A stretch of DNA of 64,000 bases from contig CAZDOJ010000001.1 in the NCBI GenBank assembly GCA_964507055.1, positions 913,313 through 977,312 of the forward strand, in the 5' to 3' direction. The stretch comes from an uncultured Gammaproteobacteria bacterium. GTDB taxonomy: Bacteria > Patescibacteriota > Microgenomatia > Levybacterales > UBA12049. A model generated the notes under the pieces. That model worked only from the letters and a program-made list of their open reading frames with translations. It made no database searches and had not been told where the DNA came from. Shown here piece by piece: positions 1-64,000 of this stretch (position 1 is its first letter; every line of letters starts with the position of its first letter). The translations under genes and the position numbers were made by a program.

Positions 1-234
1 TAAGATAAGAACTGGAGTTTCTTTATCAATCTTAGTTTTATGTCCATAAGCCGCAAATAACTCATGTAAATCAATTTGTGCAGCAAAGTCATAAACGAAT
101 GCATTTACTGGAACATCGGGAAGCGTCTCTTTTAATAGAAAGCGGAATTTATCAAGTGAATCAACCCGAGACATTTCTTCTCGTAGATCTTCACTATCAT
201 AAGGTATGTGTATTATGTCCTCTCGCTCAACCAT
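1..234 (-). CDS. hypothetical protein, N-terminal fragment (gene runs off the window start)
   Basis: Minus-strand ATG at 234..232 opens a frame that stays open to position 1 (78 codons: MVEREDIIHIPYDSEDLREEMSRVDSLDKF...). It is missing from the ORF track because it is truncated. No family recognised. It is not EF-G, which would be expected after rpsG. Confidence 0.3.
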   Translation of the reverse strand, partial: MVEREDIIHIPYDSEDLREEMSRVDSLDKFRFLLKETLPDVPVNAFVYDFAAQIDLHELFAAYGHKTKIDKETPVLIL

Positions 235-272
235 AGTGCCATTATGATAGCATACGATGTCAACTTGAATAC

Positions 273-296
273 AAAAAAACCGCCTTGTAAGCGGTT
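273..296 (-). terminator. Rho-independent terminator downstream of rpsG
   Basis: Read on the minus strand, stem AACCGC, loop TTACAAG, stem GCGGTT (278..296), then a run of 7 T (279..273). It lies 24 nt after the rpsG stop (320). Confidence 0.6.
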
Positions 297-319
297 CAGA
301 ATTAGATATAAACTGCTGT

Positions 320-793
320 TTACCAACGGAATGAACTGAAGGCTTTGTTTGCTTCTGCTTGTTTGAGGGCGATTTCTCGCTTTCGGACTGCTTCTCCTTG
401 ATTTTGAAGAGCATCCATAAGTTCAGCTGCCAATTTTTCGGCAAATGTGTGATATTCTTTGTTTGCTCTCTTACGAGCCGCTTCGATAATCCATCGCAAA
501 GCGAGTGACATACGGCGTTCTGCACGGACTTCAGTAGGGACTTGATAATTCGCACCACCAATACGTCGAGCTTTTACTTCGATTTTTGGACCTACGTTTT
601 GCATAGCTTTTTCAAAAGCCTTTAGTGGATCTTCGCCTTTTGCTTCAATAATCTTGAATGCATTATACACTTGTGTTTGCGCGATTGTCTTTTTACCATC
701 AATCATGATGTAATTGATAAGCTTCGCAACTACAAATGAATTGTAGATTGTATCTGGTGCAATTACTCTTTTTGTTACTTTAGCGTGTCTCAT
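320..793 (-). CDS. rpsG: 30S ribosomal protein S7
   Basis: 157 aa. MRHAKVTKRVIAPD...GGANYQVPTEVRAERR is the canonical S7 signature. It lies 12 nt after rpsL. Confidence 0.95.
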   Translation of the reverse strand: MRHAKVTKRVIAPDTIYNSFVVAKLINYIMIDGKKTIAQTQVYNAFKIIEAKGEDPLKAFEKAMQNVGPKIEVKARRIGGANYQVPTEVRAERRMSLALRWIIEAARKRANKEYHTFAEKLAAELMDALQNQGEAVRKREIALKQAEANKAFSSFRW

Positions 794-805
794 ATATTTT
801 TATAA

Positions 806-1225
806 CTAAGCTGCAGCTTTCTGCATCTTTGTACCATAGATACTTCGTGATGTCTTTCTCTTTTCAACACCAAGAAGATCAAATTTACCTCGAACCGCGT
901 GATATTTTACACCTGGAAGGTCACGAACACGACCTCCACGAACCAATACGATACCGTGTTCAGAAAGAGTGTGTCCTTCACCTTGGATGTACGCCGTAAC
1001 TTCCATTTTATTAGAAAGCTTCACACGAGCAACTTTACGAAGTGCTGAGTTAGGCTTCTTCGGTGTCATTGTTTTAACCAATGTGACAACGCCACGCTTT
1101 TGTGGTGAATCGGCCTCAACGTATGCACGATCTTTTGCATTAAAAAGTCTCTTCAAAGCCGTAGCCTTGGTTTTACCGACTCTTTTTACTCTTCCTCTTT
1201 TTGTTAATTGTGATAATGTTGGCAT
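806..1225 (-). CDS. rpsL: 30S ribosomal protein S12
   Basis: [11 protein letters not shown]...[17 protein letters not shown]...[11 protein letters not shown] is S12. The ORF track extends to 1267 through a non-conserved 14-aa leader. The conserved MPTLSQL start is the ATG at 1225..1223, verified in the sequence. Confidence 0.92.
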
Positions 1226-1235
1226 ATGTTTTGGT

Positions 1236-1244
1236 ATTATAACA
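1236..1244 (-). promoter_or_regulatory. candidate extended -10 box (TGTTATAAT) 10 nt upstream of the rpsL ATG
   Basis: Minus-strand TGTTATAAT at 1244..1236. Spacer 1235..1226. ATG at 1225. Part of a recurring pattern described in the findings. Confidence 0.35.
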
Positions 1245-1272
1245 CATTTACCCTCAGAATGGATCACATTCT

Positions 1273-1285
1273 CGCGAAATTCGCG
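1273..1285. promoter_or_regulatory. 13-nt near-perfect palindrome CGCGAAATTCGCG in the rpoC-rpsL intergenic region
   Basis: GC-rich dyad in an otherwise AT-rich spacer (1268..1372). Could be an operator or a leader hairpin for rpsL. Confidence 0.3.
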
Positions 1286-1372
1286 TGGAGTATTTAGTAG
1301 TTGTATAAAGAATTAAGTAAAACGATTATATGCTTCAGTATCCGTAATACTTACTTCTTAAAACTTTATACT

Positions 1373-4300
1373 CTAGACGGTAGCAGGTGTTTCTTCAACT
1401 TCTGGTTCTTTAACTTCATCTTCAGTTGCTTCTGCAACTTCTTCTTTAACTACTTCAGTATTTTTTTCTTTTGATTCTTCGTCTGAACCATTTGATCCGC
1501 CTTCTTCTTCCTCAGGTTCAAAACTTCCGCTCATACCAGCGACTGGAATCAATCGACCAATGATGACGTTTTCTTTCAAACCAAGGAGCTTATCAACTCG
1601 ACCTTCAAGTGCAGCTTCTGTCAAAACCTTTGTAGTTTCTTGGAATGATGCAGCTGAGAGCCATGAATCTGAGAATAACGCTGACTTTGTGATACCCAAG
1701 ATAACTTGGCGACCTGTTGCTGGTTCTCCGCCTTCTGAGAGAACTTCTGCATTCATTTCTTCAAATCGTGCCTTTGTTACAAAGTCACCAGGAATAAGTG
1801 CTGTGTCTCCGACTGTTTCAACGATGATCTTATCAGACATCTTTCGGATAGTAACTTCAAAGTGCTTATCGTTAATACCAATACCTTGTGATTCATATAC
1901 CTTTTGAACTTCAGTAATGAGGTATCTTTGAACCATTGAGAGTCCACCGATCTTCAAAACTTCTTTTGGATCCAAATCACCTTCTGCAAGAGCTGTACCA
2001 GCATTGATTTCTTCACCATCTTGTACTTTTAATGTCGCTGATAATGGAACGAAGTATTCTTGTGATTCGATTGGTTTGATCTTTGTATTCTTAACTGTAA
2101 TTACGTGTCCTTCGTTATTTGTTTCGATCTTCACTTTACCAGTGATTTCTGAAACCGCTGCCAAATTCTTTGGAGTTCTCATTTCAAAGAGTTCTTCAAC
2201 ACGTGGCAAACCTTGAGTCACGTCACTCATAACAACTCCACCATAATGTCGTACACGCATAGTAAGCTGAGTACCAGGTTCACCGATACTTTGTGCAGCC
2301 ATAACTCCGACTGGAACTCCGAGACCAATTCGCTTCTTTGTTGAAAGATCCCAACCATAACATGAAGCACAGAGTCCGTATGGAAGAGCACATGTCAAAG
2401 GTGATCGTACAACTGCTTCTTCAACTTCGTTTTCTTCAAGAAGGTGGACATTTTCTTCATTAACTTCTTCACCAGCTTTTATAGCAATCTTCTTTGAGTT
2501 CTTCGCCATTGCATTTTCTCCAAGGACACGACCCATGAGTCTGTCTCCAAATGCTGCAGTTCTTTCTTTTTCGCCTCGAACTATAGTGATACCATTTGTA
2601 GTTCCACAATCTTCTTCTCGGATGATAACTTCATGTGCTACGTCAACAAGTCTTCGAGTTAAGTATCCAGCATTCGCTGTCTTAAGAGCTGAGTCGGTCA
2701 AACCTTTACGTGAACCTCTTGCTGAAGCTACGTATTCAAAGATTGAAAGACCTTCTCGGAAGTTAGACTTAACTGGAAGTTCAACGATCTTACCCATAGG
2801 ATCAACGATAAGTCCACGAAGCGCCGAAAGCTGCTTAAGCTGTTCAAGACCTGCACGAGATCCACCAGAATCGATAGAAATCTTAATTGGGTTGTTTGGT
2901 TTCAATGATTTCCATGAAATATCTCCAACAGTATTAGTAACCTTCAACCAAACTTCGTTACTAAGTCTCTTCTTTTCAGAGAGAGTAATAAGTCCTTGCT
3001 GATATTCTTGATCGATTTCTGCAACCTTCTTTTCTCCTTCTCTAACCATTGCATCTTTTTCAGGAACAATTTCATTATCAAACATACTTACAGATACACC
3101 CGAGATAGTTGCTCCGAAGAATCCAAGACTCTTAATCTTATCAATAAGTGCTGCAACAGTATCGCCATCATAGATCTTCATTGATCGAGTGATAAGTTTC
3201 TTAATCCCACCTGCATTGATAGCTTCATTTACGTAACCATAGTCTGCTGGAAGCAATTCGTTGAATTTAATACGTCCAACTGAAGTTTCGATAACTTTTG
3301 CTACACCATCATGAGTCATGATACGAACTGTGATCGGTTGTCTCATACGTACTTTTCCGATGTCATAAGCCAAGAGAGCTGAATTTGGTTCACTAAAGTG
3401 TGCCTGATCTTCTTCACTCTTTCGAAGGGTTTCATCAATTGTTGTAAGGTAATATGTACCCAAAGCCATTTCCTTGTTTGGAAGTGTAATTGGATCTCCA
3501 CTAGCTGGCTTCAAAAGGTTATGATTTGGCATCATAAGTTGGATCGCTTCTTCTTGAGCTTTTGCAGATAATGGGATGTGAACAGCCATTTGGTCACCGT
3601 CAAAGTCGGCGTTATAACCTGCACATACACAAGGATGCAATTGGATCGCTGCCCCTTCAATAAGAACAGGATAGAATGCTTGAATACCGAGTTTGTGCAA
3701 TGTAGGAGCACGGTTCAAAAGAACTGGATGATTCTTTGTGATTTCTTCAAGAATATCAAATACCTCTGGTGGTCGCTTTTCGATATATCGCTTTGCTGAC
3801 TTAATGTTTGTAGCCAAACCTCGAACGATAACTTCTCGAAGGATGAAAGGCTTAAACATTTCAAGTGCCATTTCTTTTGGAAGACCACATTGGTTCAATT
3901 TAAGTTCAGGACCAACTACGATAACTGAACGTCCTGAGTAATCAACACGCTTTCCAAGAAGATTCTGTCTGAATCGTCCCTGCTTACCTCGAAGCATGTC
4001 AGAAAGTGATCGAAGTGCTGATGACATTGTTTGTGAACTTCGCTGTGATGAATCAATAAGTGCATCAACTGATTCCTGGAGCATTCTCTTTTCATTCCTC
4101 AAGATGATTTCAGGAGCACCAAGAGCAAGAAGATGCTTCAAACGATTGTTTCGGTTAATAACTCTTCGGTAAAGATCGTTTAAATCTGATGTCGCAAATC
4201 TTCCACCTGAAAGCTGAACCATAGGTCGAAGGTCTGGTGGGATAACTGGAAGTACAGTCATAACCATAGCTTCTGGAGTGATATCTGCTTTTCGCATATT

Positions 4301-5257
4301 TTCAAGGAGTCGAAGTCTCTTAACGAGCTTCAAGTATCGCTGTGCACTTGCTTTTTCAGATTCAGTTCGAAGATTAGCAATCAATGTAGGGATGTCGAGC
4401 TTTGTGACAACTTCCAAAAGTGCCTCTGAACCAGTCTTAATAGTAAAGAAGATTGGTGTATCGTATTCAAGGAGCTTGAAGTATTCATCTTCTGAAAGAA
4501 CACTTCCAACTCGAAGACTCTTCAAAAGCTTCGTGAATGTATCAGAAATTTCATCCAATTTCTTAAGTTCACCTTCAAGAGATTCAGAATTTCGAGTCAA
4601 TTTTTGTCGTGCTGCGAGATCAATTTCTTCTTCAATCAATTGCTTTTGCTCATCTGAACCTTTACTCTTAATTTCTTTCTTCTTTTCTTCAGCTTCAGCA
4701 TTAATCTTATCGCCTTCTGTATCCATACGTTCTGTCAACGCATCTTTTCGCTTTGTCATTGTTTCGACAAATGTATCAAGAGCTTCTTTCTTCTTTTCCT
4801 CATCAATGTTTGTAATCAGGTATGAAGCATAGTAGATGATAGATTCAAGACTCTTTTGTTGAATATCCAAAAGAAGTGAAAGTGCACTTGATGCTCCCTT
4901 GAAATACCATACGTGGGCAACTGGTGATGAAAGAGTAATGTGACCAAGTCTTTCACGTCGAACACGTGAGAGTGTAACTTCTACACCACATTTATCACAA
5001 ACGATTCCTCGGTAACGGATTCTCTTGTATTTACCACAATAACATTCCCAGTCCTTCGTAGGTCCAAATATTCTTTCGTCAAAAAGACCATCTTTTTCTG
5101 GTCGAAGAGTTCGGTAGTTAATGGTTTCTGGCTTTGTAACTTCACCATATGACCATTGCATAATATCTTCATTTTTAGCCAAAAGAAGCTTCAATGATTT
5201 GAAATCAGCGATATTTAAATCTTTTAATATATTCTTATTTTTGTCTTTGTTATTCAT
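1373..5257 (-). CDS. rpoC: DNA-directed RNA polymerase subunit beta-prime
   Basis: WSYGEVTKPETINYRTLRPEKDGLFDERIFGP...CYCGKYKRIRYRGIVCDKCGVEVT (zinc-binding N-terminus), the NADFDGD catalytic motif, and an acidic C-terminal tail. The ORF track starts at a TTG (5314) that overlaps rpoB. In-frame ATGs lie at 5269 and 5257. The ATG at 5257 is preceded by GAGGGAG (5276..5270) at 12 nt and lies 1 nt after the rpoB stop, so I chose it. The start is uncertain between 5257 and 5269. Confidence 0.92.
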   Translation of the reverse strand: MNNKDKNKNILKDLNIADFKSLKLLLAKNEDIMQWSYGEVTKPETINYRTLRPEKDGLFDERIFGPTKDWECYCGKYKRIRYRGIVCDKCGVEVTLSRVRRERLGHITLSSPVAHVWYFKGASSALSLLLDIQQKSLESIIYYASYLITNIDEEKKKEALDTFVETMTKRKDALTERMDTEGDKINAEAEEKKKEIKSKGSDEQKQLIEEEIDLAARQKLTRNSESLEGELKKLDEISDTFTKLLKSLRVGSVLSEDEYFKLLEYDTPIFFTIKTGSEALLEVVTKLDIPTLIANLRTESEKASAQRYLKLVKRLRLLENMRKADITPEAMVMTVLPVIPPDLRPMVQLSGGRFATSDLNDLYRRVINRNNRLKHLLALGAPEIILRNEKRMLQESVDALIDSSQRSSQTMSSALRSLSDMLRGKQGRFRQNLLGKRVDYSGRSVIVVGPELKLNQCGLPKEMALEMFKPFILREVIVRGLATNIKSAKRYIEKRPPEVFDILEEITKNHPVLLNRAPTLHKLGIQAFYPVLIEGAAIQLHPCVCAGYNADFDGDQMAVHIPLSAKAQEEAIQLMMPNHNLLKPASGDPITLPNKEMALGTYYLTTIDETLRKSEEDQAHFSEPNSALLAYDIGKVRMRQPITVRIMTHDGVAKVIETSVGRIKFNELLPADYGYVNEAINAGGIKKLITRSMKIYDGDTVAALIDKIKSLGFFGATISGVSVSMFDNEIVPEKDAMVREGEKKVAEIDQEYQQGLITLSEKKRLSNEVWLKVTNTVGDISWKSLKPNNPIKISIDSGGSRAGLEQLKQLSALRGLIVDPMGKIVELPVKSNFREGLSIFEYVASARGSRKGLTDSALKTANAGYLTRRLVDVAHEVIIREEDCGTTNGITIVRGEKERTAAFGDRLMGRVLGENAMAKNSKKIAIKAGEEVNEENVHLLEENEVEEAVVRSPLTCALPYGLCASCYGWDLSTKKRIGLGVPVGVMAAQSIGEPGTQLTMRVRHYGGVVMSDVTQGLPRVEELFEMRTPKNLAAVSEITGKVKIETNNEGHVITVKNTKIKPIESQEYFVPLSATLKVQDGEEINAGTALAEGDLDPKEVLKIGGLSMVQRYLITEVQKVYESQGIGINDKHFEVTIRKMSDKIIVETVGDTALIPGDFVTKARFEEMNAEVLSEGGEPATGRQVILGITKSALFSDSWLSAASFQETTKVLTEAALEGRVDKLLGLKENVIIGRLIPVAGMSGSFEPEEEEGGSNGSDEESKEKNTEVVKEEVAEATEDEVKEPEVEETPATV

Positions 5258-5258
5258 A

Positions 5259-8200
5259 TTATTTAACATCTCCCTCAGCTGCTTCCAAATCAGCTTCACT
5301 TGGTTCTTCTTCAATTTCTACTTCAACTTCTTTTTCTTCTGGCTCTTCAGCTACTGGTTCTGCTTCTAAAGTTTCTTCAAGTTCTTTTACTTCTTCTTTG
5401 ACTTCTTCAGATGCAACTTCGGCCTTTTCTTCAACTTCTTCTTTTTCTTCAACTGCTCCGACTGGAATAACATTCAAACCGAGTGACTGCAATTCTTTGA
5501 TCAAAACTTTGAATGATTCAGGAACCTTTGGTGTAGGGATATCTGTTCCCTTAACGATAGCTTCAAAAGCTTTCGCACGGCCGACAACATCATCAGACTT
5601 AATTGTAAGCATTTCCTGAAGGATGTATCGTGCTCGATGAGATTCAAGAGCCCAAACTTCCATTTCTCCAAGTCTCTGTCCACCCATTTGTGCTTTACCA
5701 CCAAGTGGCTGCTGAGTGACAAGTGAGTATGGTCCAGTAGAACGAGCGTGAGTCTTATCCTCAACCATGTGGATAAGCTTCATAATGTATTCTATACCAA
5801 CCACTACCGGATTTTCAAATGGAATTCCAGTTTTACCATCAATCAAGTTCATTTTACCATTTACTGGCAAGCCTGCTTCTTTCAAAAGATCAGTCATTCT
5901 ATTTTCATCAATCTTTTCAAATGCTGGAACTCCAACTTTAAGTCCGAGCTTTTGAGCTGCATATCCAACGTGAGCCTCCATGATCTGACCAAGATTCATA
6001 CGAGCAAGGATAGATACAGGAGAGATAATGATATCAATCGGTGTACCATCTTCCAAATGAGGCATATCCGCAACTGGAAGAATTCTTGAAATAATACCCT
6101 TGTTACCATGTCGTCCAGCAAGTTTGTCCCCAACTGAAACGTGTCTGAATTGTGCAACTTCAACAATGATTTTTCGCATTGTTCCTGGTTCTAATTCATC
6201 ACCTTGCTTACGATCCAAAACTTGGATTGAAATAACTGTTCCTCGTTCTCCGTGTGGCATTCTCAAAGAAGTATCTCGAACTTCTCGTGCTTGCTCACCA
6301 AAGATTGCTCGCAAAAGTCTTTCTTCTGCTGTTAATTCTGTTTCACCTTTTGGTGCAATCTTTCCAACAAGAATGTCTCCAGGTGAGACTTCGGATCCTA
6401 ACACGACGACACCTGTTTCGTCAAGGTTTGCGAGATCTTCTTCACTTACATTTGGAATATCTCGTGTTGTTTCTTCAGGTCCGAGCTTTGTTTCAACTAC
6501 AGCTGCTTCATACTTTTCAATATGGATACTTGAAAGTACGTTTTGCTTCACAAGATTGTCTGAGACAACGATAGCATCTTCATAACCAAGTCCATCGAGT
6601 GATGCATATGCGATCAAAAGATTTCGTCCGAGTGCGAGTTCTCCAAGTTGACTTGAAGGACCATCAATCAAAACATCACCTTTTTTAACCAATTGACCTT
6701 GTGTAACCATTGCTCTTTGTGTGTATGAAGTAGCTTGTGAAGTTCTTTCGAATGCTTCGATTGGGAATGACATTGTATCTCCATTTTGACCTTCGATATT
6801 TACCTTATCAGCGTCAACATACATAACCTTTGCATCAAATGGAGCGTGGATAACCCGACCCATAACTGCTGAAATATCTGCTTCCATACCTGTACCAACA
6901 ACTGGACTTTGTGGATTAACCAATGGAACAGCCTGACATTGCATGTGGGTACCCATCAACGCACGATTAGCTTCATCGTGAGCGATAAAAGGAATCAAAG
7001 ATGCTGATGTACCAACAACTTGTCGTGGAACAATGTCGATGTATTGCAACATTTCTCGATCTACTTCAGTAAAGTCTCCATTGTATCGAACTGGTACACG
7101 CTCATCAAGAATTTCACCTTTATCGCCGATACTTACACCAGCATGAGTAATGTATGCTTCTCTTTCGTCGTCTGCACTGAGGTATACGGTTTCATCACTA
7201 ATTCGGACTTTGTTTCCATCTTTAACAACTTTTCGATAAGGTGCTTCAAGGAAACCATAATCATTTACTCGAGAATAAAGAGCCATGTACGTAACCAAAC
7301 CAATGTTTGGACCTTCAGGACTTCGGATAGGATCAATTCTTCCATATTGTGAAGAATTAATGTCACGGATTGAGAAGGCTGCACGTTCTCGAGAGATACC
7401 GCCTGTACCCATAACGGTCAAACGGTTAAGGTTGTCTATTTCTGAAAGTGGGTTTGTCTGGTCAAGAATTGTGGAGAGCTGAGAGGTTCGGAAGAATTCA
7501 TTAATAGCTGCCATAATTGGACGTGCATTAATAAGGTTTCCAACAGTGACAGGAACATCTGCTTGCAAAAGTGACATCCTTTCTTTGATACTTCTTTCAA
7601 CTCTCAATACACCAACTCTAAATGCATTAATCGCTACTAATTCTCCTACACTTCGAACACGTCGGTTTGAAAGTGAATCAATATCATCTGTGTTACCTTT
7701 ACCAGCTTCGAGCTTCATAAGGTATGAGAGCGTTGCGATAATATCTTCGATAGTCAAAACATGTTCTTCTGATGGTTCAAATCCTTCAACTGCTTTAAGT
7801 CTTTTGTTAATCTTGTATCTTCCAACTACTCCAAGGTCATATCGTCGGTTATTGAAGAATAAGTTACTGAAGTATTCTCGTACCTTATCAAGAACAACTG
7901 GTTCACCTGGATGCATCTTTCGGAAAATTTCGATTAATGCTTCTGTATCACTTGTTGTTTCGTCTTTTGCGAGGGTGTTCTGAATTAATTGTGCTCCTGC
8001 TTCTCCTGCAACATCCTTGAACTTTTCTTTGATCGCATCATTGTCTGAAAGACCAAGTGCTCGAAGGAATGTTGTTGCCAAGAACTTTCGGCGTCGATCA
8101 ATCTTTACCGTAATAGTACCGTATCGAGTTGTTGCAAATTCGAGCCATGAACCGTGTACTGGTCGGATTTCTGTTGAATAAAGAGTTTTTCCAGTAATTG

Positions 8201-8660
8201 GATCTTGTGTTCCTGTGAAGAAAACACCAGATGAACGAACAAGCTGGTTAACAACTGCACGTTCGATACCGTTTACAACGAAAGTACCTCGTACTGTCAT
8301 TTGAGGGATATCACCCAAGAACACTTCTGCTTTGTGGTTTTCGCCAGTCTTTTTATTTGTGAGTGTTACTCCTACTGTTAATGGAGCATTGTAAGTAAGA
8401 CCTTTATATAACGCCATTTCTGGAGTGATAGTTGGTTTACCGATTTTGTGCTCGTGGAATTCTAATGACCAGTTCTTTCCTGTAAAATCATCAACTGGTG
8501 TAATTTCTTGAAGAATTTCTGGAATACCTTTTTCTTGAAAAAGTTTGTACGACGCTTTTTGTACTGCCAAGAGGTCTAACTTTGGTAAGTCTTTATAATC
8601 TTTTCCCCAATTCTGGCGAACGTATTTAATATTGTCTTGTGCGTCTGATTGCTTCGGCAT
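5259..8660 (-). CDS. rpoB: DNA-directed RNA polymerase subunit beta
   Basis: 1133 aa. Conserved RpoB blocks throughout, for example GDKLAGRHGNKG and NLGQIMEAHVG. Glu-rich C-terminal tail (EEKEEVEEKAEV...). Confidence 0.95.
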   Translation of the reverse strand: MPKQSDAQDNIKYVRQNWGKDYKDLPKLDLLAVQKASYKLFQEKGIPEILQEITPVDDFTGKNWSLEFHEHKIGKPTITPEMALYKGLTYNAPLTVGVTLTNKKTGENHKAEVFLGDIPQMTVRGTFVVNGIERAVVNQLVRSSGVFFTGTQDPITGKTLYSTEIRPVHGSWLEFATTRYGTITVKIDRRRKFLATTFLRALGLSDNDAIKEKFKDVAGEAGAQLIQNTLAKDETTSDTEALIEIFRKMHPGEPVVLDKVREYFSNLFFNNRRYDLGVVGRYKINKRLKAVEGFEPSEEHVLTIEDIIATLSYLMKLEAGKGNTDDIDSLSNRRVRSVGELVAINAFRVGVLRVERSIKERMSLLQADVPVTVGNLINARPIMAAINEFFRTSQLSTILDQTNPLSEIDNLNRLTVMGTGGISRERAAFSIRDINSSQYGRIDPIRSPEGPNIGLVTYMALYSRVNDYGFLEAPYRKVVKDGNKVRISDETVYLSADDEREAYITHAGVSIGDKGEILDERVPVRYNGDFTEVDREMLQYIDIVPRQVVGTSASLIPFIAHDEANRALMGTHMQCQAVPLVNPQSPVVGTGMEADISAVMGRVIHAPFDAKVMYVDADKVNIEGQNGDTMSFPIEAFERTSQATSYTQRAMVTQGQLVKKGDVLIDGPSSQLGELALGRNLLIAYASLDGLGYEDAIVVSDNLVKQNVLSSIHIEKYEAAVVETKLGPEETTRDIPNVSEEDLANLDETGVVVLGSEVSPGDILVGKIAPKGETELTAEERLLRAIFGEQAREVRDTSLRMPHGERGTVISIQVLDRKQGDELEPGTMRKIIVEVAQFRHVSVGDKLAGRHGNKGIISRILPVADMPHLEDGTPIDIIISPVSILARMNLGQIMEAHVGYAAQKLGLKVGVPAFEKIDENRMTDLLKEAGLPVNGKMNLIDGKTGIPFENPVVVGIEYIMKLIHMVEDKTHARSTGPYSLVTQQPLGGKAQMGGQRLGEMEVWALESHRARYILQEMLTIKSDDVVGRAKAFEAIVKGTDIPTPKVPESFKVLIKELQSLGLNVIPVGAVEEKEEVEEKAEVASEEVKEEVKELEETLEAEPVAEEPEEKEVEVEIEEEPSEADLEAAEGDVK

Positions 8661-8696
8661 TGGTAGTTAAATTGTAGGCAGGTTTGCTATTCATGC

Positions 8697-8730
8697 AAAA
8701 AAGATACAGAGGGCAATGCCCTTGTATCTT
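8697..8730 (-). terminator. stem-loop plus U-run upstream of rpoB (second terminator or rpoB leader attenuator)
   Basis: Minus strand AAGATACAAGGGCA..TGCCCTCTGTATCTT (8730..8701) followed by TTTTTT (8702..8697). About 14 bp of stem with one bulge. Confidence 0.45.
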
Positions 8731-8805
8731 CATCGGTAAATGAGAGCTATACGTTTATATCATACAATATAATTCTCTGTCAATACTTATTATGTATATT
8801 GGTAC

Positions 8806-8834
8806 AAAAAAGCCACTTTCCTTACAAAAGTGAC
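8806..8834 (-). terminator. Rho-independent terminator of the GH140-like gene
   Basis: Minus strand GTCACTTT-tgtaagg-AAAGTGGC (8834..8812) then TTTTTT (8811..8806). It begins 4 nt after the stop at 8839. Confidence 0.55.
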
Positions 8835-8838
8835 GCAT

Positions 8839-10878
8839 TTATATCCCAGGCGTACTAAAGTTACGTGACGCATCATCAACGATAAGTACCCAATCATTAT
8901 TGCTTCCCTGCGAAGGTGGAATAAATTGGACAGAGGCACCTTTGGTAATATTATTTATAACTGTAGCTGCACCTGTTCTTGGGTTGTACCAGTAAGCTTT
9001 AACTGTGATTCCGGAAAGTTTATTTAAATTTGCATTGAACGTCTGCCCATCAGGACTATATATCATAAGATATGATCCATCTGATGACCTTGTAGCCTGT
9101 ATCCGACTCATCCCGCTTCCTGCTGCTGTTGTAATAATACTTTGATCTGGAATTCTTATTAAGTATGGACGTGATTCTACTAATTTTTTTAGATATTGCA
9201 TCTGCATTGCTCCTGAAGCATTCATTGCCTGAGTCCAATTAACACGTGCTCCTGTAACTGGATTACTCCCACTATAGAATTGCCATACCGAATGATGTCC
9301 ATATGTATGTCCAAATGCACCTGCAAAAACTGACCAATAGGCAAACTTACGAACTTGATGTGGAGTAGAATAACCTTGGGAAGTTTGCCAACAAATCAAA
9401 TGGTCTTCATAAAGAGGTTCCCCATCTATGACAGGCTTGATAGGATTACGGGCATAATCTGTTTGAATAAGGTCATATGAAAGAGCATCATTGAGACAAT
9501 GTCCACTTTGTACCATATCAAAATCAAGCCATGTATCATTATGAAATGTTGTCGCTGAGGTTTGATTACCAATAGGATGATATGTCATAAGCATCTTACT
9601 GTAATCTTCAGTGCCTGTCATACCTATAGCTATACCTTTTGCCATGGCACGCCATATTGCTGCTTGCGTATTTGCATCATCGCCTCCGAAAACCCAAATC
9701 AGATTATTATTCGCATAGCGTTGTCCAAGAAATTGACCATATCCTTCAGCGTTGGAGGAAGTGACAATTGAACCAGCTTGATTGTGTGACCATACAGGAA
9801 GGAAGGCTACGTAGATTCCTCTCTTTTCTGCTTCAGTAATAAAGTAATCTACATGATCCCAATAATCGTATTCTGTAGCATTACTAGGGTTTGAGCCTAT
9901 CGTGGTGATAGGATTTGCAACTGATCCATTAATTGGATTATCTCCATATTTGTTCGGTCCTCTTGGTCCAGCATCAGGAAATATAGCCACCGCTTGAATG
10001 ACATTAAATCCTTGACTCTGCTTCGCATTAAGATAGGTGATCATCTCTTCCCGTGTAAGTTTGGTAAAGACACTCCAAGCAGTATCTCCTAACCAGAAAA
10101 AGGGTGTGCCATCATTTTTTACAAGATATCTTTTATCGGCACTCACATGTAGTGCCCCAGTACTTCCAGTTGGTGGAAGGGTTGGAATGACAACATTTGT
10201 TGGCAAAGGTGTTGTGGAAGCTACTGTCGTTGGAATGACAGCTGTTGGTATAGATGTAGCAGTCAGTGAGGGGATCTCAGTTGGTGAGAGAGTTATTGAA
10301 CCTGTTGCATATATTTCCATTCCAGAAAGGTTAAAATCTCCTCCTGTCTGAAGCAAAGAAACATTCCCATCAGTTATGACCGTAGTATATGGCCCCAGTC
10401 TCTTCCAACTTCCTTTTGCGCCACTATTTAAATTAGAAGCAACAGTTCTGCCTTCGAGAGCAAGTGAAAAAGTCGCAGGTGAGCTATCTTCCCATGAATA
10501 CATATATATATCATATGTTCCATTAGCAATAGGTACATTTACAGTTAAGGTTCCCACAGAGCTTCTCCATACAGATGAGCGGATCATTTGTGCTTTATTT
10601 GTACTAACCGATGGAGAAAGACTAATACTTTGATTTGCAAACCTTCGACCATTTGTGGTTACACCACTAGTACTTTCAGCTTGAAAGACGACACCGTCTA
10701 CTGTTAATTGTGAACCATTAAAGTTGACCGCTTTAATAAGCTGTTCTCCCGCCGCATTCGCACTATACATATGCAATGTAAAAAATGTTGCCATAAAGAG
10801 AAAGGATGAGGAAAAAACAACAAAGAGAAGAAAATGTCTATTAATTATTTTTTTAATCAATAGCAGATTTTTATTCAT
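8839..10878 (-). CDS. secreted glycoside hydrolase, GH140/DUF4038-like catalytic domain with an N-terminal malectin-like carbohydrate-binding domain and a C-terminal collagen-binding-like beta-sandwich
   Basis: N-terminal signal anchor. A malectin-like module (LIKAVNFNGSQLTVDGVVFQAE...GGDFNLSGMEIY). A Pro/Thr linker. KRYLVKNDGTPFFWLGDTAWSVF...GFNVIQAV matches the DUF4038/GH140 signature as I recall it. A C-terminal RPYLIRIPDQS...YWYNPRTG module. Confidence 0.6.
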   Translation of the reverse strand: MNKNLLLIKKIINRHFLLFVVFSSSFLFMATFFTLHMYSANAAGEQLIKAVNFNGSQLTVDGVVFQAESTSGVTTNGRRFANQSISLSPSVSTNKAQMIRSSVWRSSVGTLTVNVPIANGTYDIYMYSWEDSSPATFSLALEGRTVASNLNSGAKGSWKRLGPYTTVITDGNVSLLQTGGDFNLSGMEIYATGSITLSPTEIPSLTATSIPTAVIPTTVASTTPLPTNVVIPTLPPTGSTGALHVSADKRYLVKNDGTPFFWLGDTAWSVFTKLTREEMITYLNAKQSQGFNVIQAVAIFPDAGPRGPNKYGDNPINGSVANPITTIGSNPSNATEYDYWDHVDYFITEAEKRGIYVAFLPVWSHNQAGSIVTSSNAEGYGQFLGQRYANNNLIWVFGGDDANTQAAIWRAMAKGIAIGMTGTEDYSKMLMTYHPIGNQTSATTFHNDTWLDFDMVQSGHCLNDALSYDLIQTDYARNPIKPVIDGEPLYEDHLICWQTSQGYSTPHQVRKFAYWSVFAGAFGHTYGHHSVWQFYSGSNPVTGARVNWTQAMNASGAMQMQYLKKLVESRPYLIRIPDQSIITTAAGSGMSRIQATRSSDGSYLMIYSPDGQTFNANLNKLSGITVKAYWYNPRTGAATVINNITKGASVQFIPPSQGSNNDWVLIVDDASRNFSTPGI

Positions 10879-10986
10879 GAATACAATATGAGCTTAGAGA
10901 AATTCTTTTTCTAAGTCAATAATCAGATTACAAACTTATTAATCTAGTAGTAAGGTTGCCAGTAACTATTATGCGAAGATAATTCC

Positions 10987-12750
10987 TTAAGGAAGGCGCC
11001 ACTGCTGTTGAGGTAATGATGCATTACAAGTTGAGATCCGTAATTTAGTTGTGTCTGCTCCGGTATTGTTAACAGCTGCCAAACATTTGTTTGAATTCGG
11101 ATTACGTAGCGTCCCGTTAGTCTGTGGAACCCATTGTTGAGCAAGCCCTCCATTACAATCCCAGAGCCATACCGGTGTACTTTCAGCAGTTCCACTATAT
11201 TGTATATCCATGCACTTACCAAGAGATTTGAGATATTTGACTTGGTTACCGGTATTTCCAAATACGGTCCATTGTTGTGCACCAGTACCATTACAAGAGT
11301 ATATTTGAAGTAATGTCCCATTTGTTGTATTTGAGCCAGGTATATCAAGGCATTTGCTCGAAATCCCCTTAACAGCTCCTATAACTCGAGTTTGTCCAGT
11401 CATTTGTACCCAAAGTTGATCAAGTGTCTTCCCCCCTGTCGACTGTTGAAAAATTGCTTCACTATATGTACCATTATGCCCTGCTACATTTAATTTACGG
11501 ATGATATTGGGGTCATATGTATTCTTAATCCAATTAAGAAAGTATGCTGAAGTTCCATAACCATCTGTATAGTAGGACATTCCTCCCGGAACAGTTGGAG
11601 TTCTATCCTTATAGATATATTCACGAGTCCAATCAGCTATACCTTCAATAACCCATCCCGGAGTACCACCTGGATAATTTTGCATTATATGTGTGGATTC
11701 ATGAACAAAAAGACCTACGTCAGATGGATTATTTCTTGCATAATCGGCATTGAGCGTGATAGTTCCAGATCCAGCATCTGCTCCAGCTAGTCCATTGAAG
11801 TTAGGATCAATAACAACTTTTATAGTACAGGTGGGTAAATAATTTGGTGCAGCAATTGCATCTCCTACGACAGGATACCAAGTTTTTATTACAGGGATTA
11901 CTGATGTTTGTACCCAATTTTCAGTATCAGGTGCTAAAGAAGTATCACTTGTTACTGTAGGAATACAGGTTTTGTTAGGTTGAGGCGTAGGCGATACTGT
12001 TGGAATAGCTGTAGGGGTTATAGTTGGTACTGTTGGCGTAGGAGTCGGAATAGTAGTAGCTGTCGGAACAATGGTTGGAGCAGTAGTTGGAGCAGTAGTT
12101 GGCAGGGCTGTTGGTGTTGCAGTAGGCACTGATGTCGGAATCATTGTAGGTGTTGCCACCGTATTGAGCTGAAAACTCATATCATCGACATAAAAAACGT
12201 GAGTTCTTGAACCAGGATTTTGTATTACTTGAAAATCAAGAGCAGTACGACCTGTTGATTGAATAATGTACGTGTTTGAAACCTGTTGCCACTGTGTTGT
12301 TAATGTCACTGCAGGTCCATATACTGTGCGGGCGGCTGTGCTTCCTCCTCGCTCTCGAAGAGAGAGATATGCTTTACGACCAGCGTTAGAATCAGATCGA
12401 ACCCAAGCTGTGGCTAGATAGGCTTGTCCTTTTTGAGGATTTGCGATTGATTGGGAAGATTCTATTATATAATATGTGCCTCCAGTCGATGTAACTTTAC
12501 AAGAAGCTGTCCCAGATCGCTTAATAGACGTATTCTTAGAAAGACTCGCTTGATATCCTGTGAAGTAATTGGTCCCAGATTCACAGCCAGGGTTGCTTAA
12601 TACATTAGGACCGGCAGCATTAGCTTGACCATTCATAAAGGTAGAAAAAATAGCCACAAGAAGAAATATAAAAAAGCTGTAAACAACTGTATGAGGAGTT
12701 CGGGTTTTTCTTAAGAAATTTATACTATATTGAAACATAACTTCACTCAA
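10987..12750 (-). CDS. secreted HExxH zinc metallopeptidase (BSP, peptidase-of-plants-and-bacteria-like) with an N-terminal CBM4/9-like module and C-terminal ricin-B (QxW) lectin repeats
   Basis: Signal anchor. CBM-like module NPGCESGTNYFTGYQA...FYVDDMSF. PT-rich linker. HESTHIMQNYPGGTPGWVIEGIADW (HExxH). C-terminal beta-trefoil repeats with QQW or QxW (AQQWTVF, AQQWVPQ, QQQWRLP). The overlapping ORF 10944..11348 is spurious. Confidence 0.5.
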   Translation of the reverse strand: MSEVMFQYSINFLRKTRTPHTVVYSFFIFLLVAIFSTFMNGQANAAGPNVLSNPGCESGTNYFTGYQASLSKNTSIKRSGTASCKVTSTGGTYYIIESSQSIANPQKGQAYLATAWVRSDSNAGRKAYLSLRERGGSTAARTVYGPAVTLTTQWQQVSNTYIIQSTGRTALDFQVIQNPGSRTHVFYVDDMSFQLNTVATPTMIPTSVPTATPTALPTTAPTTAPTIVPTATTIPTPTPTVPTITPTAIPTVSPTPQPNKTCIPTVTSDTSLAPDTENWVQTSVIPVIKTWYPVVGDAIAAPNYLPTCTIKVVIDPNFNGLAGADAGSGTITLNADYARNNPSDVGLFVHESTHIMQNYPGGTPGWVIEGIADWTREYIYKDRTPTVPGGMSYYTDGYGTSAYFLNWIKNTYDPNIIRKLNVAGHNGTYSEAIFQQSTGGKTLDQLWVQMTGQTRVIGAVKGISSKCLDIPGSNTTNGTLLQIYSCNGTGAQQWTVFGNTGNQVKYLKSLGKCMDIQYSGTAESTPVWLWDCNGGLAQQWVPQTNGTLRNPNSNKCLAAVNNTGADTTKLRISTCNASLPQQQWRLP

Positions 12751-13020
12751 GAGTATTCCTTTCTACATACTATGTCAATAGACAGTTTCGTATTTAGCCT
12801 TATTTTTTATTATTAGGAGATCTAAAAGATTTCTTCTAAGGCACTACAATACAAAAATTGTATGCATAGACAGATTCGTGGATTCGCTCAAAGTATGACA
12901 GTTTTCAAATCAGAACATATAGAGAATTACCTAAAGCTCAAATGCTTATCTATCAATTTCTAGCTACTACAAAATATATAAGCACTAGAATAAACTTTCT
13001 TTATTAAACTTACAGTTGCA

Positions 13021-13029
13021 TGCTATAAT
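13021..13029 (+). promoter_or_regulatory. extended -10 promoter element TGCTATAAT, 11 nt upstream of the alaS ATG
   Basis: Exact TGnTATAAT. Spacer 13030..13040. ATG at 13041. No SD, so a leader of only about 5 nt is implied. Confidence 0.4.
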
Positions 13030-13040
13030 AATAGTCTACT

Positions 13041-14888
13041 ATGACCGCATCTGAAATAGTTACAAAATATATTGCATTTTACGAAAGTGAGGAACGAAGA
13101 TCGCATAAAAGAATAGCAAATTCTCCACTCGTACCACAAAATGATCCAACAACATTATTCACTTCTAGTGGCATGCAACCACTTGTACCATATCTGTTAG
13201 GCGAAACTCATCCTTTGGGAACAAAGCTTGTGAATGTTCAGAATTCATTCCGTGCTGTGGATATAGACGAAATTGGAGACAATAGGCACACAACATTTTT
13301 CCGCATGCTTGGGAATTGGAGTTTGGGAGATTACTTCAAGAAAGAACAAATCCCGTGGATTTATGAATTTTTAACACAAGAACTCAAGCTTGATCCTGAA
13401 AAGCTTTACGTCACTGTTTTCGAAGGGACTGATGACGTACCAGCTGATGATGAAGCAATTGCAATCTGGAAAGACCAATTTAAGAATGCTGGGGTTGCAA
13501 GTGAAGGACGAATTTTCTTATATGATGCTTCAAAGAATTGGTGGTCACGATCGGGTCCTCCAGAAAAAATGCCAGCTGGTGAACCAGGTGGGCCAAGTAG
13601 TGAAATCTTCTATGACTTTGGGGCAGATCTCAAGATCCATGAATCAAGTCAATTCAAAGACGAAAAGTGTCATCCAAATTGTGATTGTGGCCGATATATA
13701 GAAATAGGTAACAACGTCTTTATGGCATATAAAAAGCAAGAAGATGGTTCACTCCAGCCATTGCCAAAACCAAATGTCGATTTCGGTGGAGGTTTGGAAA
13801 GACTATTAATAGCTTCTGAACATCAACCAGATGTCTTCCAATCAAGTTTGTTAAAACCCGTCATTAAAGCAATAGAAAAAGAAACGCAGAAAGAATACAA
13901 AGCAAATGAACTTAGCATGAGAATCATTACAGATCATTTCGTCGCAGCAAGCTTTATTACACTTTCTGGAGTTCGTCCATCAAATCGAGATCAAGGATAT
14001 ATTTTGAGGAGATTGATTCGCCGTGGATTTGATCATTTTTCCAAGCTTGCAGGTAACGATGTATCACCTATTATTGAAACAATTGTCGAACAATATAAAG
14101 ACACAGATCCAGAACTTGTTACACAATATGAAGAGATCAAACTCACAATCCTTGAGGAAGTTAAGAAATATTCGACAGCACTTACCAAAGCAAAAGCATA
14201 TATTTTGAAACAGCATAAACAAACTGGAGACGAGCTTATGGGAGTTACCGAAATTACACCAGAAGACGTGTTCTATTTATATTCCTCTCACGGACTTTCT
14301 CCTACGCAGGTTGAAAGTTTGGGATATGTCTTCAATCGCCAAAAATTCGCGGAACTTATGGAGAAGCATCAGAACTTGAGTAAACAAGGTGCAGGACAGA
14401 AATTCCGAGGTGGATTGGCAGATCATCAAGAAAAAACAGTCATGGGACACACCGCAACGCATCTTTTACACCAAGCACTTCGTGATACGTTTGGCAAACA
14501 ATTACACCAATCAGGTTCGAACATTACAACTGAACGTCTTCGATTTGACTTCAACTTCGATCGAAAACTCACGGATGAAGAGATTAAAAAGCTTGAAGAT
14601 GTCGTCAATGGTAAAATTAAAGACAATCTTCGGGTTCATTTTGAAATGATCCCGACTGATGAAGCAAAACAAATTGGAGCAATTGGACTTTTTGAAGATA
14701 CATACGCGGATACATCAAAAATCTATTTCATCGGTGGAGATTCAAGTGACCCCAAGGCTGCATACTCAATCGAATTTTGTGGAGGACCACATGTAGAATT
14801 TACAGGAAAGCTAAAATCGTTTAAGATAATAAAGCAGGAGAACCTTGGCAATAAAATGCGAAGAGTTTATGCTGTTGTTGGAGATTAA
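13041..14888 (+). CDS. alaS: alanine--tRNA ligase (short form: catalytic plus editing domains, no C-terminal oligomerisation domain)
   Basis: TTLFTSSGMQPLVPYL...RHTTFFRMLGNWSLGDYFK (class II AlaRS core). Editing-site HTATHLLHQALR. 615 aa versus about 870 in the canonical enzyme. Confidence 0.88.
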   Translation: MTASEIVTKYIAFYESEERRSHKRIANSPLVPQNDPTTLFTSSGMQPLVPYLLGETHPLGTKLVNVQNSFRAVDIDEIGDNRHTTFFRMLGNWSLGDYFKKEQIPWIYEFLTQELKLDPEKLYVTVFEGTDDVPADDEAIAIWKDQFKNAGVASEGRIFLYDASKNWWSRSGPPEKMPAGEPGGPSSEIFYDFGADLKIHESSQFKDEKCHPNCDCGRYIEIGNNVFMAYKKQEDGSLQPLPKPNVDFGGGLERLLIASEHQPDVFQSSLLKPVIKAIEKETQKEYKANELSMRIITDHFVAASFITLSGVRPSNRDQGYILRRLIRRGFDHFSKLAGNDVSPIIETIVEQYKDTDPELVTQYEEIKLTILEEVKKYSTALTKAKAYILKQHKQTGDELMGVTEITPEDVFYLYSSHGLSPTQVESLGYVFNRQKFAELMEKHQNLSKQGAGQKFRGGLADHQEKTVMGHTATHLLHQALRDTFGKQLHQSGSNITTERLRFDFNFDRKLTDEEIKKLEDVVNGKIKDNLRVHFEMIPTDEAKQIGAIGLFEDTYADTSKIYFIGGDSSDPKAAYSIEFCGGPHVEFTGKLKSFKIIKQENLGNKMRRVYAVVGD

Positions 14889-14909
14889 CGAATAGTAAAA
14901 AACAATTAT

Positions 14910-17270
14910 ATGAAACTGCCCATCCCATTTTTTAATTCAAAGAACGACGACTCTGACTATTACTTAGCATTACTTCTCACGGAAGATAAAGCAAGTGCAG
15001 TCATTCTCAAAGCTACAGAAGAAAAACTTAAACCCCTGAATACTCATTCGGAATTCTTTCCTGAATCAATAGAGCATCTTAATCTTGAAGAGTTTATTAC
15101 CACAATTGATAAAACCATAAGTCGTGCTGAAGAAATCTTGCCACCACAGATTGAGACACATAAAACTGTCTTTGGAGTAAAAGACAAGTGGGTCGATCGT
15201 GAAACAAAAAAAATTAAAAAAGAGTATCTCGATAAACTAAAAAAGGTCTGTGATGCACTTGATCTTACTCCTATCGGGTTTATGGTGACAACGGAAGCAA
15301 TCACTCATTTGATCGAAGATGAAGAAGGTGCACCTGTTTCAGCAGTATTTGCCGAGATTGGTGAAAAACAAATCTCACTGAGCTTGCTTCGCGGTGGAAA
15401 AGTAGTTGAAACGATCAGTAGTACACTAATGCACTCAGCTCCACACACTGTGGATAAACTATTGTCTCATTTTACAGTTCCTGTCTTACCAGCACGAATT
15501 GTGTTGTATTTGAATAAACCTGACGAGGAAGCAAATCAAGCATTTATTTCACATCAATGGAGTAAGAGTTTGCCATTTCTCCATGTACCCCAAGTTACCG
15601 TCCTTCCTGTACATTTTGATACACGATCACTAACATATGGTGCTGCTACACAAATGGGGTTCACAGTATCAGAACCACATCACGAAGCCTTGCCTAAATT
15701 AACGAAAGAAGAGAAGAAAGAGGAAGAAGAAATTGCTGCAGAAGAACCACTTGAGGCAGTGAACGAGGAGGTTGAGAAAGATACAGAAACACCTGAGGAA
15801 GAACAAAGCGAGCTTAAAATGGATAATATTGCACCTGTTCCTGCTTCAGAAGAAAATTCAAGTGATTTTGGATTTGTTGTAGACGGTGAACCAGTTGCAC
15901 AAAAAGCTGTCCATCATGAACCAGAAGGCTCTCATCATTCAGAAATTGAGACCGAAACACATGGACATTCTTCTCACGAATCTCATCATCGAGACGAAGA
16001 TGAGGATGAAGAACGACCTCATAGATCAAAAAGTCTCTCTGAGAGATTACCATTCTTAGCAAACCTTTCACTTCCAAAAAATATAAAGATGCCAAATGTC
16101 AGTGGGATGATGGGTAGCATGAGCGGGAAGAAAGCACCGCTTAAGATTATTGTTCCGCTTCTTATAGTAATCATTCTTTTGGTCGGGACAAGCTTCTTTT
16201 ACATTAATGTCGTGAAAGCAACGGTTTCGCTATCGGTAAAACCAAATATCGTTAACGAACAAGCTTCTGTCACATTTTCAAGTGATGACTCAAACAATTT
16301 TTCCAACAATGTGATCGCTGCAAGAAGTATTTCTGCCTCAATTCAAACAGAATTATCTGGCAATGCTACTGGTAAAAAAGATGTGGGCGAAAAAGCTAAA
16401 GGAACTGTCACATTCTTTAATAATGATAACGACCCAGTAACGCTAAGCTCCGGTGCTGAAATACGTGCAAGTAATGGAGAAGTTTTTGTTTTGGATAAAG
16501 AAGCAAAGATTCCAGCAGCAACTGGTGATATATTCACAGGAACCAAACCAGGAAATGCTGACGCATCAGTAATAGCAAAAGATCTAGGAACAGAAGGAAA
16601 TGTCCCTTCTGGTACACGATTTACTGTGGGTTCCGCCAGTACACTTGCAGCAAGAAATGATAGTGCATTCTCCGGAGGAACGACGAAAAATGTCACGGTT
16701 GTTTCAAAAAGTGATTTGGACAAACTCCGTGCTGACATTTTGAAAAAGGGTCAAGCTGAAGCGCAAGGTAAACTTGCAGAAGAGGCAGAAAGTGGAGAAA
16801 CAGTTCTACCAGTCATAAGCTCACCATCTTTAGAAAACGCGACTTTTGATAAAAAAGAAGGAGACGAGGCAACCAAAGTTACATTAAAAGGAAATGTCAT
16901 ATACCAAGGACTTGCATACAATAATGATGATCTTAAAGAATATGGATTAACTGTACTTAAGTCTCAATACGCTGATGATGTCACATTTGCAGAGAGCAGT
17001 ATAAAAAGTACTGTGGAAGATGTTAATTTAGACGATCCAAAGACTGCAGAAGCACAAGTAACGGTTGAAGGTGGACAACTTCCAGAAATGGATACTGCTG
17101 ATATTATCAAAAACGTCAAGGACCAATCACTTGGACAAGCTCGGGAAACTATTTCAAACCTGCCTCAGGTAACAAAGACTGATATTACGTTTTCTCCTCC
17201 AATATTTATTATTCCTGATTTGTTCCCTCGCCTGCCAAATCAAATTAGCGTAGAAATAAAAACTGAGTAA
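14910..17270 (+). CDS. hypothetical bitopic membrane protein: cytoplasmic N-domain of about 260 aa (weakly FtsA/PilM-like), E/H-rich acidic linker, one TM, extracytoplasmic C-domain of about 370 aa
   Basis: 786 aa. The linker ...HHEPEGSHHSEIETETHGHSSHESHHRDEDEDEERPH is His/Glu-rich. TM segment LKIIVPLLIVIILLVGTSFFYINVV. No family confidently recognised. Lies immediately upstream of the sortase. Confidence 0.5.
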   Translation: MKLPIPFFNSKNDDSDYYLALLLTEDKASAVILKATEEKLKPLNTHSEFFPESIEHLNLEEFITTIDKTISRAEEILPPQIETHKTVFGVKDKWVDRETKKIKKEYLDKLKKVCDALDLTPIGFMVTTEAITHLIEDEEGAPVSAVFAEIGEKQISLSLLRGGKVVETISSTLMHSAPHTVDKLLSHFTVPVLPARIVLYLNKPDEEANQAFISHQWSKSLPFLHVPQVTVLPVHFDTRSLTYGAATQMGFTVSEPHHEALPKLTKEEKKEEEEIAAEEPLEAVNEEVEKDTETPEEEQSELKMDNIAPVPASEENSSDFGFVVDGEPVAQKAVHHEPEGSHHSEIETETHGHSSHESHHRDEDEDEERPHRSKSLSERLPFLANLSLPKNIKMPNVSGMMGSMSGKKAPLKIIVPLLIVIILLVGTSFFYINVVKATVSLSVKPNIVNEQASVTFSSDDSNNFSNNVIAARSISASIQTELSGNATGKKDVGEKAKGTVTFFNNDNDPVTLSSGAEIRASNGEVFVLDKEAKIPAATGDIFTGTKPGNADASVIAKDLGTEGNVPSGTRFTVGSASTLAARNDSAFSGGTTKNVTVVSKSDLDKLRADILKKGQAEAQGKLAEEAESGETVLPVISSPSLENATFDKKEGDEATKVTLKGNVIYQGLAYNNDDLKEYGLTVLKSQYADDVTFAESSIKSTVEDVNLDDPKTAEAQVTVEGGQLPEMDTADIIKNVKDQSLGQARETISNLPQVTKTDITFSPPIFIIPDLFPRLPNQISVEIKTE

Positions 17271-17275
17271 CTGCC

Positions 17276-18007
17276 ATGAAAACACAAATCTATAAAAAGG
17301 GAAACCGAAAAGATGTTCGGAAGATTATTCGTTTCGGAGGATTATTCTCATCTATTCTTGGATTGATCATCGGGATGTACACATTCTTCCCACTTATCTC
17401 GTACGAACTCTATATTAAACCGGCTTTTGCAAGCCAGACATTTGCTGCACCAATACCACAAAAAACAATTATTACGCAGGATTATATTCAGAGCTTATTT
17501 AAAAACACTGCGACATCACTTAGAAATCTGGGCACAAATAATTCTCAAAGTTGGATGCCAACAACATATAAAGAGATGGAAGTTGCGTCACAACTCTCCA
17601 ACTATTACCTTTCAATTCCCAAGCTAGGAATCACAAATGCCAATGTTTCGACAATCAGTAACAATGTTGATGAACACTTAGTTCATTTTCCTGGAACGAA
17701 TCTTCCACCAAATCAAGGGAATGCCGCAATCTTTGGACATTCTACCCTTCCACAATGGTTTGATCCAACCAACTATAAAGCAATATTCGCGACAGCACAC
17801 ACACTTCAGATTGGTGATGCAATCAATGTAACAATTAATAATCAAATCTATACATATAAGATTGTCGACATTTCTATTGTTGATCCAGAGCAAGCAACCT
17901 ACTTTGATCAAAATACTGATGGAAGTTACCTCACGCTTGTGACATGCACACCACCGGGAACGATATGGAAACGATTGCTAATAAAGGCTAAACTTGAGAC
18001 AATATAA
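17276..18007 (+). CDS. sortase family transpeptidase
   Basis: N-terminal TM anchor. Conserved His (AAIFGHST) and the catalytic TLVTC motif (LTLVTCTPPGT). Confidence 0.8.
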   Translation: MKTQIYKKGNRKDVRKIIRFGGLFSSILGLIIGMYTFFPLISYELYIKPAFASQTFAAPIPQKTIITQDYIQSLFKNTATSLRNLGTNNSQSWMPTTYKEMEVASQLSNYYLSIPKLGITNANVSTISNNVDEHLVHFPGTNLPPNQGNAAIFGHSTLPQWFDPTNYKAIFATAHTLQIGDAINVTINNQIYTYKIVDISIVDPEQATYFDQNTDGSYLTLVTCTPPGTIWKRLLIKAKLETI

Positions 18008-18025
18008 AAGAAAGGAGGATGACAT

Positions 18026-18178
18026 ATGCAAGATAATGTACAACAATCACGAGCAATGATTCTATTAAAAAAGGTATGGCCATATCTTAATAGAGTAATC
18101 AACTCCGTGGTCTACTTTATCATTATGATTATTAAAAACTTTTTCAAAAGTGCCATCCAAATGATTCAAGGTAAATAA
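18026..18178 (+). CDS. small hydrophobic protein (50 aa), unannotated in the ORF track
   Basis: ATG at 18026 is preceded by the strong SD AAAGGAGGA (18011..18019) at 7 nt. It encodes MQDNVQQSRAMILLKKVWPYLNRVINSVVYFIIMIIKNFFKSAIQMIQGK. The stop TAA at 18176..18178 overlaps the next start (TAATG). Confidence 0.4.
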   Translation: MQDNVQQSRAMILLKKVWPYLNRVINSVVYFIIMIIKNFFKSAIQMIQGK

Positions 18179-19452
18179 TGACTGAAGACCAACTTGCCCT
18201 GCAAGCTATACAAAAAAAACTCGTTGGGAAAAGACTCAACTACGAAGAAATTTTTGCCGTTATGGATGCAATAAGCCATGAACGCCTTTCGCAAGTACTT
18301 ACCACCTACTTTGCTGCATCTGGCTACTCCAAAGGATTTTCTAACGAAGAAATGTATTTCCTCACCAAAGCAATGATTGAAACCGGTGAGAAGTTAGAAT
18401 TTAAAGGCATTGTCGCAGATAAACATTCTATTGGAGGAGTTCCTGGAACAAGAACAACACTTATTGTTACACCAATCGTGGCAGCCGCTGGATTTACCAT
18501 ACCAAAAAGCTCATCTCGTGCAATCACTACGCCTGGAGGAACTGGAGATGATATGGAAGTATTGGCCCCAGTGACTTTTGGTAAGAAGGATATTTATCGA
18601 ATAGTTGCTCAAACTGGAGCATGTATCGTTTGGGGCGGCGGAGTTGATATTGCACCAGCAGATGATGATTTAATACAAGTTGAAGAACCATTGCTTCTGG
18701 AAAGCTTTGATAAAATTCTCGTATCAATTATGGCAAAGAAGGTTGCGTTTGGATCAAATCATATTGTAATCGATGTCCCCTATGGCAAGCATGTTAAAGT
18801 GCATAATAAGGCGGATGCAATGATCTTGAAACGTAAATTTGAATACTTGGCAAAGCGATTTAACGTAAAGCTTAATGTATACGTTCACGACACTAACGAA
18901 CCAGCAGGTCGTGGAATAGGGCCCCTTCTTGAAACAAAAGAAGCATTGAAGGTACTCGAGCAATTACCTGATAGACCTATGGATTTGGAAGAGAAGGGAC
19001 TCCATCTTGCTGGTATGGTATTGGATCTTTGTCTTGAAGATTCACCAAAGAAGTTGCAAGACAAAATTAAAGAAGAATTTGGTAATGGAAGAAAATGGGC
19101 TGAATATATTCTTTCAAGCGGGCACGCATTGAAAAAGATGCGTGAAATTATTAAAGCACAGGGTGGAAACTCTGGTATAATAAGTACGGATCTTCATCCT
19201 GGTAAACACACATATGAAGTAAAAGCAAAAGTTACCGGGGTAGTGAAAGAGATTGATAGTAAGAATGCTACACTTCTTGCAAAAATATTGGGTGCACCAA
19301 AGGAAAAGAAAAGTGGCATTTATTTACTTAAGAAAAGTGGCGAACATATAAAGCTTGGTGAAACAACCTTTATCATGTATAGTGAAAAAGAACATAACCT
19401 GAATGAAGCAAAGGACTCGTTATCACACTTCCCAATATTCACGTACAAATAG
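18178..19452 (+). CDS. thymidine / pyrimidine-nucleoside phosphorylase family protein (glycosyltransferase family 3; could be an AMP-phosphorylase-type enzyme)
   Basis: KHSIGGVPGTRTTLIVTPIVAAAGFTIPK...SRAITTPGGTGD matches the TP/AMP phosphorylase phosphate- and nucleoside-binding blocks. 424 aa. Confidence 0.8.
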   Translation: MTEDQLALQAIQKKLVGKRLNYEEIFAVMDAISHERLSQVLTTYFAASGYSKGFSNEEMYFLTKAMIETGEKLEFKGIVADKHSIGGVPGTRTTLIVTPIVAAAGFTIPKSSSRAITTPGGTGDDMEVLAPVTFGKKDIYRIVAQTGACIVWGGGVDIAPADDDLIQVEEPLLLESFDKILVSIMAKKVAFGSNHIVIDVPYGKHVKVHNKADAMILKRKFEYLAKRFNVKLNVYVHDTNEPAGRGIGPLLETKEALKVLEQLPDRPMDLEEKGLHLAGMVLDLCLEDSPKKLQDKIKEEFGNGRKWAEYILSSGHALKKMREIIKAQGGNSGIISTDLHPGKHTYEVKAKVTGVVKEIDSKNATLLAKILGAPKEKKSGIYLLKKSGEHIKLGETTFIMYSEKEHNLNEAKDSLSHFPIFTYK

Positions 19453-19453
19453 T

Positions 19454-20407
19454 ATGAAAAAGTTTTCATTTCTTATCGTTATGATTGCACTTATTGTTGG
19501 TGGTATTGGTGCATGGTGGATCAATGGAACGGCACCAGCAGATCCCTCAAACTCTACAACAAAAAGTTTTGTTATTAACAAAGGAGAAGGAGTTCGACAA
19601 GTCGCCAATAACTTAAAAGCTGAAGGACTCATCAAAGATCCAATCATTTTCTTTTTATTCCTCAAACAACAAGGCCTCGATGGTAAAATCCAAGCAGGTG
19701 AATTCACACTCGCACCATCAATGAACGCTTCTGAAGTTGCACAAGAATTACAAACTGCAACAAATGATGTGACTGTCACAATTCCGGAAGGAAAACGGGC
19801 TGAGGAAGTAGCAGATCTCCTACAACAATCTCTCCCTAATTATGATGAATCATGGAGACCACAACTAGTGGCTCAAGAGGGATACCTTTTTCCAGATACA
19901 TATTCATTTCCAAAAGATGCTGATATAGATATGGTTATTACTACAATGCAAGATAATTTCGAAAAGAAATACTCAAGCATTCCAGCAGGAAGGAATAGTA
20001 ACTTACCAAAATCTGAAATTGTAACACTTGCTTCTATGGTAGAACGAGAAGCAAAACATGATGAAGATAGACCAATCGTTGCTGCTATTATGCTCAATCG
20101 AATTAAGGCTGGTATGTCATTGGATATTGATGCAACTGTACAATATGCGACAGGTACATCAAGCGATTGGTGGCCAACACTGAACGATGCTGCAAGAAAC
20201 ATCGCACCTGATTCTTCATACAATACGTACACGCATCAAGGTTTGCCACCTACTCCAATTTCAAATCCAGGACTAGCGGTACTTCAAGCTGTCATCAATG
20301 CACCAGACACAGATTATGTTTTCTATATTACTGACAAGAATGGTATCAATCGTTACGCAAAGACTCTCCAAGAACATAATGCCAATATAGAAAAATACGG
20401 CCTCTAA
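19454..20407 (+). CDS. mltG: endolytic murein transglycosylase MltG (YceG-like)
   Basis: TM anchor MKKFSFLIVMIALIVGG. YceG/MltG blocks (GEFTLAPSM, MVEREAKHDEDRPIVAAIMLNR, YNTYTHQGLPPTPISNPG). The ORF track starts at 19403; the conserved ATG at 19454 follows the upstream stop directly. Confidence 0.8.
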   Translation: MKKFSFLIVMIALIVGGIGAWWINGTAPADPSNSTTKSFVINKGEGVRQVANNLKAEGLIKDPIIFFLFLKQQGLDGKIQAGEFTLAPSMNASEVAQELQTATNDVTVTIPEGKRAEEVADLLQQSLPNYDESWRPQLVAQEGYLFPDTYSFPKDADIDMVITTMQDNFEKKYSSIPAGRNSNLPKSEIVTLASMVEREAKHDEDRPIVAAIMLNRIKAGMSLDIDATVQYATGTSSDWWPTLNDAARNIAPDSSYNTYTHQGLPPTPISNPGLAVLQAVINAPDTDYVFYITDKNGINRYAKTLQEHNANIEKYGL

Positions 20408-20428
20408 AAACATACTTGGCAATAAAGC

Positions 20429-20779
20429 ATGATTAAAGTAGTTATTATTTCGATACTTCTTATTACTTCTATTGTCACCTATGATTTACTTGTTGGGAAG
20501 AAAAGTAATCCGTCATACTATACAGCTCCTGGTATATTTTGTTCTCAGGGCTGGGCAGCAATTACGTTACCTCCTTTCGGAATTTTTATGTGCCCCATGT
20601 ATACAGACAACCAGTCAGTGAAGGCTCATGAGATCGCACATTGGAACCAATACCATCAAATGGGCACATTAGGATTTTATGGAAACTACATTGCAGGATG
20701 GATAGTTGTAGGCTTTAACTATGAGAATAACTGGATGGAAAAAGAAGCTGTTGAAAAATCAAAAGGCTCAGCAATTTAA
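20429..20779 (+). CDS. small membrane-anchored protein with an HExxH motif (putative mini zinc peptidase; function unknown)
   Basis: 116 aa. N-terminal TM. HEIAHWNQYH. Confidence 0.45.
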   Translation: MIKVVIISILLITSIVTYDLLVGKKSNPSYYTAPGIFCSQGWAAITLPPFGIFMCPMYTDNQSVKAHEIAHWNQYHQMGTLGFYGNYIAGWIVVGFNYENNWMEKEAVEKSKGSAI

Positions 20780-21267
20780 CCTTTTTTCTTTAGCCCGCGG
20801 AACCAACGTCGACCTTGAATAGCTTTCTCTGGAGCTTTCACCTCTGGCTCATCAAGAGCTTCAATGCGATCTGCAACTGATGGCTCTTCTTCCTCTTTTA
20901 CTTCTGCTACTTTTTCAACTGGCTTAGGTGCTGCTTTTGGTACTTCTTTTTTAACTTCCTTTACTTCTGCTTTTTTCTCAACTTTTGCGATAGTCTCTTC
21001 TTCCTTTTGAACAGCCGCTGCTGCTTGTGGATTTGATTTTACATAATCTTCTTCTTCATCAATTTCATCAAAGAGTTCTGAAATATCATCAGTCTGATTT
21101 GCATATTGCTCCATTTTTGAGAGCTTACTTATAATTTTTTCTGAAACATCACGTAATATTTCGCGGCCTTTTTTTGTAGTGAAGAGCAGTGCGATAAGTA
21201 CCCCGACGATGACTCCAAAGATGAAGCCGTTTCCTCCGCCTTGTTGTTTTGTTTCTCGTTGATCCAT
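20776..21267 (-). CDS. YtxH-like membrane-anchored stress protein (Gly-zipper TM plus acidic/Lys-rich coiled tail)
   Basis: GFIFGVIVGVLIALLFTTKKGREILRD resembles the YtxH/DUF948-type N-terminus. E/K-rich tail. Confidence 0.5.
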   Translation of the reverse strand: MDQRETKQQGGGNGFIFGVIVGVLIALLFTTKKGREILRDVSEKIISKLSKMEQYANQTDDISELFDEIDEEEDYVKSNPQAAAAVQKEEETIAKVEKKAEVKEVKKEVPKAAPKPVEKVAEVKEEEEPSVADRIEALDEPEVKAPEKAIQGRRWFRGLKKKG

Positions 21268-21311
21268 ATGTATCTAATTGTTGGGATGTATTATTGAGTG
21301 GAAGTATCTAA

Positions 21312-21587
21312 TTATTGTTCTTTACTTCTACCTAATAGGCTCTGTACGAACTTGGCAACAGTCAAAAGTGATGTAGCTTTGGTTCCAAGTGCCAATGATG
21401 AGAGAGCTGAAAGAGGAGCATCAATATTTTCTGTAATTGACTCTGCGTTATCGAGGACTCGATTTGTTTTAACAAGAGTTTCGCGTAATTCTTTCAGAAT
21501 ATAATACACTTGGACTCCTAGAATAACCAATAAAATTGTCAAAACAAGGATGACGAGAAGTAAGACCATTTGGACAGGATCTATCAT
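21312..21587 (-). CDS. DUF948-like small membrane protein
   Basis: 91 aa. N-terminal TM then coiled region (ILKELRETLVKTNRVLDNAESITENI). Confidence 0.45.
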   Translation of the reverse strand: MIDPVQMVLLLVILVLTILLVILGVQVYYILKELRETLVKTNRVLDNAESITENIDAPLSALSSLALGTKATSLLTVAKFVQSLLGRSKEQ

Positions 21588-21700
21588 ACTTAATTAGAGT
21601 AACCTAATGGTAACTCTTCTGTCAAGTAAAAATTAGGAAAGAAATATAACAATTGATATATAAATATCCTTAAAAGCATCAGAGGAATACTAAGCAAGCT

Positions 21701-22330
21701 CTACTTTACGAGAATATTTCTTTGCTCTACTGTTTCTTTACCAAAACGATTTGTTGCTTTAATTGAGATTGTCGTATTTCCAGGAAAGAGGGTTAATCGT
21801 TTACTAAATTTTCCATCACTGCTCACTGTAACTGGTTGATTATTTACATAGACAGTTGCGTTATTATCTGCTTTACCTGAAACCATAATTTCCTTTGTAG
21901 TCGTGCTATTGGGTGCAGGAGAATCAACTGAAAGCGATGGCGGGAAGAATGCTGCACTATATTGAAAGAAGAGGTAAATAAGAAAAAGGACTAAGGCGAT
22001 ACTGGCAATAAGCAGTGATTGCTGAAAGCGAATACGCTGCAACGGAAATTCTTCTTGTTTGACTAATGAATCAGGAAGTACTTTATATGCTTTCTTTTCA
22101 TCAAATTCACGTTTAAAAAGTGCTGTGATCTCAGCTTTGGATAAGCCTAAGTAAGTGGCATAATTACGTACAAATCCTTGAGCATACGCTGGTGAGGGCA
22201 ACTTATTGTACTCCCCTTTTTCAATTGCCGAAAGGAAAATAGGTTTTATTTTTATTGCCTGTGAAACCTCTTCCAAACTTAATTTCTTTTGCACACGTAA
22301 TGTGTGAAGCCTTTGTCCTAACTTAACCAT
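21701..22330 (-). CDS. rodZ: cytoskeleton protein RodZ-like (XRE HTH - TM - C-terminal domain)
   Basis: LGQRLHTLRVQKKLSLEEVSQAIKIKPIFLSAIEKGEY (HTH). Central TM. C-terminal beta domain. Confidence 0.7.
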   Translation of the reverse strand: MVKLGQRLHTLRVQKKLSLEEVSQAIKIKPIFLSAIEKGEYNKLPSPAYAQGFVRNYATYLGLSKAEITALFKREFDEKKAYKVLPDSLVKQEEFPLQRIRFQQSLLIASIALVLFLIYLFFQYSAAFFPPSLSVDSPAPNSTTTKEIMVSGKADNNATVYVNNQPVTVSSDGKFSKRLTLFPGNTTISIKATNRFGKETVEQRNILVK

Positions 22331-22423
22331 ATTATTTTATCCTTGTCTCATTTTCTATATTATAGAGTTTTTTCAATAGGTAAATCCTAAGGCAGCTTGT
22401 AAAGGCAGTAAAAGTCTTTTTAA

Positions 22424-24574
22424 TTATTGTTCTCCTTGCTGTTGACCTGCAAGATAGTCTTGTGCATTTTGTCGCAAAACCTCACGAGGCTTTGCTCCAT
22501 CAGCTGGTCCGATAATACCAATCTCCTCCAATTGATCCATCATACGAGCCGCTCGAGCATAACCAACAGACATTTTTCGTTGCAAGAATGAGGCAGATGC
22601 TGTATTGAATTGTAATACAAGTTGAATTGCTTCTTCAATTTGGCCATCTTTACCATCTGATCCACTTGATGAACCCTTACCGGTTGCACCTTTCATCGGA
22701 AGTGGCTGACTCACAATTTCTTCTGTATATTCAACAGGATAGTTCTTTGACTTCAAAAATTCAACTAGTGTTCTTACTTCTTTCTCAGAAACGAATGTTC
22801 CCTGAATACGACTTGGCTTCGCTTGATCTGGAGGAATATAAAGCATGTCTCCCCGACCAAGAAGCTTTTCAGCTCCAACACTATCTATAATAACACGCGA
22901 GTCAATCATAGAAGATACATTAAAGGCGATACGGCAAGGGATATTTGCTTTAATCAGACCGGTGATGACATTAACCGATGGACGTTGCGTCGCGATTACC
23001 AAATGAATACCTGTTGCACGAGCCATTTGTGCCAAACGAGCAATAGCATCTTCAACTTCAACTGGAGCGAACATCATAAGATCAGCTAATTCGTCAATAA
23101 AAATAACAATATATGGTAACGCCTGGAAACCTGAAAGTTCATTGTACCCATCAATATTACGTACTCCACGCTCCGCAAATATTTTATATCTTCTATCCAT
23201 CTCATTCATCGCCCATTTTAACGCAGAAAGGATCTTCGCAGGATCAACAATAACTGGAGTAAGTAGATGCGGGATACCATTATACATCGTAAATTCAACA
23301 CGCTTCGGATCGATCATGATCATTCTAACTTCTTGTGGAGACGCTCGGAAAAGGATGGATGCGATGAACGCATTACTCAAAACTGACTTACCAGAACCAG
23401 TTGTACCAGCAACAAGAACGTGTGGCATTTTAGCAATATCAACCGCCATAGGATTTCCTGAGACATCAAGACCTAGTGCAACGACTAGTTTGGACTTGGC
23501 TTTTTGCATTGGAGTCGAAGTAAGCATAGAACGAAGTGTCACAACTTCAAGTGATCTGTTAGGAATTTCTATACCGACAAGATTGCGTCCAGGAATCGGT
23601 GCTTCAATACGGATTTGCCCTGTTGGAGCTTCAGTTGCAAGTGCTAAGTCATTTGCGAGTGATGTAATCTTTGATACTTTTGTTCCAAGTGCAATTTCAA
23701 GTGCATATTGGGTAACAGCAGGACCGAGGTTTGCTTCAGCGACTCTGGTATCAATACCAAAACTTTGTAATGTGCTCTCAATCGTAGCAGCCGTTTTCTT
23801 CACATCCCCACGTTCAGCTTTTTTTCCAGGATCTTCGGATAATAAGGATGGAGAAGGATATTCCCATACTCCGGGAGCACTTCCCGCAATAATATTACTG
23901 ACGAGTCTTTCAGGAACAAGCTCTTGATCCTTCTTCGGTGCGGGAGTAACTGGACGAGTATTCTCTTTCATTGGTGCAATCTTGTCTTCATCTTCCTCAC
24001 CCTTTTGTCCTCCTTTAATCTGCAATCCTTTACCTTTTGCGAGTAATGGTTTTTCTCTCTTAAATGAAGCAAAGAGCTGGGTTGGAATAAGCCGACCTAA
24101 GCCCTCTTTAATACCACCCACCGCTTGTAACACTTCATCAATCGAAGTATCAAAGAATACTAAAATACCGACAAGTAATCCTCCAAGAAACACCAAATTT
24201 GCACCAGCTGGAGTAATGATTTCTTCTAAAATCGAATAAATCTCTGTGCCAACACTACCACTTCTGATCAATCCAACTAAAGATACAAAAACCAACATAT
24301 ATCCGACAGTTACATTGAGTTGCGATAGATATGTTTTCAATCTCAGGAAGAGAAAACCAAAGCAGAAAAGTGCAAAAGGGAAAAGGACAGCTAATGGCCC
24401 AAACATCTGCTCAAGCTTAGTACTAGCAACCAGTGTTGACTCGCTTTTATTAATTAAAGCGAACAAGAAAAGCAGCCCAGCCAGGAAAAATCCAAGACTG
24501 AAGATGTTATAAACTGTTTTCTTTTTCAGCTTAAGTTTAAGTGGTTTTTTGCGACTACTACGTTTACCGGGCAT
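22424..24574 (-). CDS. ftsK: DNA translocase FtsK/SpoIIIE
   Basis: N-terminal TMs. HVLVAGTTGSGKS Walker A. FtsK alpha, beta and gamma domains (C-terminal winged helix). Confidence 0.9.
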   Translation of the reverse strand: MPGKRSSRKKPLKLKLKKKTVYNIFSLGFFLAGLLFLFALINKSESTLVASTKLEQMFGPLAVLFPFALFCFGFLFLRLKTYLSQLNVTVGYMLVFVSLVGLIRSGSVGTEIYSILEEIITPAGANLVFLGGLLVGILVFFDTSIDEVLQAVGGIKEGLGRLIPTQLFASFKREKPLLAKGKGLQIKGGQKGEEDEDKIAPMKENTRPVTPAPKKDQELVPERLVSNIIAGSAPGVWEYPSPSLLSEDPGKKAERGDVKKTAATIESTLQSFGIDTRVAEANLGPAVTQYALEIALGTKVSKITSLANDLALATEAPTGQIRIEAPIPGRNLVGIEIPNRSLEVVTLRSMLTSTPMQKAKSKLVVALGLDVSGNPMAVDIAKMPHVLVAGTTGSGKSVLSNAFIASILFRASPQEVRMIMIDPKRVEFTMYNGIPHLLTPVIVDPAKILSALKWAMNEMDRRYKIFAERGVRNIDGYNELSGFQALPYIVIFIDELADLMMFAPVEVEDAIARLAQMARATGIHLVIATQRPSVNVITGLIKANIPCRIAFNVSSMIDSRVIIDSVGAEKLLGRGDMLYIPPDQAKPSRIQGTFVSEKEVRTLVEFLKSKNYPVEYTEEIVSQPLPMKGATGKGSSSGSDGKDGQIEEAIQLVLQFNTASASFLQRKMSVGYARAARMMDQLEEIGIIGPADGAKPREVLRQNAQDYLAGQQQGEQ

Positions 24575-24621
24575 ATCATCATTATAATGCGAACTTAAGG
24601 TTTTAGCAATTTATAATAGGC

Positions 24622-26022
24622 TTATTGTGAGCAAGTGAAGTTAGCGTCTTTTTGAAGTTTTACCATGCCACCCCATTCAACTGCTGTGAATCCTGATCTT
24701 GTTGGTATTGATCCAATTGATGGAGCATCAACAACTTTACGATCTTTTAATGGTTCAAAGTATACTCTTACTCTGATTGTTGTATCTGGTTTTGGAGAAA
24801 TTGTAAGTTTCTCAATTTGGTCTACCACTGATACTGGCATCACACCTACAAAGTAATATGGTGAGTATGGTAGATACTTATTCCAGTATTCTTTAAAGTC
24901 TGCAGTTTCCTTTGCATTCAAACCGAGCTTCGGAAGGATTTCTGAGTACAGAGAATCTAGTTCTGTATACGATGCTACATATCCCTTTGTTGGCTTATCA
25001 AATGAATTATCTGGAATTTCAGCTTCATAGTATAAGTATGGGAATGTTGTACCTTCAGAATAAATCGTTCCATCAGGATCAGCGGTAACATTCCAACCAC
25101 CTTGTGGGTACTGTGGAATGGTATTCTTCAACGGTCCTGTTGCATCAACACGTACAGCAGTTTGTTGTGTTTGCGTTGGATAGAGATAGATCGCAGGCTT
25201 GCAATCAGGCGTGAACCAACTGTAGACGGGAGTATCGACGAGATAGAACCACTTCAATTGAAGATTTTCTTTTGCTTCGCTTGAGAATTGAACGGGTTGC
25301 TGTGTTGGAATATATTCATATGCGTCATTACCATCAATGAGATATACCGTGCCAAGATGGTAGTAAAGAGTATACGCTTGATTTCGAGATTGAACAAAAA
25401 GAGTCCCTCCATTTTGCACACCTTGTCGTGCTTGCAAAGCATTTAATGTACCTTTAATATCTGCATAAATATACGCTGGTTCATTCAATGCTGTTCCAGG
25501 ACTTGTTACATCTGTTGTGTTAAACGCAGCCGGAGGGAATTGACTTGTTCTCCAATAATCAACTGTCTGTCGTTCTCCACCTTTGCTTGTACAATTCTTA
25601 ACAAAGTCTGGAATCGCTATGCCATCTTTGATATAGACATTGAATAAGACCATGTTCTTATTCTTCTTTCCTGAATCAACATACACAAAATCATCTCCAA
25701 TTGGTTGACCATAGTAATTCTTTCCATTAGCTTTATACATATCTTTTCCATTTGCATTTCCACCTGAGGCAACACCAATTTTTGCCATATCACCTTTTAC
25801 TTTATCTTCAGTGATACCAGCATTAATCTTGAGGAGGTTAAACTTAACACCGTTATAGGTAACCTGATCTGCAGTGTTTGGTGGATCGTAATCAACACAA
25901 GCTACAGCATCAACAGCGGTTGTATTGACAGGGTCGTAGTTTGGTTTCATTGCGGTTGTTGCTGAAAGTGCAACAGCAGCTACTGCAACAACTCCAACAA
26001 CGATGATTCCACTATCTTTCAT
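24622..26022 (-). CDS. secreted hypothetical protein
   Basis: 466 aa. Signal peptide IVVGVVAVAAVALSATTA. No family recognised. Confidence 0.5.
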   Translation of the reverse strand: MKDSGIIVVGVVAVAAVALSATTAMKPNYDPVNTTAVDAVACVDYDPPNTADQVTYNGVKFNLLKINAGITEDKVKGDMAKIGVASGGNANGKDMYKANGKNYYGQPIGDDFVYVDSGKKNKNMVLFNVYIKDGIAIPDFVKNCTSKGGERQTVDYWRTSQFPPAAFNTTDVTSPGTALNEPAYIYADIKGTLNALQARQGVQNGGTLFVQSRNQAYTLYYHLGTVYLIDGNDAYEYIPTQQPVQFSSEAKENLQLKWFYLVDTPVYSWFTPDCKPAIYLYPTQTQQTAVRVDATGPLKNTIPQYPQGGWNVTADPDGTIYSEGTTFPYLYYEAEIPDNSFDKPTKGYVASYTELDSLYSEILPKLGLNAKETADFKEYWNKYLPYSPYYFVGVMPVSVVDQIEKLTISPKPDTTIRVRVYFEPLKDRKVVDAPSIGSIPTRSGFTAVEWGGMVKLQKDANFTCSQ

Positions 26023-26092
26023 ACTACATTACCAGTATATTCATTTCTTCGAAGAGTTGTAAAGATATCAAAGAGGGTCAAATCTAATGCAG

Positions 26093-27805
26093 CTATACTT
26101 CTATGACGACAGGTAAGACTAATGGACGTATTTTAAGCTTCTTATATAAGTGTCTTTCAGCAATTTCCCCAATTGACCGACGAACATGAAACCAATTAGT
26201 GACTTCACCTTTTTTTGCAGAAAATACCTTTTCAATCTCAGCGGTAAGCGATTGTGATAATTCCTTGGTATTTGTAATAGATGATCCACGAGCGATAACT
26301 TCAGGCTTTTCTGCTAATTGTCCATCAGAGGATTTCACTTCTGCCATAATAATCATAAATCCTTCCTTGGCAAGCTTTTCTCTATCGCGGATAACAAAAC
26401 TATCAACCTCTTCACCAGAAACTTCATCAACATATACATGCTTTATTGGAACTTTTTTACCGTAGCGAACACTCTGCTTTGAAAAGATAACTTCTCTTCC
26501 ATTTTCGACCAAAAAGATATCATTCCTTTTGTAACCCATTTTTTGTGCTGTTGTACGATAGTTCACCATATGTCGATAAGTACCACTAATTGGTAAAAGG
26601 TAACGAGGTTGTGTTAATGAGATAAGGAGCATATGATCTCCTGCTGATCCATGCCCTGAAACATGAAATGTCCCACCTAGAGGAGAATTATGCAATACTT
26701 TTGATCCTGTCTTGGAAATTGAATCTGTAAGAGCGTTTACTGAAAGTTCATTTCCAGGAATTGTGTCTGAAGAAAAAAGCACACTATCGAGTGGATCTAA
26801 TGCAACATCCTTGTGTTCTCCCTCTGCAATTCTTGTCATTGCAGAATTCTCTTGCCCCTGACTTCCTGCGACTATCATACAAATTTGTTTGCTTTTAAAT
26901 TTGGAAACTTCTGAAAGCGGAACTTCAGTTCCTGGACGCATATGAAGATAGCCCAAACGCTCACCTATTTGCTTTACTTTCAGCATCGAACGACCAACAA
27001 AACAAACTTTTCGTCCAACTTTTTCAGCAGCTTGTATTGCCTGATTCATTCGAGAGATGTTAGAAGAATACGTTGTAATAATAAACTTTCCTGGACATTC
27101 TCTCATCTCACGCTCAAAATTGGCACCTAAATGAGTTTCAGAAGGAGTAAAACCATCTTTTTCTGAACCAAGACAATCAGACATTAAACAAATAAATCCT
27201 TCTTGTGCTGCTTCTGTTATTTTGAGAAATTCAGTTCTTTTACCATCAGCAGGTGTAAAATCAAATTTGAAATCGCTTCCATGAAAAAGATTTCCTGCCG
27301 GTGATTTAATAATGATATTTGCACTGTCAGGAACAGAGTGTGTTACTCGAACAAATGAAACAGTGAAATCTCCCAATCGAACTTCTGAGTCAGTAAACTG
27401 TACTGTATTCACAATAGGTTTCATTTTATAATCGAGGAGTTTTTCATTTGCTAATGCTGCTGTTAAAGGAGATGCGTATACAGGAAATTCTGGAAGTTGT
27501 GGCAATATAAATGGAATTCCTCCGATATGATCTTCGTGTCCATGTGTGAGAACCAATCCAACAATTTTTTTCTTTCCTGACTTTAATGCTTCAAGCAATG
27601 GGGCAATATCTGGTAGTAACAGATTAACACCGAGCATTCCTTCATCGGGAAAACCTATACCACAATCAACAATAAGAATTTGATCTTTATATTCATAAAG
27701 ATACATATTACGAGTGACATCTTCTTCTCCTCCCAATGCCATAAATGAGATTGTTGGAAGATTTGGTGAAGTTTTTTGAGAGTTTATATTTTTCTGATTT
27801 TCCAT
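26093..27805 (-). CDS. rnj: ribonuclease J (metallo-beta-lactamase / beta-CASP)
   Basis: LTHGHEDHIGGIPF (HxHxDH) plus beta-CASP and C-terminal domains. Confidence 0.88.
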   Translation of the reverse strand: MENQKNINSQKTSPNLPTISFMALGGEEDVTRNMYLYEYKDQILIVDCGIGFPDEGMLGVNLLLPDIAPLLEALKSGKKKIVGLVLTHGHEDHIGGIPFILPQLPEFPVYASPLTAALANEKLLDYKMKPIVNTVQFTDSEVRLGDFTVSFVRVTHSVPDSANIIIKSPAGNLFHGSDFKFDFTPADGKRTEFLKITEAAQEGFICLMSDCLGSEKDGFTPSETHLGANFEREMRECPGKFIITTYSSNISRMNQAIQAAEKVGRKVCFVGRSMLKVKQIGERLGYLHMRPGTEVPLSEVSKFKSKQICMIVAGSQGQENSAMTRIAEGEHKDVALDPLDSVLFSSDTIPGNELSVNALTDSISKTGSKVLHNSPLGGTFHVSGHGSAGDHMLLISLTQPRYLLPISGTYRHMVNYRTTAQKMGYKRNDIFLVENGREVIFSKQSVRYGKKVPIKHVYVDEVSGEEVDSFVIRDREKLAKEGFMIIMAEVKSSDGQLAEKPEVIARGSSITNTKELSQSLTAEIEKVFSAKKGEVTNWFHVRRSIGEIAERHLYKKLKIRPLVLPVVIEV

Positions 27806-27857
27806 AATTCGAACTGGTATAGTATACCTTGAGGGATATATTTAAACAAGCTTAGGT

Positions 27858-29207
27858 CTACACTTCTGATGTGAAGAGTTTATGATTATCTGCAGTAATT
27901 TTAATATTCTTTGCTTCTCCTGCTACAATCATTCGTGCGGCTTTTCGACACATCATATTTACAAGTCGTTCAAGTCCACGAATTCCAGGGTCATAACCAA
28001 GAGGGCGGATAATAATTTCCCAAACCGGTTCATCAATTACTAATTGCTCTGGTTTAAGTCCAATTAATTTACTAACTTTAGGAAAGACATAATCTCGTCC
28101 GATATGCATTTTTTCCTCATCATTGTATGAAGGCATTTGGATAATTTCCAAACGGTCGATAACAGCAGTTGAAATAGCAGTCGTATTGTTTGCGGTAGCT
28201 ACGAATAGTGAATTTGAAAGATTGAATGGATAATCCACATAATGATCAGAGAATGCATTGTTCTGTCCAGGATCCAAAAGTTCGATAAGAACACCCATGA
28301 TGTCAGCACGAGCGGCTTCAGTTACACGATCTAATTCATCAAGCAATAGAACTGGATTCTTTGTTTGGGCATGGACAAGTCTTTTAATAATTTGTCCAGG
28401 TTCTGCATCAGGAAAGAAACGTGACTGTCCACGAAGAACACGAGAGTCAGCCATACCTCCAAATGGAATACGTTCAAACTGTCTTCCAAGTGCTTCAGCA
28501 ATAGACATCGCAAATGTTGTTTTTCCTGTACCAGCCAATCCAACGAAACATAGAACAGGCGATTGTGTTGCGAAATCAGGTCCATTATTTTGAATATTAA
28601 GCATGATTGAGGCGATATACTCGAGCATACGGCTTTTTAACATCTCCAAACCGAAATGGTCTCGATCCAGGACTTCTTTTGCTTTCTTTAAGTTTAGGAT
28701 GTCTTCACTTTTACTTATCCAAGGCAAACCAGTAACCCAATTGATATATCGTTGTGTTGATTCATATTCCATAATATACGTAGAGCTCATAAATCCTGCT
28801 CCTGAACGGATTAATGCAAGACGTGCTATACGATCTTCAAGAAGTTTGCGTAAATCATCAGGAACCGGAGCTTTTTCGACTTTTTCACCTAATGCTCTGA
28901 TCTGGTCATATGATTCGCCTTTACTGTTGGTCGTTGTGGGTTGTGTAATTGTTCCTCCGCCACCTGATGCAGCATTCGCAGTTTGTATAACATTGGCGGT
29001 TTGAGCAGCACTTGCGGCTTGCACTTGTACAGCTTCCACTGCTTCTTGTTGTTGAGCTACTTGGCTACTTGGTAATGCAGCAATCGGCTGATCACCGTTA
29101 TTTGCAGAATTGTCACCATTAACTCCCCCTCCAGTTGTTGGAGCTTGAGATTGTGGTGATTGTGGTGCAGCCGGAGCTGAACCTGGTGGTTGGGCAGTTG
29201 GGTCCAT
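27858..29207 (-). CDS. Lon-type AAA+ ATPase module without the S16 protease domain; the LAN N-domain is replaced by an A/Q/P/G-rich low-complexity segment
   Basis: Aligns by eye to the Lon ATPase core: LCFVGLAGTGKTT (Walker A), LLLDELDRV (Walker B), NAFSDHYVDYPFNLSNSLFVATANN, RGLERLVNMMCRKAARMIV. The ORF ends right after the alpha-helical subdomain. Only 52 nt separate it from rnj. Confidence 0.7.
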   Translation of the reverse strand: MDPTAQPPGSAPAAPQSPQSQAPTTGGGVNGDNSANNGDQPIAALPSSQVAQQQEAVEAVQVQAASAAQTANVIQTANAASGGGGTITQPTTTNSKGESYDQIRALGEKVEKAPVPDDLRKLLEDRIARLALIRSGAGFMSSTYIMEYESTQRYINWVTGLPWISKSEDILNLKKAKEVLDRDHFGLEMLKSRMLEYIASIMLNIQNNGPDFATQSPVLCFVGLAGTGKTTFAMSIAEALGRQFERIPFGGMADSRVLRGQSRFFPDAEPGQIIKRLVHAQTKNPVLLLDELDRVTEAARADIMGVLIELLDPGQNNAFSDHYVDYPFNLSNSLFVATANNTTAISTAVIDRLEIIQMPSYNDEEKMHIGRDYVFPKVSKLIGLKPEQLVIDEPVWEIIIRPLGYDPGIRGLERLVNMMCRKAARMIVAGEAKNIKITADNHKLFTSEV

Positions 29208-29311
29208 ATATCTATATTACTACATTTTTGTCTCTTAGGAAATAAATAGCCATAGCTGGGAACATAATAATAACGAGGGATTAATACTCAGTTGGAGAAG
29301 AATAATAAAAC

Positions 29312-31669
29312 TTATCTACTAAATCGTTTCTTTGGACCAAATTTGCCTCTTGGTGCTCTTTTTTCTTCACTTTCTCTTTGTAACTGTCTCGCTAATGGAT
29401 GATCTGATCGTGGTGCACGATCTGCACTTGGTCTGTCATTTCGGTCATTTCTTCGGAACGGAGGACGACTACCACTTTGTGGACGATCAAAAGATCTTCC
29501 TCCACGATCTCCACCACCTTGTGGGCGATCAAAGTTTGGTTGTTTTTCTTCGCCTTCTCCACCTTCATCGGCTGGACCATCGTCATCAAGAAGCATAGTG
29601 AGGTTAATTCTTCCTTGTTGATCTTTCTCTTCAACTCTCACTTTTACGATATCACCAATTGCTACAACTTCTGCTGGATCTTTTACGAATCCTCGCTTCA
29701 TTTTACTGACATGGACCATTCCATCTCTACCTGGAAGATATTCAACGAAAGCTCCAAAAGGAAGGATTCTCTTTACTTCACCTTCAAACTCTTCACCTGG
29801 GACAACTTCTCGAGTCATTCCACTGATCCAATCAACTGCTTTTTGTACTGCTTCTGCAGAAACACCTGTGATACTTACTTTACCATCATCATCGATATCT
29901 ACATCAGCACCTGTTGTAGCGATAATATTTTTGATATTCTTTCCACTCGGTCCGATAACTTCACCAATCTTTTCAACAGGTACATGAATTTGTTCGATCT
30001 TTGGTGCATATTCAGAAACTGCAGCTCGTGGTTCAGATATAGCATTAACAATTACTTCAAGAATCTTCATACGAGCTGTTCGAGCTCGAGCTAAGATTTC
30101 TGAAACTTGCTGATCAGTAAGCCCTGGAATCTTAACATCCAATTGGATTGCGGTAATACCTTTTTCTGTACCTGCAACTTTGAAATCCATGTCTCCAGAA
30201 AAATCTTCAAGCCCGATGATATCAGTCAAAAGAGTATATTTGTCACCTTCTGACATCATACCAATTGAAATACCAGCGACAGGTGCAGTGATTGGTACAC
30301 CAGCATCCATCAATGCAAGTGTTGAACCACAAGTTGATCCCATTGAACTTGATCCGTTCTGAGAAAGAACTTCAGAAACGACACGAATTGTGTATGGGAA
30401 ATCTTCTTTTGCTGGGAGTACTGCTCGCAAAGCTTTTTCAGCCAATGCTCCATGCCCAATCTCTCGTCGGCCAGGAGTTCCAACGCGACCTGTTTGGCCA
30501 AATGAATATGGAAGACCTGAATAGTGGTGCATATAATGTCGTGATTCTTCGCCTTCTGCAGTTTCAATAAGCTGTTCCATTCGTGGAGATCCAAGAGTTG
30601 CGATACTGAGAACTTGTGTCAAACCTCTTTGGAATAATCCTGAACCGTGAACTCGTGGAATAAGACCGACTTCTCCAGTAATTTCACGCAGTTCATCAAC
30701 CTTTCGGCCATCTGCTCGCTTTTGCTTGTTAACGACGTCGGATCGGATCATCTTGAACATAACTTTTTCAAGTGCTGTTGCGAGTGTTTTCTTATCGATA
30801 TCTTCTGTAGGATTCTTTTCTTTGAACTCATCATATACTTTATTAACAAGAAGACCTGTTTCATTTCCGCCACCTTCTTTACCAACTCGGGTTTCAATGA
30901 TCTTTTGGATATCTTCTTTGTATGTTTTTTCAAAAAGTTCAATTGCTTCTGTAAGTTGAGCATCTTGCTCTGGAACTGGAAGTTTTTCTTGGCCTACTTT
31001 TTTAACAAGTTCTTCAATTGCTGCGATAACCTTTCGTGTTTCTTCGTGAGCTTTAACGATACCCTCGTGAACAATTTCTTCACTTACCTGCATTGCACCG
31101 GTTTCGACCATGTTAGTCAAATCTTTTGTTTGTGACACAACAAGATCAAGATCAGAAGTCAATTGTTCAGGACGTGTTGGATTACTGATAAATCCGCCTT
31201 CTTCTGTATATCCCATACGAATACCAGCGATTGGACCATTCCAAGGAATTCGTGAGATAGCGAGTGCAGCAGAAACTGTGTTAAATGCAACCATATCAGC
31301 ATCATTATCTTCATCTATAGAGAGAATTGTGATGATAACTTGGACATCATGTTTGAATGCTTTAGGGAAAAGTGGACGGATTGATCGGTCAATGAGACGT
31401 CCTGTGAGAATACCATCATCAGATGGACGACCTTCTCTTTTAACCCATCGACTACCTTTAATGCGGCCACCAGCGTATAATCTTTCTTGTACTTCAACTG
31501 ATAATGGGAAGTAATCAAGTGAGCTTTCGCCACCTTCAACAACAGTTACAAGAACGACCGTATCACCGACACGTCCGAGAACCGCTGCTGTTGCTTGTGG
31601 AGCAAGTACACCTGTTTCAAATGTTAAAGTCTTTCCTGCAAATTCAGCAGAGACTGAGGTTTTATTCAT
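29312..31669 (-). CDS. pnp: polynucleotide phosphorylase with KH/S1 domains and an R/G/D-rich C-terminal tail
   Basis: PNPase blocks throughout. The tail is ...FDRPQGGGDRGGRSFDRPQSGSRPPFRRNDRNDRP... Confidence 0.93.
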   Translation of the reverse strand: MNKTSVSAEFAGKTLTFETGVLAPQATAAVLGRVGDTVVLVTVVEGGESSLDYFPLSVEVQERLYAGGRIKGSRWVKREGRPSDDGILTGRLIDRSIRPLFPKAFKHDVQVIITILSIDEDNDADMVAFNTVSAALAISRIPWNGPIAGIRMGYTEEGGFISNPTRPEQLTSDLDLVVSQTKDLTNMVETGAMQVSEEIVHEGIVKAHEETRKVIAAIEELVKKVGQEKLPVPEQDAQLTEAIELFEKTYKEDIQKIIETRVGKEGGGNETGLLVNKVYDEFKEKNPTEDIDKKTLATALEKVMFKMIRSDVVNKQKRADGRKVDELREITGEVGLIPRVHGSGLFQRGLTQVLSIATLGSPRMEQLIETAEGEESRHYMHHYSGLPYSFGQTGRVGTPGRREIGHGALAEKALRAVLPAKEDFPYTIRVVSEVLSQNGSSSMGSTCGSTLALMDAGVPITAPVAGISIGMMSEGDKYTLLTDIIGLEDFSGDMDFKVAGTEKGITAIQLDVKIPGLTDQQVSEILARARTARMKILEVIVNAISEPRAAVSEYAPKIEQIHVPVEKIGEVIGPSGKNIKNIIATTGADVDIDDDGKVSITGVSAEAVQKAVDWISGMTREVVPGEEFEGEVKRILPFGAFVEYLPGRDGMVHVSKMKRGFVKDPAEVVAIGDIVKVRVEEKDQQGRINLTMLLDDDGPADEGGEGEEKQPNFDRPQGGGDRGGRSFDRPQSGSRPPFRRNDRNDRPSADRAPRSDHPLARQLQRESEEKRAPRGKFGPKKRFSR

Positions 31670-31719
31670 GTTTTTTTATTATATATCCTTTCGCGTTCGT
31701 CTACAAACAGTAATTTAAA

Positions 31720-31736
31720 ATTTCTTATGAAGAAAT
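31720..31736 (-). promoter_or_regulatory. AU-rich stem-loop (ATTTCTT-ATG-AAGAAAT) between rpsO and pnp
   Basis: 7-bp perfect inverted repeat followed by U-rich sequence on the minus strand. Could be an attenuator or processing site, analogous to rpsO-pnp intergenic hairpins. Confidence 0.3.
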
Positions 31737-31751
31737 ATTCGTAGTCGTAAA

Positions 31752-32021
31752 TTAGTCTTTTAATCCGATCTTAGCCAAGATACCGGAAACTCTTTTGTCA
31801 TCAACCTTTTTCAAGAAGTTAATAAGTCTTCGTCTTTTAGCAATCATTGATAAAAGTCCTCGTCGGCTGTGGACATCATGAGCATGTGCTTTCAAATGTT
31901 CAGCTAGTCTTTGAATTCTTGTTGTAAGAAGTGCAATTTGAACTTCAGGACTTCCTGTGTCGCCTTTCGTTGTTTGGTACTCTGTAATGATTTCTTGTTT
32001 TTGTGTAGTGCTTAATGGCAT
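31752..32021 (-). CDS. rpsO: 30S ribosomal protein S15
   Basis: MPLSTTQKQEIITEYQ...HLKAHAHDVHSRRGLLSMIAKRRRLINFLKK. The ORF track extends to 32060; the conserved ATG at 32021 was verified. Confidence 0.9.
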   Translation of the reverse strand: MPLSTTQKQEIITEYQTTKGDTGSPEVQIALLTTRIQRLAEHLKAHAHDVHSRRGLLSMIAKRRRLINFLKKVDDKRVSGILAKIGLKD

Positions 32022-32031
32022 AACAGAATGT

Positions 32032-32040
32032 ATTATAGCA
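32032..32040 (-). promoter_or_regulatory. extended -10 box TGCTATAAT, 10 nt upstream of the rpsO ATG
   Basis: Minus strand TGCTATAAT (32040..32032). Spacer 32031..32022. Confidence 0.4.
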
Positions 32041-32084
32041 TTTAAATCGACGAACAACAAGTAGCATGTAAGAAATTACCTCTA

Positions 32085-32093
32085 TGCTATAAT
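32085..32093 (+). promoter_or_regulatory. extended -10 box TGCTATAAT, 6 nt upstream of the ATG at 32100 (predicted leaderless transcript)
   Basis: Same 9-mer as at alaS and rpsO. A transcription start 7 nt downstream would fall on the A of the ATG. Confidence 0.4.
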
Positions 32094-32099
32094 CGCAAG

Positions 32100-32984
32100 A
32101 TGTCTTTTTTGGAAAGATTCTCTCAACAAAGAAAACCCATCGAAGCCTCTACCAGTCCACAAGGAATACGTATTGAAAAACATTTTTTGCCTGAGCCATT
32201 AGCTCCACGAGCATCACTTCATAACTTATCCCAGATTTCAGAAGTAGCATCTATTCGTCAAACCGGTACTGAAGTTCTCTACCCAGATAGCGGTGTAAGT
32301 TACACATTTTCACCACCAGATCAAAGCGATAAATATACAAATAATTTGGATCGTTGTATTACAGTAATACTTGCAGGAAAAACTCCAAAAACCCAAGATG
32401 AAATGTCGGCATTGCTCCATATTAGCCCTTTCTTTCTTGTAGATGAACGAGCTCAAGATTCTTTATCGGTTTTACTAGAACAATTTAAAGAAATTACCGC
32501 AAAGGGAGCTCCTAAGGCTATTATTGCTGGTGGATTAGTTATCCGAGGTGGATATACCAACCTAAGCTATAAAGAAGAGTATCAAACACTTATAAGTAAC
32601 GTACAAGCTAACTTAAAAGAGACCTTAGATACTACAGCAGTTGTTGTTAATCCCAAGAGAAAAAATCCACATAATCTTACACATATCTATTATGAAACCT
32701 CCACACAAACCGCTCACATTATCGAATCAGGAGCAGCATCTCGGAGAGAAAAGCGACCACAAATACCGCCAACTGTATTAGGAGATGGAGAGAGAAGTCC
32801 CCTTCGATTAGGACAACAGCGGAGACAGCATACAGTATATGTATGGGATGATCTTGTGATGAATTCACCTAGTGTTTCAGTTGAAGAACCACCGAGAATT
32901 GTAGAAGATATTCCTTTAGAGGAAAATAATAAACAAATTATCTGGGATGAATTTGAAGGACCTGAAAAAGGAAAGACACTCTAA
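32100..32984 (+). CDS. hypothetical protein
   Basis: 294-aa ORF with no recognised motifs. It is the only plus-strand gene inside a long minus-strand block. Confidence 0.45.
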   Translation: MSFLERFSQQRKPIEASTSPQGIRIEKHFLPEPLAPRASLHNLSQISEVASIRQTGTEVLYPDSGVSYTFSPPDQSDKYTNNLDRCITVILAGKTPKTQDEMSALLHISPFFLVDERAQDSLSVLLEQFKEITAKGAPKAIIAGGLVIRGGYTNLSYKEEYQTLISNVQANLKETLDTTAVVVNPKRKNPHNLTHIYYETSTQTAHIIESGAASRREKRPQIPPTVLGDGERSPLRLGQQRRQHTVYVWDDLVMNSPSVSVEEPPRIVEDIPLEENNKQIIWDEFEGPEKGKTL

Positions 32985-32996
32985 ATTTTACTCTAA

Positions 32997-34004
32997 TTAG
33001 ACGTCTGAAGAGCCTTTATAGACTTTTGGTGTCAGCCAATCGAGTGGCGGAGCATCATCTTGTTGATCTGCTGTTTGTGCTGGTTGAGCTGCAGGAGCTG
33101 GTGCAGGTTGTGGTGCTGCTGCTGGAGCAGGTGCTTGTGGTCTAGGCGTAGGTGCTGGCTGTGGTCGTGGTGCCGGAGCTGGTACAGGTTGTGTTACTCT
33201 TGGCTGTTGCTGAGGACGAGGTGCTGGTTGTGGAACTGAATCCTGATCAGCGAATTGTCTTGGTGCTGGCTGTCCACTTACTCTTCGTGCTCCTCGTTTC
33301 ATTAAAAATGCTGAAACTTCAAATGCTAATGAACTTGTTCGTGGATCTTGGAAGTTCTTTGTCGCGGTCATAATACCACTCAACAAATTCTGTGCAGCAT
33401 CTTGTTCTACTTGGAAACCAAGTGTTAATACAATATCTGCAACATGTTCACTTACAGATGAAGCTTGAGGATCGATTAAAACGATATCTCCGTAACCTTG
33501 ATTATTTGCTTTGTTATCAATATTAATGATACTGATATTCGAGAACTTCTGTTCATCAAATACATCACCAAGATCTGAAAGACTTGCTGCACCTACAGTA
33601 ATCAACAAATCAATTGTGCCACTTCCACGTGTGTATTTAACATCTTGCTCATCAAATGAAAGTCCTTGTTCTGAAGCCTTTACAATAATGTTCAGTAAAT
33701 TATTTTCAAGCGTGTATGAGACTTTTTCGATTTCTCCTTCTTGGTATGGGAATGAAACGATCAAATCGCCAGCATCCCCACCAAAAGCATGTTGTACTTT
33801 ATTAATACCTACTAAAGATGAAATTTCAACTATAGGATCTGTTGGACTTGCGATACTAACTTTTTTGTTCGCATTTTTAAGAAGTAAATAAAGTGCAAGA
33901 GCTGCACCCATTTCATCAATTGAAGGTTCACGACCAACTGCAATTCCAATGCTATTTGCTTTGCCGATCGAGTCTTTAAGTTTTTGAATTATAGTTTTAT
34001 CCAT
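32997..34004 (-). CDS. DHH/DHHA1-family (NrnA-like) protein with degenerate catalytic motifs and a Pro-rich C-terminal tail
   Basis: IGIAVGREPSIDEMGAALALYLLLK and IINIDNKANNQGYGDIVLID align to the NrnA motifs, but the Asp pair and DHH are replaced (DHH becomes DNK). Tail PAPRPQQQPRVTQPVPAPAPRPQPAPTPRPQAPAPAAAPQPAPAPAAQ. Confidence 0.5.
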   Translation of the reverse strand: MDKTIIQKLKDSIGKANSIGIAVGREPSIDEMGAALALYLLLKNANKKVSIASPTDPIVEISSLVGINKVQHAFGGDAGDLIVSFPYQEGEIEKVSYTLENNLLNIIVKASEQGLSFDEQDVKYTRGSGTIDLLITVGAASLSDLGDVFDEQKFSNISIINIDNKANNQGYGDIVLIDPQASSVSEHVADIVLTLGFQVEQDAAQNLLSGIMTATKNFQDPRTSSLAFEVSAFLMKRGARRVSGQPAPRQFADQDSVPQPAPRPQQQPRVTQPVPAPAPRPQPAPTPRPQAPAPAAAPQPAPAPAAQPAQTADQQDDAPPLDWLTPKVYKGSSDV

Positions 34005-34032
34005 AAGTTATGCTCAATTCTGCCTAACAGAA

Positions 34033-35508
34033 CTAACTATGGGATATTATCATATCTCCGACCTGGATGTCAAGCCCCCCTGAGAGAACTACTCCAGCCT
34101 CATTACCTTTTTCTACTTTTGAGGTAGGATTTTTGCCGACACGAAGCGATTGCATCGTAGTTTCGCCGACAACATCTTCTCCACGAAGAATTCTCAATCT
34201 ATCCCCTCGAGCAATTCTTCCATCAATTACAGAGATACCAAATGCAAATGTCTTTTCGAAAGGAAATTTTGCAAGCACTTTCGCAGTTCCAAAGACTTGT
34301 TCCATTTGAGACTGTAATTTACCTTCCAGAGCATCACTTACTTCATCCAACATTTCATAAATAATTTCGTAATTTCTCAAGAGTACTTTTTCAGCGAAAG
34401 CAAAACTGATCAGGTCAGGCTTCACTTTGGTATTGAAGCTTAACAAGATGCTTCCGGTTGATTTAGCTAAGAGCACATCAGCCTCACTTACTTCACCGGT
34501 TTTTTGCTGGACAATCTTTATACCTTCGGGGAATGCATTAACGATAGCCTCAAGTGATCCTTGTGAATCAGCAACTAAAACAACAGAAATACCTTTATGT
34601 TCTTCTGCACGTCTATATACTAATTCCTTCTTAAGTGATTGCTCTGCTACTTCAGGAGTCGCTGATTCTGCATGTGCTTTATCTGTAATCAGACTTCCAA
34701 CCTGTGGTACATTTGCAAAACCAAGTATCTCAATAGCTTCACCAACAGTTGCACTTTGTACAGGCTTGCCCAATGTGTTCTGCAGTGTTCGGATCTTAAA
34801 AATTTGGCCGTCAATCTGAACTTCTTCACGCACAGACATACTACCGTTCTTGATAATAGCTGTAGCTTTTGCTCCTGCACGATTATCAAGTCTTGATTCA
34901 ATAACCACTGCAGACAATGAAGCTGTACTCGCAATATCTTCAGAATATGTTGGTGATTTGTGCATATCAAACATTAAGAGAACTAAATCGAGCAATTCTT
35001 TAATGTTCTTCCCAGTTTTTGCAGAAACTTCAATGACAGGTGTTTCTCCACCATAGCCTTCAAGCTGAATCCCTTCTTTCATTAATTCTTGTTTTGCCTT
35101 TTCAGGATTTGCTGTTGGAAGATCTGATTTAGTGAGGACAACAATGTAATTTGTTTTCGCTTCTTGAAGTGCTTGGATACTTTCTTTCGTCTGAGGCTTT
35201 ACACCATCTCCAGCTGAAACGACAAGCAGACTTAAATCTGCAGCCTGCACACCTCGGCCACGCATCTTTGTAAATGCTTCATGTCCAGGTGTATCAATAA
35301 AGGTAATCCATCGATCTTCGCCTTCGTGAACAATTTCGACTTCAGATGCACCAATTTTTTGTGTAATCCCACCTTTTTCCCTATCAGCTATTGAACTCTT
35401 ACGGATTGCATCAAGAAGTGTAGTCTTACCATGATCGACATGACCGAGTACCGCAACTACAGGCGGGAAAATCTTTTGTACTGATGGTTTTGTATCTTTT
35501 TTTGACAT
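34033..35508 (-). CDS. infB: translation initiation factor IF-2 (short form: G-domain to C-terminus)
   Basis: [28 protein letters not shown], and the domain II to C2 blocks. 491 aa. Confidence 0.88.
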
Positions 35509-35616
35509 ATATATTTAGAAGTATGTAGAGGCAATAAGAGGCTTTTGGAGAAGTAAGATTTCTATTTACATGTGATGTTTAGTCGCATTTCTCATAACAT
35601 TCAAGCTTCCCATGTC

Positions 35617-36627
35617 TTACTTCTCATCTGAGGCTGATTTCGCAGCTTCAGATTCCTCAGTTGCTTCTACTGCAACTCCATCTTTCCCTTCAATTTCAAT
35701 TCGATATTTTGTCAATTTGTATGCAAGTCGTACGTTTTGTCCATCTTTTCCGATAGCTAAAGACAATTCATCTTGAGGAACAAAAACGTGAGCAACTTTC
35801 TCAGCTTCATCAATTTCGACACGAACATTCTTTGCTGGAGAAAGAGCTTGTGCGATATAAGTAGCTGTATCTTCTGACCATTGGATAATATCAATCTTTT
35901 CAAGACCACCCAATTCTTGAATAATAGCTTGGACACGAACACCTTTTTGTCCCACACATGAACCTACTGGATCGATCCCTGGTTGTGTTGAGAATACCGC
36001 AATCTTTGCTCTATTTCCAGGTTCTCGAACGACAGCTTTAATTTCAACACTTCCTTGTGCAACTTCTGGAACTTCTCGCTTGAACAAACCTTCAAGTAGA
36101 CCATTGTGGGATCGAGAAACGACTATTTCTTCACCCTTCATACCTTGACGTATTTCTGAAAGATAAAAAGAAAGTCTTTGGTTTAAGTGATATTTTTCAT
36201 TAGAAATTTGTTCTGAAACAGGCATAATAGCTTCAGCTTTGCCTATATCAACAATAACATTTGGCCCTGCAAAACGAAGAACCATTCCGTTTACAATTTC
36301 ACCGATTTTTACTCGATAATCTGTAAATATAGCTTCTTTTTCTTTTTCTCGGATCTTTTGGAGAATAACTTGCTTTGCAGTCTGTGCAGCAATACGTCCA
36401 AATCCTGGAGGCGTGACATCTTTATCGTTCTGGAAGATTTTTGCTTCACCAGAATTAGGATCTAATACAGCACGGTATTCATCCACTTCAACTCCTGGAT
36501 GGTCTTTTCGATATGCTGCTAAGATAGCATTCTGGACGGTATCAAGCACAACATCAACGTCGACCCCACGTTCTGAGGCGACTTGGTTTAAGGCTAATGC
36601 GAATTCACTTCGTTGGATAGCTGGCAT
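35617..36627 (-). CDS. nusA: transcription termination/antitermination factor NusA
   Basis: NTD, S1 and two KH domains (GSCVGQKGVRVQAIIQELGGLEKIDII; LAIGKDGQNVRLAYKLT). The ORF track starts at 36840; the conserved ATG at 36627 (MPAIQRSEFALALNQVA) was verified. Confidence 0.88.
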   Translation of the reverse strand: MPAIQRSEFALALNQVASERGVDVDVVLDTVQNAILAAYRKDHPGVEVDEYRAVLDPNSGEAKIFQNDKDVTPPGFGRIAAQTAKQVILQKIREKEKEAIFTDYRVKIGEIVNGMVLRFAGPNVIVDIGKAEAIMPVSEQISNEKYHLNQRLSFYLSEIRQGMKGEEIVVSRSHNGLLEGLFKREVPEVAQGSVEIKAVVREPGNRAKIAVFSTQPGIDPVGSCVGQKGVRVQAIIQELGGLEKIDIIQWSEDTATYIAQALSPAKNVRVEIDEAEKVAHVFVPQDELSLAIGKDGQNVRLAYKLTKYRIEIEGKDGVAVEATEESEAAKSASDEK

Positions 36628-36679
36628 AGAGCTTAGTATACCAGATACAAGCGTAACCTTCAACCACCGCGTGGGGAGA

Positions 36680-39600
36680 TTATGGAGCAACTTCATTCGA
36701 AGTAATTGATTGAATACGAACAAGTTCTGGAAGATTAACAACAAAATCAAGCCGCTGAACAATTTGCAGTGAAGGGTTCTCGATATTATTACCACAAAGA
36801 TCTCTGTTGTTTTGTAACGCACCACCTGTTTGTGCGGCATTCACAATAAGTACTCCCGCAAGATTTAATCGAAGATCAGCACAACTATTGGTACTTTGCA
36901 TAATAAAGGACTTATCAGTACTGAAAATTCCTGCAAGGTTTGTAGTGGTTGCTGTCGGTGCAGAACCGACAGCTGGCGGAACAATAATATTTCCAGAAAC
37001 TGAGAAAACGACAGTTGAACCTACTGGTGTTAGAATATTTCCTTTAATAGTTAAGTTACCATCGATTATAAAGACATAATGTTGGTTGGCAGGAAATGTA
37101 AAACCATTTAAGAAAACATCACCGGTTGCTGTATAGGTCCCTTGAGGCAAGCTTGCAGGGAGCGTGCAGTTAGAAAGTGTACAAATGGTGGAAAGATTTG
37201 TGGGTGTCGTATCGGATGCTTTTACTTTAGAACTAAGATAGTTATACGATGAAAAAATACCTCCGCTATTTGAAGGAACATATACTTCAGGATAAGAATA
37301 GCCTCCAACTACTTGATTGGTACTTGAAGATTGGCCAGTACCAAATGATGCTTGAGAATCCCCTGAATAAATTATCCCAGGAGTACCACAAGTTACATCT
37401 GAGGTCATCATTGTCTTACCTGCAGGGACAGGATTGTCTATACCGTTATCCATACGCAATTCTCCGCATTGTACCTGCATCCATGGATTAAAGTTGGTAA
37501 GATAATAATTCAAATTTGAGATATCACCAGGAAGTGTTGTAACCGTACCATTTCTGCTTTCTTCATTTCCAAAGGTATTCATAGAGTTTGAATCTGAAGC
37601 ATACTCAGCTTCTATCCAATCTGCAGATCTGGCGATACTTGAAACTCTCACTTCATCAATTTTTCCATCCATACACCACGCATAATTACCTGAACTACAA
37701 GCACCATTTGGATCTGCTCGGCCAATCATATACGGTTCTGAACTTGTATAATTTCTCAGTGTGCCAGAATAAGTGGAGCTATCAAGCAAGACACCATTCA
37801 CATATAGCTTAATACTTTTCGCAACACTATCTATTGTCTGCACAACATACGCCCAGTTACCAGTAGGAAACACTGTCGGCTCTGATTTTGTCACAAAGGC
37901 AGAGCTCGTCGTATTACGACCTGTCGCAAGGTAATACTGCCCATTAACATAGCTTAGTCCACTAAAATTTCCTCGTCTTCCAATAATTGCATAGTCGCTA
38001 AGTCCGGTATTATCGGGAATCGTGTCAGGATTTACCCAAGCACTAAATGTATAACTAGCATTTGTTAGGCCAACAATACTCGCGGGTGAACTTGGGATCG
38101 AAATACCAGTATTTGCAACTTTTCCTCCTGCAAAATCGAGGGCATGTCCAATCTTACCCGTTGTAAAATCTGAAGGCTGAGACGCGGAGACAAGCTTCGT
38201 ACCATTATTTCTATTACTTGTAGAATCGGTAACTGTACTAATATTCCCATCATTTAAATGAGTTACAATTGCATAACTACTATTCCAAACATTGGCGGCA
38301 TTTTGCCCATCAGTTGCCGTCGAGTTGTTATAGTACATCCAAATAAAGTCAGCATTTGAATTTGCATCGATTTGTGGTACTTTCACCCAAAGATCCGAAG
38401 TCCCAGTCTCATCCCATCTTTCAATTTCATGGGACAAGACATTGACGCCATCAGCATCAACAAATCTCACATCTTGTCCCAAATTTTGGGTTTTCGCATA
38501 GTCAATATTTGTACTATTGAGGGAGACTCTCAGTGGGAAATTAACCAAACTTTCAGCGGAAGCTGTATTATTAATAGTAATTTTTCTCCTTGATAGCCAC
38601 TTTGGATCCCACCAATCGGTGGTCGGCTCTTCAGCTGAAATACCATCACTTGTATAGACTTCAATTCCAGAAAGGTTGAAATCTCCTCCAGATTGGAATA
38701 AGGAGAGACTGCCATCACTCACCGTAACATGGTAAGGGCCAAGCTTTTTCCAAGTACCAGCACTCCCGCTTTCGAGATTTGAAGCTTTTGCAATACCTTC
38801 AAAGCCAAGATTATATGTTGTGGATGTAGTATCCTCCCACGTATAGACATATACAGAATAGTCTCCATTTGCAATTGGGATATCAACTGTTAGCTGGACA
38901 TTATTACTCCTCCAAATTGAAGAACGAATCATTTGAGCTTTATTCGTACTAACCGAAGGATTGAGGGTAATACCTTGATTTTGGAAATTCGCCCCGTTAG
39001 TCGTGATGCCAGCTGTCGATTGAGCTTGAAAAGTGACACCATCAACATCAAGTTGTGGTCCATTAAAGTTAATTGCTTTTACCAGTGTTTGAACAGGTAA
39101 TGTCGAACTTGGAGTTCCTTCATAAAGCTGTACATCGTCAACCCAAACAGTTCCTGTTGCTGTCGCAACTTGGAAACCGACAAGTGCATTACTCTTTGTT
39201 TCGGTTGCTTGGAATGTATAGGTAAATTGCTGCCAGTTGGTATTCAGTGATGGAGTCTTTCTCGTATATAGAGTGTATGGCTCATCTGCATCCTGTACTA
39301 CAGCATCAATAGTGCGGTTATTTGACGCCTTAGCCCAAAAGCTGAGTGTATATGTTTTGCCTGAGGTGACAGGGATACCATACGTTGCTAACTCCAGATC
39401 GTGAGGATCTGTAGTGGTGGCTGTCACGGCCACTTGAGCAGAATAAGCACCATGCGTACTCGTAGAATTTGTCGCCGTAAATGTACCATTTGCTGATCCT
39501 CTTTTTTGCAAGAACCAATTTGCAGTTCCTTGTTCAAAACTCCAATTCTGTACAAAATTTTCTCTTGTTGAAGGTGTATTGGTCGGTTCAATTGCCGTTG

Positions 39601-40171
39601 CTCCTGCTGTGAAAACAGCATCGTCAACATAAAATGCATTACCTGCCACGGCTTGTTCCTGTACTACATAAAGTTCAACATTAGTCCTTCCCGAGGATTG
39701 GATCGACATAGTGGAGGTAACTAACTGCCACGAGGTTGTAATATAAACAGGTTGGCCATAAACAGTTCTACTTGCGGAAGACCCACCATTCTCGCGAATA
39801 GCAACATATACTGGCTTACCTGTATTAGAATCCCCACGCACATAGACAGCACCGCTGAATTGTTGACCTACTTGAGGATTTGCAATTGATCCAGCAAATT
39901 GCATCGTGTAGAGATTTCCTGTGGACTGAGTAGCCTTGCACGATCCTGCACCAGAACGAACAGGACTAGTAACACGAGAGATTGTAGCTTGATATCCTGT
40001 AATTCCTGACGTATTTGTGTCGCATGTAGGATTTTGCAATACATTAACGACTGCTGCCCGTGTCCCCGTAAAGAAATCCGAAAACGAAATAATCCCAAGG
40101 AATGTAATGAGAAATGCACTTAGGAAAAACAAAAATGTATGGTGTCTTTTATTAAAGTCTATTTTAAGCAT
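36680..40171 (-). CDS. giant surface protein (1163 aa): signal anchor, CBM4/9-like module, second beta-sandwich, malectin-like domain, DUF2341, LamG/ConA-like lectin domain, C-terminal beta-rich region
   Basis: The N-terminal CBM is paralogous to that of the 10987..12750 peptidase (SGAGSCKAT...AFYVDDAVF). The malectin-like module is paralogous to that of the 8839..10878 hydrolase (LVKAINFNGPQLDVDGVTFQAQ...GGDFNLSGIEVY). DUF2341-like block WDPKWLSRRKITIN...LWVKVPQIDANSNADFIWMYY. LamG block GKIDEVRVSSIARSADWIEAEY. Confidence 0.6.
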   Translation of the reverse strand: MLKIDFNKRHHTFLFFLSAFLITFLGIISFSDFFTGTRAAVVNVLQNPTCDTNTSGITGYQATISRVTSPVRSGAGSCKATQSTGNLYTMQFAGSIANPQVGQQFSGAVYVRGDSNTGKPVYVAIRENGGSSASRTVYGQPVYITTSWQLVTSTMSIQSSGRTNVELYVVQEQAVAGNAFYVDDAVFTAGATAIEPTNTPSTRENFVQNWSFEQGTANWFLQKRGSANGTFTATNSTSTHGAYSAQVAVTATTTDPHDLELATYGIPVTSGKTYTLSFWAKASNNRTIDAVVQDADEPYTLYTRKTPSLNTNWQQFTYTFQATETKSNALVGFQVATATGTVWVDDVQLYEGTPSSTLPVQTLVKAINFNGPQLDVDGVTFQAQSTAGITTNGANFQNQGITLNPSVSTNKAQMIRSSIWRSNNVQLTVDIPIANGDYSVYVYTWEDTTSTTYNLGFEGIAKASNLESGSAGTWKKLGPYHVTVSDGSLSLFQSGGDFNLSGIEVYTSDGISAEEPTTDWWDPKWLSRRKITINNTASAESLVNFPLRVSLNSTNIDYAKTQNLGQDVRFVDADGVNVLSHEIERWDETGTSDLWVKVPQIDANSNADFIWMYYNNSTATDGQNAANVWNSSYAIVTHLNDGNISTVTDSTSNRNNGTKLVSASQPSDFTTGKIGHALDFAGGKVANTGISIPSSPASIVGLTNASYTFSAWVNPDTIPDNTGLSDYAIIGRRGNFSGLSYVNGQYYLATGRNTTSSAFVTKSEPTVFPTGNWAYVVQTIDSVAKSIKLYVNGVLLDSSTYSGTLRNYTSSEPYMIGRADPNGACSSGNYAWCMDGKIDEVRVSSIARSADWIEAEYASDSNSMNTFGNEESRNGTVTTLPGDISNLNYYLTNFNPWMQVQCGELRMDNGIDNPVPAGKTMMTSDVTCGTPGIIYSGDSQASFGTGQSSSTNQVVGGYSYPEVYVPSNSGGIFSSYNYLSSKVKASDTTPTNLSTICTLSNCTLPASLPQGTYTATGDVFLNGFTFPANQHYVFIIDGNLTIKGNILTPVGSTVVFSVSGNIIVPPAVGSAPTATTTNLAGIFSTDKSFIMQSTNSCADLRLNLAGVLIVNAAQTGGALQNNRDLCGNNIENPSLQIVQRLDFVVNLPELVRIQSITSNEVAP

Positions 40172-40173
40172 AA

Positions 40174-43140
40174 TTATTCACATTTGGCCCCTGTTGCACT
40201 ATTGGTATTACATTCTGGTCCAAGCGTAACTTGAAATGATGGAGGGGGTCCATTCAATGGATATGTCATCCTATACCCTGATGTGAGCGGAGAGACAAGT
40301 GAAACTGTATATGTTCCAGGCGGCAAAGCTCCGCTAGAGTATGTTCCATTGGTCGTCTCGACTGTTTTTCTCGCGGGTCCTGAGAAGAAAATAAGCATAG
40401 GATCCGTAATGAGTGTGTCAGGTGAAGCCAATTTTAGATCTTTATCAAAGTCATTTACGATATTTCCAGAAATTGTAAATCCTGTTGCATTTCCAAAATC
40501 AATATTATCGTACGTGTTCCCAGATTCAACGCTTAAGTTATACGATTTGGTATCTGTTGTTTGATACCAGCCTGATTGAACAACTTCCGTAAATACAAAA
40601 TCTTTAGTACACAAACCTGTAAAAGAGAACTTACCTGCTGAATTTGTTTTTGCTGTAATTGGGATATCTAAGTCTTCTGCGGACGCCTGAACTGTCCAGT
40701 TATAAAGAGGGGAATCTCCCCCATCATAAACCTTATTTGTATTTTTGTCTTCAAATATAGTTCCATTAACCACACCTGTTCCAATATCTTCAGCAATACT
40801 TTGGTAAATAGATTCAAGCGTAGAAGTTGATGGAGAATTATAGAATCGTCCTCCATTTGTATCAGCAATCTGCTGCATAAAAATAGGATCGAAAGAACCT
40901 GAACCCTGTCCAATACCAATAACCTGATAGATGATGTTTTGTCCATTAACACCGTTAATTGTCGCAGCCATTGCTGCGTTCTCTGCGGCATCTATTGAGA
41001 CATTGCCACCATTTGATCCTATCATCTGATTTGTCGCACCATCGGTCATGACGATCACAACTTTCTGTGCATTTCTTGTTGAACGTGATAGTTCACCATT
41101 TGCGAGAGCAATACCACATTCTACACATGTTCCTCCACCGCTCGTTGGAATATTTGTAATTGCAGTTTTCATCGCTGAAATATTGGTTGTTAAAGGCTGG
41201 GACACTCTCGTGAAGCTATAATTTGGATAGCTCGTACTTCCTGCGAACTGGACGAGGGAATATTGAGCATTTTTAACATGAGCTGAAACAATATCGATAA
41301 AGCTACTCGCCGCACGTTTTGCAGCAAGAGACTTAGTGAGTCCAGTCGTTGGATCCACTTCGTCCATACTTCCAGAATCGTCAAAGACAAGAACAATATC
41401 AACACCATTTGCACTACATGATCCACCTACTTTTGTTGTCGTTCCTTCTACTATTCCAAAATTAATTGTACGATCTGTGGAAAGTGAGAAATTGAGTGAA
41501 TTTGCAGTAGTACTTCTATATCCTGTTGGTGTATCAACTCGAATTGTATAATCTCCACTTCCTTGATCCGCAAATAAATATGCCCCACTAGCATCAGTCG
41601 TTTTCGGAACTGGCGTACTTTTTGTCAAAGTTACTACCCCACCCTGATAAAGCGGTTCACTAGGGTCAAGCAATCCATTCTTATTTAAATCTATAAACAC
41701 TTTACCAGCAATGTTATAGAGCGTAACCATACCAAATTCAACAGTTTTTGACGTCGTTCCAGTTGATGTCCCAGCTGTAGTAGGATTGGTGAAAGTAACA
41801 GTTTGTGTATTAACTGTCGTACTCTTCTTTTTTGCAGGTAGTGTATAGGTAATTGTATATGTACCAGCGTAAAGATTGGGAAAAGAAAAACTACCAGAGT
41901 TATTCGTAACCGCTGAACCTGTCGCTGTCCCTGAGAGCAAAATATTTACACCTTCTTCAATTGAATCTCCTGACCCCTTTTTACCATCTTCATTTCTATC
42001 TTCGAATATCGATCCTGAAATTGTAAAAAGTGGTATGATTCCAAAATTAAGTGTCCTATTGGGCCCGACTGCAAAATTTTCTTCCGAGGGTGTTGAGGCC
42101 TGATAATTGGCTGGCAAAGGAAACTCCGCATTATATGTACCAGCGAAAAGCTGTGCTGTGTAAGTCCCATCAGAACCACTCCGTGCAGTTATTGTAGCAG
42201 GTCCAGTAAAGGTAATCGTACCACCTGTATAATTGCCATCAGCACTATCATCGGAACCATTTCTGTTGTTATCAAGGAATATTGTCCCAGAAACCGTATA
42301 GTATTGTGCTATACCGAAATTGACTGATTGATTTGCATTCAAAGTCACAGATTTAGGATTTGTACTTGTTGTTTTGTAGCCTCCTGGAACTGCTACTGTT
42401 ACTGTATATGTCCCAGCAAACAAAGAAGGAAATGTGAAGTCTCCGTTGGAATCAGTTGTGGTAGTCGTGGAAGTAGGACCCGAAACAGAAACCGTTATAC
42501 CATTATTTCCAGATTCATCAGTATCTTTTGTTGTATCAATATCGGTATCTGTAAATACATTTCCAGTAAGCGTATGGACAAAACCAATACCAAAGTTTAC
42601 AGTCTTGTTCGACGTTAAAGAAACCGATTGCGGGTTGGTCGAAGTGTTTTTATATCCGTTGGGTACAGTAATCGTCACTGTATAATCTCCTCTTGGTAAG
42701 GTCACTGAGTATCCTCCCGTCAAACTTGTGGTTGTCGTGGTAGAAGATGCACCAGTAATAGTAACTGTCACACTACTAACACCAACTTCAAGAGTATCTT
42801 TATTGCCATTGGCATTGGCATCAACATATACACTTCCCGAAAGAACAGCCGTTGGAATAGGTGTTGGAGTAGGTGTATTAGTCGGAGGAGCTGGTGTCGG
42901 TGTGTTGGAAGGCGTCGGTGTATTGGACGGAACTGCTTGTGCGATAAGATCACCTAATACTCCTTTTTCTGCATTCCTTTCTTTCCCCGGCTGCGGTGAA
43001 ACAAGTTGCTTTACTTGCTGCACCTTTTCAGGATAAAAAATACTTGCTGCACTTGTAATTATGCCTACAAAAACAATTGCTATAAAAATAGTGTTCGTAA
43101 TTTTTAATATATTTAATTGAGGCTTTTTAAACATGCACAA
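40174..43140 (-). CDS. giant surface adhesin-like protein (988 aa): signal anchor, PT linker, tandem SdrD-B/CnaB-like beta-sandwich repeats flanking a von Willebrand factor A domain
   Basis: vWA MIDAS motif VDIVLVFDDSGSMDE...VVIVMTDGATN. At least 8 repeats of the type GxVFxDxNxNGxxD...GV.V.L...TD..G.Y.F. PT-rich linker TPTPSNTPTPAPPTNTPTPTPIPT. Confidence 0.65.
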   Translation of the reverse strand: MCMFKKPQLNILKITNTIFIAIVFVGIITSAASIFYPEKVQQVKQLVSPQPGKERNAEKGVLGDLIAQAVPSNTPTPSNTPTPAPPTNTPTPTPIPTAVLSGSVYVDANANGNKDTLEVGVSSVTVTITGASSTTTTTSLTGGYSVTLPRGDYTVTITVPNGYKNTSTNPQSVSLTSNKTVNFGIGFVHTLTGNVFTDTDIDTTKDTDESGNNGITVSVSGPTSTTTTTDSNGDFTFPSLFAGTYTVTVAVPGGYKTTSTNPKSVTLNANQSVNFGIAQYYTVSGTIFLDNNRNGSDDSADGNYTGGTITFTGPATITARSGSDGTYTAQLFAGTYNAEFPLPANYQASTPSEENFAVGPNRTLNFGIIPLFTISGSIFEDRNEDGKKGSGDSIEEGVNILLSGTATGSAVTNNSGSFSFPNLYAGTYTITYTLPAKKKSTTVNTQTVTFTNPTTAGTSTGTTSKTVEFGMVTLYNIAGKVFIDLNKNGLLDPSEPLYQGGVVTLTKSTPVPKTTDASGAYLFADQGSGDYTIRVDTPTGYRSTTANSLNFSLSTDRTINFGIVEGTTTKVGGSCSANGVDIVLVFDDSGSMDEVDPTTGLTKSLAAKRAASSFIDIVSAHVKNAQYSLVQFAGSTSYPNYSFTRVSQPLTTNISAMKTAITNIPTSGGGTCVECGIALANGELSRSTRNAQKVVIVMTDGATNQMIGSNGGNVSIDAAENAAMAATINGVNGQNIIYQVIGIGQGSGSFDPIFMQQIADTNGGRFYNSPSTSTLESIYQSIAEDIGTGVVNGTIFEDKNTNKVYDGGDSPLYNWTVQASAEDLDIPITAKTNSAGKFSFTGLCTKDFVFTEVVQSGWYQTTDTKSYNLSVESGNTYDNIDFGNATGFTISGNIVNDFDKDLKLASPDTLITDPMLIFFSGPARKTVETTNGTYSSGALPPGTYTVSLVSPLTSGYRMTYPLNGPPPSFQVTLGPECNTNSATGAKCE

Positions 43141-43229
43141 GAAGAAGAGACTTCTCTCCCTATACTCATTATAGGTACTTACCCCGCCTCAAGCAACGAT
43201 GCATTTTTAGATAAAATTTAAAGAATTTC

Positions 43230-45638
43230 TTAGGAGATATCTGCGTGAAGTGCACCAGTTCCGTCGATTGTAAAGTTTACTTTCTTGCCTCGATCGATTT
43301 CTTTGGTCAATCGTTTCTGAGCAATCATATCTTCAACAGTATCCTGTAAATATCGACGTAACGGTCGAGCACCAAAATCTTTATCAAATCCTTCTTGCGT
43401 AATCTTTTCGATGACTGCATCATCAAAAGAAAGTGTAATATCTTGTTTTGCTAATGATTCTATCAGCTGATCGAGTAGCAGCTTTGTCACTGCGATCACT
43501 TGTTCCGGACCAAGTGGTTTAAATGTTACAACATCGTCAAAACGATTAAGTAATTCTGGTTTGAAAATGCCTTTTGTTTGTAGTTGTTCCAAAAGACGTT
43601 GCTCAAATTTCTTATCTATTGGTGTACCCTTTTCAACTTCTTCACGGATGAACTCAGATCCTGCATTTGATGTTGCGATGATAATAGCATTACGGAATGA
43701 AACAGTCGCTCCTTTATTATCTGTTAATCTTCCATCATCAAGCACTTGAAGGAAGAGATTGTGAATAGCAGGATTTGCTTTCTCAAATTCATCAAGAAGG
43801 ATAAGCGAGGCTGGATTATCATGGATTTTATCAGTCAATTGTCCACGATCTTCTCCTTCACCAGGAGCAGCTCCAAGAAGTCGTTTCAATCCATTTTCAT
43901 CTGTATATTCACTCATATCCAAACGAATCATTCGTTGTTCACCACCATAATAGAACTGTGCCAGTGCTTTCGCTGTTTCTGTTTTACCAACACCAGTTGG
44001 TCCCAAGAAAAGGAATGAGATTGGCCGTTCGCTTGTCGTCATCCCAGAGCGAATACGACGCATTGCTTCACTTATTGCAACAACTGCCGTATCTTGTGCG
44101 ATAACTCGTTCATGCAATTTATCTTCCAAATGCAATAATAAATTAATCTCCTGGCCTGTAGGAAGTGCTATGGCGACATGACTTGTTGCTTCTACTTTCT
44201 TTACAACATCTTGCTCACTGACCATTTTGCGATGCGTCTTTTCAAAGGCAGGTCGTTCTTTTTCCTGAGAGACAGCATTGGCTACAGTTTCGAGCAATGA
44301 TACGGCACTTCCCGGAAGTACTTGATCTTGGAAGAACCGTTCTGCTAGCTCAACGGCACTTACAAGTGCTCGATAACTTATAATTACTCTATATTTATCT
44401 TCAATTTTTGCAGCCTCGCCTAACGCCATTTGAATAGCATCCGCAGGCTCAACAGGTTTTAATTCAACAACGGTAAAGGCTTCTTTCAGAGGATTTTTTT
44501 CCATATATTTCTTGTACGTACCAGTTGTCATCGTCGCAACCATGGGAACATTACCGCTTTTTAGATATGGGAGAAGAGCTCCTGAAAGATCCAAACCATA
44601 AGAAGTCGCTCCAAGAATATTTTGGAAATCAGGAATATACATGAAGACATCATTGGCATGAGATATTTCAGCAATAATGTTTTGCAGTCGTGCTTCAAGA
44701 TCATTTCTATTTCCAGCACCCGCAGTCAAAGCACCTACTAATAATTGAAAGATTCGCTTGTGATTCAAATAACCACCCAAATTGCCACTAAAGCTGTGAT
44801 ATGCCAATGCTCTTACTAAATTCTCTTTTCCTGCACCGATATCTCCCACGATCAAAACATTATTATTTTCAATTTTGGTGAGACCTTCAAGCATTGTTTT
44901 AAATTCTGCTTCTCTGCCACCAATATGCGGTTCTGTCTGCAATGCATAATTTGTAAACAGAGCTGTATATTTCTTTGTCTCTGGTGTCCATCCGGAATTG
45001 AGTGCTTCACCGATACCACTTCCAGTAAATTTGATTCGTACAGGTTTGGGATTCTCTTCATCTGGCATATCAAGTCGAACCCAATACAGAATATTGTACA
45101 GATCAGTTATTTTAAGTTGCTTTGCAAAAAGAATCTTTGTGTCTTTTTCAATTAAGAATAAATATGCTACAAGCACATCAAGAGTTGTTACATATTTCGC
45201 TTTAAAAGTTTGTGCTGTTTGAAATGCACTTTGGGCAAGAAGTTTTTTATCAACATCATTTACCACTAATTCTTTACTTGTGATGTTGGCTTTTTGAAGG
45301 ACTAATTTTACTTGAGGGTAAGTGATTAAGCGTTTAATAAGCGTTGACGTATTTGGTTCTGTAATAAATCCATATAAAGCAGCGAGTGTAAACGATTCAT
45401 ACATATTTTCTTCTTTATTCTTTGACACTTCTATTGTTGGAACAGCACGACTCACTTTATAGTGAAAAAATACTTCAAACATTACAAACAAATTAAAAAG
45501 AAATACGCTAACCTTTGGAGGGATATCATATGCGATCTGATAAAGAATAAGCGAAAAAAGCATTGCAAAAATGACAAGCCTAATACTTCGTACAAGTGCG
45601 GTTCGATAAAAACGATATAGTCGGACAGATAATTCCAT
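43230..45638 (-). CDS. membrane-anchored Hsp100/Clp-family AAA+ ATPase with degenerate D1 and intact D2
   Basis: Two N-terminal TM helices (LVIFAMLFSLILYQIAY; VFLFNLFVMFEVFF). A Clp-N-like repeat. D1 Walker A degenerate (IVGDIGAGKEN) with no DE Walker B. D2 canonical ([34 protein letters not shown]). No ClpP-docking IGF loop. No M-domain. Confidence 0.7.
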   Translation of the reverse strand: MELSVRLYRFYRTALVRSIRLVIFAMLFSLILYQIAYDIPPKVSVFLFNLFVMFEVFFHYKVSRAVPTIEVSKNKEENMYESFTLAALYGFITEPNTSTLIKRLITYPQVKLVLQKANITSKELVVNDVDKKLLAQSAFQTAQTFKAKYVTTLDVLVAYLFLIEKDTKILFAKQLKITDLYNILYWVRLDMPDEENPKPVRIKFTGSGIGEALNSGWTPETKKYTALFTNYALQTEPHIGGREAEFKTMLEGLTKIENNNVLIVGDIGAGKENLVRALAYHSFSGNLGGYLNHKRIFQLLVGALTAGAGNRNDLEARLQNIIAEISHANDVFMYIPDFQNILGATSYGLDLSGALLPYLKSGNVPMVATMTTGTYKKYMEKNPLKEAFTVVELKPVEPADAIQMALGEAAKIEDKYRVIISYRALVSAVELAERFFQDQVLPGSAVSLLETVANAVSQEKERPAFEKTHRKMVSEQDVVKKVEATSHVAIALPTGQEINLLLHLEDKLHERVIAQDTAVVAISEAMRRIRSGMTTSERPISFLFLGPTGVGKTETAKALAQFYYGGEQRMIRLDMSEYTDENGLKRLLGAAPGEGEDRGQLTDKIHDNPASLILLDEFEKANPAIHNLFLQVLDDGRLTDNKGATVSFRNAIIIATSNAGSEFIREEVEKGTPIDKKFEQRLLEQLQTKGIFKPELLNRFDDVVTFKPLGPEQVIAVTKLLLDQLIESLAKQDITLSFDDAVIEKITQEGFDKDFGARPLRRYLQDTVEDMIAQKRLTKEIDRGKKVNFTIDGTGALHADIS

Positions 45639-45649
45639 AAATTAAATCA

Positions 45650-46027
45650 CTATAAAAACAATAACCAAATAGTTGCGAATGGCAAAAATATATACCCAAG
45701 AAATATTGTTACCTCAAGCAGCAAAAGGAGTGCGAGCATTAAGACATCAGCAAGGATAAGCCATGTTTTTACAAACATACCCATTGCTCTTGAAAAACCC
45801 ACAAGTCCTTGCCGATATTCATTTTTAATCGGTTGGAAATATGTTTTAAGGAACAACGGTAATGAGAATAAATGAAAGAATGAGCTGTTCAACGAAGCAA
45901 AGAACTGCAGTAATGATAAAGGACTTTCGTAGAACCAAAACTTCAAAAACATAAAAGGAATATTTAAATAACTTCTATGCCAGACAAAATGTGGTACATG
46001 AATTTGGACAGGTTTTACATTTTTCAT
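45650..46027 (-). CDS. small polytopic membrane protein (125 aa)
   Basis: Hydrophobic ORF lying 11 nt upstream of the membrane-anchored Hsp100. No family recognised. Confidence 0.4.
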   Translation of the reverse strand: MKNVKPVQIHVPHFVWHRSYLNIPFMFLKFWFYESPLSLLQFFASLNSSFFHLFSLPLFLKTYFQPIKNEYRQGLVGFSRAMGMFVKTWLILADVLMLALLLLLEVTIFLGYIFLPFATIWLLFL

Positions 46028-46132
46028 ATTTCCAACACAAACATGCCGAACGAGTTCGGACCATACTTTAAGTATATGCAGTAAGCAAGAGAATTACAAT
46101 GGAACGAAGGATGACATGAGAAAATAGAGGGG

Positions 46133-49100
46133 CTATTCAATCTCTTCTTGTCGAGTCTGTGGAGCTACATAATTAACAGGTCTAAAACTGTTAGGAATTC
46201 CAGAGTAATTGTAAGCCGTTTGAGGAGACATTGCCGCACCATTTGAAGCGACTCCATTTGCAGGAGGTGGTGTGCTATCTACTGCACCATTCGGCAAACT
46301 TGTTGGTGCTGGCGTTTGGAATACAGGGCTCGTATTCTCTGCCTGAGCAGGAGCCGCAGGTGATGCCGGAGCAACTGGCACTGCTGCTGGATCATTCACA
46401 ACTGCACCAGCAGGGGCCGGAGCAACTGGTTCTGAACCTACAGGAGTATTCACTGGAGCATCAGCTGGAGTTGTTGAGTCTGTTGGTTGTTGAGATTGAT
46501 CTTGTGTCGAACCTTGTGCATCCTGCGGTGCATTAGGATCTGTTCCTTCGACAGGTTTATCTGTTGGAGGTTGATCTCCACCATCGGTAGGTTGTCCTTC
46601 TTGTGCTGCAGGTGCATCATCGACTGCGATATTCTTCACACCAGCTGTCTCGAGAACGAGAATAGCAATCTCATCCTTTTGTCCTGCAGCTGCCACCATA
46701 TCTTCAACCATCTTTTCTAGTTCCTCATATTTAACGGTATCCTTAACAGCCAATACTGCTGCTGCTAATTGATTGCCTTTTTGACTTGCTTCATTCAATT
46801 TCGCTTGAACTGATGTGTACTTCTCTTTATCAGATGGTGTCTCTGCTGTAACAGGATTATTGATAAGCAAGAGGTGCTTCTTAAAGTTACGCAGTGGTTC
46901 ATGTGCTAATTCTTCTTCGATAACTTTGAGAATCTCAGTAGCCAATGGATCGCCTGAGTCTTTTGCAGCTTGTAGTTCTTTCTGAATAGCTGCGATGTCA
47001 TCATCAGAAGTTATATCTGTAATTGCCAAGATCTTACTTGCAAGCTCATTATTCTCTTTCTTTGCCTTCTGCATCTTTTCATATACAAGATTAAACTGGT
47101 CTTTCACTTCAGGATCAGCGAGATAAAGTGGATTAATAAGCTGCTTTAGAACATTCTTGAATTTCGTGACAGGCTCTTCGTTGTGTGCTTCTTCCGCTTC
47201 TTCTACAAGCTCACTATTTACTGCTGCAAGGATATCTTCAGCCAAGCTATCTTCATTTTCTTTAGCAGCCTTCAAATCTGTCATCAAATCCTCAATTGCA
47301 GAATCGGAAGTTGTATCATTAACCGCGAGAATCTTAGTAGCCAAAGCATTTCCTCGTTGGCTCTCCATATTGAGTTTCTCATGGAGTTCCATGAACCGGA
47401 TCTTCTTATTATTATCTTTGATATCGTCAGGGTGAATGATTTCAAGAAGGATCTTTTTTAGCTTCAAAGACGCTTGGATCTGTTGTGCCATACTATTGGC
47501 AAGCTCAATAATTTCAAATGCTAAATTGTCACCCTTTGCCTTTGCTTCTTCAATCTGTTTACGCAATGTTTGAATCTGTTTCAAATCAGTAGAGACAGTC
47601 ACTTCTAAAATACTGCTTGCCATTGCATTCTTATCTGTTCGAGCTTGGATTAACTTGTCATGAAGGACAATAAATCGTGACTTATCAACTGTACTTGTAA
47701 TGTTGTCTGGATTTGCCAAGTTGATCAAAACAGTTCTGAACTGTTCATCAGATAATGGCATAACTGTTGCACCAGCTCCACCTTTGTTAAAGACGAACTC
47801 ATTTGTATTATCACTGTAATCAATAACAATCGTGTCCCCAGCAACAAATTTCTTTGAAATGATCGCTAATGCGATAGGATTCTCAATCGCTGTTTGGACA
47901 AGTCTTCGGAGAGGTCGAGCACCATAGACAGGATCATATCCATCTTTCGCAAGCTGATTGATAGCCTTTTCTGTGATCTGCAGATTGTAGCCTTGCTCTT
48001 TCAAAAGCTTTGCAGTCTTTGCGATCGCCAAACGTGCGATTCCAGCCATATGTTCTGGTTGCAATGGCTTAAAGATAACAACTTCATCAAAACGATTAAG
48101 GACTTCCGGACGGAAGAATTTAATAAGTTCTTCGCGAACTTTAACCTGCATATCCTTAAAGATTTTTTCAAACTCTTCTGGAGTTCTCTTTGCTTTTGAA
48201 TCCACGTTGCTCAAAAATTGCTGGATAATGCCACTTCCGATATTGGAAGTACAAATAACGATAGTATTCTTAAATGAAATTGTATTACCTTTGTTATCAG
48301 TCAAACGTCCATCTTCAAGCAGTTGGAGCAAGATATTAAATACATCAGGATGAGCTTTTTCGATTTCATCAAGAAGTACGATAGAATAAGGTTTCTTTCG
48401 AACAGCTTCAGTTAATTGGCCACCTTCTTCATATCCAACGTATCCTGGAGGTGCACCAATAAGTTTTGCAACTTCATGCTTCTCCATGTATTCAGACATA
48501 TCCATACGAGCCATTGCATCATCACGTCCGAAAAGAAGTTCTGCAAGTGTCTTTGCAAGTTCGGTTTTACCTACACCGGTAGGACCAAGGAATACGAAAG
48601 ATGCGATAGGGCGATTTGCTGCAGCTAAACCGATTCTTCCACGTCGTACAGCTTCCGAAACAGCACCAACAGCTTCTTCTTGATCAACCATTCTATGATG
48701 GATTCGGTCCTCAAGCTTAAGAAGCTTTTCACTTTCATCTTCAGTAAGCTTCGTAATTGGAATACCAGTCCAAGCACTGACGACTTTTTCAATATCAGCC
48801 TTTTTGATTGATGTATCTCCTCCACCACGATTACCACCGTCTATTTGGAGCTTAACTTCAGAAGCAGCTTCATCGAGAAGGTCGATCGCCTTATCTGGAA
48901 GGTATCTTTCACCAATATATTTTTTAGAAAGTTTGACACACTCTTTCAAAGCATCATCTGGGATTTGAATTCTGTGGAATTTCTCGTACTTTGGTCGAAT
49001 AACCTTAAGCATCTCGAACGCATTCTCTTCACTTGGTTCATCTGCAGTGACAGGCTGGAATCGTCGTTCAAAGGCCTTATCTTTCTCAAAATTCTTTCGA

Positions 49101-50428
49101 TATTCAATAGTTGTTGTTGCACCAATAAGCTGGAAATGACCACGTGCCAAATGAGGCTTGATGATGTTTGCTGCATTCATACCTTCACCCTCGCCAGTTC
49201 CCATCAAAGCATGAATTTCATCAATAAAGAGAATGATTCGATTATTTGAACCAAGTACCTCGTTAATAACACCTCGCATACGTTCTTCAAATTCTCCTCT
49301 GTGACTTGCACCAGCAACTAACGACGCCACATCAAGTTGGAAAATCCTTTTTTCCTGAAGATCTTTTGGAACTGCACCCTGTACAATTTTTTGTGCAAGC
49401 CCTTCGACTAATGCTGTTTTACCAACACCAGGTTCACCGATAATAATCGGATTATTTTTTGTTCTTCGAAGCAAAACATGGACCATACGATCAACTTCTT
49501 TATCACGCCCAGCAACGGGGTCAAGGCGTCCCGCTCGAGCTTCTTCAGTAAGATCAATACCATATTTTTCAAGAACTGTCTTCTTCCCAAAATTGCTATT
49601 AGGGTTTTTTGAAAGCTTCTCGACCATTTGCTCTTTCTTTAAGTTGTGCTTTTCCAAAAGTTTACCAGTGGTATATTTAGGATCAAAGAGTACTATTAAT
49701 ATATCTTCAGGTGCTATAAAGTTTGCTCCATGCATTTTTGCATCTCGATATGCTTGATCGAATACTTCTTGAGCGGTTTTACTCAGCGTTGGTTGGCCTT
49801 TATAAACCCCCATTTTTTCAGATGCTTGAATTTCTTTAGAAATTTGTCCACCATCAGCATTCATTTCCCCAAGCATTGCATACAACTGTTGGTCATAAAG
49901 AAGTCCAATAAGAACTTGATCAGGTTCAATGAACTGTTGCTTTATACGCTTTGTCTCTTCTTGAGCGTGTGTCAAAGCTTGTGTTGCACGAGGGTCAAGG
50001 TGACTGAGAGCTGAAAGATCCGATTGACCTGCTGCGGGATGTGCTGTTGCACCATCAGATCCTGCAGGTGCTTGTCCCGGTTGACCTGGCTGAGCAGCCT
50101 GACCTGGTTGTGCGTTTGGATCTGGTTGTCCTTGTTGTGGGTTTTGACCATCTTGAGATGCTCCTTGTTGTACTGGCTGACCGGAAGCATCGGTTTGAAC
50201 AGGAGCATTTGGATCAGCAGGACCTGATGAAACTGGGGTTTCGTTTGTCGGAGACTGTACTGCATTCGGATCAGATGGAGCCCCAGTTGGGACAGGAGCA
50301 GCAGTGCTTGCATTTGGGTCAGCAGGAGATTGAGCCTGTGTATTTTGAGGCTGATTTTGAGCACCATTTGGTTGAGGAGTTATACCATCTGGTTGATCTT
50401 TTTTCTGGTTAAAAATGTTTCCGAACAT
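46133..50428 (-). CDS. giant Hsp100/Clp-family double-AAA+ ATPase (1431 aa) with low-complexity termini and four C-terminal repeats of about 95 aa
   Basis: Clp_N repeats. D1 [17 protein letters not shown] / [11 protein letters not shown]2 [19 protein letters not shown] / [15 protein letters not shown] / GARPLRR. Only about 20 aa separate the D1 small subdomain from D2, so there is no ClpB or ClpC M-domain. No IGF/IGL ClpP loop. PQG-rich residues 1-140 and 1270-1431. Confidence 0.75.
46619..47776 (-). repeat. intragenic tandem protein repeats (4 x about 95 aa) in the Hsp100 giant; same family as in the adjacent membrane protein tail
   Basis: Units begin L[AI]NP or IIHP and contain GN.LA..IL.V.D.TS...I..L...L.AAK..GD.LA.EIL (residues about 898-1270). 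Confidence 0.7.
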
Positions 50429-50528
50429 AGTCCTATTATCTATTAAATACTAAATTTTCACAAAGAACAAGCCCCCCTAAAAAGAGTTATTCGTTCTTGT
50501 TGTCTTTACAGACTTTTCTATTATTTGC

Positions 50529-53500
50529 CTAATTTTTAGCACTTTCGTCTTCTTTTTTATCATTCTCTGTTGCAGACAATTCTTGTGCTGATTCAGACTT
50601 ATTTGTATCGACTGTAATAGCAACTTTACCTTCTTCGTCTTTTTGCAATTCTGCTATAACATTCTTTCCGGCTTCTGCCTTGGCTTTTAAGTAGCCCATA
50701 ACTTCTTGTGATGAGAATCCTCCAAGCATAAGCATTGGCAATATCTCAGAGACCTTCTCCATTCCTTCTGCTTGCTTTTGCGTATCAGATGAACCGAGCA
50801 ATTCAATAGTTTCTTCTACCATCTTTACATCGGATTCGATCCATGCGATACGACCTGTTGCTTCACTACCAAATTCTGCAGGAACTGGAAGTGTTCTATA
50901 ATTTTCTTCCCATAGCTTTTTAACTTCTTCATAATCTTCATCAGAAACTGGTTGAAGTTTGTTATCTTCAGGAGCGATACTATCATCAGGGAGATGCTCA
51001 AGAATTGATTGAGCAACTGGTTCTCCCTTTGCGTTTGCATCTTTTAGTTTCTCACTAAGTTTTTCTATGTCATCTACTGAAGTAACATCTTTTGTAGCAA
51101 GAATCTCTTTTGCTAACTCATTTCCTTCTTCACTCGCCTTAGTGAGAGAATCATGTAATTCAGTAAATCGTTTCTTATCTGCCTCTACCGTCGACTTTGT
51201 AGGATCTGCAATCTGAGAAAGAACAGTCTTTACAGTATCAGATTTCTTCCCTTGAGCCTTCATTGATGCTCGAAGAAGAACCGCAGCAGTAACATTACCT
51301 TTCTGTTTTTCATCTAATAGGGTCTGGCGTACGTTCTCAAACTTAGATCTTTCAGTGCTATCTGTTATCGCTGAAGGATTTGCAATCTTACTAAGAACGC
51401 TTTGTACTTTCTCTATCTCTGCTGTCCGTGAAGCATCTTTCTTCAATGCTCTTGTTTCAAACTGTGCAATATCTCTCAGTTTTGGAACCTGTAAATTAAC
51501 CATATTGAATATTTCATTCGAGATTTGAGGAGCAGAGATAGTTGTATGATTTGTGACATTTGTTACATTTCCGAGAGAACTAAGAGGACTCTCATCTTCA
51601 TCATCAGCAGAACTCGAGCTTGAACCAGCTGAGCTACTTGAATCAGATGAATCTGTTTGCTCCATAGATGCAACCATAGTCTTTGCAGCATGAGTGGATG
51701 TTGTATTAACACTAATCTTATCTTCTTCGTCTGCAGCCAATGTCTTGGATACATCTTTCGCAGCATCCTGCTTTGCTTGGAGATACGAGACGATTTCATT
51801 TTGTGAAAAACCTCCAACCATAAGGAAAGGTAAAATGTTTGAAACTTGCTGCATACCTTCTTTGACTTCTTCCTCATTGGTTGACGAGAGTAATCCAATA
51901 GTTTCATCAATACTTTCGATATCATCTTTAATCCACTCTGATCGAGTACCAGCCATACCTTGAGGTACTTCGAGGTTTTGGTAGTTCTGCTTCCACATAT
52001 CTCGAACTGCCTGATAGTCTTCTTTACTAACATTCTGTACCCGATTAGTAGTAGGCAATGAAGCAGTCTTTTGTGCCAATGCCGCAACTTCTGCTGCCAC
52101 TGGTTCACCTTTTACTTGAGCCTCTTGAATCTTCTGTTGTAATGCCTCAATTTCAGACACTGATGTTTTATCACTTACTTTAAGAATTGATGTAGCAAGT
52201 TGGTTTCCTTGAGAGCTTGCTTTTTCAAGAGTTGCTTTCAATTTGGTAACAGCCTGTTTATCTGCAGTGTGTGTTACAGAACCAGGATTCGCCATCTGTG
52301 AAAGAACATTCTTAATTGATGAAGTTGCTTGAGCTTGTTGCTGTACTGTTGTTGAAACTGATTTTCCAAGATGAGTATTAGAGACTTGACTCAATTGCCC
52401 CTGAATCTTCTCAATTTCTTTATCTGATGTCTTATCACTTACTTTAAGAATTGATTGAGCAAGTTGACTTTTTTCTGTGGTCTTTGCCCCCTGGCTTTCT
52501 TTAACAAGCATTCCATTGAGCTTTGTCATCTTGTCACGATTAGTTACGTTCGCAAGTGAAGGGTTTGCCATTTGCTTTAAGGATTCACGCATCTGTTGAT
52601 TTGAGACTTGTGTATTGCGTTTCGCAGTTACGCTTGCAGCATTCATGATTGAGTTAGCAAGAAGATTACCTTTCTCATTATTTGTAGAGATATTCTCATG
52701 AATCTCAACATATCTATCTCTTTCTACAGTATTTGTAACTGATACCGGATTTGCGATTCTCTCAAGAGTCTGTGTCATTCGAGTAGTTTCTTGTTGCTTC
52801 GATTGGTCACGAGACATAAGAGCCGCATCGTATTTAGCAATGTCACGAAGACTAGGAACTTTAACATTTGCAGCACTGAGCACTTGGGCATTAACAGTTG
52901 CACTATTAATATTTGCCAATGGTATGGAGGTCGGCTGTGCAAAGGTTGCCTGCATATTCTGAACATTCAATTCCTTAGCTGCACCTGCAGGTCCAGGACC
53001 CAAATCCTTTGGTATTGCAAATTTCTTGGCAAAAGGTAATGCAATTGCGGCACCACCAGGAGATTCGGACTTACCACCGCCTCCAGGAGGTTGCTTATTC
53101 GTTGATGCCATATTAACAAGTGTTTTCATCACTGCTGTATCACCAGGAGCGAAATTGGAAGCATAATCCAGGAAAATCTGTAGCAAAATCCATGGAAGCA
53201 GAATAACAATCCACAACATGATAAGAGAAACAACATAAAGTGCGAAAGTTTCGATCAAGTTAACACTATTCGTAGGCGTAACGAACTGTCGTGGTCCACC
53301 AAGAAGAATATTAACAGCAGTAGGGAAGACAATTTGGCTTGCATTACCAATATTTGAATTAACGAATACAAGTGGGATCTGATTCTTCCAAAGATACACT
53401 AAACCATTAAGGAAGATCGCAAATAAAGGTGCATACAATAACCATCGGAAAAATTCTCCGATCCAGATCTTTGCTGTATTTCGAACAGGATAATAAAGGA

Positions 53501-54275
53501 GCAAGATTGGGAAAATTGGAGAAACAATAATGAAGAACCAAAGAATAATTTTTCGGACCAAAAGTAAGAAGACCATTACGAAATATGTCAGTGCAGTTAG
53601 TTTGGTCAATAAGAGAGAGATAAATGCAGACTCAGCATATTGATCCCCAAGCAAACGTAAACCTACAAAAGTTCGATAATCCCATCCTACATAAAGAAGA
53701 TCCTTTTGTGAGATACAATCCGGTGGACATGGATTATTGATATTTGAACGTAGAAAGAAACCTTGGATCAAATCGGTAAACTGATAGAAGAACTGCAGTA
53801 ACGAGTACGAGAATACAATAAGTAAGACAACAGCCACAAATCGTGGAATAAAACGCATGATTGTAAGACTTTTACCTCTGGTAATAATAATAACCATTGA
53901 GGTTGCAAGAATAACAACAAATAAGAGTGGTACTACGATATAAAGAACGATCAATGACCAATACTGTGCGATTGGATTGTTACTGTCATCGCATTGTCTG
54001 TCGGTTACACGATTTACACAAACCCAGTTGTAATTCTTCAACGTCCAGTCAAGAAAAAGTCCTGCACGAGCAGCGTTCTTACCGATAAATGTAACTTCAG
54101 GATCAATAACCCAAATAGACTGAGAGGCTGCAGAAGATCCAGTTGTAGGTTGCTGTTGTCCAGGCTGCAATTGCGTACCGGGACCAGGACCACCGGCAGC
54201 AAAAGTATTAGCTGGAGAAGAAAACGCGATAATCGCAAAAATGAACGTGAATAGAATGGACAGAATTCTTTTCAT
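50529..54275 (-). CDS. large polytopic membrane protein (1248 aa): signal peptide, Cys-containing exo-domain, about 7 TM, then a hydrophilic tail of about 870 aa built from two duplicated super-units. Tentatively VirB6/TrbL-like
   Basis: TM segments lie between residues about 105 and 370. A Gly-rich linker (PPGGGGKSESPGG) follows. The tail carries ANP...GN.LA..IL.V.D.TS repeats (ANPVSV, ANPSLAN, ANPGSV, ANPSAI, ADPTKS). The motif W..NY..L.VP...G....WI..D....EETI.LL.S.....EGM..VS.ILP.LM.GGFS is duplicated (755-842 and 1113-1205). Confidence 0.6.
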   Translation of the reverse strand: MKRILSILFTFIFAIIAFSSPANTFAAGGPGPGTQLQPGQQQPTTGSSAASQSIWVIDPEVTFIGKNAARAGLFLDWTLKNYNWVCVNRVTDRQCDDSNNPIAQYWSLIVLYIVVPLLFVVILATSMVIIITRGKSLTIMRFIPRFVAVVLLIVFSYSLLQFFYQFTDLIQGFFLRSNINNPCPPDCISQKDLLYVGWDYRTFVGLRLLGDQYAESAFISLLLTKLTALTYFVMVFLLLVRKIILWFFIIVSPIFPILLLYYPVRNTAKIWIGEFFRWLLYAPLFAIFLNGLVYLWKNQIPLVFVNSNIGNASQIVFPTAVNILLGGPRQFVTPTNSVNLIETFALYVVSLIMLWIVILLPWILLQIFLDYASNFAPGDTAVMKTLVNMASTNKQPPGGGGKSESPGGAAIALPFAKKFAIPKDLGPGPAGAAKELNVQNMQATFAQPTSIPLANINSATVNAQVLSAANVKVPSLRDIAKYDAALMSRDQSKQQETTRMTQTLERIANPVSVTNTVERDRYVEIHENISTNNEKGNLLANSIMNAASVTAKRNTQVSNQQMRESLKQMANPSLANVTNRDKMTKLNGMLVKESQGAKTTEKSQLAQSILKVSDKTSDKEIEKIQGQLSQVSNTHLGKSVSTTVQQQAQATSSIKNVLSQMANPGSVTHTADKQAVTKLKATLEKASSQGNQLATSILKVSDKTSVSEIEALQQKIQEAQVKGEPVAAEVAALAQKTASLPTTNRVQNVSKEDYQAVRDMWKQNYQNLEVPQGMAGTRSEWIKDDIESIDETIGLLSSTNEEEVKEGMQQVSNILPFLMVGGFSQNEIVSYLQAKQDAAKDVSKTLAADEEDKISVNTTSTHAAKTMVASMEQTDSSDSSSSAGSSSSSADDEDESPLSSLGNVTNVTNHTTISAPQISNEIFNMVNLQVPKLRDIAQFETRALKKDASRTAEIEKVQSVLSKIANPSAITDSTERSKFENVRQTLLDEKQKGNVTAAVLLRASMKAQGKKSDTVKTVLSQIADPTKSTVEADKKRFTELHDSLTKASEEGNELAKEILATKDVTSVDDIEKLSEKLKDANAKGEPVAQSILEHLPDDSIAPEDNKLQPVSDEDYEEVKKLWEENYRTLPVPAEFGSEATGRIAWIESDVKMVEETIELLGSSDTQKQAEGMEKVSEILPMLMLGGFSSQEVMGYLKAKAEAGKNVIAELQKDEEGKVAITVDTNKSESAQELSATENDKKEDESAKN
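50646..52868 (-). repeat. intragenic duplicated super-units (2 x about 330 aa) carrying the ANP/GNxLAxxIL repeat family in the membrane-protein tail
   Basis: Super-unit A is residues about 470-845 (VKVPSLRDIAKYD...). Super-unit B is about 927-1210 (LQVPKLRDIAQFE...). Confidence 0.65.
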
Positions 54276-54283
54276 AAATATGT

Positions 54284-54586
54284 TTAACTAAACCCAGGAA
54301 CTCTCAAGATATCAACGACTACTACTTGAATAAATACATAACCGAAAATAGCTAATAATAACCCGGTAATCGCATAAAAAATATAGCTTTTTCCTACGTT
54401 TACTCTTTGTGGGTCCCCTCTTGAAGTCATAATAGTATATCCTCCAAGGATGAGAGCAATGAGAGCAACCCCTCCTACAAAACTTAACCCAATAGGGTAA
54501 AACTCTTGAACGAATCCAATTGGATCATTCGGCAAGCATCCGAAGTCAGTTGCGACACGATCCAATGGGCATGTAGTTGCAGCCAT
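54284..54586 (-). CDS. 100-aa two-TM hairpin protein, VirB2/TrbC-pilin-like architecture (tentative), with the conserved C-terminal motif DILRVPGFS
   Basis: N-terminal 30 aa with two Cys (CPLDRVATDFGC). TM1 IGLSFVGGVALIALILGGYTIM. Short basic loop. TM2 IFYAITGLLLAIFGYVFIQVVVV. Start verified at 54586..54584. It lies 8 nt upstream of the 1248-aa membrane protein. A paralogous module forms the C-terminus of the 58892..60154 protein. Confidence 0.45.
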   Translation of the reverse strand: MAATTCPLDRVATDFGCLPNDPIGFVQEFYPIGLSFVGGVALIALILGGYTIMTSRGDPQRVNVGKSYIFYAITGLLLAIFGYVFIQVVVVDILRVPGFS

Positions 54587-54652
54587 ATATTAACACTAAC
54601 ATATATTGAAATCGAAACACAATAGGTTTTACTGAGGAAAGTATGTACAGAA

Positions 54653-55537
54653 TTAGAACCAGCTTTTTTTTGAAGACTCACCCTTTTCTTCTTTCAGAAG
54701 GTCTTCCAGGAGTTGTTTCTCTTTATGACCTAATTTCTTTGGAACAACAACTTTAATCTTTACATAGTGATCACCTTTGCCACCGCCTCTAAGTCGTGGA
54801 ACTCCACGTCCTGAAAGTCTAATTAGTGTTCCTGGTTGCGTCCCAGCTGGAACACGAATTTTAACATCGCCTTCAATAGTTTTGATAGAAAGTTCAACAC
54901 CTAATGCAACCTGCGGATAAGAAAGTTCTTCTTCTGTGACAATATCATACCCTTCGCGTCCAAACTTTTTATCAGGTAGTACATCAATCAGAACATCATA
55001 GTCATCAAATCGAATCCGTGAACCTCGATCAACACCGGCTGGAACTTTGATCTTTTGCTTTTTCTCATTAATTGTTACATTCTTTTCTGCACCATGAACG
55101 GCTTCATCAAAAGACACTGTGAGAGAATAAACCGGTCTTCGAGGACGTTGTGCTCCAAAACCTCCACCAAAAAATTGCTCAAAAATATCAAATGGGTCAG
55201 AAAATCCACCAAAATCAGCACCTTGACCGTTCGAAGTATATGTATAACTAAATGGACCTTGCTGTCCTCCAAATGGCCCTCCTCCACCGAATGGTCCTTG
55301 TCCTGCTCCTTGCTCAAAGGCAGCATGACCAAACTGGTCATATTGTTGGCGTTTTTGTACGTTTGATAAGACTTCGTAAGCTTTCGTTACTTCTTTAAAT
55401 TTAGCTTCCCCTTCTTTTGTCTTATTTCGATCAGGATGATATTGCATAGCAAGCTTACGATATGCCTTTTTTATATCATCAGCACTTGCACTTTTCGTGA
55501 GGCCTAATATTTCGTAATAGTCTTTGGAATCTGCCAT
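54653..55537 (-). CDS. dnaJ: DnaJ-family co-chaperone (J-domain plus G/F region plus C-terminal domains; no CxxCxGxG zinc-finger module)
   Basis: [33 protein letters not shown] (HPD). G/F-rich stretch. 294 aa. Confidence 0.8.
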
Positions 55538-55600
55538 AGGTCATTATTATACTAAAAAAGCGCTCCTCGCGCCCTTTTCTTATTTATATCTAGACTGCAA

Positions 55601-57514
55601 TTAATCTACAACTTCGCCTTCCGCTGCTTTGTCTTTTTTATCTTTATCTTTTGGTTCTCCTTCAGCCGGTTCACCGTCTTTTTCTTCTTTCTCTATTTCT
55701 TCTGTATTTTGTGCTTGCTGTCCTTGTGCATATGCAGCTTCACCAATCTTTGAAAGCGTATCTGAAAGCTCTTTCGTCTTTGCTTCAATATCTTCTTTGC
55801 TACCAGTTTCTAGGATGTCTTTCAGTGCTTTAATCTTTTCTTCAACCTCAGTCTTTATCTCTGCTGGGACTTTGTCTCCGCCATCTTTCAATGATTTTTC
55901 TGCTGTAAAGATAAGTGCATCAGCATGATTTTTTGCTTCAATTACTGCTTTTTTCTCTTCGTCTTCTTTTGCATGAACTTCAGCATCTTGTGTCATCTTT
56001 TCTACTTCTTCTTTCGAAAGTCCTGTTGAACCAGTAATCTTAATACTTTGTTCTTTGCCTGATGCTTTATCTTTTGCTGTAACACTTACAATACCACTCG
56101 CATCAATATCAAATGTAACTTCAACTTGTGGAACACCTCGAGGTGCTGGTGGAATACCATCAAGAATAAACCGTCCAAGTGATTTATTATCTGCCGCCAT
56201 TGGACGTTCTCCCTGAAGAACATTAATTTCAACTTGTGTTTGATTGTCTGCTGCGGTTGAGAATGTCTGAGACTTTGATGTAGGAATTGTCGTATTTCGG
56301 TTAATTAATGGTGTTGAAACGCTTCCCAAGGTTTCAATTCCGAGCGTTAATGGAGTTACATCCAAAAGGAGGACATCTTTTACTTCTCCACCAAGAACAC
56401 CCGCTTGTACTGCTGCTCCTACTGCTACTACTTCGTCGGGATTTACTGATCGATTTGGTTCTTTACCAAAGAACTTTGTAACTGCATCAACAACTTTTGG
56501 CATACGAGTCATACCACCTACCATGATGACTTCATCGATTTCTGACTTTTGCTTCCCTGCATCACTTAATGCTTTTTCGACAGGTTTGAGTGATTTTTGG
56601 ATAAGATCATCGACAATTTGCTCAAGCTTTGCTCGAGTCAAAGTCATTGTTAAATGAAGTGGACCATCTTTGCCTTGTGTAATAAATGGCTGATTAATTT
56701 GTGCTTCTTGTGAAGTAGAAAGTTCGATCTTTGCTTTTTCAGCAGATTCTTTCAATCGTTGCAATGCTTGTGGATCTTTTCGAAGATCGATATTGTTTTC
56801 TTTATTAAATTCTTCAGCGATGTAATCGATAATTTTCTTATCGAAATCATCTCCACCAAGATGTGTATCACCATTTGTTGATTTCACTTCGTAGACACCT
56901 TCACCAAGTTCAAGGATTGAGATATCAAATGTACCTCCACCTAAGTCATAAACTGCGATTGTATGTGCGTTCTTTTTATCCAAACCATATGCAAGTGCTG
57001 CTGCTGTAGGTTCATTAATAATACGAAGGACTTCAAGACCTGCAATCTCACCTGCTTGTTTGGTTGCTTGACGCTCACTATCATCAAAGTACGCTGGCAC
57101 TGTAATAACAGCTTGTGTTACTTTATCACCGAGATATGATTCTGCGTCCGCTTTGATCTTCTGGAGAATCTGTGCTGAAAGTTCTTGTGGAGTGTAAGTC
57201 TTTCCATCAACTTCAACAACAGCCATATCATCACGACCTGCTTTAATTGTGTATGGAAGCCATTTAATATCTTCCTGAACTGTTGGGTCGTTGAATTTCT
57301 TACCCATTAATCTTTTGATAGAGAAGATTGTCTGTTTTGACTTCAAAACTAATTGTCTTTTCGCTACATCTCCAACCACATGAGATTTTGGATCTACGAC
57401 TGATGGTATAGTGTTGCGACCTTCTGCAGAGTGGATTACTTTTGGTGCTCCACCTTCCATAACGGCTACACATGAATTTGTTGTTCCTAAATCAATACCA
57501 ATTATTTTTCCCAT
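55601..57514 (-). CDS. dnaK: molecular chaperone DnaK (Hsp70)
   Basis: [33 protein letters not shown] and other Hsp70 signatures. Acidic C-terminus. Confidence 0.95.
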
Positions 57515-57526
57515 AAATTTCCTTTC

Positions 57527-58000
57527 TTAGTTCTTTTCAGAACCGACAGTCACTTGTGCTGCCCGTAATAATTTTTCGTTAAGCATAAATCCTACTCGTG
57601 TTTCTGAAACCACTTTGCCTTCTTTTCCTTCTTCGGTCGCAATTGCCTCCATTATTGATGGATCGAAGTCTTTGCCGATAGTTTCAATTTTTGTAACCCC
57701 TTCGGATTTTAAGATATCAAAGAAATGATTTGTGGTCACTTCTAGATTTTTATCTTGAACATGCTGTTGAGCAAGTAACAGTGTATCTAAAACTGTCAAA
57801 ATTCTCAAGAGCAAATCTTTGTTTGCTGATCTTATTAATTCTAATCGTTCGTCTGACGTTCGCTTTTGCAAATTTTGATAATCAGCAAGAGCTCTCTTAT
57901 ATTTGTTCTCTGACTCTTCCAATCGTTGCTCTAACTCTTCAATCTCTTTCGAGACTTCATCTACTTCTTGATCTTGTTGTGTTGTTTCGTCTTGTGTCAT
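57527..58000 (-). CDS. grpE: nucleotide exchange factor GrpE
   Basis: YKRALADYQNLQKR...VGFMLNEKLLRAAQV. Confidence 0.85.
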   Translation of the reverse strand: MTQDETTQQDQEVDEVSKEIEELEQRLEESENKYKRALADYQNLQKRTSDERLELIRSANKDLLLRILTVLDTLLLAQQHVQDKNLEVTTNHFFDILKSEGVTKIETIGKDFDPSIMEAIATEEGKEGKVVSETRVGFMLNEKLLRAAQVTVGSEKN

Positions 58001-58018
58001 GATCGTAATCCAATTATT

Positions 58019-58750
58019 CTACCAGCCCTTTGCACTCGTTTCAATAAGATCAGAGAAGTATCGAACTGTTGGAATAATTGTCGTATAGCGTAGACGTGCT
58101 GGTCCCAGTACTCCAATTCTTCCTTTTACATTCAATGGTGTTGTATATTCTGTGAATATAAACCCATATGGTCCACGAAGTCGTGTACCAAGCTCATCTT
58201 CAATTAAGATATGTACTTCTTCATCATCATGAACTGTTGCAAATATCGTTTCAAAGTTATCATATTCATCAAGTGCTTCAAGTAATGTTTTGGTAACATC
58301 AATGTCGTAAAACTCAGGCATCTCCAAAATATTTGCATATCCTGAACAATAGATTTCACCTTCATTCGTTGTCGCAATCGCTAATGTATTCGTCTTTTCA
58401 GCAAGTGAGCGTGTTGTTTCTTTTAAGAAACGCTGCATGCGTTCTCGATAATCCCAAACTTTTTCTTTTAACGCAACTTCTTCGACAGTCGAAAGTTCTT
58501 TTTCTTTCATCAACTCTCTGACGTAGAATTTCATTCCCTGTGCTGTTGGCACACGTCCAGCTGATGAATGAGGTTTTTTGAGATAACCATACTCAGACAA
58601 TCGAACCATTTCGTTTCGGATTGTCGCAGGACTAGCACTTAAATTATGCTTTTTTTCAATTGTTTCAGATCCGACAGGATCAGCAGTTTCTATGTATTCC
58701 TCTATGATACTACGAAGAATCTCAATTTGGCGTTGCGTTAAGTTATGCAT
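58019..58750 (-). CDS. hrcA: heat-inducible transcriptional repressor HrcA (short, 243 aa)
   Basis: LTQRQIEILRSIIEEYIETADPVGSETI...IRNEMVRLSEYGYL (winged-helix N-terminus). First gene of the hrcA-grpE-dnaK-dnaJ operon. ATG verified at 58750. Confidence 0.8.
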   Translation of the reverse strand: MHNLTQRQIEILRSIIEEYIETADPVGSETIEKKHNLSASPATIRNEMVRLSEYGYLKKPHSSAGRVPTAQGMKFYVRELMKEKELSTVEEVALKEKVWDYRERMQRFLKETTRSLAEKTNTLAIATTNEGEIYCSGYANILEMPEFYDIDVTKTLLEALDEYDNFETIFATVHDDEEVHILIEDELGTRLRGPYGFIFTEYTTPLNVKGRIGVLGPARLRYTTIIPTVRYFSDLIETSAKGW

Positions 58751-58768
58751 ACTTTCAAACGAACAGAA

Positions 58769-58795
58769 TTAGCAATAATATATCACGAGTGCCAA
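58769..58795. promoter_or_regulatory. CIRCE-like operator (TTAGCAATA-N9-GAGTGCCAA)
   Basis: 15 of 18 positions match the consensus TTAGCACTC-N9-GAGTGCTAA with the exact 9-nt spacer. It overlaps the hrcA promoter and lies 18 nt upstream of the hrcA ATG. Confidence 0.45.
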
Positions 58796-58805
58796 ACACT
58801 GTCAA
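58777..58805 (-). promoter_or_regulatory. sigma-70-type promoter of the hrcA operon (-35 TTGACA, 17 nt spacer, extended -10 TGATATATT)
   Basis: Minus strand TTGACA at 58805..58800. TATATT at 58782..58777, preceded by TGA. The CIRCE-like dyad occupies the spacer and the -10, which is typical for HrcA-repressed promoters. Confidence 0.5.
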
Positions 58806-58891
58806 GCCCTCTCCTTACTATAAAAATAATAGCTGTTAACTAAATAGACCTTTCTATTGATTTTTAGTGAGGTATTTGTCATGCTGAACAG

Positions 58892-60154
58892 GTGAGAAAA
58901 TATTTAAACTTTGTTACTGTATTTCTTTCCTTCATGTCTTTCCTTCTCTTCTTTAGTGTTGCGTCTGTTTACGCGGGTAACGCCGGTGAAATGGACGAAT
59001 GTAGCACAAGTGGTGTAAATCTTAATGCTGACCAAACGTGCATGGCTGGACTTAAATGTAATACTACTGACTACGATGATGAAATAGCAAAGAGACACGG
59101 ATGGGGTTACATTGTTCTAGGTTGGGAAGGACTTTGCGTTAAAGAAAAATTTGTGGACTGCACATGTGCAGGTGGTGGTGGTAAGGCAGGAATCGGACAA
59201 AATGGGATAGAATGTCCTGGAAAACCAACGGTGTATTGCAGTGACAAAGATGATGCCTGTTATTCACAAGGCGGAGCAACTATTGATAGAGGCGAGATTA
59301 ATTTTAATAAGAACGATGCAGCGTATACCGATACTGCTATAAGAAATGTCGCATGTACGCCTGTAAAACCAGAAGCAACTTGTACATGTATCGGCAACGG
59401 GACAGTAAATGAAAATAACTTTAGCTGTACTGCACCTGACGGTACGACAGGTACTGGAACATGCAAAAGCCAATTTCAATGTCAGCCTAACGACGGACAA
59501 ATCATACCACAAGATCAAATTGAAAATGCTCGGGGTAATGTTGACGGAAGTCACGTATTAAAAAACATTAAATGTGACAGACCTATGGCAGAATGTACAT
59601 GTGATCCAAATGTTGCAGCGAATGGTTTTCATTGTACACAATTTGGAAAGACAGAAACAGACACATGTGATACGCCAGAACAAAAATGCATTACAGATCC
59701 AAACTCAATACTTCTCAACGGAGAATCTACAGAGAATCAGCTTTTTGGTGGTGCACCATTAAAAGGTATTAGATGTGAATTACCAAATTTAGCAGACAAA
59801 CAAAAGATCTATCCAACAACGCCACCTCCACCTCCTCCTCCTTGTCTTGATAATTTGAATCCAGAAGGCTGTCCGACATTCAGTACAGCAGTTGGTAAAT
59901 TAGGCACTAAACCTGAGGAATTTATTAAATCGCTCTTTGCTGTGCTCTTGAGTGTTTCTGGAGGTATCGCGATTCTTCTTATCATGAGAGCTGGTTATCA
60001 AATGATGACATCTCAAGGAGAACCTCAAAAACTTAATAATGCACGGGACCACCTCGTTGCTGCTATTGTTGGACTTATTTTTCTTATCTTCTCTTTTGTA
60101 ATATTGCAGATTATTGGTTTTGATATCCTCCGTCTCCCTGGTTTTGGCGGCTGA
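58892..60154 (+). CDS. secreted Cys-rich repeat protein, poly-Pro linker, C-terminal two-TM hairpin module paralogous to the 54284..54586 protein (ends DILRLPGFGG)
   Basis: GTG start (an ATG lies in frame at 58934). Signal peptide. About three Cys-rich repeats with C[TS]C motifs (DCTCAGGGG; ATCTCIGNG; AECTCDPN). PTTPPPPPPPC linker. Hairpin module about 45% identical to the 100-aa protein, including GY..MTS.G.PQ and DILR.PGF. Confidence 0.5.
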   Translation: MRKYLNFVTVFLSFMSFLLFFSVASVYAGNAGEMDECSTSGVNLNADQTCMAGLKCNTTDYDDEIAKRHGWGYIVLGWEGLCVKEKFVDCTCAGGGGKAGIGQNGIECPGKPTVYCSDKDDACYSQGGATIDRGEINFNKNDAAYTDTAIRNVACTPVKPEATCTCIGNGTVNENNFSCTAPDGTTGTGTCKSQFQCQPNDGQIIPQDQIENARGNVDGSHVLKNIKCDRPMAECTCDPNVAANGFHCTQFGKTETDTCDTPEQKCITDPNSILLNGESTENQLFGGAPLKGIRCELPNLADKQKIYPTTPPPPPPPCLDNLNPEGCPTFSTAVGKLGTKPEEFIKSLFAVLLSVSGGIAILLIMRAGYQMMTSQGEPQKLNNARDHLVAAIVGLIFLIFSFVILQIIGFDILRLPGFGG

Positions 60155-60184
60155 TTTATCTCTCCGTAATATTCAATACAGTTT

Positions 60185-60556
60185 ATGAAAATTCAGTTCC
60201 ACTCAAAAGAGAAAGACAGTATTGGCAAAAGAAAAAGATCAATTCTATTTTTGGTTATCGGCCTTATTTCGCTTTTTAGTTTGGGTTTTCTTGTCTATGC
60301 TATTGATCCAAATTTTCAAATAAACATCCTTACCCTTTCAATACCTATGCTGCCAATCTTTATGATCTTACTTTTTGCAACGCTTTTCTTTCTTGGCTCT
60401 TTTGCCTTTAAAAGCAAAACGCATGGTGTGCTTATTGGAGTTTTTGTCATTATTTACCTACTGTTCAGATTAAATCATCTTACGCATCCATTTTTCCTCA
60501 TTTTACTTTTTGCATTGTTTCTTACTCTTGAACTATTCGTTTCATACAGAAGATAA
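60185..60556 (+). CDS. small polytopic membrane protein (123 aa, about 4 TM)
   Basis: Hydrophobic ORF 30 nt downstream of the Cys-rich / hairpin fusion gene. Confidence 0.4.
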   Translation: MKIQFHSKEKDSIGKRKRSILFLVIGLISLFSLGFLVYAIDPNFQINILTLSIPMLPIFMILLFATLFFLGSFAFKSKTHGVLIGVFVIIYLLFRLNHLTHPFFLILLFALFLTLELFVSYRR

Positions 60557-60578
60557 GGTAGTATCAGCCTCGTAAGTG

Positions 60579-60587
60579 TGATACAAT
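60579..60587 (+). promoter_or_regulatory. extended -10-like box TGATACAAT, 11 nt upstream of the metG ATG
   Basis: Same spacing as the alaS promoter. Weaker hexamer (TACAAT). Confidence 0.3.
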
Positions 60588-60598
60588 TTGTGGATATT

Positions 60599-62044
60599 AT
60601 GGCAAAATTTTATATTACTAGTGCAATCCCCTACGTTAATGCGAGACCTCATATCGGTTGGGCTTTGGAAATCGTTCAAGCGGATACGATTGTTCGATAC
60701 CGCAGGCAACAAGGAGACGAAGTCCGATACCTTTGTGGCTCAGATGAAAACTCATTAAAGAATGTTCAAGCAGCTGAAAAGGCTGGTAAACCGGTTCAGG
60801 AATTTGTTGATGAATATAGCTCATACTTCACTGCTTTGGCAAAGAATCTTAATGTAGCATTTGATGTTTTCCAAAGAGGAAGTAACAAAGATCATCATAA
60901 AGCTTCCCAGGAATTATGGAAACGTTGTTACGAAAATGGAGATATTTATAAAAAAGCATACACAGGTTTATATTGTGTCGGCTGCGAAATGTTCTATACA
61001 AAGGATGAGTTAAACGAAAATGGTGAATGTTTTGAACATCCGGGGAAAAAACTTGATGAAGTAACTGAAGAAAATTATTTCTTTAAGCTCTCTGCATATA
61101 AAAAGCAACTTATCGATTTAATCAAATCCGATACATTAGCAATTATTCCAGCATTTAGAAAGAATGAGATTCTTTCATTCTTAGATGGTAATTTGGAGGA
61201 TATAAGTATTTCTCGATCTAATGAACGTGCAAAGAATTGGGGAGTAACAGTACCAAATGATGATACGCAAAAGATGTATGTTTGGTTTGATGCTCTAAAC
61301 ATTTACCAAAGTGGTGTTGGATTCGGAAATGATGAAGAAAGCTACAAAAAATGGTGGCCAGCAGATGTCCATGCAATTGGTAAAGGTATTATCCGCTTCC
61401 ATGCAGTGTATTGGCCAGCATTTCTTATTTCTGCAAAACTTCCTTTGCCTAAGAAATTATTTGTCCATGAATATATAACTGTAAATGGGCAAAAGATGTC
61501 TAAGTCATTAGGAAATGTTGTAGATCCAAATGACTATGTCCAAAAGTATGGTGTAGATGCTTTGCGTTATTATCTTCTCGCAAAACTTTCTCCGTTCTCT
61601 GATGGAGATTTCTCTGAAGAGAAGTTTACGCTCGCATACAATGCAGATTTAGCAAATGGCTTAGGAAACCTTGTGGCACGAGTCGCAAAATTGAGCGAAA
61701 CTATCGATATTACGCTTGAAGAAACAGATAGGGAATCTCTTAAGGAAGTATTAAAAGAAAAAGCATACATTGAAGCTTGGGATGCATACAAATTTAATGA
61801 TGCTCTTTCATTCATTTGGCAAAGGATTACAGCAGTAGATAAATATATTAATGATGAGAAACCTTGGGTACTTGTTAAATCTGATACTGAGAAAGCTAAA
61901 GAGGTGCTGACGAAATGTATAGATGAGATTCGAAAAATTGCAATAGCACTTGAACCATTCTTACCTGAAACCGCACAGAAGATTCAGGAACAATTTAAAG
62001 GACCAAAGATTGTATCAAGCAAACCATTATTCCCTAGACTGTAA
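60599..62044 (+). CDS. metG: methionine--tRNA ligase (short form)
   Basis: YITSAIPYVNARPHIGWALE (HIGH-type), KMSKSLGNVVDP (KMSKS), zinc knuckle CVGCEMFY...C. The ORF track starts at GTG 60578; the conserved ATG at 60599 was verified. Confidence 0.88.
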   Translation: MAKFYITSAIPYVNARPHIGWALEIVQADTIVRYRRQQGDEVRYLCGSDENSLKNVQAAEKAGKPVQEFVDEYSSYFTALAKNLNVAFDVFQRGSNKDHHKASQELWKRCYENGDIYKKAYTGLYCVGCEMFYTKDELNENGECFEHPGKKLDEVTEENYFFKLSAYKKQLIDLIKSDTLAIIPAFRKNEILSFLDGNLEDISISRSNERAKNWGVTVPNDDTQKMYVWFDALNIYQSGVGFGNDEESYKKWWPADVHAIGKGIIRFHAVYWPAFLISAKLPLPKKLFVHEYITVNGQKMSKSLGNVVDPNDYVQKYGVDALRYYLLAKLSPFSDGDFSEEKFTLAYNADLANGLGNLVARVAKLSETIDITLEETDRESLKEVLKEKAYIEAWDAYKFNDALSFIWQRITAVDKYINDEKPWVLVKSDTEKAKEVLTKCIDEIRKIAIALEPFLPETAQKIQEQFKGPKIVSSKPLFPRL

Positions 62045-62051
62045 TATATAA

Positions 62052-62915
62052 ATGATTGATGTACACTGCCATCTCCAATTCCAAAAGTTCGAAGAGGACT
62101 ACGACATTGTTATTCGTGCAGCTTTTGAGGCAGGTATTACCAAAATAATTAATACAGGAACACAATTGTCTTCTAGCCGTAAAGCTATAGAGTTTGCAGA
62201 AAACTATGACCAACTATATGCTATTGTTGGTGTCCATCCTCATCATGCGGATAAAATAAAAACACATCCCGAAACAGTTGAGCATACGGAGACAAAAGCA
62301 AAAGATACTCATATACAAACCACAAATGAAAATTATTGGCTTGAAGAACTGGAAAAAATGACAAAGCATCCAAAAGTCATTGGCATTGGAGAGATAGGGA
62401 TGGATTACTTTGCTTACAAATCAAACGGTATTGTTGATCAGAAAGTACAGCAGGAAATATTTGAAGCACAAATTGAATTAGCACATAAAGCAAAACTTCC
62501 ACTACAAATTCATAATCGTCAGGCCGGTGAAGATGTTATAAGAATTCTAAAAGCAAAAAAGCACATGTTGCAATCAGTTCCAGGGATGTTCCATTGTTTT
62601 GCTGGAACAAAAGAAGTACTAAAAGATGCACTGGATTTAGGCTTCTTTATAGGTTTTGATGGAAATACAACATATAAAGGTATTGCACCAGGCGAAACAG
62701 TGGAATTATCAGAACTAGCGAAAAGCACTCCACTTGATAGAATTGTTATAGAAACGGATGCACCATACCTTACCCCGGTACCATATCGTGGAAAAAGGAA
62801 TGAACCACAGTATGCTATACTCACTGCGAAATACATTGCTGATCTTAAAGGTGTTCTTTATGAATCACTAGTGGAACAGACAGACAAAAATGTCTATACT
62901 ATTTTTAATATATGA
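62052..62915 (+). CDS. tatD: TatD-family metal-dependent hydrolase / DNase
   Basis: MIDVHCHLQF (HxH), GIGEIGMDYF, HNRQAGED, FHCFAG, ETDAPYL. It carries an insertion of about 30 aa (THPETVEHTETKAKDTHIQTTNENY). Confidence 0.8.
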   Translation: MIDVHCHLQFQKFEEDYDIVIRAAFEAGITKIINTGTQLSSSRKAIEFAENYDQLYAIVGVHPHHADKIKTHPETVEHTETKAKDTHIQTTNENYWLEELEKMTKHPKVIGIGEIGMDYFAYKSNGIVDQKVQQEIFEAQIELAHKAKLPLQIHNRQAGEDVIRILKAKKHMLQSVPGMFHCFAGTKEVLKDALDLGFFIGFDGNTTYKGIAPGETVELSELAKSTPLDRIVIETDAPYLTPVPYRGKRNEPQYAILTAKYIADLKGVLYESLVEQTDKNVYTIFNI

Positions 62916-64000
62916 CAAGTTTTTTTGAGAAGATATTCACCCGCTATCCAAATAAAACAAGACGCCTTCTTGAGATTTTTCCTGGACTTATGGCTTGGAC
63001 GCTTATTACTGCACCGATTTGGGGTTCATTTCTTATTCCAACTGCACTTGCATACTTTATCCTTTTCTTCGACGTCTACTGGCTCTACAAATCATTTAAT
63101 CTTGTCTATACAGCATCGATCTCTTCAAAGAAGATAAAACAAGCTGAGCAAACAGATTGGTATGCAAAAGTAAAAGATTTAGAGCATGTTCGCAAAGTTC
63201 ATCACACACTTATTATTCTTAATTATAAAGAATCTGTTGAGAAAGTAAGCAAAACACTTGATATCTTAGCAAATCAAAGTTTCCCTGCAAAACAATTACA
63301 TATTGTTCTTGCTATGGAAGAACGAGAAACTGAAGCAAAAGAACGTGGAGCTGCACTTGTGAAGAAGTACAAAGACGTTTTTGGAAATATCTTCCCGACA
63401 TTCCACCCTGACGTCCTAGGCGAAGTAAAAGGGAAATCTTCAAACGAGGCATACGCAGGACGTGAAGCATATAAACGATTGTATGAAGAAGGCAATCTTG
63501 ATATTAATTATGCAACAATCTCATCCGTAGACGCTGATTCTCTTTTCCATAAAGAGTATTTCGCATATTTAACATATAAATTCTTAAAAGATCCAAAACG
63601 CCATAATAAATTCTGGCAATCAGCAATTGTATTCCATAATAATATTTGGGAAGTTCCAGCACCAACTCGTGTCACATCTTTCTTTGGTACGTTGTATAGA
63701 ATCGCACTCCTTGTTCAAGGAGATAAGCTTCTCACTCACGCAACATATTCATTATCTTTTAAACTACTTAAGGAAATTGACTTCTGGGATGTTGATGTCA
63801 TTCCAGAAGATTATCGCATATTCTTTAAAGCGTTTTACCAGAAAAAAGGTGAGATCTGGTGTGAGCCTATTTTCCTCAAGACAGGTATGGACGCTGCACA
63901 ATCAAAAGGATACATTGATAGTTTGAAGAATAAATATCATCAAGAGAGAAGATGGTCTTGGGGCGTTTCGGACAATCCTCTTTTTATTAAATGGTGGTTT
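62912..64000 (+). CDS. membrane glycosyltransferase family 2 (processive, cellulose/chitin/hyaluronan-synthase-like), 5-prime partial; gene runs off the window end
   Basis: The ATG at 62912 overlaps the tatD stop (ATGA). My own translation gives MTSFFEKIFTRYPNKTRRLLEIFPGLMAWTLITAPIWGSFLIPTALAYFILFFDVYWLYK...HHTLIILNYKESVEKVSKTLDILANQSFPAKQLHIVLAMEERE...RRWSWGVSDNPLFIKWWF, open to position 64000. The listed ORF 62925..63137 is an out-of-frame artefact inside it. Confidence 0.55.
   Translation, partial: MTSFFEKIFTRYPNKTRRLLEIFPGLMAWTLITAPIWGSFLIPTALAYFILFFDVYWLYKSFNLVYTASISSKKIKQAEQTDWYAKVKDLEHVRKVHHTLIILNYKESVEKVSKTLDILANQSFPAKQLHIVLAMEERETEAKERGAALVKKYKDVFGNIFPTFHPDVLGEVKGKSSNEAYAGREAYKRLYEEGNLDINYATISSVDADSLFHKEYFAYLTYKFLKDPKRHNKFWQSAIVFHNNIWEVPAPTRVTSFFGTLYRIALLVQGDKLLTHATYSLSFKLLKEIDFWDVDVIPEDYRIFFKAFYQKKGEIWCEPIFLKTGMDAAQSKGYIDSLKNKYHQERRWSWGVSDNPLFIKWWF

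Follow-up and report, generated by a model that had tools for sequence, protein, structure and literature searches.

The reverse strand of the window, by which is meant the whole 64,000-nucleotide stretch of DNA that was analyzed, encodes an 802-residue Clp-family protein, named TM-Clp here, and directly upstream of it a small membrane protein, referred to below as the partner.

43230..45638, minus strand: TM-Clp gene, an open reading frame with an ATG start encoding 802 aa
45639..45649, minus strand: intergenic spacer of 11 nt at the operon junction
45650..46027, minus strand: partner gene, encoding a membrane protein of 125 aa with a conserved core of ~109 aa, an open reading frame without a family match

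Pfam placed AAA_lid_9 at residues 399–476 of TM-Clp, AAA_2 at residues 540–702 (E 2.6e-48), and ClpB_D2-small at residues 709–788 (E 1.6e-20), with ClpC, ClpB, and ClpA being the best matches both among PDB sequences and in a Foldseek search with the predicted structure. The alignment to Bacillus subtilis ClpC (HMMER) spans residues 236–791, and the protein has the tandem AAA+ modules, D1 lid, and C-terminal D2-small domain of a class-I Clp/Hsp100 double ring. Scores with the models of ClpA (NCBIfam TIGR02639), ClpB (NCBIfam TIGR03346), and ClpV/TssH (TIGR03345) were 397, 435, and 356 bits against cut-offs of 993, 1232, and 885, respectively. More than 120 homologues, each of ~802 aa, are at least 61% identical to TM-Clp; across the family as a whole the N-terminal region diverges down to ~25% identity, with the D2 motifs invariant throughout. 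The family is defined by a hydrophobic hairpin carrying R20 and E55, a lost D1 Walker B motif, an intact D2, and a small gene directly upstream, all of which are found here. The TM-Clp gene is genuine and strongly conserved among the Levybacteria, which belong to the candidate phyla radiation (CPR). The family was absent from the literature searched on membrane-anchored Clp/Hsp100 proteins and on Clp in Patescibacteria and Levybacteria, although absence there is no proof. Database entries for its relatives carry the ordinary label "ClpA/ClpC," by which the family is hidden.

The part of TM-Clp preceding D1 is comprised of an amphipathic helix, a hydrophobic hairpin, a small helical domain, and a linker.

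45603..45635, minus strand: N-terminal amphipathic helix, basic and aromatic (residues 2–12), from the AF2 model, with a conserved Y/K/R pattern
45531..45599, minus strand: hydrophobic helix 1, a predicted transmembrane span (residues 14–36), from AF2 and Kyte-Doolittle hydropathy
45453..45515, minus strand: hydrophobic helix 2, the second arm of the hairpin (residues 42–62), from AF2 and Kyte-Doolittle hydropathy
45039..45440, minus strand: divergent Clp_N-like N-domain (residues 67–200), from eight AF2 helices and hhalign
44934..45038, minus strand: N-to-D1 linker (residues 201–235), highly conserved, with the family-specific motif G.GIGE..V.GWTPETKKYT

Both arms of the hairpin are well defined in the AF2 model (pLDDT 87–92, ~90 for helix 1). 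Helix 1 has a Kyte-Doolittle value of 2.18 over 19 residues, above the classical threshold, and across the family the median is 2.29, with values of at least 1.6 in 99% of members. Positions 21–32 are free of charged residues in all 154 sequences, and R20, ahead of this hydrophobic core, is invariant. Helix 2 reaches 1.42 over 19 residues and 2.17 over 15 in this protein (family median 1.90 over 17 residues) and contains the conserved polar residues N49, E55, and H59, of which E55 is invariant in two alignments and present in 94% of the widest one. Given this marginal hydrophobicity, the hairpin might instead be monotopic or re-entrant. The net charges of the N-terminal flank, the 6-residue loop, and the C-terminal flank in the 154 sequences are +3.3, +0.3, and +1.9, respectively. 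Consequently, and as this is the sole arrangement that leaves the ATPase on the ATP side of the membrane, both ends of the hairpin should be cytoplasmic in the predicted topology, with the helix of residues 2–12 probably lying at the cytoplasmic membrane interface. These results support the Clp/Hsp100 homologue with membrane helices at its N-terminus that an earlier note on this DNA had described.

That note had also named the circumstance that would undo its description, namely a true start at an internal Met beyond the hydrophobic segments. Were M53 or M79 the start, TM-Clp would be a soluble ClpA/C-like ATPase, and some database entries of 722–771 aa do begin at an internal Met; no obvious Shine-Dalgarno sequence lies ahead of the ATG at 45638. 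In comparison with the closest relative, however, codons 1–66 have a pN of 0.08 and a (saturated) pS of 0.65, revealing purifying selection on the disputed segment. Its amino acids are conserved in more than 150 homologues, the conservation beginning at residues 1–5 in 91 representative clusters, and ATG occupies family position 1 in 50 of 50 loci examined, overlapping the stop codon of the upstream gene as ATGA in 16. An artefactual start is accordingly scarcely credible and, on this comparative evidence, the first 66 codons are translated.

A tether of ~13 residues joins the hairpin to the Clp_N-like domain. A Pfam search of TM-Clp returned no Clp_N match, residues 67–235 submitted alone had no match among PDB sequences, and the alignment to the NCBIfam ClpA model begins at residue 100. 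Profile comparison by hhalign with the Clp_N of the neighboring Clp family gave a probability of 83.5% (E 8e-6), which lends moderate support to the Clp_N-like domain that had been proposed to follow the hairpin. In the linker, G206, G208, G210, W217, and T218 are invariant and Y224 is nearly so. Residues 201–220 are modeled with a pLDDT of only 50–57, and from this low value it appears feasible that the linker may serve as a docking site.

The two AAA+ modules follow, with the elements considered below located as listed.

44211..44933, minus strand: D1 AAA+ module (residues 236–476), from AAA_lid_9 and the ClpC D1 alignment, catalytic residues lost
44820..44846, minus strand: D1 Walker A remnant GDIGAGKEN (residues 265–273), Lys kept, Thr/Ser replaced by Glu
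44697..44732, minus strand: D1 pore-1 loop ALTAGAGNRNDL, ClpC counterpart AGTKYRGEFE, Tyr replaced by Asn
44622..44648, minus strand: D1 Walker B remnant VFMYIPDFQ (residues 331–339), DE replaced by PD
44469..44492, minus strand: D1 arginine-finger site PLKEAFTV, ClpC counterpart LERRFQ, both Arg lost
43275..44141, minus strand: D2 AAA+ module and D2-small domain (residues 500–788), from Pfam, all ATPase motifs present
43833..43883, minus strand: D2 pore-1 loop RLLGAAPGEGEDRGQLT, from the HMMER alignment to ClpC and the family alignment

Every D1 and D2 motif quoted in the earlier note was found at its place, and D1 is, as proposed there, not a normal ATPase, with Glu for the Walker A Thr and PD for the Walker B DE. 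The damage had nevertheless been understated, since the losses extend to the pore-loop Tyr and to both arginine fingers. The Walker B DE occurs in none of 119 close homologues, in 1 of 47 species loci, and in 1 of 26 distant representatives, and the arginine fingers are missing throughout the family alignment. In the pore-1 loop, GNR stands where class-I Clp proteins have KYR. Alignments to ClpC (HMMER), to the canonical Clp encoded upstream, and within the family place the substitutions at the motif positions themselves, ruling out a D1 whose motifs are intact but shifted. D1 nevertheless retains its fold, along with the Gly and Lys of the P-loop. The Walker A remnant is itself constrained in close homologues (K271 in 119/119 and E272 in 118/119), whereas in the wider family the residue following the Lys varies freely. 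Together with the absent arginine fingers, this pattern of substitution fits a D1 that binds nucleotide without hydrolyzing it.

D2 had been called fully canonical, which holds for its ATPase motifs and fails for its pore-1 loop and its ClpP loop. The motifs GPTGVGKTE (residues 546–554), LILLDEFEKA (612–621), ATSNAG (655–660), and GARPLRR (756–762) are all in place, and family-wide the Walker A, Walker B, sensor 1, arginine finger, and sensor 2 elements are invariant or nearly so, the arginine-finger motif NRFD being near-invariant in the family alignment. In the pore-1 loop, by contrast, the canonical GYVGY has become an acidic PGEGEDRG, two residues shorter and with both Tyr lost. By an alignment-based count, the loop has no aromatic residue in 119 of 119 close homologues and in 45 of 47 species loci; GYVG is present in 34 of 36 members of the neighboring Clp family. 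Among the most distant TM-Clp members, 13 of 26 retain an aromatic somewhere in the loop, so threading may be ancestral and may persist via other residues. D2 has no ClpP-docking loop of the IGF/VGF type after sensor 1: the alignment to ClpC opens a gap precisely over the sequence KYVGFNV, and none is present in the family alignment. There is likewise no M-domain, as D1 joins D2 without an insertion and the ClpB models match in two pieces; the half M-domain of ClpC (ClpC residues 404–452) is absent from TM-Clp in the ClpC alignment.

The D2 core also bears on a role in defense. The PADLOC models DolB and PDC-M37B match residues 456–669 (E 1e-36 to 1e-38), as might be expected of an anti-phage ATPase like Dodola DolB or PDC-M37 that acts with a membrane effector. 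These matches are confined to the generic D2 AAA+ core, with scores well short of those of the Clp models, and PADLOC has no match for the small protein. In dozens of species, moreover, the pair occupies the same place in the core genome, with dnaK on one side and nusA on the other, unlike a mobile defense island. A defense function is therefore extremely improbable.

The pore loops bear on a processive dislocase, in which an FtsH/Msp1-like anchor would hold the ring while membrane proteins are threaded into the cytoplasm by way of D1 and D2, the acidic D2 loop and other residues replacing the Tyr grip and the small protein serving as substrate receptor or channel. Several features suit such a machine: the 13-residue segment tethers the N-domain/D1 entry face to the membrane, D2 is fully ATPase-competent, the gene lies in a chaperone operon, and half of the distant members keep an aromatic in the D2 loop. 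Set against this, the pore-1 loops of both rings are without an aromatic residue in all 119 close homologues (the D2 loop being shortened as well), D1 would supply no power, and the missing ClpP loop leaves the ring with no downstream protease partner. We consider such a dislocase unlikely. Given the pore loops, the "motor" of the earlier note, taken as a threading machine, is doubtful.

The partner gene is found directly upstream and on the same strand in 54 of 54 species-level loci with upstream DNA, and it also precedes TM-Clp in the very distant L065 and L066, in otherwise different gene surroundings. As stated previously, the small membrane protein's open reading frame ends 11 nt before the ATG in the window; the spacing in 48 loci is −4 (an ATGA stop/start overlap) in 16 and at most 10 nt in most, which suggests translational coupling. 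The partner is thus directly upstream in every examinable locus and the two genes are a conserved unit, a functional link stronger than had been claimed. The protein has no match in Pfam, NCBIfam, or PADLOC; its homologues, 85 by single-sequence and 594 by profile search, are all unnamed, and the best 120 of the 594 profile matches include only close relatives. The AF2 model (pLDDT 90) has helices at residues 20–53, 56–61, and 73–124, with a Kyte-Doolittle value of 2.6 for the hydrophobic stretch 81–125. In L060 the partner and TM-Clp form a natural in-frame fusion with no Ns, in a single MAG that lacks a close relative for checking; an apparent fusion in L043 proved to be a 100-N scaffold gap. 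Inter-protein covariation (MI with APC, from only 44 pairs with an Neff of 37) was not enriched at the hairpin, which accounted for 15 of the 100 highest-ranking pairs where 16.5 were expected.

The usual gene order is hrcA-grpE-dnaK-dnaJ-(U1248-Clp)-small-TMClp-nusA, followed by infB, so that a second Clp accompanies the dnaK operon and nusA-infB as conserved neighbors of the pair. In L022, L051, and L062 the pair comes directly after dnaJ. The window contains one candidate control element for this cluster.

58769..58805, minus strand: best sigma-70-like promoter match with an overlapping CIRCE-like inverted repeat, just upstream of hrcA

The promoter match is 11/12, promoter-like and terminator-like matches in general being at chance level, and the CIRCE-like repeat has 3 mismatches to the consensus, a match also obtained in 3 of 100 shuffles. 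This putative element may control the cluster that ends with the gene pair.

The second Clp, a canonical soluble protein of 1431 aa, is encoded 0.5 kb upstream in the window and is 37% identical to TM-Clp over D1 and D2. The two Clp genes are neighbors, or nearly so, in over half of the loci, and TM-Clp could be envisaged mainly as a tether or regulator that recruits the larger Clp to the membrane, for example in mixed or stacked rings; the dead D1 and the inert pore loops would be in keeping with a subunit that does no work itself. The pair is nonetheless found without an adjoining big Clp (L022, L051, L062, and L065), and the invariant D2 ATPase motifs are unexpected in a passive tether. In addition, mixed rings are not known to us for Hsp100 paralogues as far apart as these two. 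A tethering role is, on balance, distinctly improbable.

Downstream of TM-Clp, on the same strand and with short gaps, lie genes for two large adhesin-like surface proteins, a 988-aa SdrD/VWA protein and a 1163-aa CBM/LamG protein, which together with the ATPase would make up the "module" of the earlier note. Such an arrangement would suit a motor for the export or assembly of these proteins. The two genes follow TM-Clp only in its closest relatives (L008 and, in part, L009 and L011); the gene that comes next in most species is nusA, directly or past unrelated inserts, and synteny does not bear the wider module out. Moreover, a ring with its N-terminal face to the membrane would pull toward the cytoplasm and not push outward, which makes an export motor very unlikely. 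No T6SS genes were found in the window or in related loci.

Collectively, these data lead us to infer, with a confidence slightly above even, that TM-Clp is a membrane-anchored, ClpP-independent, D2-driven ATPase that carries out membrane-proximal remodeling with its small partner in proteostasis, probably without processive threading. Six TM-Clp subunits would form a ring with the N-domain/D1 face set against the cytoplasmic side of the membrane, held there by the twelve hairpin helices and by the helices of the partner. The role of D1 would be structural, keeping the hexamer assembled and perhaps still involving bound nucleotide, and ATP would be hydrolyzed by D2 alone. By the resulting movement, clients embedded in or associated with the membrane, or else the partner complex itself, could be remodeled or released in protein quality control. 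As the tyrosine "paddles" are missing from both rings, a non-processive remodeling step like that of Torsins, or a grip in which basic segments are bound electrostatically, would be likelier than processive threading of the ClpB/ClpA kind. The acidic AAA+ pore of Abo1 binds basic histone tails (PMC6917787). A more specific proposal, put forward only tentatively, is a bacterial version of the Torsin principle, whereby an Hsp100-clade ring would use D2 hydrolysis without threading, acting in or on the membrane through a helix collar of six hairpins and the partner. Such a ring might gate or dismantle a membrane complex, extract basic juxtamembrane segments, or remodel the bilayer, and would, if the proposal is true, represent a class of machines for membrane proteostasis that had gone unrecognized and is specific to a CPR lineage.

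Hsp100/Clp machines are the textbook soluble threading motors. The TM-Clp family shows how far their scaffold can be repurposed, being membrane-integrated, with one silent but conserved ring, no aromatic grip, and a membrane partner of ~109 aa. It offers a compact bacterial system for ring action without pore tyrosines, bears on what a dead D1 ring contributes and on the upkeep of membrane proteins in ultra-small CPR bacteria with minimal proteostasis networks, and consists of two genes short enough for heterologous expression and cryo-EM.

Compared with known systems, TM-Clp shares with ClpC, ClpA, and ClpE the domain order N-domain, D1, D2, D2-small and the same type of D2 ATPase motifs, and differs from them in its membrane hairpin, dead D1, lack of pore Tyr in D1 and D2, deleted VGF/IGF ClpP-docking loop, and absent ClpC half M-domain. 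Like ClpB/Hsp104, it is a double-ring Hsp100 protein without a ClpP loop whose gene lies near dnaK-dnaJ-grpE; unlike them, it is membrane-anchored, with an inactive D1, no pore-loop aromatics, and none of the coiled-coil M-domain that is the docking site for DnaK in those proteins. FtsH, with a role in membrane protein quality control, similarly relies on an N-terminal pair of membrane helices to position its hexameric AAA+ ring on the cytoplasmic side, but it has a single classic-clade AAA module whose pore loop is aromatic and to which an M41 protease is fused; the Pfam search of TM-Clp gave no Peptidase_M41 match. In Pex1/Pex6 and in NSF D2, one ring serves assembly or nucleotide binding while the other works, and Pex1/Pex6 is tethered to the membrane by a small membrane protein. 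Proteins of the Pex1/Pex6 type belong to another AAA+ clade, however, are anchored solely by a separate protein, and have aromatic pore loops in the active ring. In human CLPB/Skd3 of the mitochondrial intermembrane space, the precursor has an N-terminal hydrophobic stretch that is removed by PARL (PMC9934407). An Hsp100 D2-type motor is the only working ring in Skd3, as proposed for TM-Clp, with ankyrin repeats in place of Clp_N and D1. The canonical pore-loop Tyr is kept in Skd3. Torsins are membrane-associated relatives of Clp/Hsp100 that have no aromatic pore loops and need transmembrane cofactors (PMC5425593). With Torsin and LAP1/LULL1 of the eukaryotic ER and nuclear envelope, TM-Clp has in common an N-terminal hydrophobic domain and a transmembrane partner. 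Torsins have a single AAA+ domain without an arginine finger of its own and a cofactor with a degenerate AAA+ fold, whereas D2 of TM-Clp keeps the NRFD finger and its partner is a helical protein of ~109 aa without an AAA-like fold, and consequently Torsin active-site complementation is not literally applicable. The resemblance lies in a possible way of working and not in membership.

The 802-residue Clp/Hsp100 homologue with an N-terminal hydrophobic hairpin, here TM-Clp, is preceded on the same strand by a gene for a small predicted membrane protein (the small partner) and, farther upstream, by a second and larger Clp.

43230-45638, reverse strand: TM-Clp, 802 aa, ATG start in the ORF listing
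45650-46027, reverse strand: small-partner gene, 125 aa, separated from TM-Clp by 11 nt
46133-50428, reverse strand: large Clp gene, 1431 aa, upstream of the small-partner gene

TM-Clp is a class-I Hsp100 by fold and sequence, and the motifs quoted in an earlier note on this DNA were all found at the residues assigned to them. In Pfam, AAA_2 (Cdc48 subfamily) covers residues 540–702 (E = 2.6e-48) and ClpB_D2-small spans residues 709–788, while the first half of the protein gives only the lid of the first AAA+ module (D1; AAA_lid_9, residues 399–476) and sub-threshold P-loop matches near residue 260, with no Pfam match to Clp_N. The NCBIfam models of ClpB, ClpA, ClpK/G, and ClpV all match far under their cut-offs (435 vs 1232 for ClpB, 397 vs 993 for ClpA, and 356 vs 885 for ClpV). 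Judged by its sequence, TM-Clp fails the defining features of every named Hsp100 subfamily compared: it cannot be filed as ClpA/C because it is without a ClpP loop, as ClpB because it is without an M-domain, or as ClpV because of its score and genomic context. Members of the family carry the database names "ATP-dependent Clp protease ATP-binding subunit ClpA/ClpC" or "AAA family ATPase", and full-text literature searches turned up no account of either the TM-Clp family or a membrane-anchored Clp/Hsp100.

The hydrophobic N terminus of TM-Clp is part of the translated protein. Homologues are almost all ∼802 aa long and have in common the N-terminal pattern Y..YRTAL.RSIRL(hydrophobic x12)...FLFNLFVM.EVFFHYKISR. 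When residues 1–240 were searched with HMMER against 1.84 billion representative proteins, 91 clusters were returned, with full-length members of 778–832 aa; nearly all of the alignments begin within query residues 1–20, the exceptions being N-terminally truncated entries or fragments. Codons 1–66 have a pS of 0.65 and a pN of 0.08 relative to the closest relative, and an ATG is found at family position 1 in 50 of 50 loci. Both results contradict a start at an internal Met, which would leave no hydrophobic segment, and thereby the reading of the N terminus as a start-site artefact.

AlphaFold2 (66-sequence alignment, mean pLDDT 81.5) predicts helices at residues 2–12, 14–36, and 42–62 with pLDDT values of 87–92. 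Across 154 sequences, the first hydrophobic helix (helix 1) has a median Kyte-Doolittle value of 2.29 (≥1.6 in 99% of members) and no charged residue at positions 21–32 in any member; for helix 2 the median, taken over 17 residues, is 1.90, the near-invariant Glu55 being the sole charge at positions 43–58, with Asn49 and His59 also conserved. Of the two N-terminal transmembrane helices originally proposed, the conserved hydrophobic hairpin stands and helix 1 is clear, but helix 2 of this particular TM-Clp, at 1.42, lies under the classical 19-residue threshold. The net charge in the same 154 sequences is +3.3 ahead of helix 1, +0.3 within the 6-residue loop, and +1.9 past helix 2. Given these flanks and the positive-inside rule, the hairpin is predicted to have both ends in the cytoplasm, the only arrangement that would leave the ATPase there.

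Sequence evidence for a Clp_N domain following the hairpin is weak: Pfam gives no Clp_N match, and residues 67–235 have no match in the PDB. In favour of such a domain, the NCBIfam ClpA model aligns starting at residue 100, profile-profile comparison relates the region to the Clp_N of the neighbouring Clp family (83.5% probability, E = 8e-6), and the AlphaFold2 model contains eight helices here. The linker to D1 carries a nearly invariant, family-specific motif, G.GIGE..V.GWTPETKKYT, in a low-confidence part of the model.

The D1 motifs were placed by HMMER alignment to Bacillus subtilis ClpC and by alignments to the neighbouring canonical Clp, which locate them unambiguously as substituted, not as intact but shifted.

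D1 motifs in ClpC/neighbouring Clp and in TM-Clp
Walker A: GEPGVGKTA; GDIGAGKEN in TM-Clp
Pore-1 loop: AGTKYRGEFE; AGAGNRNDLE in TM-Clp
Walker B: ILFIDE(L/I)H; FMYIPDFQ in TM-Clp
Arg fingers: LERRFQ; LKEAFT in TM-Clp

The dead D1 described in the earlier note is thus borne out, and the loss is more thorough than stated there, extending to the pore loop and the Arg fingers. Among 119 close homologues (≥61% identity), Lys271 is kept in all and residue 272 is Glu in 118, with neither the Walker B DE nor an aromatic residue in the pore loop found in any. In a set of 26 far more divergent representatives, one retains the Walker B DE and none the Arg fingers, and the position following the P-loop Lys is free to vary; catalysis was therefore lost in the ancestor of the family. 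Selection still maintains the P-loop's Gly/Lys skeleton, suggesting that it binds nucleotide or has a structural function.

The second AAA+ module (D2) retains Walker A, Walker B, sensor 1, the Arg finger, and sensor 2, all of them invariant or almost so throughout the family. By its motifs, D2 is an intact ATPase, not a canonical translocase: its earlier description as fully canonical holds for all of the ATPase motifs, but the pore-1 loop is altered and the ClpP-docking loop is absent. The pore-1 loop (GAAPGEGEDRG vs GSPPGYVGYDEGG in ClpC) is two residues shorter in the HMMER alignment, and both Tyr residues of the ClpC loop are replaced by Glu.

D2 pore-1 loops without an aromatic residue
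Close homologues: 119 of 119
Species-level loci: 45 of 47
Distant representatives: 13 of 26

GYVG is present in 34 of 36 homologues of the neighbouring Clp. The position of the ClpP-docking loop (KYVGFNV in ClpC) is an alignment gap in TM-Clp, where no such loop was found, and the half M-domain of ClpC (residues 404–452) is absent from the aligned TM-Clp.

The main new result is the pairing of TM-Clp with the small partner. A scan of TM-Clp residues 1–400 across species-representative genomes gave 57 loci, mostly labelled Levyibacteriota. In 54 of these the small-partner HMM matches a same-strand ORF ending at the Clp start, and in the remaining three the Clp lies at a contig edge, so that the proposed link to the small membrane protein 11 nt upstream is upheld. 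Where the genes are separate, the distance from the small-gene stop to the Clp ATG is −4 (ATGA) in 16 of 48 loci and ≤10 nt in most. The most divergent members with fetched contigs, P0293 and P0273 (∼23–26% identity in the N-region), also have a small gene directly upstream, which at locus L065 is kept with the usual neighbours absent. At L043, the small-partner match falls within an ORF that continues into the Clp through a scaffold gap of 100 Ns.

The small partner has no match in Pfam, NCBIfam, or PADLOC and its family consists of unnamed proteins of ∼108–109 aa (85 matches by single sequence, 594 by profile). An invariant core, FWF.E.P ... SLPLFL.TFFKPLKNEYRQGLVGFS, precedes a C-terminal helix that is long and hydrophobic and carries conserved Asp94 and Glu105; AlphaFold2 places helices at residues 20–53, 56–61, and 73–124 (pLDDT 90). 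Covariation between the two proteins gave no contact signal, the alignment depth being too small. Taken together, the sequences define an Hsp100 subfamily of its own, found throughout the lineage and accompanied by an obligate small membrane partner; the architecture of this subfamily is well established, and its biochemical role we infer.

In one Levybacteria MAG (L060:6701-9346, forward strand), the small partner and TM-Clp are fused in frame with no Ns, the C-terminal helix of the former being joined to helix 2 of the latter, and the amphipathic helix and helix 1 missing. This could be real, or an assembly or frameshift artefact; the putative fusion would be topologically coherent if the small partner's C-terminal helix runs from inside to outside.

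The surrounding DNA belongs to the core chromosome (rpoB/C, alaS, ftsK, RNase J, pnp, nusA, infB, and metG), and the recurrent Levybacteria order is hrcA-grpE-dnaK-dnaJ-(1248-aa protein + large Clp)-small-TMClp-(variable insert)-nusA-infB-DHH-pnp, with the pair directly after dnaJ in L022, L051, and L062; its setting is a chaperone cluster. A role for TM-Clp as a tether or regulator of the large Clp is weakened by loci that have no large Clp neighbour and by the invariance of the D2 catalytic motifs. The wider module of which TM-Clp had been proposed as the motor did not survive comparison: the 988-aa SdrD_B/VWA and 1163-aa CBM/LamG genes that follow TM-Clp are confined to the closest relatives (L008; partly L009 and L011) and therefore lie outside any conserved module, so that synteny contradicts a surface-protein module. 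A defence-system reading of TM-Clp is also contradicted by the data, the small partner being without a PADLOC match.

Other features of the region
27858-29207, reverse strand: 449-aa protein, AAA domain and Lon-type lid, no protease domain match
35617-36840, reverse strand: longest NusA ORF (407 aa), sharing ∼160 nt with the end of the 1163-aa gene
36680-43140, reverse strand: two giant putative surface proteins between TM-Clp and nusA (988 aa, six SdrD_B repeats and VWA; 1163 aa, CBM_4_9, DUF2341, and LamG)
46046-46059, reverse strand: small GC-rich hairpin CCGAACTCGTTCGG in the 105-nt gap from the large Clp to the small-partner gene, no T-tract after it, weak promoter-like match nearby
50529-54275, reverse strand: 1248-aa protein without a confident domain, sole match a sub-threshold Ldt_C
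54284-54586, reverse strand: 100-aa T4SS_pilin-like (PF18895) ORF between dnaJ and the 1248-aa gene, from gene calls on the identical contig L001
58769-58805: CIRCE-like inverted repeat TTAGCAATA-N9-GAGTGCCAA, three mismatches to consensus, immediately upstream of hrcA
58892-60154, forward strand: 420-aa protein divergent from hrcA, T4SS_pilin-like (PF18895) domain at its C terminus

The 988-aa/1163-aa pair has the look of an insertion specific to this lineage, in a gene order that is otherwise conserved. On the identical contig NusA is called from an internal start (336 aa), and the start of the 407-aa ORF is probably too far upstream. The 449-aa protein, whose position downstream of pnp is conserved at related loci (e.g. 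L004 and L005), is another atypical AAA+ protein in a small genome. The strongest sigma-70-like promoter match of the region (TTGACA-17-TATATT) overlaps the candidate CIRCE-like repeat. The large Clp has intact D1 Walker A, Walker B, and Arg-finger motifs with a pore loop of SHR, not KYR, a canonical D2 including GYVGY, a weak Clp_N match, and neither M-domain nor ClpP loop. It is extended by ∼140 P/Q/A-rich residues at the N terminus and by ∼550 at the C terminus, where four ∼95-aa repeats (...INP....K..F..L..KL..A...GN.LA..ILAV.D.TS...) are followed by a Pro/Ala-rich tail. The 1248-aa gene precedes it in ∼24 of 57 related loci, and its product may be a conserved partner of the large Clp. Among MAG records with synteny of the Levybacteria type (L008, L013, L014, L026, L028, and ∼25 others), many bear the title "uncultured Gammaproteobacteria bacterium" and others those of Methylomirabilota, Limnocylindrales, Lysobacterales, or Sulfotelmatobacter; such organism names look unreliable.

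TM-Clp would act as a hexamer with its N/D1 face at most a few nanometres from the inner face of the membrane, held by twelve hairpin helices and those of the partner, with D1 as a non-hydrolysing assembly ring, D2 as the only motor, and neither hand-over to ClpP nor M-domain-mediated coupling to DnaK. In ClpA, ClpB, ClpC, and ClpX, pore tyrosines grip and pull the polypeptide; because neither ring of TM-Clp has gripping tyrosines, processive threading is unlikely. A true dislocase threading membrane proteins is possible: the geometry suits such an activity, and the D2 loop of some distant members retains an aromatic residue. More likely would be a Torsin-like stroke of limited extent that remodels the partner complex or a membrane-associated client, or an electrostatic grip of the conserved acidic D2 loop on basic segments, as in Abo1, whose acidic pore binds histone tails (PMC6917787). 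By analogy, the nearest functional precedent is the Torsins, Hsp100-clade proteins with an N-terminal hydrophobic anchor and no aromatic pore loops that need transmembrane cofactors (PMC5425593). TM-Clp likewise belongs to the Hsp100 clade, has a hydrophobic N terminus and no aromatic pore loops, and is accompanied by a membrane partner gene, but the activation mechanism of Torsins would not apply because its D2 has its own Arg finger.

What the first reader, a model, noticed from the sequence alone, without database searches (positions are those of the whole stretch)
46619..52868. A roughly 95-aa repeat family (ANP...GNxLAxxIL.V.D.TS...I..L...L.A.K.GxPxAxEIL) shared between the cytoplasmic tail of the membrane protein and the C-terminus of the adjacent Hsp100
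The Hsp100 giant carries four tandem units after its D2 domain (residues about 898-1270; nt 46619..47776): [11 protein letters not shown]..., [11 protein letters not shown]..., [12 protein letters not shown]..., [12 protein letters not shown].... Each ends with GN[AEQ]LA..IL.V.D.TS..........L.AAK..GD.LA.EIL.

The 1248-aa membrane protein tail (nt 50646..52868) contains at least five units of the same family: ANPVSV...EKGNLLANSIM; ANPSLAN...QLAQSILKVSDKTSDKEIEKIQ; ANPGSV...GNQLATSILKVSDKTSVSEIEALQQKIQEAQVKGEPVAAEV; ANPSAI...KGNVTAAVLL; ADPTKS...GNELAKEILATKDVTSVDDIEKLSEKLKDANAKGEPVAQSIL. These are organised as two duplicated super-units of about 330 aa, each ending in a conserved W..NY..L.VP....WI..D...EETI.LL.S.....EGM..VS.ILP.LM.GGFS block of about 90 aa.

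I do not recognise this repeat as a named domain. A shared module on an AAA+ unfoldase and on its neighbouring membrane protein is the signature of a docking or oligomerisation interface. Alternatively the two arose by recent intragenic shuffling.
Basis: seen in the sequence. Interest (0 to 1): 0.8.

Follow-up and report, generated by a model that had tools for sequence, protein, structure and literature searches.

The report
Helical module shared by VirB6-like protein and ClpB
A previously undescribed 90-residue helical module occurs in the tail of a VirB6-like membrane protein and at the end of the ClpB unfoldase encoded next to it in uncultured Levybacteria, which suggests, without proving, that the unfoldase is tethered to a secretion or pilus platform.

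Summary
Both genes lie on the minus strand. ClpB (46133-50428) has four full units after its D2 domain. The membrane protein (50529-54275) has three full and two half units, plus two conserved 'W..NY' blocks.

The similarity is not compositional. Profiles built from one protein find the units of the other in register, at about 190 bits against at most 11 bits for shuffled sequence.

The unit is all-helical and arose by internal duplication of a ~30-aa helix-turn-helix. It has no Pfam family and no clear PDB fold relative. It is rare: 145 of 1.84 billion cluster representatives.

ClpB lacks the M-domain and carries units only in one monophyletic subclade. The units are positionally orthologous across genomes, so they were acquired once and long ago, not by recent shuffling.

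Docking of ClpB to the tail is the best reading but is inferred. The cytoplasmic location of the tail is also inferred.

The parts
46133..50428 (-). ClpB-like Hsp100 gene (1431 aa). It has a P/Q-rich N-terminal region (residues 1-145), an N-domain, D1 and D2, no M-domain, four C-terminal units and a disordered P/A-rich tail.
47468..47746 (-). ClpB unit c1 (residues 895-987)
   Evidence: AF2 pLDDT about 90.
47168..47467 (-). ClpB unit c2 (residues 988-1087)
46892..47167 (-). ClpB unit c3 (residues 1088-1179)
46634..46891 (-). ClpB unit c4 (residues 1180-1265)
46136..46633 (-). Low-complexity P/A/Q-rich C-terminal tail of ClpB, ending in [17 protein letters not shown]. This motif is conserved only in the nearest relatives.
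50529..54275 (-). Extended VirB6-like membrane protein gene (1248 aa)
53103..54113 (-). VirB6/TrbL-like polytopic domain (residues about 55-391), preceded by a signal-peptide-like N-terminus (1-26)
52599..52784 (-). Membrane unit m1, a half unit (residues 498-559)
52323..52598 (-). Membrane unit m2 (residues 560-651)
52041..52322 (-). Membrane unit m3 (residues 652-745)
51696..52061 (-). Conserved 'WNY / LPFLxxGGFS' block 1 (residues 739-860), closing super-unit 1
51240..51413 (-). Membrane unit m4, a half unit (residues 955-1012)
50961..51239 (-). Membrane unit m5 (residues 1013-1105)
50631..50975 (-). Conserved 'WNY / LPMLMLGGFS' block 2 (residues 1101-1215), closing super-unit 2
54284..54586 (-). 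VirB2-like small pilin ORF (100 aa, two TM helices joined by a charged loop). Its stop codon lies 8 nt before the start of the membrane gene.
   Evidence: Pfam T4SS_pilin 23.6 bits, below the cut-off of 26.6. NCBIfam pilin-like, weak. Immediately upstream in 66 of 72 loci.
54653..58750 (-). hrcA-grpE-dnaK-dnaJ, the upstream genes of the same cluster
58769..58805 (-). Best sigma-70-like promoter match, overlapping a CIRCE-like inverted repeat upstream of hrcA
43230..46027 (-). Downstream conserved pair: a small polytopic ORF (125 aa, 45650-46027) and a second Hsp100-like protein with an N-terminal TM hairpin (802 aa, 43230-45638)

Best explanation
What it is (shown):
- The repeat is a ~90-residue all-helical module specific to one lineage. 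It consists of a leader helix ending in A-N-P, followed by two copies of a ~30-aa helix-turn-helix ('..L...L..A...GN.LA..IL').
- The module is native to the long C-terminal tail of an extended VirB6-like membrane protein of Levybacteria (CPR/Microgenomatia).
- That protein is encoded together with a VirB2-like pilin inside the heat-shock operon hrcA-grpE-dnaK-dnaJ-...-clpB.
- One subclade of the neighbouring ClpB, which has no M-domain, acquired an array of these modules once, long ago. The array sits directly behind the D2 domain and has been inherited vertically in 1-6 copies.

How it probably works (inferred):
- The modules are cytoplasmic protein-protein contact elements.
- They hang from the D2 (substrate-exit) side of the ClpB hexamer.
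- They associate with the homologous modules or the WNY block of the VirB6-like tail.
- This keeps the unfoldase, and with it the DnaK system, at the VirB2/VirB6 membrane platform.
For: Repeat:
- Real and in register.
- The unit is an internal duplication (hhalign probability 97%, E 2e-11).
- Confident all-helical AF2 model (pLDDT 88).
- Restricted to this family: 145 hits among 1.84e9 representatives. Those lacking the VirB6-like domain are ClpB fusions or apparent fragments; the eight short ones read are ClpB C-terminal pieces.

Identity of the membrane protein:

Linkage:
- clpB directly downstream in 59 of 67 loci (median gap 49 nt) and within about 1.5 kb in 6 more.
- Pilin-like ORF directly upstream in 66 of 72 loci; dnaK upstream in 56 of 62.

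Single old acquisition:
- Unit-bearing ClpBs are monophyletic.
- Units are positionally orthologous.
- Unit-less ClpBs have no cryptic units.

ClpB:
- It lacks the M-domain that canonical ClpB uses to dock DnaK, so another way of being targeted is plausible.

Cytoplasmic tail:
- The same module sits on cytoplasmic ClpB.
- Positive-inside counts favour it (residues 371-470 net +4.2).
- Cysteines occur only in the N-terminal segment and the 166-216 loop.
Against: - No physical interaction was tested or modelled; no multimer prediction was available.
- 46 of 59 adjacent gene pairs have a ClpB with no units. If the two proteins cooperate, the units are not required for it.
- Unit numbers do not co-vary, and same-genome units show no excess similarity.
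- In the R388 structure only two N-proximal helices of VirB6 are in the membrane and the bulk is periplasmic (PMC12857230). By analogy the tail could be extracellular.
- From my own knowledge, the C-terminal domain of F-plasmid TraG is periplasmic, which is a precedent for an extracytoplasmic extension.
- Co-transcription is inferred only from spacing and from one promoter/CIRCE-like site.
Confidence: 0.45

Rival explanations
1. Shared third partner. The modules on ClpB and on the VirB6-like tail do not bind each other. Each binds the same ligand, for example DnaK/DnaJ/GrpE, the cytoplasmic loop of the pilin, or a client protein. The two proteins are therefore recruited to, or compete for, a common factor.
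For: - ClpB lacks the M-domain that normally contacts DnaK.
- The unit-bearing genes sit in the dnaK operon.
- Multi-copy helical repeats are typical ligand-binding scaffolds.
- The lack of same-genome co-variation between ClpB and membrane units fits a conserved external ligand at least as well as mutual binding.
Against: - No candidate ligand was identified.
- M-domain-less ClpBs without units are the majority in the lineage, so the units cannot be the general replacement for the M-domain.
Confidence: 0.2
2. Extracellular tail with independent co-option. As in R388 VirB6, only the first two helices span the membrane. The repeat tail then projects outside the cell as a spacer or fibre. The copy on ClpB is a captured generic helical spacer or self-association module, with no contact to the membrane protein.
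For: - R388 architecture: the bulk of VirB6 is periplasmic (PMC12857230; PMC11294453).
- The AF2 model shows very long helices (211-260, 262-297) like the stalk helices.
- The roles of extended-VirB6 hydrophilic domains are unknown.
Against: - Positive-inside counts place residues 371-470 inside.
- The tail has no cysteines and is 25% charged.
- The module has been kept on a strictly cytoplasmic ATPase across a deep clade, with conserved motif residues.
- The gene sits in a cytoplasmic chaperone operon.
Confidence: 0.15
3. Recent intragenic or intergenic shuffling, or gene conversion, between the two neighbouring genes, with no functional meaning.
For: The genes are adjacent and share 25-37% identical segments.
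Against: - ClpB units are positional orthologues across genomes (42-97% identity) and reach at most 41% identity to any membrane unit.
- For 49 of 49 ClpB units the nearest neighbour in another genome is a ClpB unit; same-genome identity equals between-genome identity (0.285 against 0.284).
- Unit-bearing ClpBs are monophyletic.
Confidence: 0.02
4. Compositional artefact: K/E/A-rich coiled-coil-like sequence with no true homology.
For: The tails are rich in K, E, A and Q. Pfam gives only weak coiled-coil-type hits for single units.
Against: - Cross-protein HMMs score 189-194 bits against at most 11 bits for 500 composition-matched shuffles, with the register conserved.
- Invariant L7, P13 and A43 among the nine units of this window.
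- AF2 predicts compact helical bundles, not long coiled coils.
Confidence: 0.01

Closest known systems
Extended VirB6 proteins (Rickettsiales RvhB6, F-plasmid TraG, MPF-FA VirB6 of 700-900 aa)
   Same: - A large hydrophilic C-proximal extension with unstructured linkers.
- A neighbouring VirB2-like small pilin, as in Gram-positive T4SS (bioRxiv 10.64898/2025.12.18.695078).
- The role of the extensions is unknown in all of them (PMC12857230).
   Different: - The extension is built from a repeat family found nowhere else.
- The gene lies in the dnaK-clpB heat-shock operon, and no virB4 or virD4 was identified among the window ORFs scanned.
- The window protein itself gives no Pfam TrbL hit.
Hsp100 unfoldases that carry class-specific docking elements (ClpB M-domain with DnaK; ClpV N-domain with the T6SS sheath; ClpA/C/X IGF loop with ClpP; Plasmodium HSP101 in the PTEX translocon)
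   Same: - A two-ring AAA+ Hsp100 core, 50-60% identical to ClpB/ClpC over D1 and D2.
- An accessory element that could target the motor to a partner.
- PTEX HSP101 (6e10/6e11, listed) is an Hsp100 that sits on a membrane pore. That role is stated from my own knowledge of the PTEX structure.
   Different: - The accessory element is C-terminal, behind D2.
- It is homologous to part of the presumed partner.
- It is present in only one subclade.
- The M-domain and the ClpP loop are both absent (reading of the sequence).
- No interaction has been shown.
Generic alpha-solenoid or helical-repeat scaffolds (ARM/HEAT/TPR, designed helical repeat proteins)
   Same: - Tandem helix-turn-helix elements.
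- Weak sequence or fold resemblance to designed helical and armadillo repeat proteins.
   Different: - No Pfam, NCBIfam or PDB match at family level.
- The 90-aa unit with an A-N-P leader is distinct.
Pfam PF17969 Ldt_C (L,D-transpeptidase C-terminal domain)
   Same: One unit (m5) aligns to profile positions 1-50 at 23.8-25.7 bits. NCBIfam L,D-transpeptidase gives E 4e-4.
   Different: - Below the gathering threshold of 26.8 bits.
- Seen in 1 of 9 units and 1 of 28 family members.
- Most likely a chance match.

Membership tests
Hsp100/Clp (class 1, two AAA+ rings) | Two AAA+ modules with an AAA lid and a ClpB_D2-small domain | tested here: met
   Pfam AAA (328-441), AAA_lid_9, AAA_2 (606-783, 1.6e-69) and ClpB_D2-small. 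E 6e-207 to E. coli ClpB.
ClpB (disaggregase) sensu stricto | Coiled-coil M-domain inserted in the D1 small domain (the DnaK docking site) | tested here: not met
   The alignment to E. coli ClpB stops at residue 407 and resumes at about 517-529, while the query advances only about 8 residues.
ClpB (disaggregase) sensu stricto | Score above the NCBIfam equivalog cut-off (TIGR03346, 1232 bits) | tested here: not met
   880 bits. Also below the cut-offs for ClpA (697 against 993) and ClpV (653 against 885).
ClpA/ClpC/ClpE (ClpP partners) | [ILV]-G-[FL] ClpP-docking loop in D2 | tested here: not met
   Reading of residues about 730-775 ([29 protein letters not shown]...). No IGF/VGF/LGF tripeptide is present. 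This was a visual check only.
VirB6/TrbL | Match to Pfam PF04610 | tested here: inconclusive
   No hit for the window protein. 12 of 28 family members hit at E<=0.1, best 2.7e-6.
VirB6/TrbL | VirB6 fold | tested here: met
   [not shown]
VirB6/TrbL | Works within a T4SS: neighbouring VirB2-like pilin, and VirB4/VirD4 ATPases | tested here: inconclusive
   A pilin-like ORF is adjacent in 66 of 72 loci, but the window ORF is sub-threshold for PF18895. No VirB4 or VirD4 among the window ORFs scanned. The rest of the genome could not be examined.
Ldt_C (PF17969) | Score at or above the gathering threshold of 26.8 bits | tested here: not met
   25.7 and 23.8 bits, one unit only. 1 of 28 family members.
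Known helical repeats (TPR, HEAT, ARM, Sel1) or coiled coil | Profile match or fold match | tested here: not met
   [not shown]

The most novel reading that the evidence does not exclude
The operon encodes a chaperone-powered membrane machine. An M-domain-less Hsp100 hexamer is docked by its C-terminal modules under a VirB6-like pentamer. It extracts or unfolds VirB2-like pilins or other clients and feeds them into or through the VirB6 platform. This would be a bacterial counterpart of the Plasmodium PTEX (HSP101-pore) arrangement, and an ATPase for a T4SS-type platform other than VirB4/VirD4, under HrcA heat-shock control.
Probability: 0.12. Interest if true: 0.9.

Novelty: new variant of a known kind. 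Interest (0 to 1): 0.62.

Why it matters
- VirB6 homologues were reported as scarce in Microgenomatia, with extreme divergence suspected (PMC12102498). This family is a clear structural VirB6, and it is found at an unexpected place: inside the dnaK-clpB operon of essentially all sampled Levybacteria.
- What the hydrophilic domains of extended VirB6 proteins do is unknown (PMC12857230). Here such a domain shares a module with an AAA+ unfoldase encoded next to it. That gives a concrete, testable hypothesis of physical coupling between a chaperone or unfoldase and a T4SS-type platform.
- It also defines a new domain family and an unusual Hsp100 class with no M-domain, no ClpP loop and long disordered ends.
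- The limits are plain. The organisms are uncultured, the function is inferred from synteny and homology only, and the module is confined to one CPR lineage.

Tried and rejected
- Pfam, NCBIfam and PDB sequence searches with single units, the unit profile, the WNY-block profile and the whole-family profile found no family-level match.
- The Ldt_C hit was examined and set aside as sub-threshold and not family-wide.
- Short 'stand-alone' unit proteins from the representative search (eight read: P0163, P0174, P0187, P0196, P0198, P0199, P0205, P0212) turned out to be pieces of the ClpB C-extension; five of them (P0196, P0198, P0199, P0205, P0212) run to the ClpB C-terminus (...AYNY...E).
- Co-variation of unit number between the two genes: none.
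- Same-genome excess similarity (gene conversion or co-evolution): none.
- Cryptic units in unit-less ClpBs: none, even with hmmsearch --max at E<=10.
- Literature searches for a Levybacteria or Microgenomates dnaK/clpB/T4SS link found nothing relevant. The CPR 'Pam pilus' preprint concerns unrelated Ig-like pilins.
- The conserved ClpB C-terminal peptide (...QEEIE) was considered as an EEVD-like docking motif. It is confined to the nearest relatives, so it was not pursued.
- TM topology could not be settled. Hydropathy alone gives 6 segments, which would put the tail outside. The AF2 helices give 5, which would put it inside. Positive-inside counts favour inside.


Full report
**1. The observation**

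The region holds two large ORFs on the minus strand:
- a ClpB-like protein of 1431 aa (46133-50428);
- directly upstream of it in the direction of transcription, a 1248-aa protein with a hydrophobic N-terminal third (50529-54275).

BLASTP of the ClpB C-extension against the membrane-protein tail, with composition-based statistics, gives a ladder of register-shifted alignments down to E 4e-18.

Cutting the sequences at the recurring A-N-P motif and aligning them gives nine units with a common register:
- four full units in ClpB: residues 895-987, 988-1087, 1088-1179, 1180-1265;
- three full and two half units in the membrane protein: 498-559 (half), 560-651, 652-745, 955-1012 (half), 1013-1105.

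The decisive control is cross-validation.
- A profile built only from the membrane units finds all four ClpB units over profile positions 2-84. It scores 188.8 bits, against a maximum of 9.2 bits in 500 composition-preserving shuffles.
- The reverse test scores 193.9 bits against 11.0.

The similarity is therefore homology, not K/E/A-rich composition.

Each starts with a VPxLRDIAxY/F motif and ends in a 110-120-aa block (W..NY...LPFLxxGGFS..E...YLKAK). This block is the best-conserved part of the whole tail and does not occur in ClpB.

**2. What the unit is**

- A profile-profile comparison of the two halves of 157 full units shows that the unit is itself a duplication of a ~30-aa element, '..eI..L...L..A...GN.LA..IL' (hhalign probability 97%, E 2e-11). 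The half units are one such element behind the A-N-P leader helix.
- AlphaFold2 on ClpB residues 880-1275, with 60 homologues, gives a confident all-helical model (mean pLDDT 88, pTM 0.64). Each unit has four to five helices.
- Pfam, NCBIfam and PDB sequence searches give no family. The one sub-threshold Ldt_C hit concerns one unit of nine and one family member of 28.
- An exhaustive HMMER search of 1.84 billion cluster representatives with the unit profile finds only 145 proteins. Most carry the same VirB6-like N-terminal domain. Those without it are two ClpB fusions or apparent fragments; the eight short ones read are ClpB C-terminal pieces.

The unit is thus a new domain family confined to one lineage.

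**3. What the two proteins are**

*The membrane protein* has homologues in Levybacteria and other Patescibacteria MAGs: 652 clusters, 723-2147 aa long, with 2-16 units among the 120 listed.
- TrwI chains are also the top Foldseek hits (probability 0.99-1.0).
- 12 of 28 family members reach Pfam TrbL/VirB6 (best E 2.7e-6).
- The 100-aa ORF ending 8 nt upstream is a VirB2-like two-TM pilin (sub-threshold PF18895; sequence). This is the arrangement described for Gram-positive T4SS.
- With its 850-aa hydrophilic tail, the protein belongs to the 'extended VirB6' proteins, whose extensions have no known role (PMC12857230).
- A survey of Patescibacteria T4SS found VirB6 'scarce' in Microgenomatia and suspected divergence (PMC12102498). 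This family may be that missing VirB6.

*The ClpB* aligns to E. coli ClpB at E 6e-207, but the whole M-domain is missing.
- I see no ClpP-docking tripeptide in D2.
- It falls below the NCBIfam equivalog cut-offs for ClpB, ClpA and ClpV.
- Both ends are long low-complexity regions.

**4. Context and evolution**

A scan of one genome per species returned 79 loci. The order hrcA-grpE-dnaK-(dnaJ)-pilin-VirB6like-clpB-(dnaJ)-orf125-clp2 recurs throughout. Counts:
- clpB follows the membrane gene within 600 nt (median gap 49 nt) in 59 of 67 loci with enough sequence, and within about 1.5 kb in 6 more;
- a pilin-like ORF precedes the membrane gene in 66 of 72 loci;
- dnaK lies upstream in 56 of 62 loci.

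In the window, the best promoter match and a CIRCE-like inverted repeat lie just upstream of hrcA.

Only 13 of the 59 adjacent ClpBs carry units. The others have only disordered C-terminal tails and no cryptic units.

Among the 119 closest ClpB clusters, about 100 carry 1-6 units directly behind D2-small. In a neighbour-joining tree of the cores they form one clade; the single apparent exception is a protein cut off at a contig end.

The units are positional orthologues.
- Window units c1-c4 match c1-c4 elsewhere at 42-97% identity but reach at most 41% to any membrane unit.
- For 49 of 49 ClpB units, the nearest neighbour in another genome is a ClpB unit.
- ClpB-to-membrane identity is the same within and between genomes (0.285 against 0.284).

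The module is therefore ancestral in the VirB6-like tail. It was copied once to the 3' end of clpB and has since been inherited vertically under constraint. Recent shuffling is excluded. Unit numbers in the two genes do not co-vary.

**5. How it probably works**

Shown:
- a shared, structured module under selection;
- an invariant gene neighbourhood that joins a VirB2/VirB6 pair to the DnaK system and to two Hsp100 paralogues. The second paralogue (clp2) has an N-terminal TM hairpin and a small polytopic partner, orf125.

Inferred:
- The tail is cytoplasmic. The arguments are that the same module sits on ClpB, that positive-inside counts favour it, and that cysteines occur only in the two segments that are external in either topology.
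- The modules mediate contact between ClpB and the tail. They emerge from the D2 side of the hexamer, which is the side where substrate exits in Hsp100 proteins (established knowledge of the family). Multivalent contact with a probably pentameric VirB6 tail would hold the unfoldase under the platform.

I put this at about 0.45.

Rivals:
- The modules bind a common third partner (0.2).
- The tail is extracellular, as the R388 architecture would suggest, and the ClpB copy is an unrelated co-option (0.15).

The main weakness of any unit-based docking model is that most lineages keep the gene pair without units on ClpB. If the proteins cooperate generally, the units can only reinforce the link; they cannot create it.

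**6. Comparison, novelty and verdict**

The closest known things are:
- extended VirB6 proteins (same fold and same kind of unexplained extension);
- Hsp100s with class-specific docking elements (M-domain, ClpV N-domain, IGF loop, PTEX HSP101).

Neither has a module shared between the motor and the membrane partner, and none lies in a heat-shock operon with VirB2 and VirB6. I rate it a new variant of a known kind.

The finding is real and of moderate to high interest (0.62). The 'recent shuffling' idea does not survive.

Noticed in passing
window 46133-50428 (-), protein residues about 530-545: The ClpB-like protein lacks the entire coiled-coil M-domain and has no ClpP-docking loop. It falls below the NCBIfam cut-offs for ClpB, ClpA and ClpV. 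The unit-less relatives have the same core length, so the whole lineage appears to lack the M-domain.
   Followed up: partly
window 43230-46027 (-): A conserved downstream pair. One gene is a 125-aa polytopic membrane ORF. The other is a second Hsp100-like protein (802 aa) with an N-terminal TM hairpin and a degenerate D1. The pair is present in most Levybacteria loci.
   Followed up: partly
window 54284-54586 (-): A 100-aa VirB2-like pilin ORF (two TM helices and a charged loop) whose stop lies 8 nt before the start of the VirB6-like gene. It is sub-threshold for PF18895, yet a pilin-like ORF occupies this position in 66 of 72 loci.
   Followed up: partly
window 58892-60154 (+): A 420-aa protein with a C-terminal T4SS_pilin domain (33.9 bits, above the cut-off), transcribed divergently from hrcA. 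A similar gene sits at this position in the closest relatives.
   Followed up: no
window 58769-58805: A CIRCE-like inverted repeat (3 mismatches) overlaps the strongest -35/-10 match (TTGACA-17-TATATT with a TG extension) just upstream of hrcA. This suggests HrcA control of the cluster.
   Followed up: partly
loci L026, L034, L037, L039, L044, L046, L050-L069 compared with L001-L025: The position of dnaJ differs between clades. In one it lies between dnaK and the pilin gene; in the other it lies after clpB. The pilin-VirB6like-clpB core stays intact in both.
   Followed up: no
window 46136-46240 (-) and 55601-55660 (-): ClpB ends in ...[17 protein letters not shown] and DnaK ends in ...EGEVVD. 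Both are acidic C-termini reminiscent of the eukaryotic EEVD motif. The ClpB motif is conserved only in the nearest relatives.
   Followed up: partly
window 40174-43140 (-) and 36680-40171 (-): Two large surface-type proteins follow the cluster. One has SdrD_B, CarboxypepD_reg and VWA domains; the other has CBM_4_9, DUF2341 and Laminin_G_3 domains. An SdrD-like gene is inserted between clpB and dnaJ/orf125 in some loci.
   Followed up: no
loci L003-L081 (record titles): Many GTDB species-representative MAGs carrying this Levybacteria-type operon are titled 'uncultured Gammaproteobacteria bacterium'. This is evidently a mislabel in the deposited records.
   Followed up: no
locus L075: An 864-aa ORF with nine units and one WNY block but no VirB6-like domain lies between the membrane gene (1205 aa) and clpB. 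It is most likely a frameshift-split long gene: the combined length of 2069 aa is close to the 2037-2050 aa of relatives. If it is genuine, it would be a soluble stand-alone repeat protein.
   Followed up: no

Follow-up and report, generated by a model that had tools for sequence, protein, structure and literature searches.

On a chromosome of the Levybacteria (Microgenomatia), two membrane proteins sharing a two-helix hairpin are encoded around a heat-shock operon, and the locus raises the question of whether these proteins are pilins and, if so, what kind of machine they would serve. We analyzed the window, that is, the whole stretch of 64,000 nucleotides (64 kb) that contains them. The three open reading frames put forward in the original prediction were all present: a short one of 100 aa (positions 54284..54586, minus strand), a long one of 420 aa (58892..60154, plus strand), and a mini-protein of 123 aa with four transmembrane (TM) segments (60185..60556, plus strand). 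The short protein aligned with residues 327 to 418 of the long one with 38% identity over 94 aa (E=1e-23), which upholds their paralogy, whereas the identity of about 45% given previously applies only to the two helix segments then quoted. A six-frame hmmsearch of the whole 64 kb with the family profile retrieved exactly these two modules and nothing else below E=0.6. The Cys mini-loop that both were said to share turned out not to be positionally equivalent, as Cys6 of the short protein corresponds to Cys327 of the long one, Cys17 has no Cys partner, and Cys318 of the long protein precedes the start of the short one.

We then looked for the family to which the hairpins belong. PF18895 (T4SS_pilin) matched the long protein with 33.9 bits (cutoff, 26.6), the short protein with 23.6 bits, slightly under the same gathering threshold, and 30/30 short orthologues tested (best E, 2.1e-7). 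The TrbC family (PF04956) was reached only below threshold, with 16.7 bits for the long protein (cutoff, 27.9), no match for the window short protein, and weak matches for 9/30 short orthologues (best E, 0.0051). NF045849 ("pilin-like conjugal transfer protein") weakly matched both window proteins (19.4 and 28.1 bits; cutoff, 40). Of 17 weak matches in a tblastn search of plasmids, 12 lay within genes that carry the annotation "pilin" or "pilin-like conjugal transfer protein"; the best was a pilin-like gene of a Pontibacillus plasmid, whose cluster includes a gene for a VirB4-like ATPase as well. No PHROGs family matched either pilin module or the 4-TM protein at E<=0.1, which rules out a holin-like or phage origin of the hairpins, and no other family of small membrane proteins was found to claim them. 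By sequence comparison, both proteins are paralogous VirB2-like hairpins of the Patescibacteria type (PF18895), and the VirB2/TrbC-type reading of the original prediction holds at this level. The pair is less novel than was then implied, since the T4SS_pilin family is already curated and has been discussed for Patescibacteria (PMC12102498, PMC12857230).

The short protein starts with a beta-hairpin (containing Cys6 and Cys17), followed by TM helix 1, a basic loop (SRGDPQRVNVGK), TM helix 2, and a DILRVPGFS end; its AF2 model (pLDDT 86) has helices at residues 22 to 53 and 59 to 93. The loop carries a net charge of +2 and the N-tail one of -3. The window copy has no signal peptide, and a hidden one 5' of the gene is ruled out by three in-frame stops in the 66 nt that separate the ATG from the stop codon of dnaJ. 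Across related loci, 13/69 short orthologues do have a signal peptide and 56/69 lack one, as in the window. These 13 signal peptides end 1 to 5 aa ahead of the first Cys, which argues that the N terminus of the short form is exported. The long cleavable leader that characterizes TrbC/VirB2 is thus missing from the window short copy and present in its long paralogue. With two helices, a short basic loop, and termini predicted to be exported, both modules have the makeup of the PF18895 hairpins, and the signal peptide of the long form, the even numbers of external Cys, and the positive-inside charge pattern point to a hairpin embedded in the cytoplasmic membrane whose termini both face outward and whose basic loop faces the cytoplasm. 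Because it lacks a signal peptide, the window short copy would insert N-tail-first, with helix 1 acting as a reverse signal anchor.

We found 236 orthologues of the short pilin, with 67 to 83% identity among those listed, and across 78 species-level genomes its median identity was 62%, compared with 63% for DnaJ. Neither sequence nor fold gave a significant match to solved pilins: the short-pilin alignment profile retrieved only chance GPCR matches (E>=0.75) from all PDB sequences, and a Foldseek search of the PDB with the hairpin model was not discriminating, the best pilin (the Aeropyrum conjugative pilus, 8dfu) appearing at rank 2 with E=1.2.

The long protein is made of a signal peptide (residues 1 to 29), a Cys-rich variable domain (30 to 310), a seven-proline stalk (311 to 317; 59822..59842, plus strand), a Cys318-Cys327 loop, and the pilin hairpin (about 328 to 420). 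Its hydrophobic N terminus (MRKYLNF...VYA/G) resembles the MRKY/MKKY signal peptides of homologues, and the GTG start is backed by homologue N termini (MRKY/VKKY). All of its 24 Cys residues lie N terminal to residue 328. The signal peptide, the three C-T-C repeats (90 to 92, 164 to 166, and 235 to 237), and the seven-proline linker are all as originally described; the last two repeat units resemble each other with z=7.0, and the first resembles either with z=3.3 to 3.4. Relatives of 250 to 600 aa numbered 156, several of them called "pilin" under NCBI and JGI naming. When the nearest relative was compared with the window, neighboring genes were 93 to 98% identical and the pilin module 84%, whereas the N-domain was only ~35% identical and has two repeats instead of three. 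Judged from these comparisons, the Cys-rich N-domain is fast diverging, or hypervariable. It had zero phmmer matches among PDB sequences, and the long pilin itself was found at 13/52 loci. To our knowledge, fusion to large N-terminal domains is not a feature of VirB2/TrbC/TraA pilins.

Immediately downstream of the short pilin gene, and starting 8 nt after it, lies a gene for a protein of 1,248 aa (50529..54275, minus strand). It has a signal peptide and a polytopic membrane domain of the VirB6 fold, with five helices in residues 1 to ~400 (52986..54275, minus strand), followed by a tail of roughly 820 aa in which a duplicated cassette comprises about five copies of a ~90-aa repeat. We infer that this tail is cytoplasmic; phmmer found no match for it among PDB sequences. 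PF04610 (TrbL) did not match the window copy and matched 15/31 homologues at E<=0.01 (best E, 2.5e-7), and several database relatives bear precomputed PF04610 or PF19590 labels. An hhalign comparison of the VirB6-like alignment with the 779-aa protein encoded in the cluster of the Pontibacillus pilin-like gene gave a probability of 16%. The short pilin adjoins the VirB6-fold gene in 74/74 loci from the 78 species-level genomes. To be always directly upstream of a giant VirB6-like gene, within the heat-shock operon of the Levybacteria, is a new context for a pilin of this type. This gene is the most informative part of the neighborhood, and the original prediction had missed it. The VirB6-like domain and the short pilin covary in evolutionary rate (partial r=0.52, DnaK controlled), but the genomes are related by descent, so the correlation is no more than suggestive. 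No homologue of VirB4, VirD4, VirB3, or VirB8 was found among the large open reading frames of the 64-kb window, which counts against the pilin model proposed below.

Compared with known systems, the closest likeness is to the PF18895 pilins of Patescibacteria such as "Ca. Southlakia epibionticum," which have the same hairpin in a monoderm host and the same loop signature, [AG]GY..MTS.G.P....G[KR]. The patescibacterial pilin arrays described so far are multicopy, with a mean identity of about 25%, and mostly lie near virB4 (PMC12102498). In contrast, the window short form is single copy, conserved at the level of DnaJ, and usually devoid of a signal peptide; it sits in the hrcA-dnaK operon beside the VirB6-like gene, with no virB4 found within 64 kb, and carries a DIL-x-[IV]-PGF extension outside the Pfam model. 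With the VirB2/TrbC/TraA pilins of diderms (PF04956), the hairpins share two helices and a basic loop and would also share its cytoplasmic position, external termini, and functional partnering with VirB6 (PMC9259494), but the HMM similarity is subthreshold, an outer membrane, VirB5, and a VirB7-10 context are lacking, and the window short copy has no signal peptide. The Mbov_0395 family (NF045849; Mycoplasma integrative and conjugative elements and Bacillota) likewise consists of small two-TM proteins of monoderm type IV secretion system (T4SS) clusters, yet its members reside in mobile elements with VirB4, whereas the window locus is chromosomal and of a housekeeping kind. As for extended VirB6 proteins (the Rickettsiales Rvh VirB6 paralogues and TraG of the F plasmid), the extension seen here differs in being the Levybacteria-specific ~90-aa repeat, which also occurs in a ClpB-like ATPase.

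We consider it rather probable that the major subunit is the short form, which is assembled on the giant VirB6-like protein as a platform, and that the long form contributes a minor subunit bearing an adhesin, with the C-terminal motif serving for docking. In R388, the pilus grows on a base formed by VirB6, which draws VirB2 out of the membrane (PMC9259494). By analogy, the 1,248-aa protein would recruit and assemble the single-copy short form. In the long form, this hairpin would serve for anchoring or co-assembly, and the diversifying disulfide-rich domain would be displayed on the polyproline stalk. A domain of 30 kDa per subunit would not fit into a VirB2-type helical lattice, so the long form cannot be a stoichiometric subunit; it probably acts as a minor subunit, perhaps at the tip, or as an adhesin on the cell surface that contacts the host.

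A doubtful but possible alternative is that the hairpins never polymerize and are accessory membrane subunits of a monoderm-type T4SS channel, the hairpin of the long form being a mere anchor for an adhesin. Such a role is presumed for the "pilin-like conjugal transfer proteins" of Mycoplasma and Bacillota. The weak NF045849 matches of both modules and the pilin-like protein encoded alongside a VirB4-like ATPase on the Pontibacillus plasmid would agree with it, as would the resemblance of the polyproline stalk and large variable domain to cell-surface display and the existence of tandem proteins with up to 16 hairpins, which are unable to form a VirB2-type lattice. The PF18895 pilin family is not known to form filaments, which weighs against the favored model. 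In addition, monoderm T4SSs are mostly devoid of pili (PMC12102498, PMC12857230). Against this alternative, the hairpin, the loop signature, and the strict pairing with a VirB6-fold protein are elements of pilus growth in diderm systems, and conservation of the helices, loop, and motif at a housekeeping level would be unnecessary for a plain anchor.

What, then, does the shared C-terminal motif do? Both window proteins end as originally described, with DILRVPGF at residues 92 to 99 of the short form (54290..54313, minus strand), directly after TM helix 2 on the predicted outer face, and DILRLPGF at residues 411 to 418 of the long form (60122..60145, plus strand). An end of the D[ILV]L[HKR][VI]PGF type was found in all 120 listed short orthologues (one with PYF), with column conservation of 0.78 to 1.0, and D-I-L-x-[IV]-P-G-F was kept in 72/120 long relatives and in 76/115 best representatives of a superfamily of 35,480 clusters, so the motif is a conserved trait of the homologues. 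From this position and conservation, the motif is most likely a packing or docking element; it would sit at the interface, where helix 2 ends on the outer side, and its presence in both forms would let different subunits use a single platform.

The earlier suggestion of a processing or cyclization signal fares poorly, and we regard a processing role, be it cleavage at or after PGF with head-to-tail joining or sorting by a sortase- or archaeosortase-like enzyme, as very unlikely overall. VirB2 and TrbC are cyclized, which speaks for it, as do a sortase gene elsewhere in the window (17276..18007) and the location of the motif, 1 to 3 residues from the C terminus in all listed short orthologues and at most 5 residues from it in 41/72 motif-bearing long relatives. 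However, 28/72 of these long relatives run on for 8 to 106 residues past the motif, many with Cys-rich tails, which makes a cyclization signal unlikely, and head-to-tail joining is implausible because the motif is also kept in proteins with N-terminal domains of 200 to 500 aa. No TraF/LepB-like peptidase gene is found beside either pilin gene. LPXTG, PGF-CTERM, and PEP-CTERM signals precede a TM helix and a basic tail, whereas here the order is reversed and the motif follows the helix and closes the protein. NCBIfam sorting-signal models gave no match at E<=0.01 and the Pfam Gram_pos_anchor model (LPXTG anchor) only E>=0.21, and a sortase- or PGF-CTERM-type signal is ruled out by this order together with the missing model matches.

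The genetic setting of the short pilin bears on how the proposed machine would be expressed. Upstream of it, on the minus strand, lie hrcA (58019..58750), grpE (57527..58000), dnaK (55601..57514), and dnaJ (54653..55537), with Pfam labels taken from an identical locus (L001). At related loci, dnaK was upstream in 62/68 cases and hrcA in 49/52. As anticipated, the region in front of hrcA contains a CIRCE-like operator, TTAGCAATA-N9-GAGTGCCAA, at 58769-58795, the only such site in the 64 kb, where 0.03 would be expected; within the region, the highest-ranking promoter is that of hrcA (TTGACA-17-TATATT; 58769..58805, minus strand), and the operator overlaps it. In consensus scans, the interval from dnaJ to the short pilin gene contained nothing resembling a terminator or a strong promoter. 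Since a terminator is absent there, these scans suggest cotranscription with hrcA-grpE-dnaK-dnaJ, and the promoter overlapped by CIRCE probably drives these four genes, the short pilin gene, and the VirB6-like gene. On the other side of hrcA, the 4-TM gene lies between the long pilin gene and metRS, 30 nt after the former; the two were originally described as a pair. It is kept beside metRS and hrcA in 30/52 loci, mostly without the long pilin, which rules out that its product is a partner of the long pilin. The mini-protein belongs to no Pfam, NCBIfam, or PHROGs family and, from this distribution, probably stands outside the pilin system.

Directly downstream of the VirB6-like gene is a gene for a ClpB-like double AAA+ ATPase of 1,431 aa (46133..50428, minus strand; Pfam and NCBIfam matches), whose C-terminal extension (residues ~901 to 1280; 46589..47728, minus strand) comprises four copies of the ~90-aa repeat. 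BLASTP aligned the VirB6-like tail with the C-terminal part of the ClpB-like protein at E=3e-17, and the repeat was found nowhere else in the window. A Clp gene was downstream in 56/58 loci, with a repeat-bearing extension in 17/57. One could imagine, as an improbable extension of the model, that the VirB2-like protein without a signal peptide and its extended VirB6-like neighbor form a self-contained filament or translocation module that is controlled by HrcA/CIRCE and energized or serviced by the ClpB-like unfoldase rather than by VirB4, the ATPase being tethered to the cytoplasmic VirB6-like tail via the shared repeat. If true, this coupling of a Clp/Hsp100 ATPase to T4SS pilin machinery would be unprecedented, loosely recalling ClpV in type VI secretion. 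That the short and giant proteins instead form a heat-shock or proteostasis device with DnaK and ClpB, for membrane stress or quality control, is suggested by their position between dnaJ and the ClpB-like gene in most Levybacteria, behind a CIRCE-type operator, and by the repeat common to the two neighbors, but we find it highly improbable in view of the specific T4SS homologies of both proteins, the location of the short pilin-giant protein-Clp trio outside the dnaK operon in at least one lineage (L004), the confinement of the shared repeat to a subclade, and the proposal that patescibacterial T4SS genes are placed in strongly expressed operons as a way of ensuring their expression (PMC12102498).

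VirB2-like pilins of Patescibacteria are essential in Southlakia (PMC10633639, PMC12857230), and T4SS-like machines with pilins are essential for the epibiotic life of the one genetically tractable patescibacterium. A published survey found VirB6 to be scarce in Microgenomatia, which now gain a clear VirB6-fold candidate with a single conserved candidate major subunit alongside. The locus also offers a conserved motif, predicted to be external, that can be mutated, and its hypervariable adhesin-like paralogue could account for host specificity. Finally, the position in a CIRCE-controlled operon and the repeat shared with the ClpB-like ATPase suggest that, in organisms with minimal genomes, the chaperone network may be tied to envelope machinery in testable ways.

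We found all three ORFs of the original prediction as described: a 100-aa two-helix hairpin protein (54284..54586, minus strand; short pilin), a 420-aa protein with a Cys-rich N-terminal domain and a C-terminal hairpin (58892..60154, plus strand; long pilin), and a 4-TM gene (60185..60556, plus strand). BLASTP aligned the 100-aa protein with residues 327 to 418 of the 420-aa protein (38% identity over 94 residues, E=1e-23), which upholds the proposed paralogy of the two hairpin modules, with the reported 45% identity valid for the quoted helix segments only. The cysteine pairs noted ahead of each hairpin are present, but they are offset between the two forms and thus not positionally homologous. 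A family profile searched against the six-frame translation of the 64 kb retrieved exactly two modules, one at 54284..54586 (minus strand) and the other within 58892..60154 (plus strand).

We then looked into the family to which these modules belong. The long protein matched the Pfam T4SS_pilin entry (PF18895) with 33.9 bits, over the cut-off of 26.6, and the short protein fell slightly under it, with 23.6 bits. All 30 short orthologues tested matched PF18895, nine of them also weakly matching TrbC/VirB2 (PF04956), and NCBIfam gave weak matches to the Mbov_0395 pilin-like conjugal transfer family. A holin-like origin was rejected, since a PHROGs search returned no matches. Relatives of the long pilin already carry the names "pilin" or "type IV secretion system pilin" at NCBI/JGI, PF18895-type pilins have been surveyed across Patescibacteria (PMC12102498), and family members are essential in Ca. 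Southlakia epibionticum (PMC10633639, PMC12857230). The VirB2-like reading of the hairpins is therefore right, yet the family is a known one. An exhaustive profile search placed 35,480 representative clusters in the superfamily at E<=0.001 and 6,008 at E<=1e-10. Several public metagenome proteins (P0380, P0391, P0366, P0362, and P0364) contain 6 to 16 T4SS_pilin hairpins in tandem, up to the 16 modules of the 1775-aa P0380; such "polypilins" cannot assemble in a VirB2-like manner unless they are cleaved. Pilin-like hairpins do occur in monoderm conjugation clusters, as evidenced by a Bacillota megaplasmid from Pontibacillus (NZ_CP062975.1, 351801..358115), where a gene for an "Mbov_0395 family pilin-like conjugal transfer protein" is followed in the same cluster by genes for a hypothetical, membrane-sized protein of 779 aa and a VirB4-like ATPase of the CD1110 family.

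The short pilin defines a tight orthologue group of 236 database matches, mostly 97 to 100 aa long, with 67 to 83% identity among the matches listed and a mean column identity of 77% in an alignment of 30 members. Scanning one genome per species, we found 78 loci, nearly all in Levybacteria/Levyibacteriota MAGs, over which the short protein was as conserved as DnaJ (median identities of 62% and 63%, respectively), whereas the pilin arrays published for Patescibacteria have a mean identity of ∼25% (PMC12102498). Many of the MAGs with this Levybacteria-specific locus (L008 to L085) bear the title "uncultured Gammaproteobacteria bacterium," with "Acidiferrales," "Sulfotelmatobacter," or "Lysobacterales" used for a few; at odds with the conserved patescibacterial gene content, these titles are probably placeholders or taxonomic errors. 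The short pilin of the window has no signal peptide, and the stretch from the dnaJ stop to the pilin ATG contains three in-frame stop codons. A signal peptide was likewise absent from 56 of 69 classifiable loci, and the other 13 encode a canonical Sec signal peptide that ends 1 to 5 residues ahead of the first cysteine; many of these 13 proteins rank among the most divergent. The Sec signal peptides of these orthologues indicate that the N terminus is exported and suggest that the signal peptide was lost in the clade of the window copy, in which case the mature-type protein would have to insert into the membrane N-tail first. An AF2 model of the short pilin (pLDDT 86) consists of a small beta-hairpin and two long helices joined by an SRGDP loop, ending in a C-terminal coil, RVPGFS.

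The gene starting 8 nt past that of the short pilin (50529..54275, minus strand) has a 1248-aa product that combines a signal peptide with five long hydrophobic helices. Pfam did not recognize the window copy, and TrbL/VirB6 (PF04610) matched 15 of 31 homologues. When an AF2 model of residues 1 to 430 (pLDDT 76, pTM 0.69) was searched against the PDB with Foldseek, the top seven matches were all TrwI/VirB6 from the R388 T4SS. A VirB6-fold domain was encoded directly 3′ of the short pilin in every locus with enough downstream sequence (74/74). In R388, VirB6 is proposed to recruit membrane VirB2 and to serve as the base for pilus growth (PMC9259494), and by analogy the pairing of the short pilin with the VirB6-like protein is mechanistically coherent. 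VirB6 homologues were scarce among Microgenomatia in a published survey that suspected extreme divergence (PMC12102498); the 1248-aa protein is a strong candidate for the missing VirB6 of this group. Among the window's large ORFs, we found neither VirB4 nor VirD4.

Levybacteria conserve the gene order hrcA-grpE-dnaK-(dnaJ)-short pilin-VirB6-like-ClpB-like, and related loci had dnaK upstream in 62/68 cases, hrcA upstream in 49/52, and a Clp gene downstream in 56/58; one lineage keeps just the short pilin, VirB6-like, and Clp genes together. The intergenic region next to hrcA carries, on the hrcA strand, the best sigma-70-like promoter of the neighborhood; it also holds, as predicted, the sole CIRCE-like site of the window (three mismatches; 0.03 expected by chance). 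No terminator-like or strong promoter-like site was detected between dnaJ and the short pilin, which from its sequence context is likely cotranscribed from the CIRCE-controlled promoter. A long pilin divergent from hrcA is present in only 13/52 loci. The 4-TM gene, paired with the long pilin in the original prediction, is retained alongside metRS and hrcA in many genomes that lack a long pilin.

The hydrophilic half of the VirB6-like protein (50529..52985, minus strand) is an internally duplicated cassette with a conserved ...ILPFL[ML]xGGFSxxE[VI]xxYLKAK... segment at its end; most homologues, at 700 to 750 aa, have a single copy. This tail, which should be cytoplasmic since it follows five helices after an exported N terminus, contains about five copies of a ∼90-aa repeat (rough consensus, L..[IL]ANP..[IV]T...[DE]K.RF..LH..L..A...GN.LA..IL.V.D.TS...I..L...I..AK..G[DE]P[LV]A.EI). 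Four copies of the same repeat lie in the C-terminal extension of the ClpB-like ATPase (about 46589..47728, minus strand), and none occur elsewhere in the window. The repeat-bearing extension is confined to the subclade nearest the window (17/57 complete Clp ORFs). The shared repeat may reflect a physical association of the two proteins or just local duplication. The ClpB-like ATPase itself (1431 aa; 46133..50428, minus strand) is atypical, with a Q/P/A-rich N-terminal extension of ∼150 aa and scores below the cut-offs of the ClpB, ClpA, and ClpV models alike. About 75 residues separate its first AAA lid (end, 530) from the second AAA domain (start, 606), a spacing apparently insufficient for a complete ClpB middle domain. 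It is followed by a second Clp-like gene (802 aa; 43230..45638).

We then analyzed the C-terminal motif, located just past the end of the PF18895 match. Its predicted conservation was borne out: a D[ILV]L[HKR][VI]PGF-type ending was present in all 120 short orthologues listed, and a DIL-x-PGF-type motif in 72/120 long relatives and 76/115 of the best superfamily representatives. Since it is missing from the tandem multimodule members, including all five polypilins, the motif marks a large subfamily and not the whole family. An LPXTG or PGF-CTERM sorting signal was rejected, as the motif architecture is reversed and no such model matched. The original prediction also considered a processing or cyclization signal. 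The motif does lie within 5 residues of the C terminus in 41 of the 72 motif-bearing long relatives; 8 to 106 extra residues follow it in 28/72, and it is kept in proteins with N-terminal domains of 200 to 500 aa, which argues against terminal cyclization or trimming. The Cys-rich tails that end many of the extended proteins indicate that the C-terminal side of the hairpin is outside the cytoplasm. We propose that DIL-x-PGF would act as an interfacial packing or docking element.

The long pilin has, as predicted, a hydrophobic N terminus (with the MRKY start seen in signal peptides of its homologues) and 24 cysteines, all before the hairpin and arrayed as about three C-T-C repeats, with a run of seven prolines after them. 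Its relatives (∼250 to 600 aa) conserve the C-terminal module at 50 to 73% identity, with unrelated or highly divergent N-terminal domains. In the nearest relative, neighboring genes are 93 to 98% identical and the pilin module 84%, and the N-terminal domain, with two repeats versus three in the window, is only ∼35% identical. This divergence, the polyproline stalk, and the paired cysteines are all consistent with an adhesin domain that diversifies and is displayed on the surface. As a 30-kDa domain on each subunit would not fit a VirB2-type lattice, the long form may be a minor or tip subunit or a nonpolymerizing anchor. Large surface-protein genes, SdrD-B/VWA (988 aa) and LamG/CBM (1163 aa), lie farther downstream in the minus-strand block of the short pilin and Clp genes (36680..43140), and a 786-aa ORF followed by a sortase gene lies elsewhere, at 14910..18007 (plus strand); together they suggest a rich cell-surface repertoire.

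Overall, the original observation is confirmed and its pilin-like reading supported for a previously known family, with a putative role in a pilus. A conserved, single-copy pilin that lacks a signal peptide, its pairing with an invariable VirB6-fold partner, its position in a heat-shock operon, the conserved external motif, and the hypervariable fusion paralogue set this locus apart as a new variant within that family.
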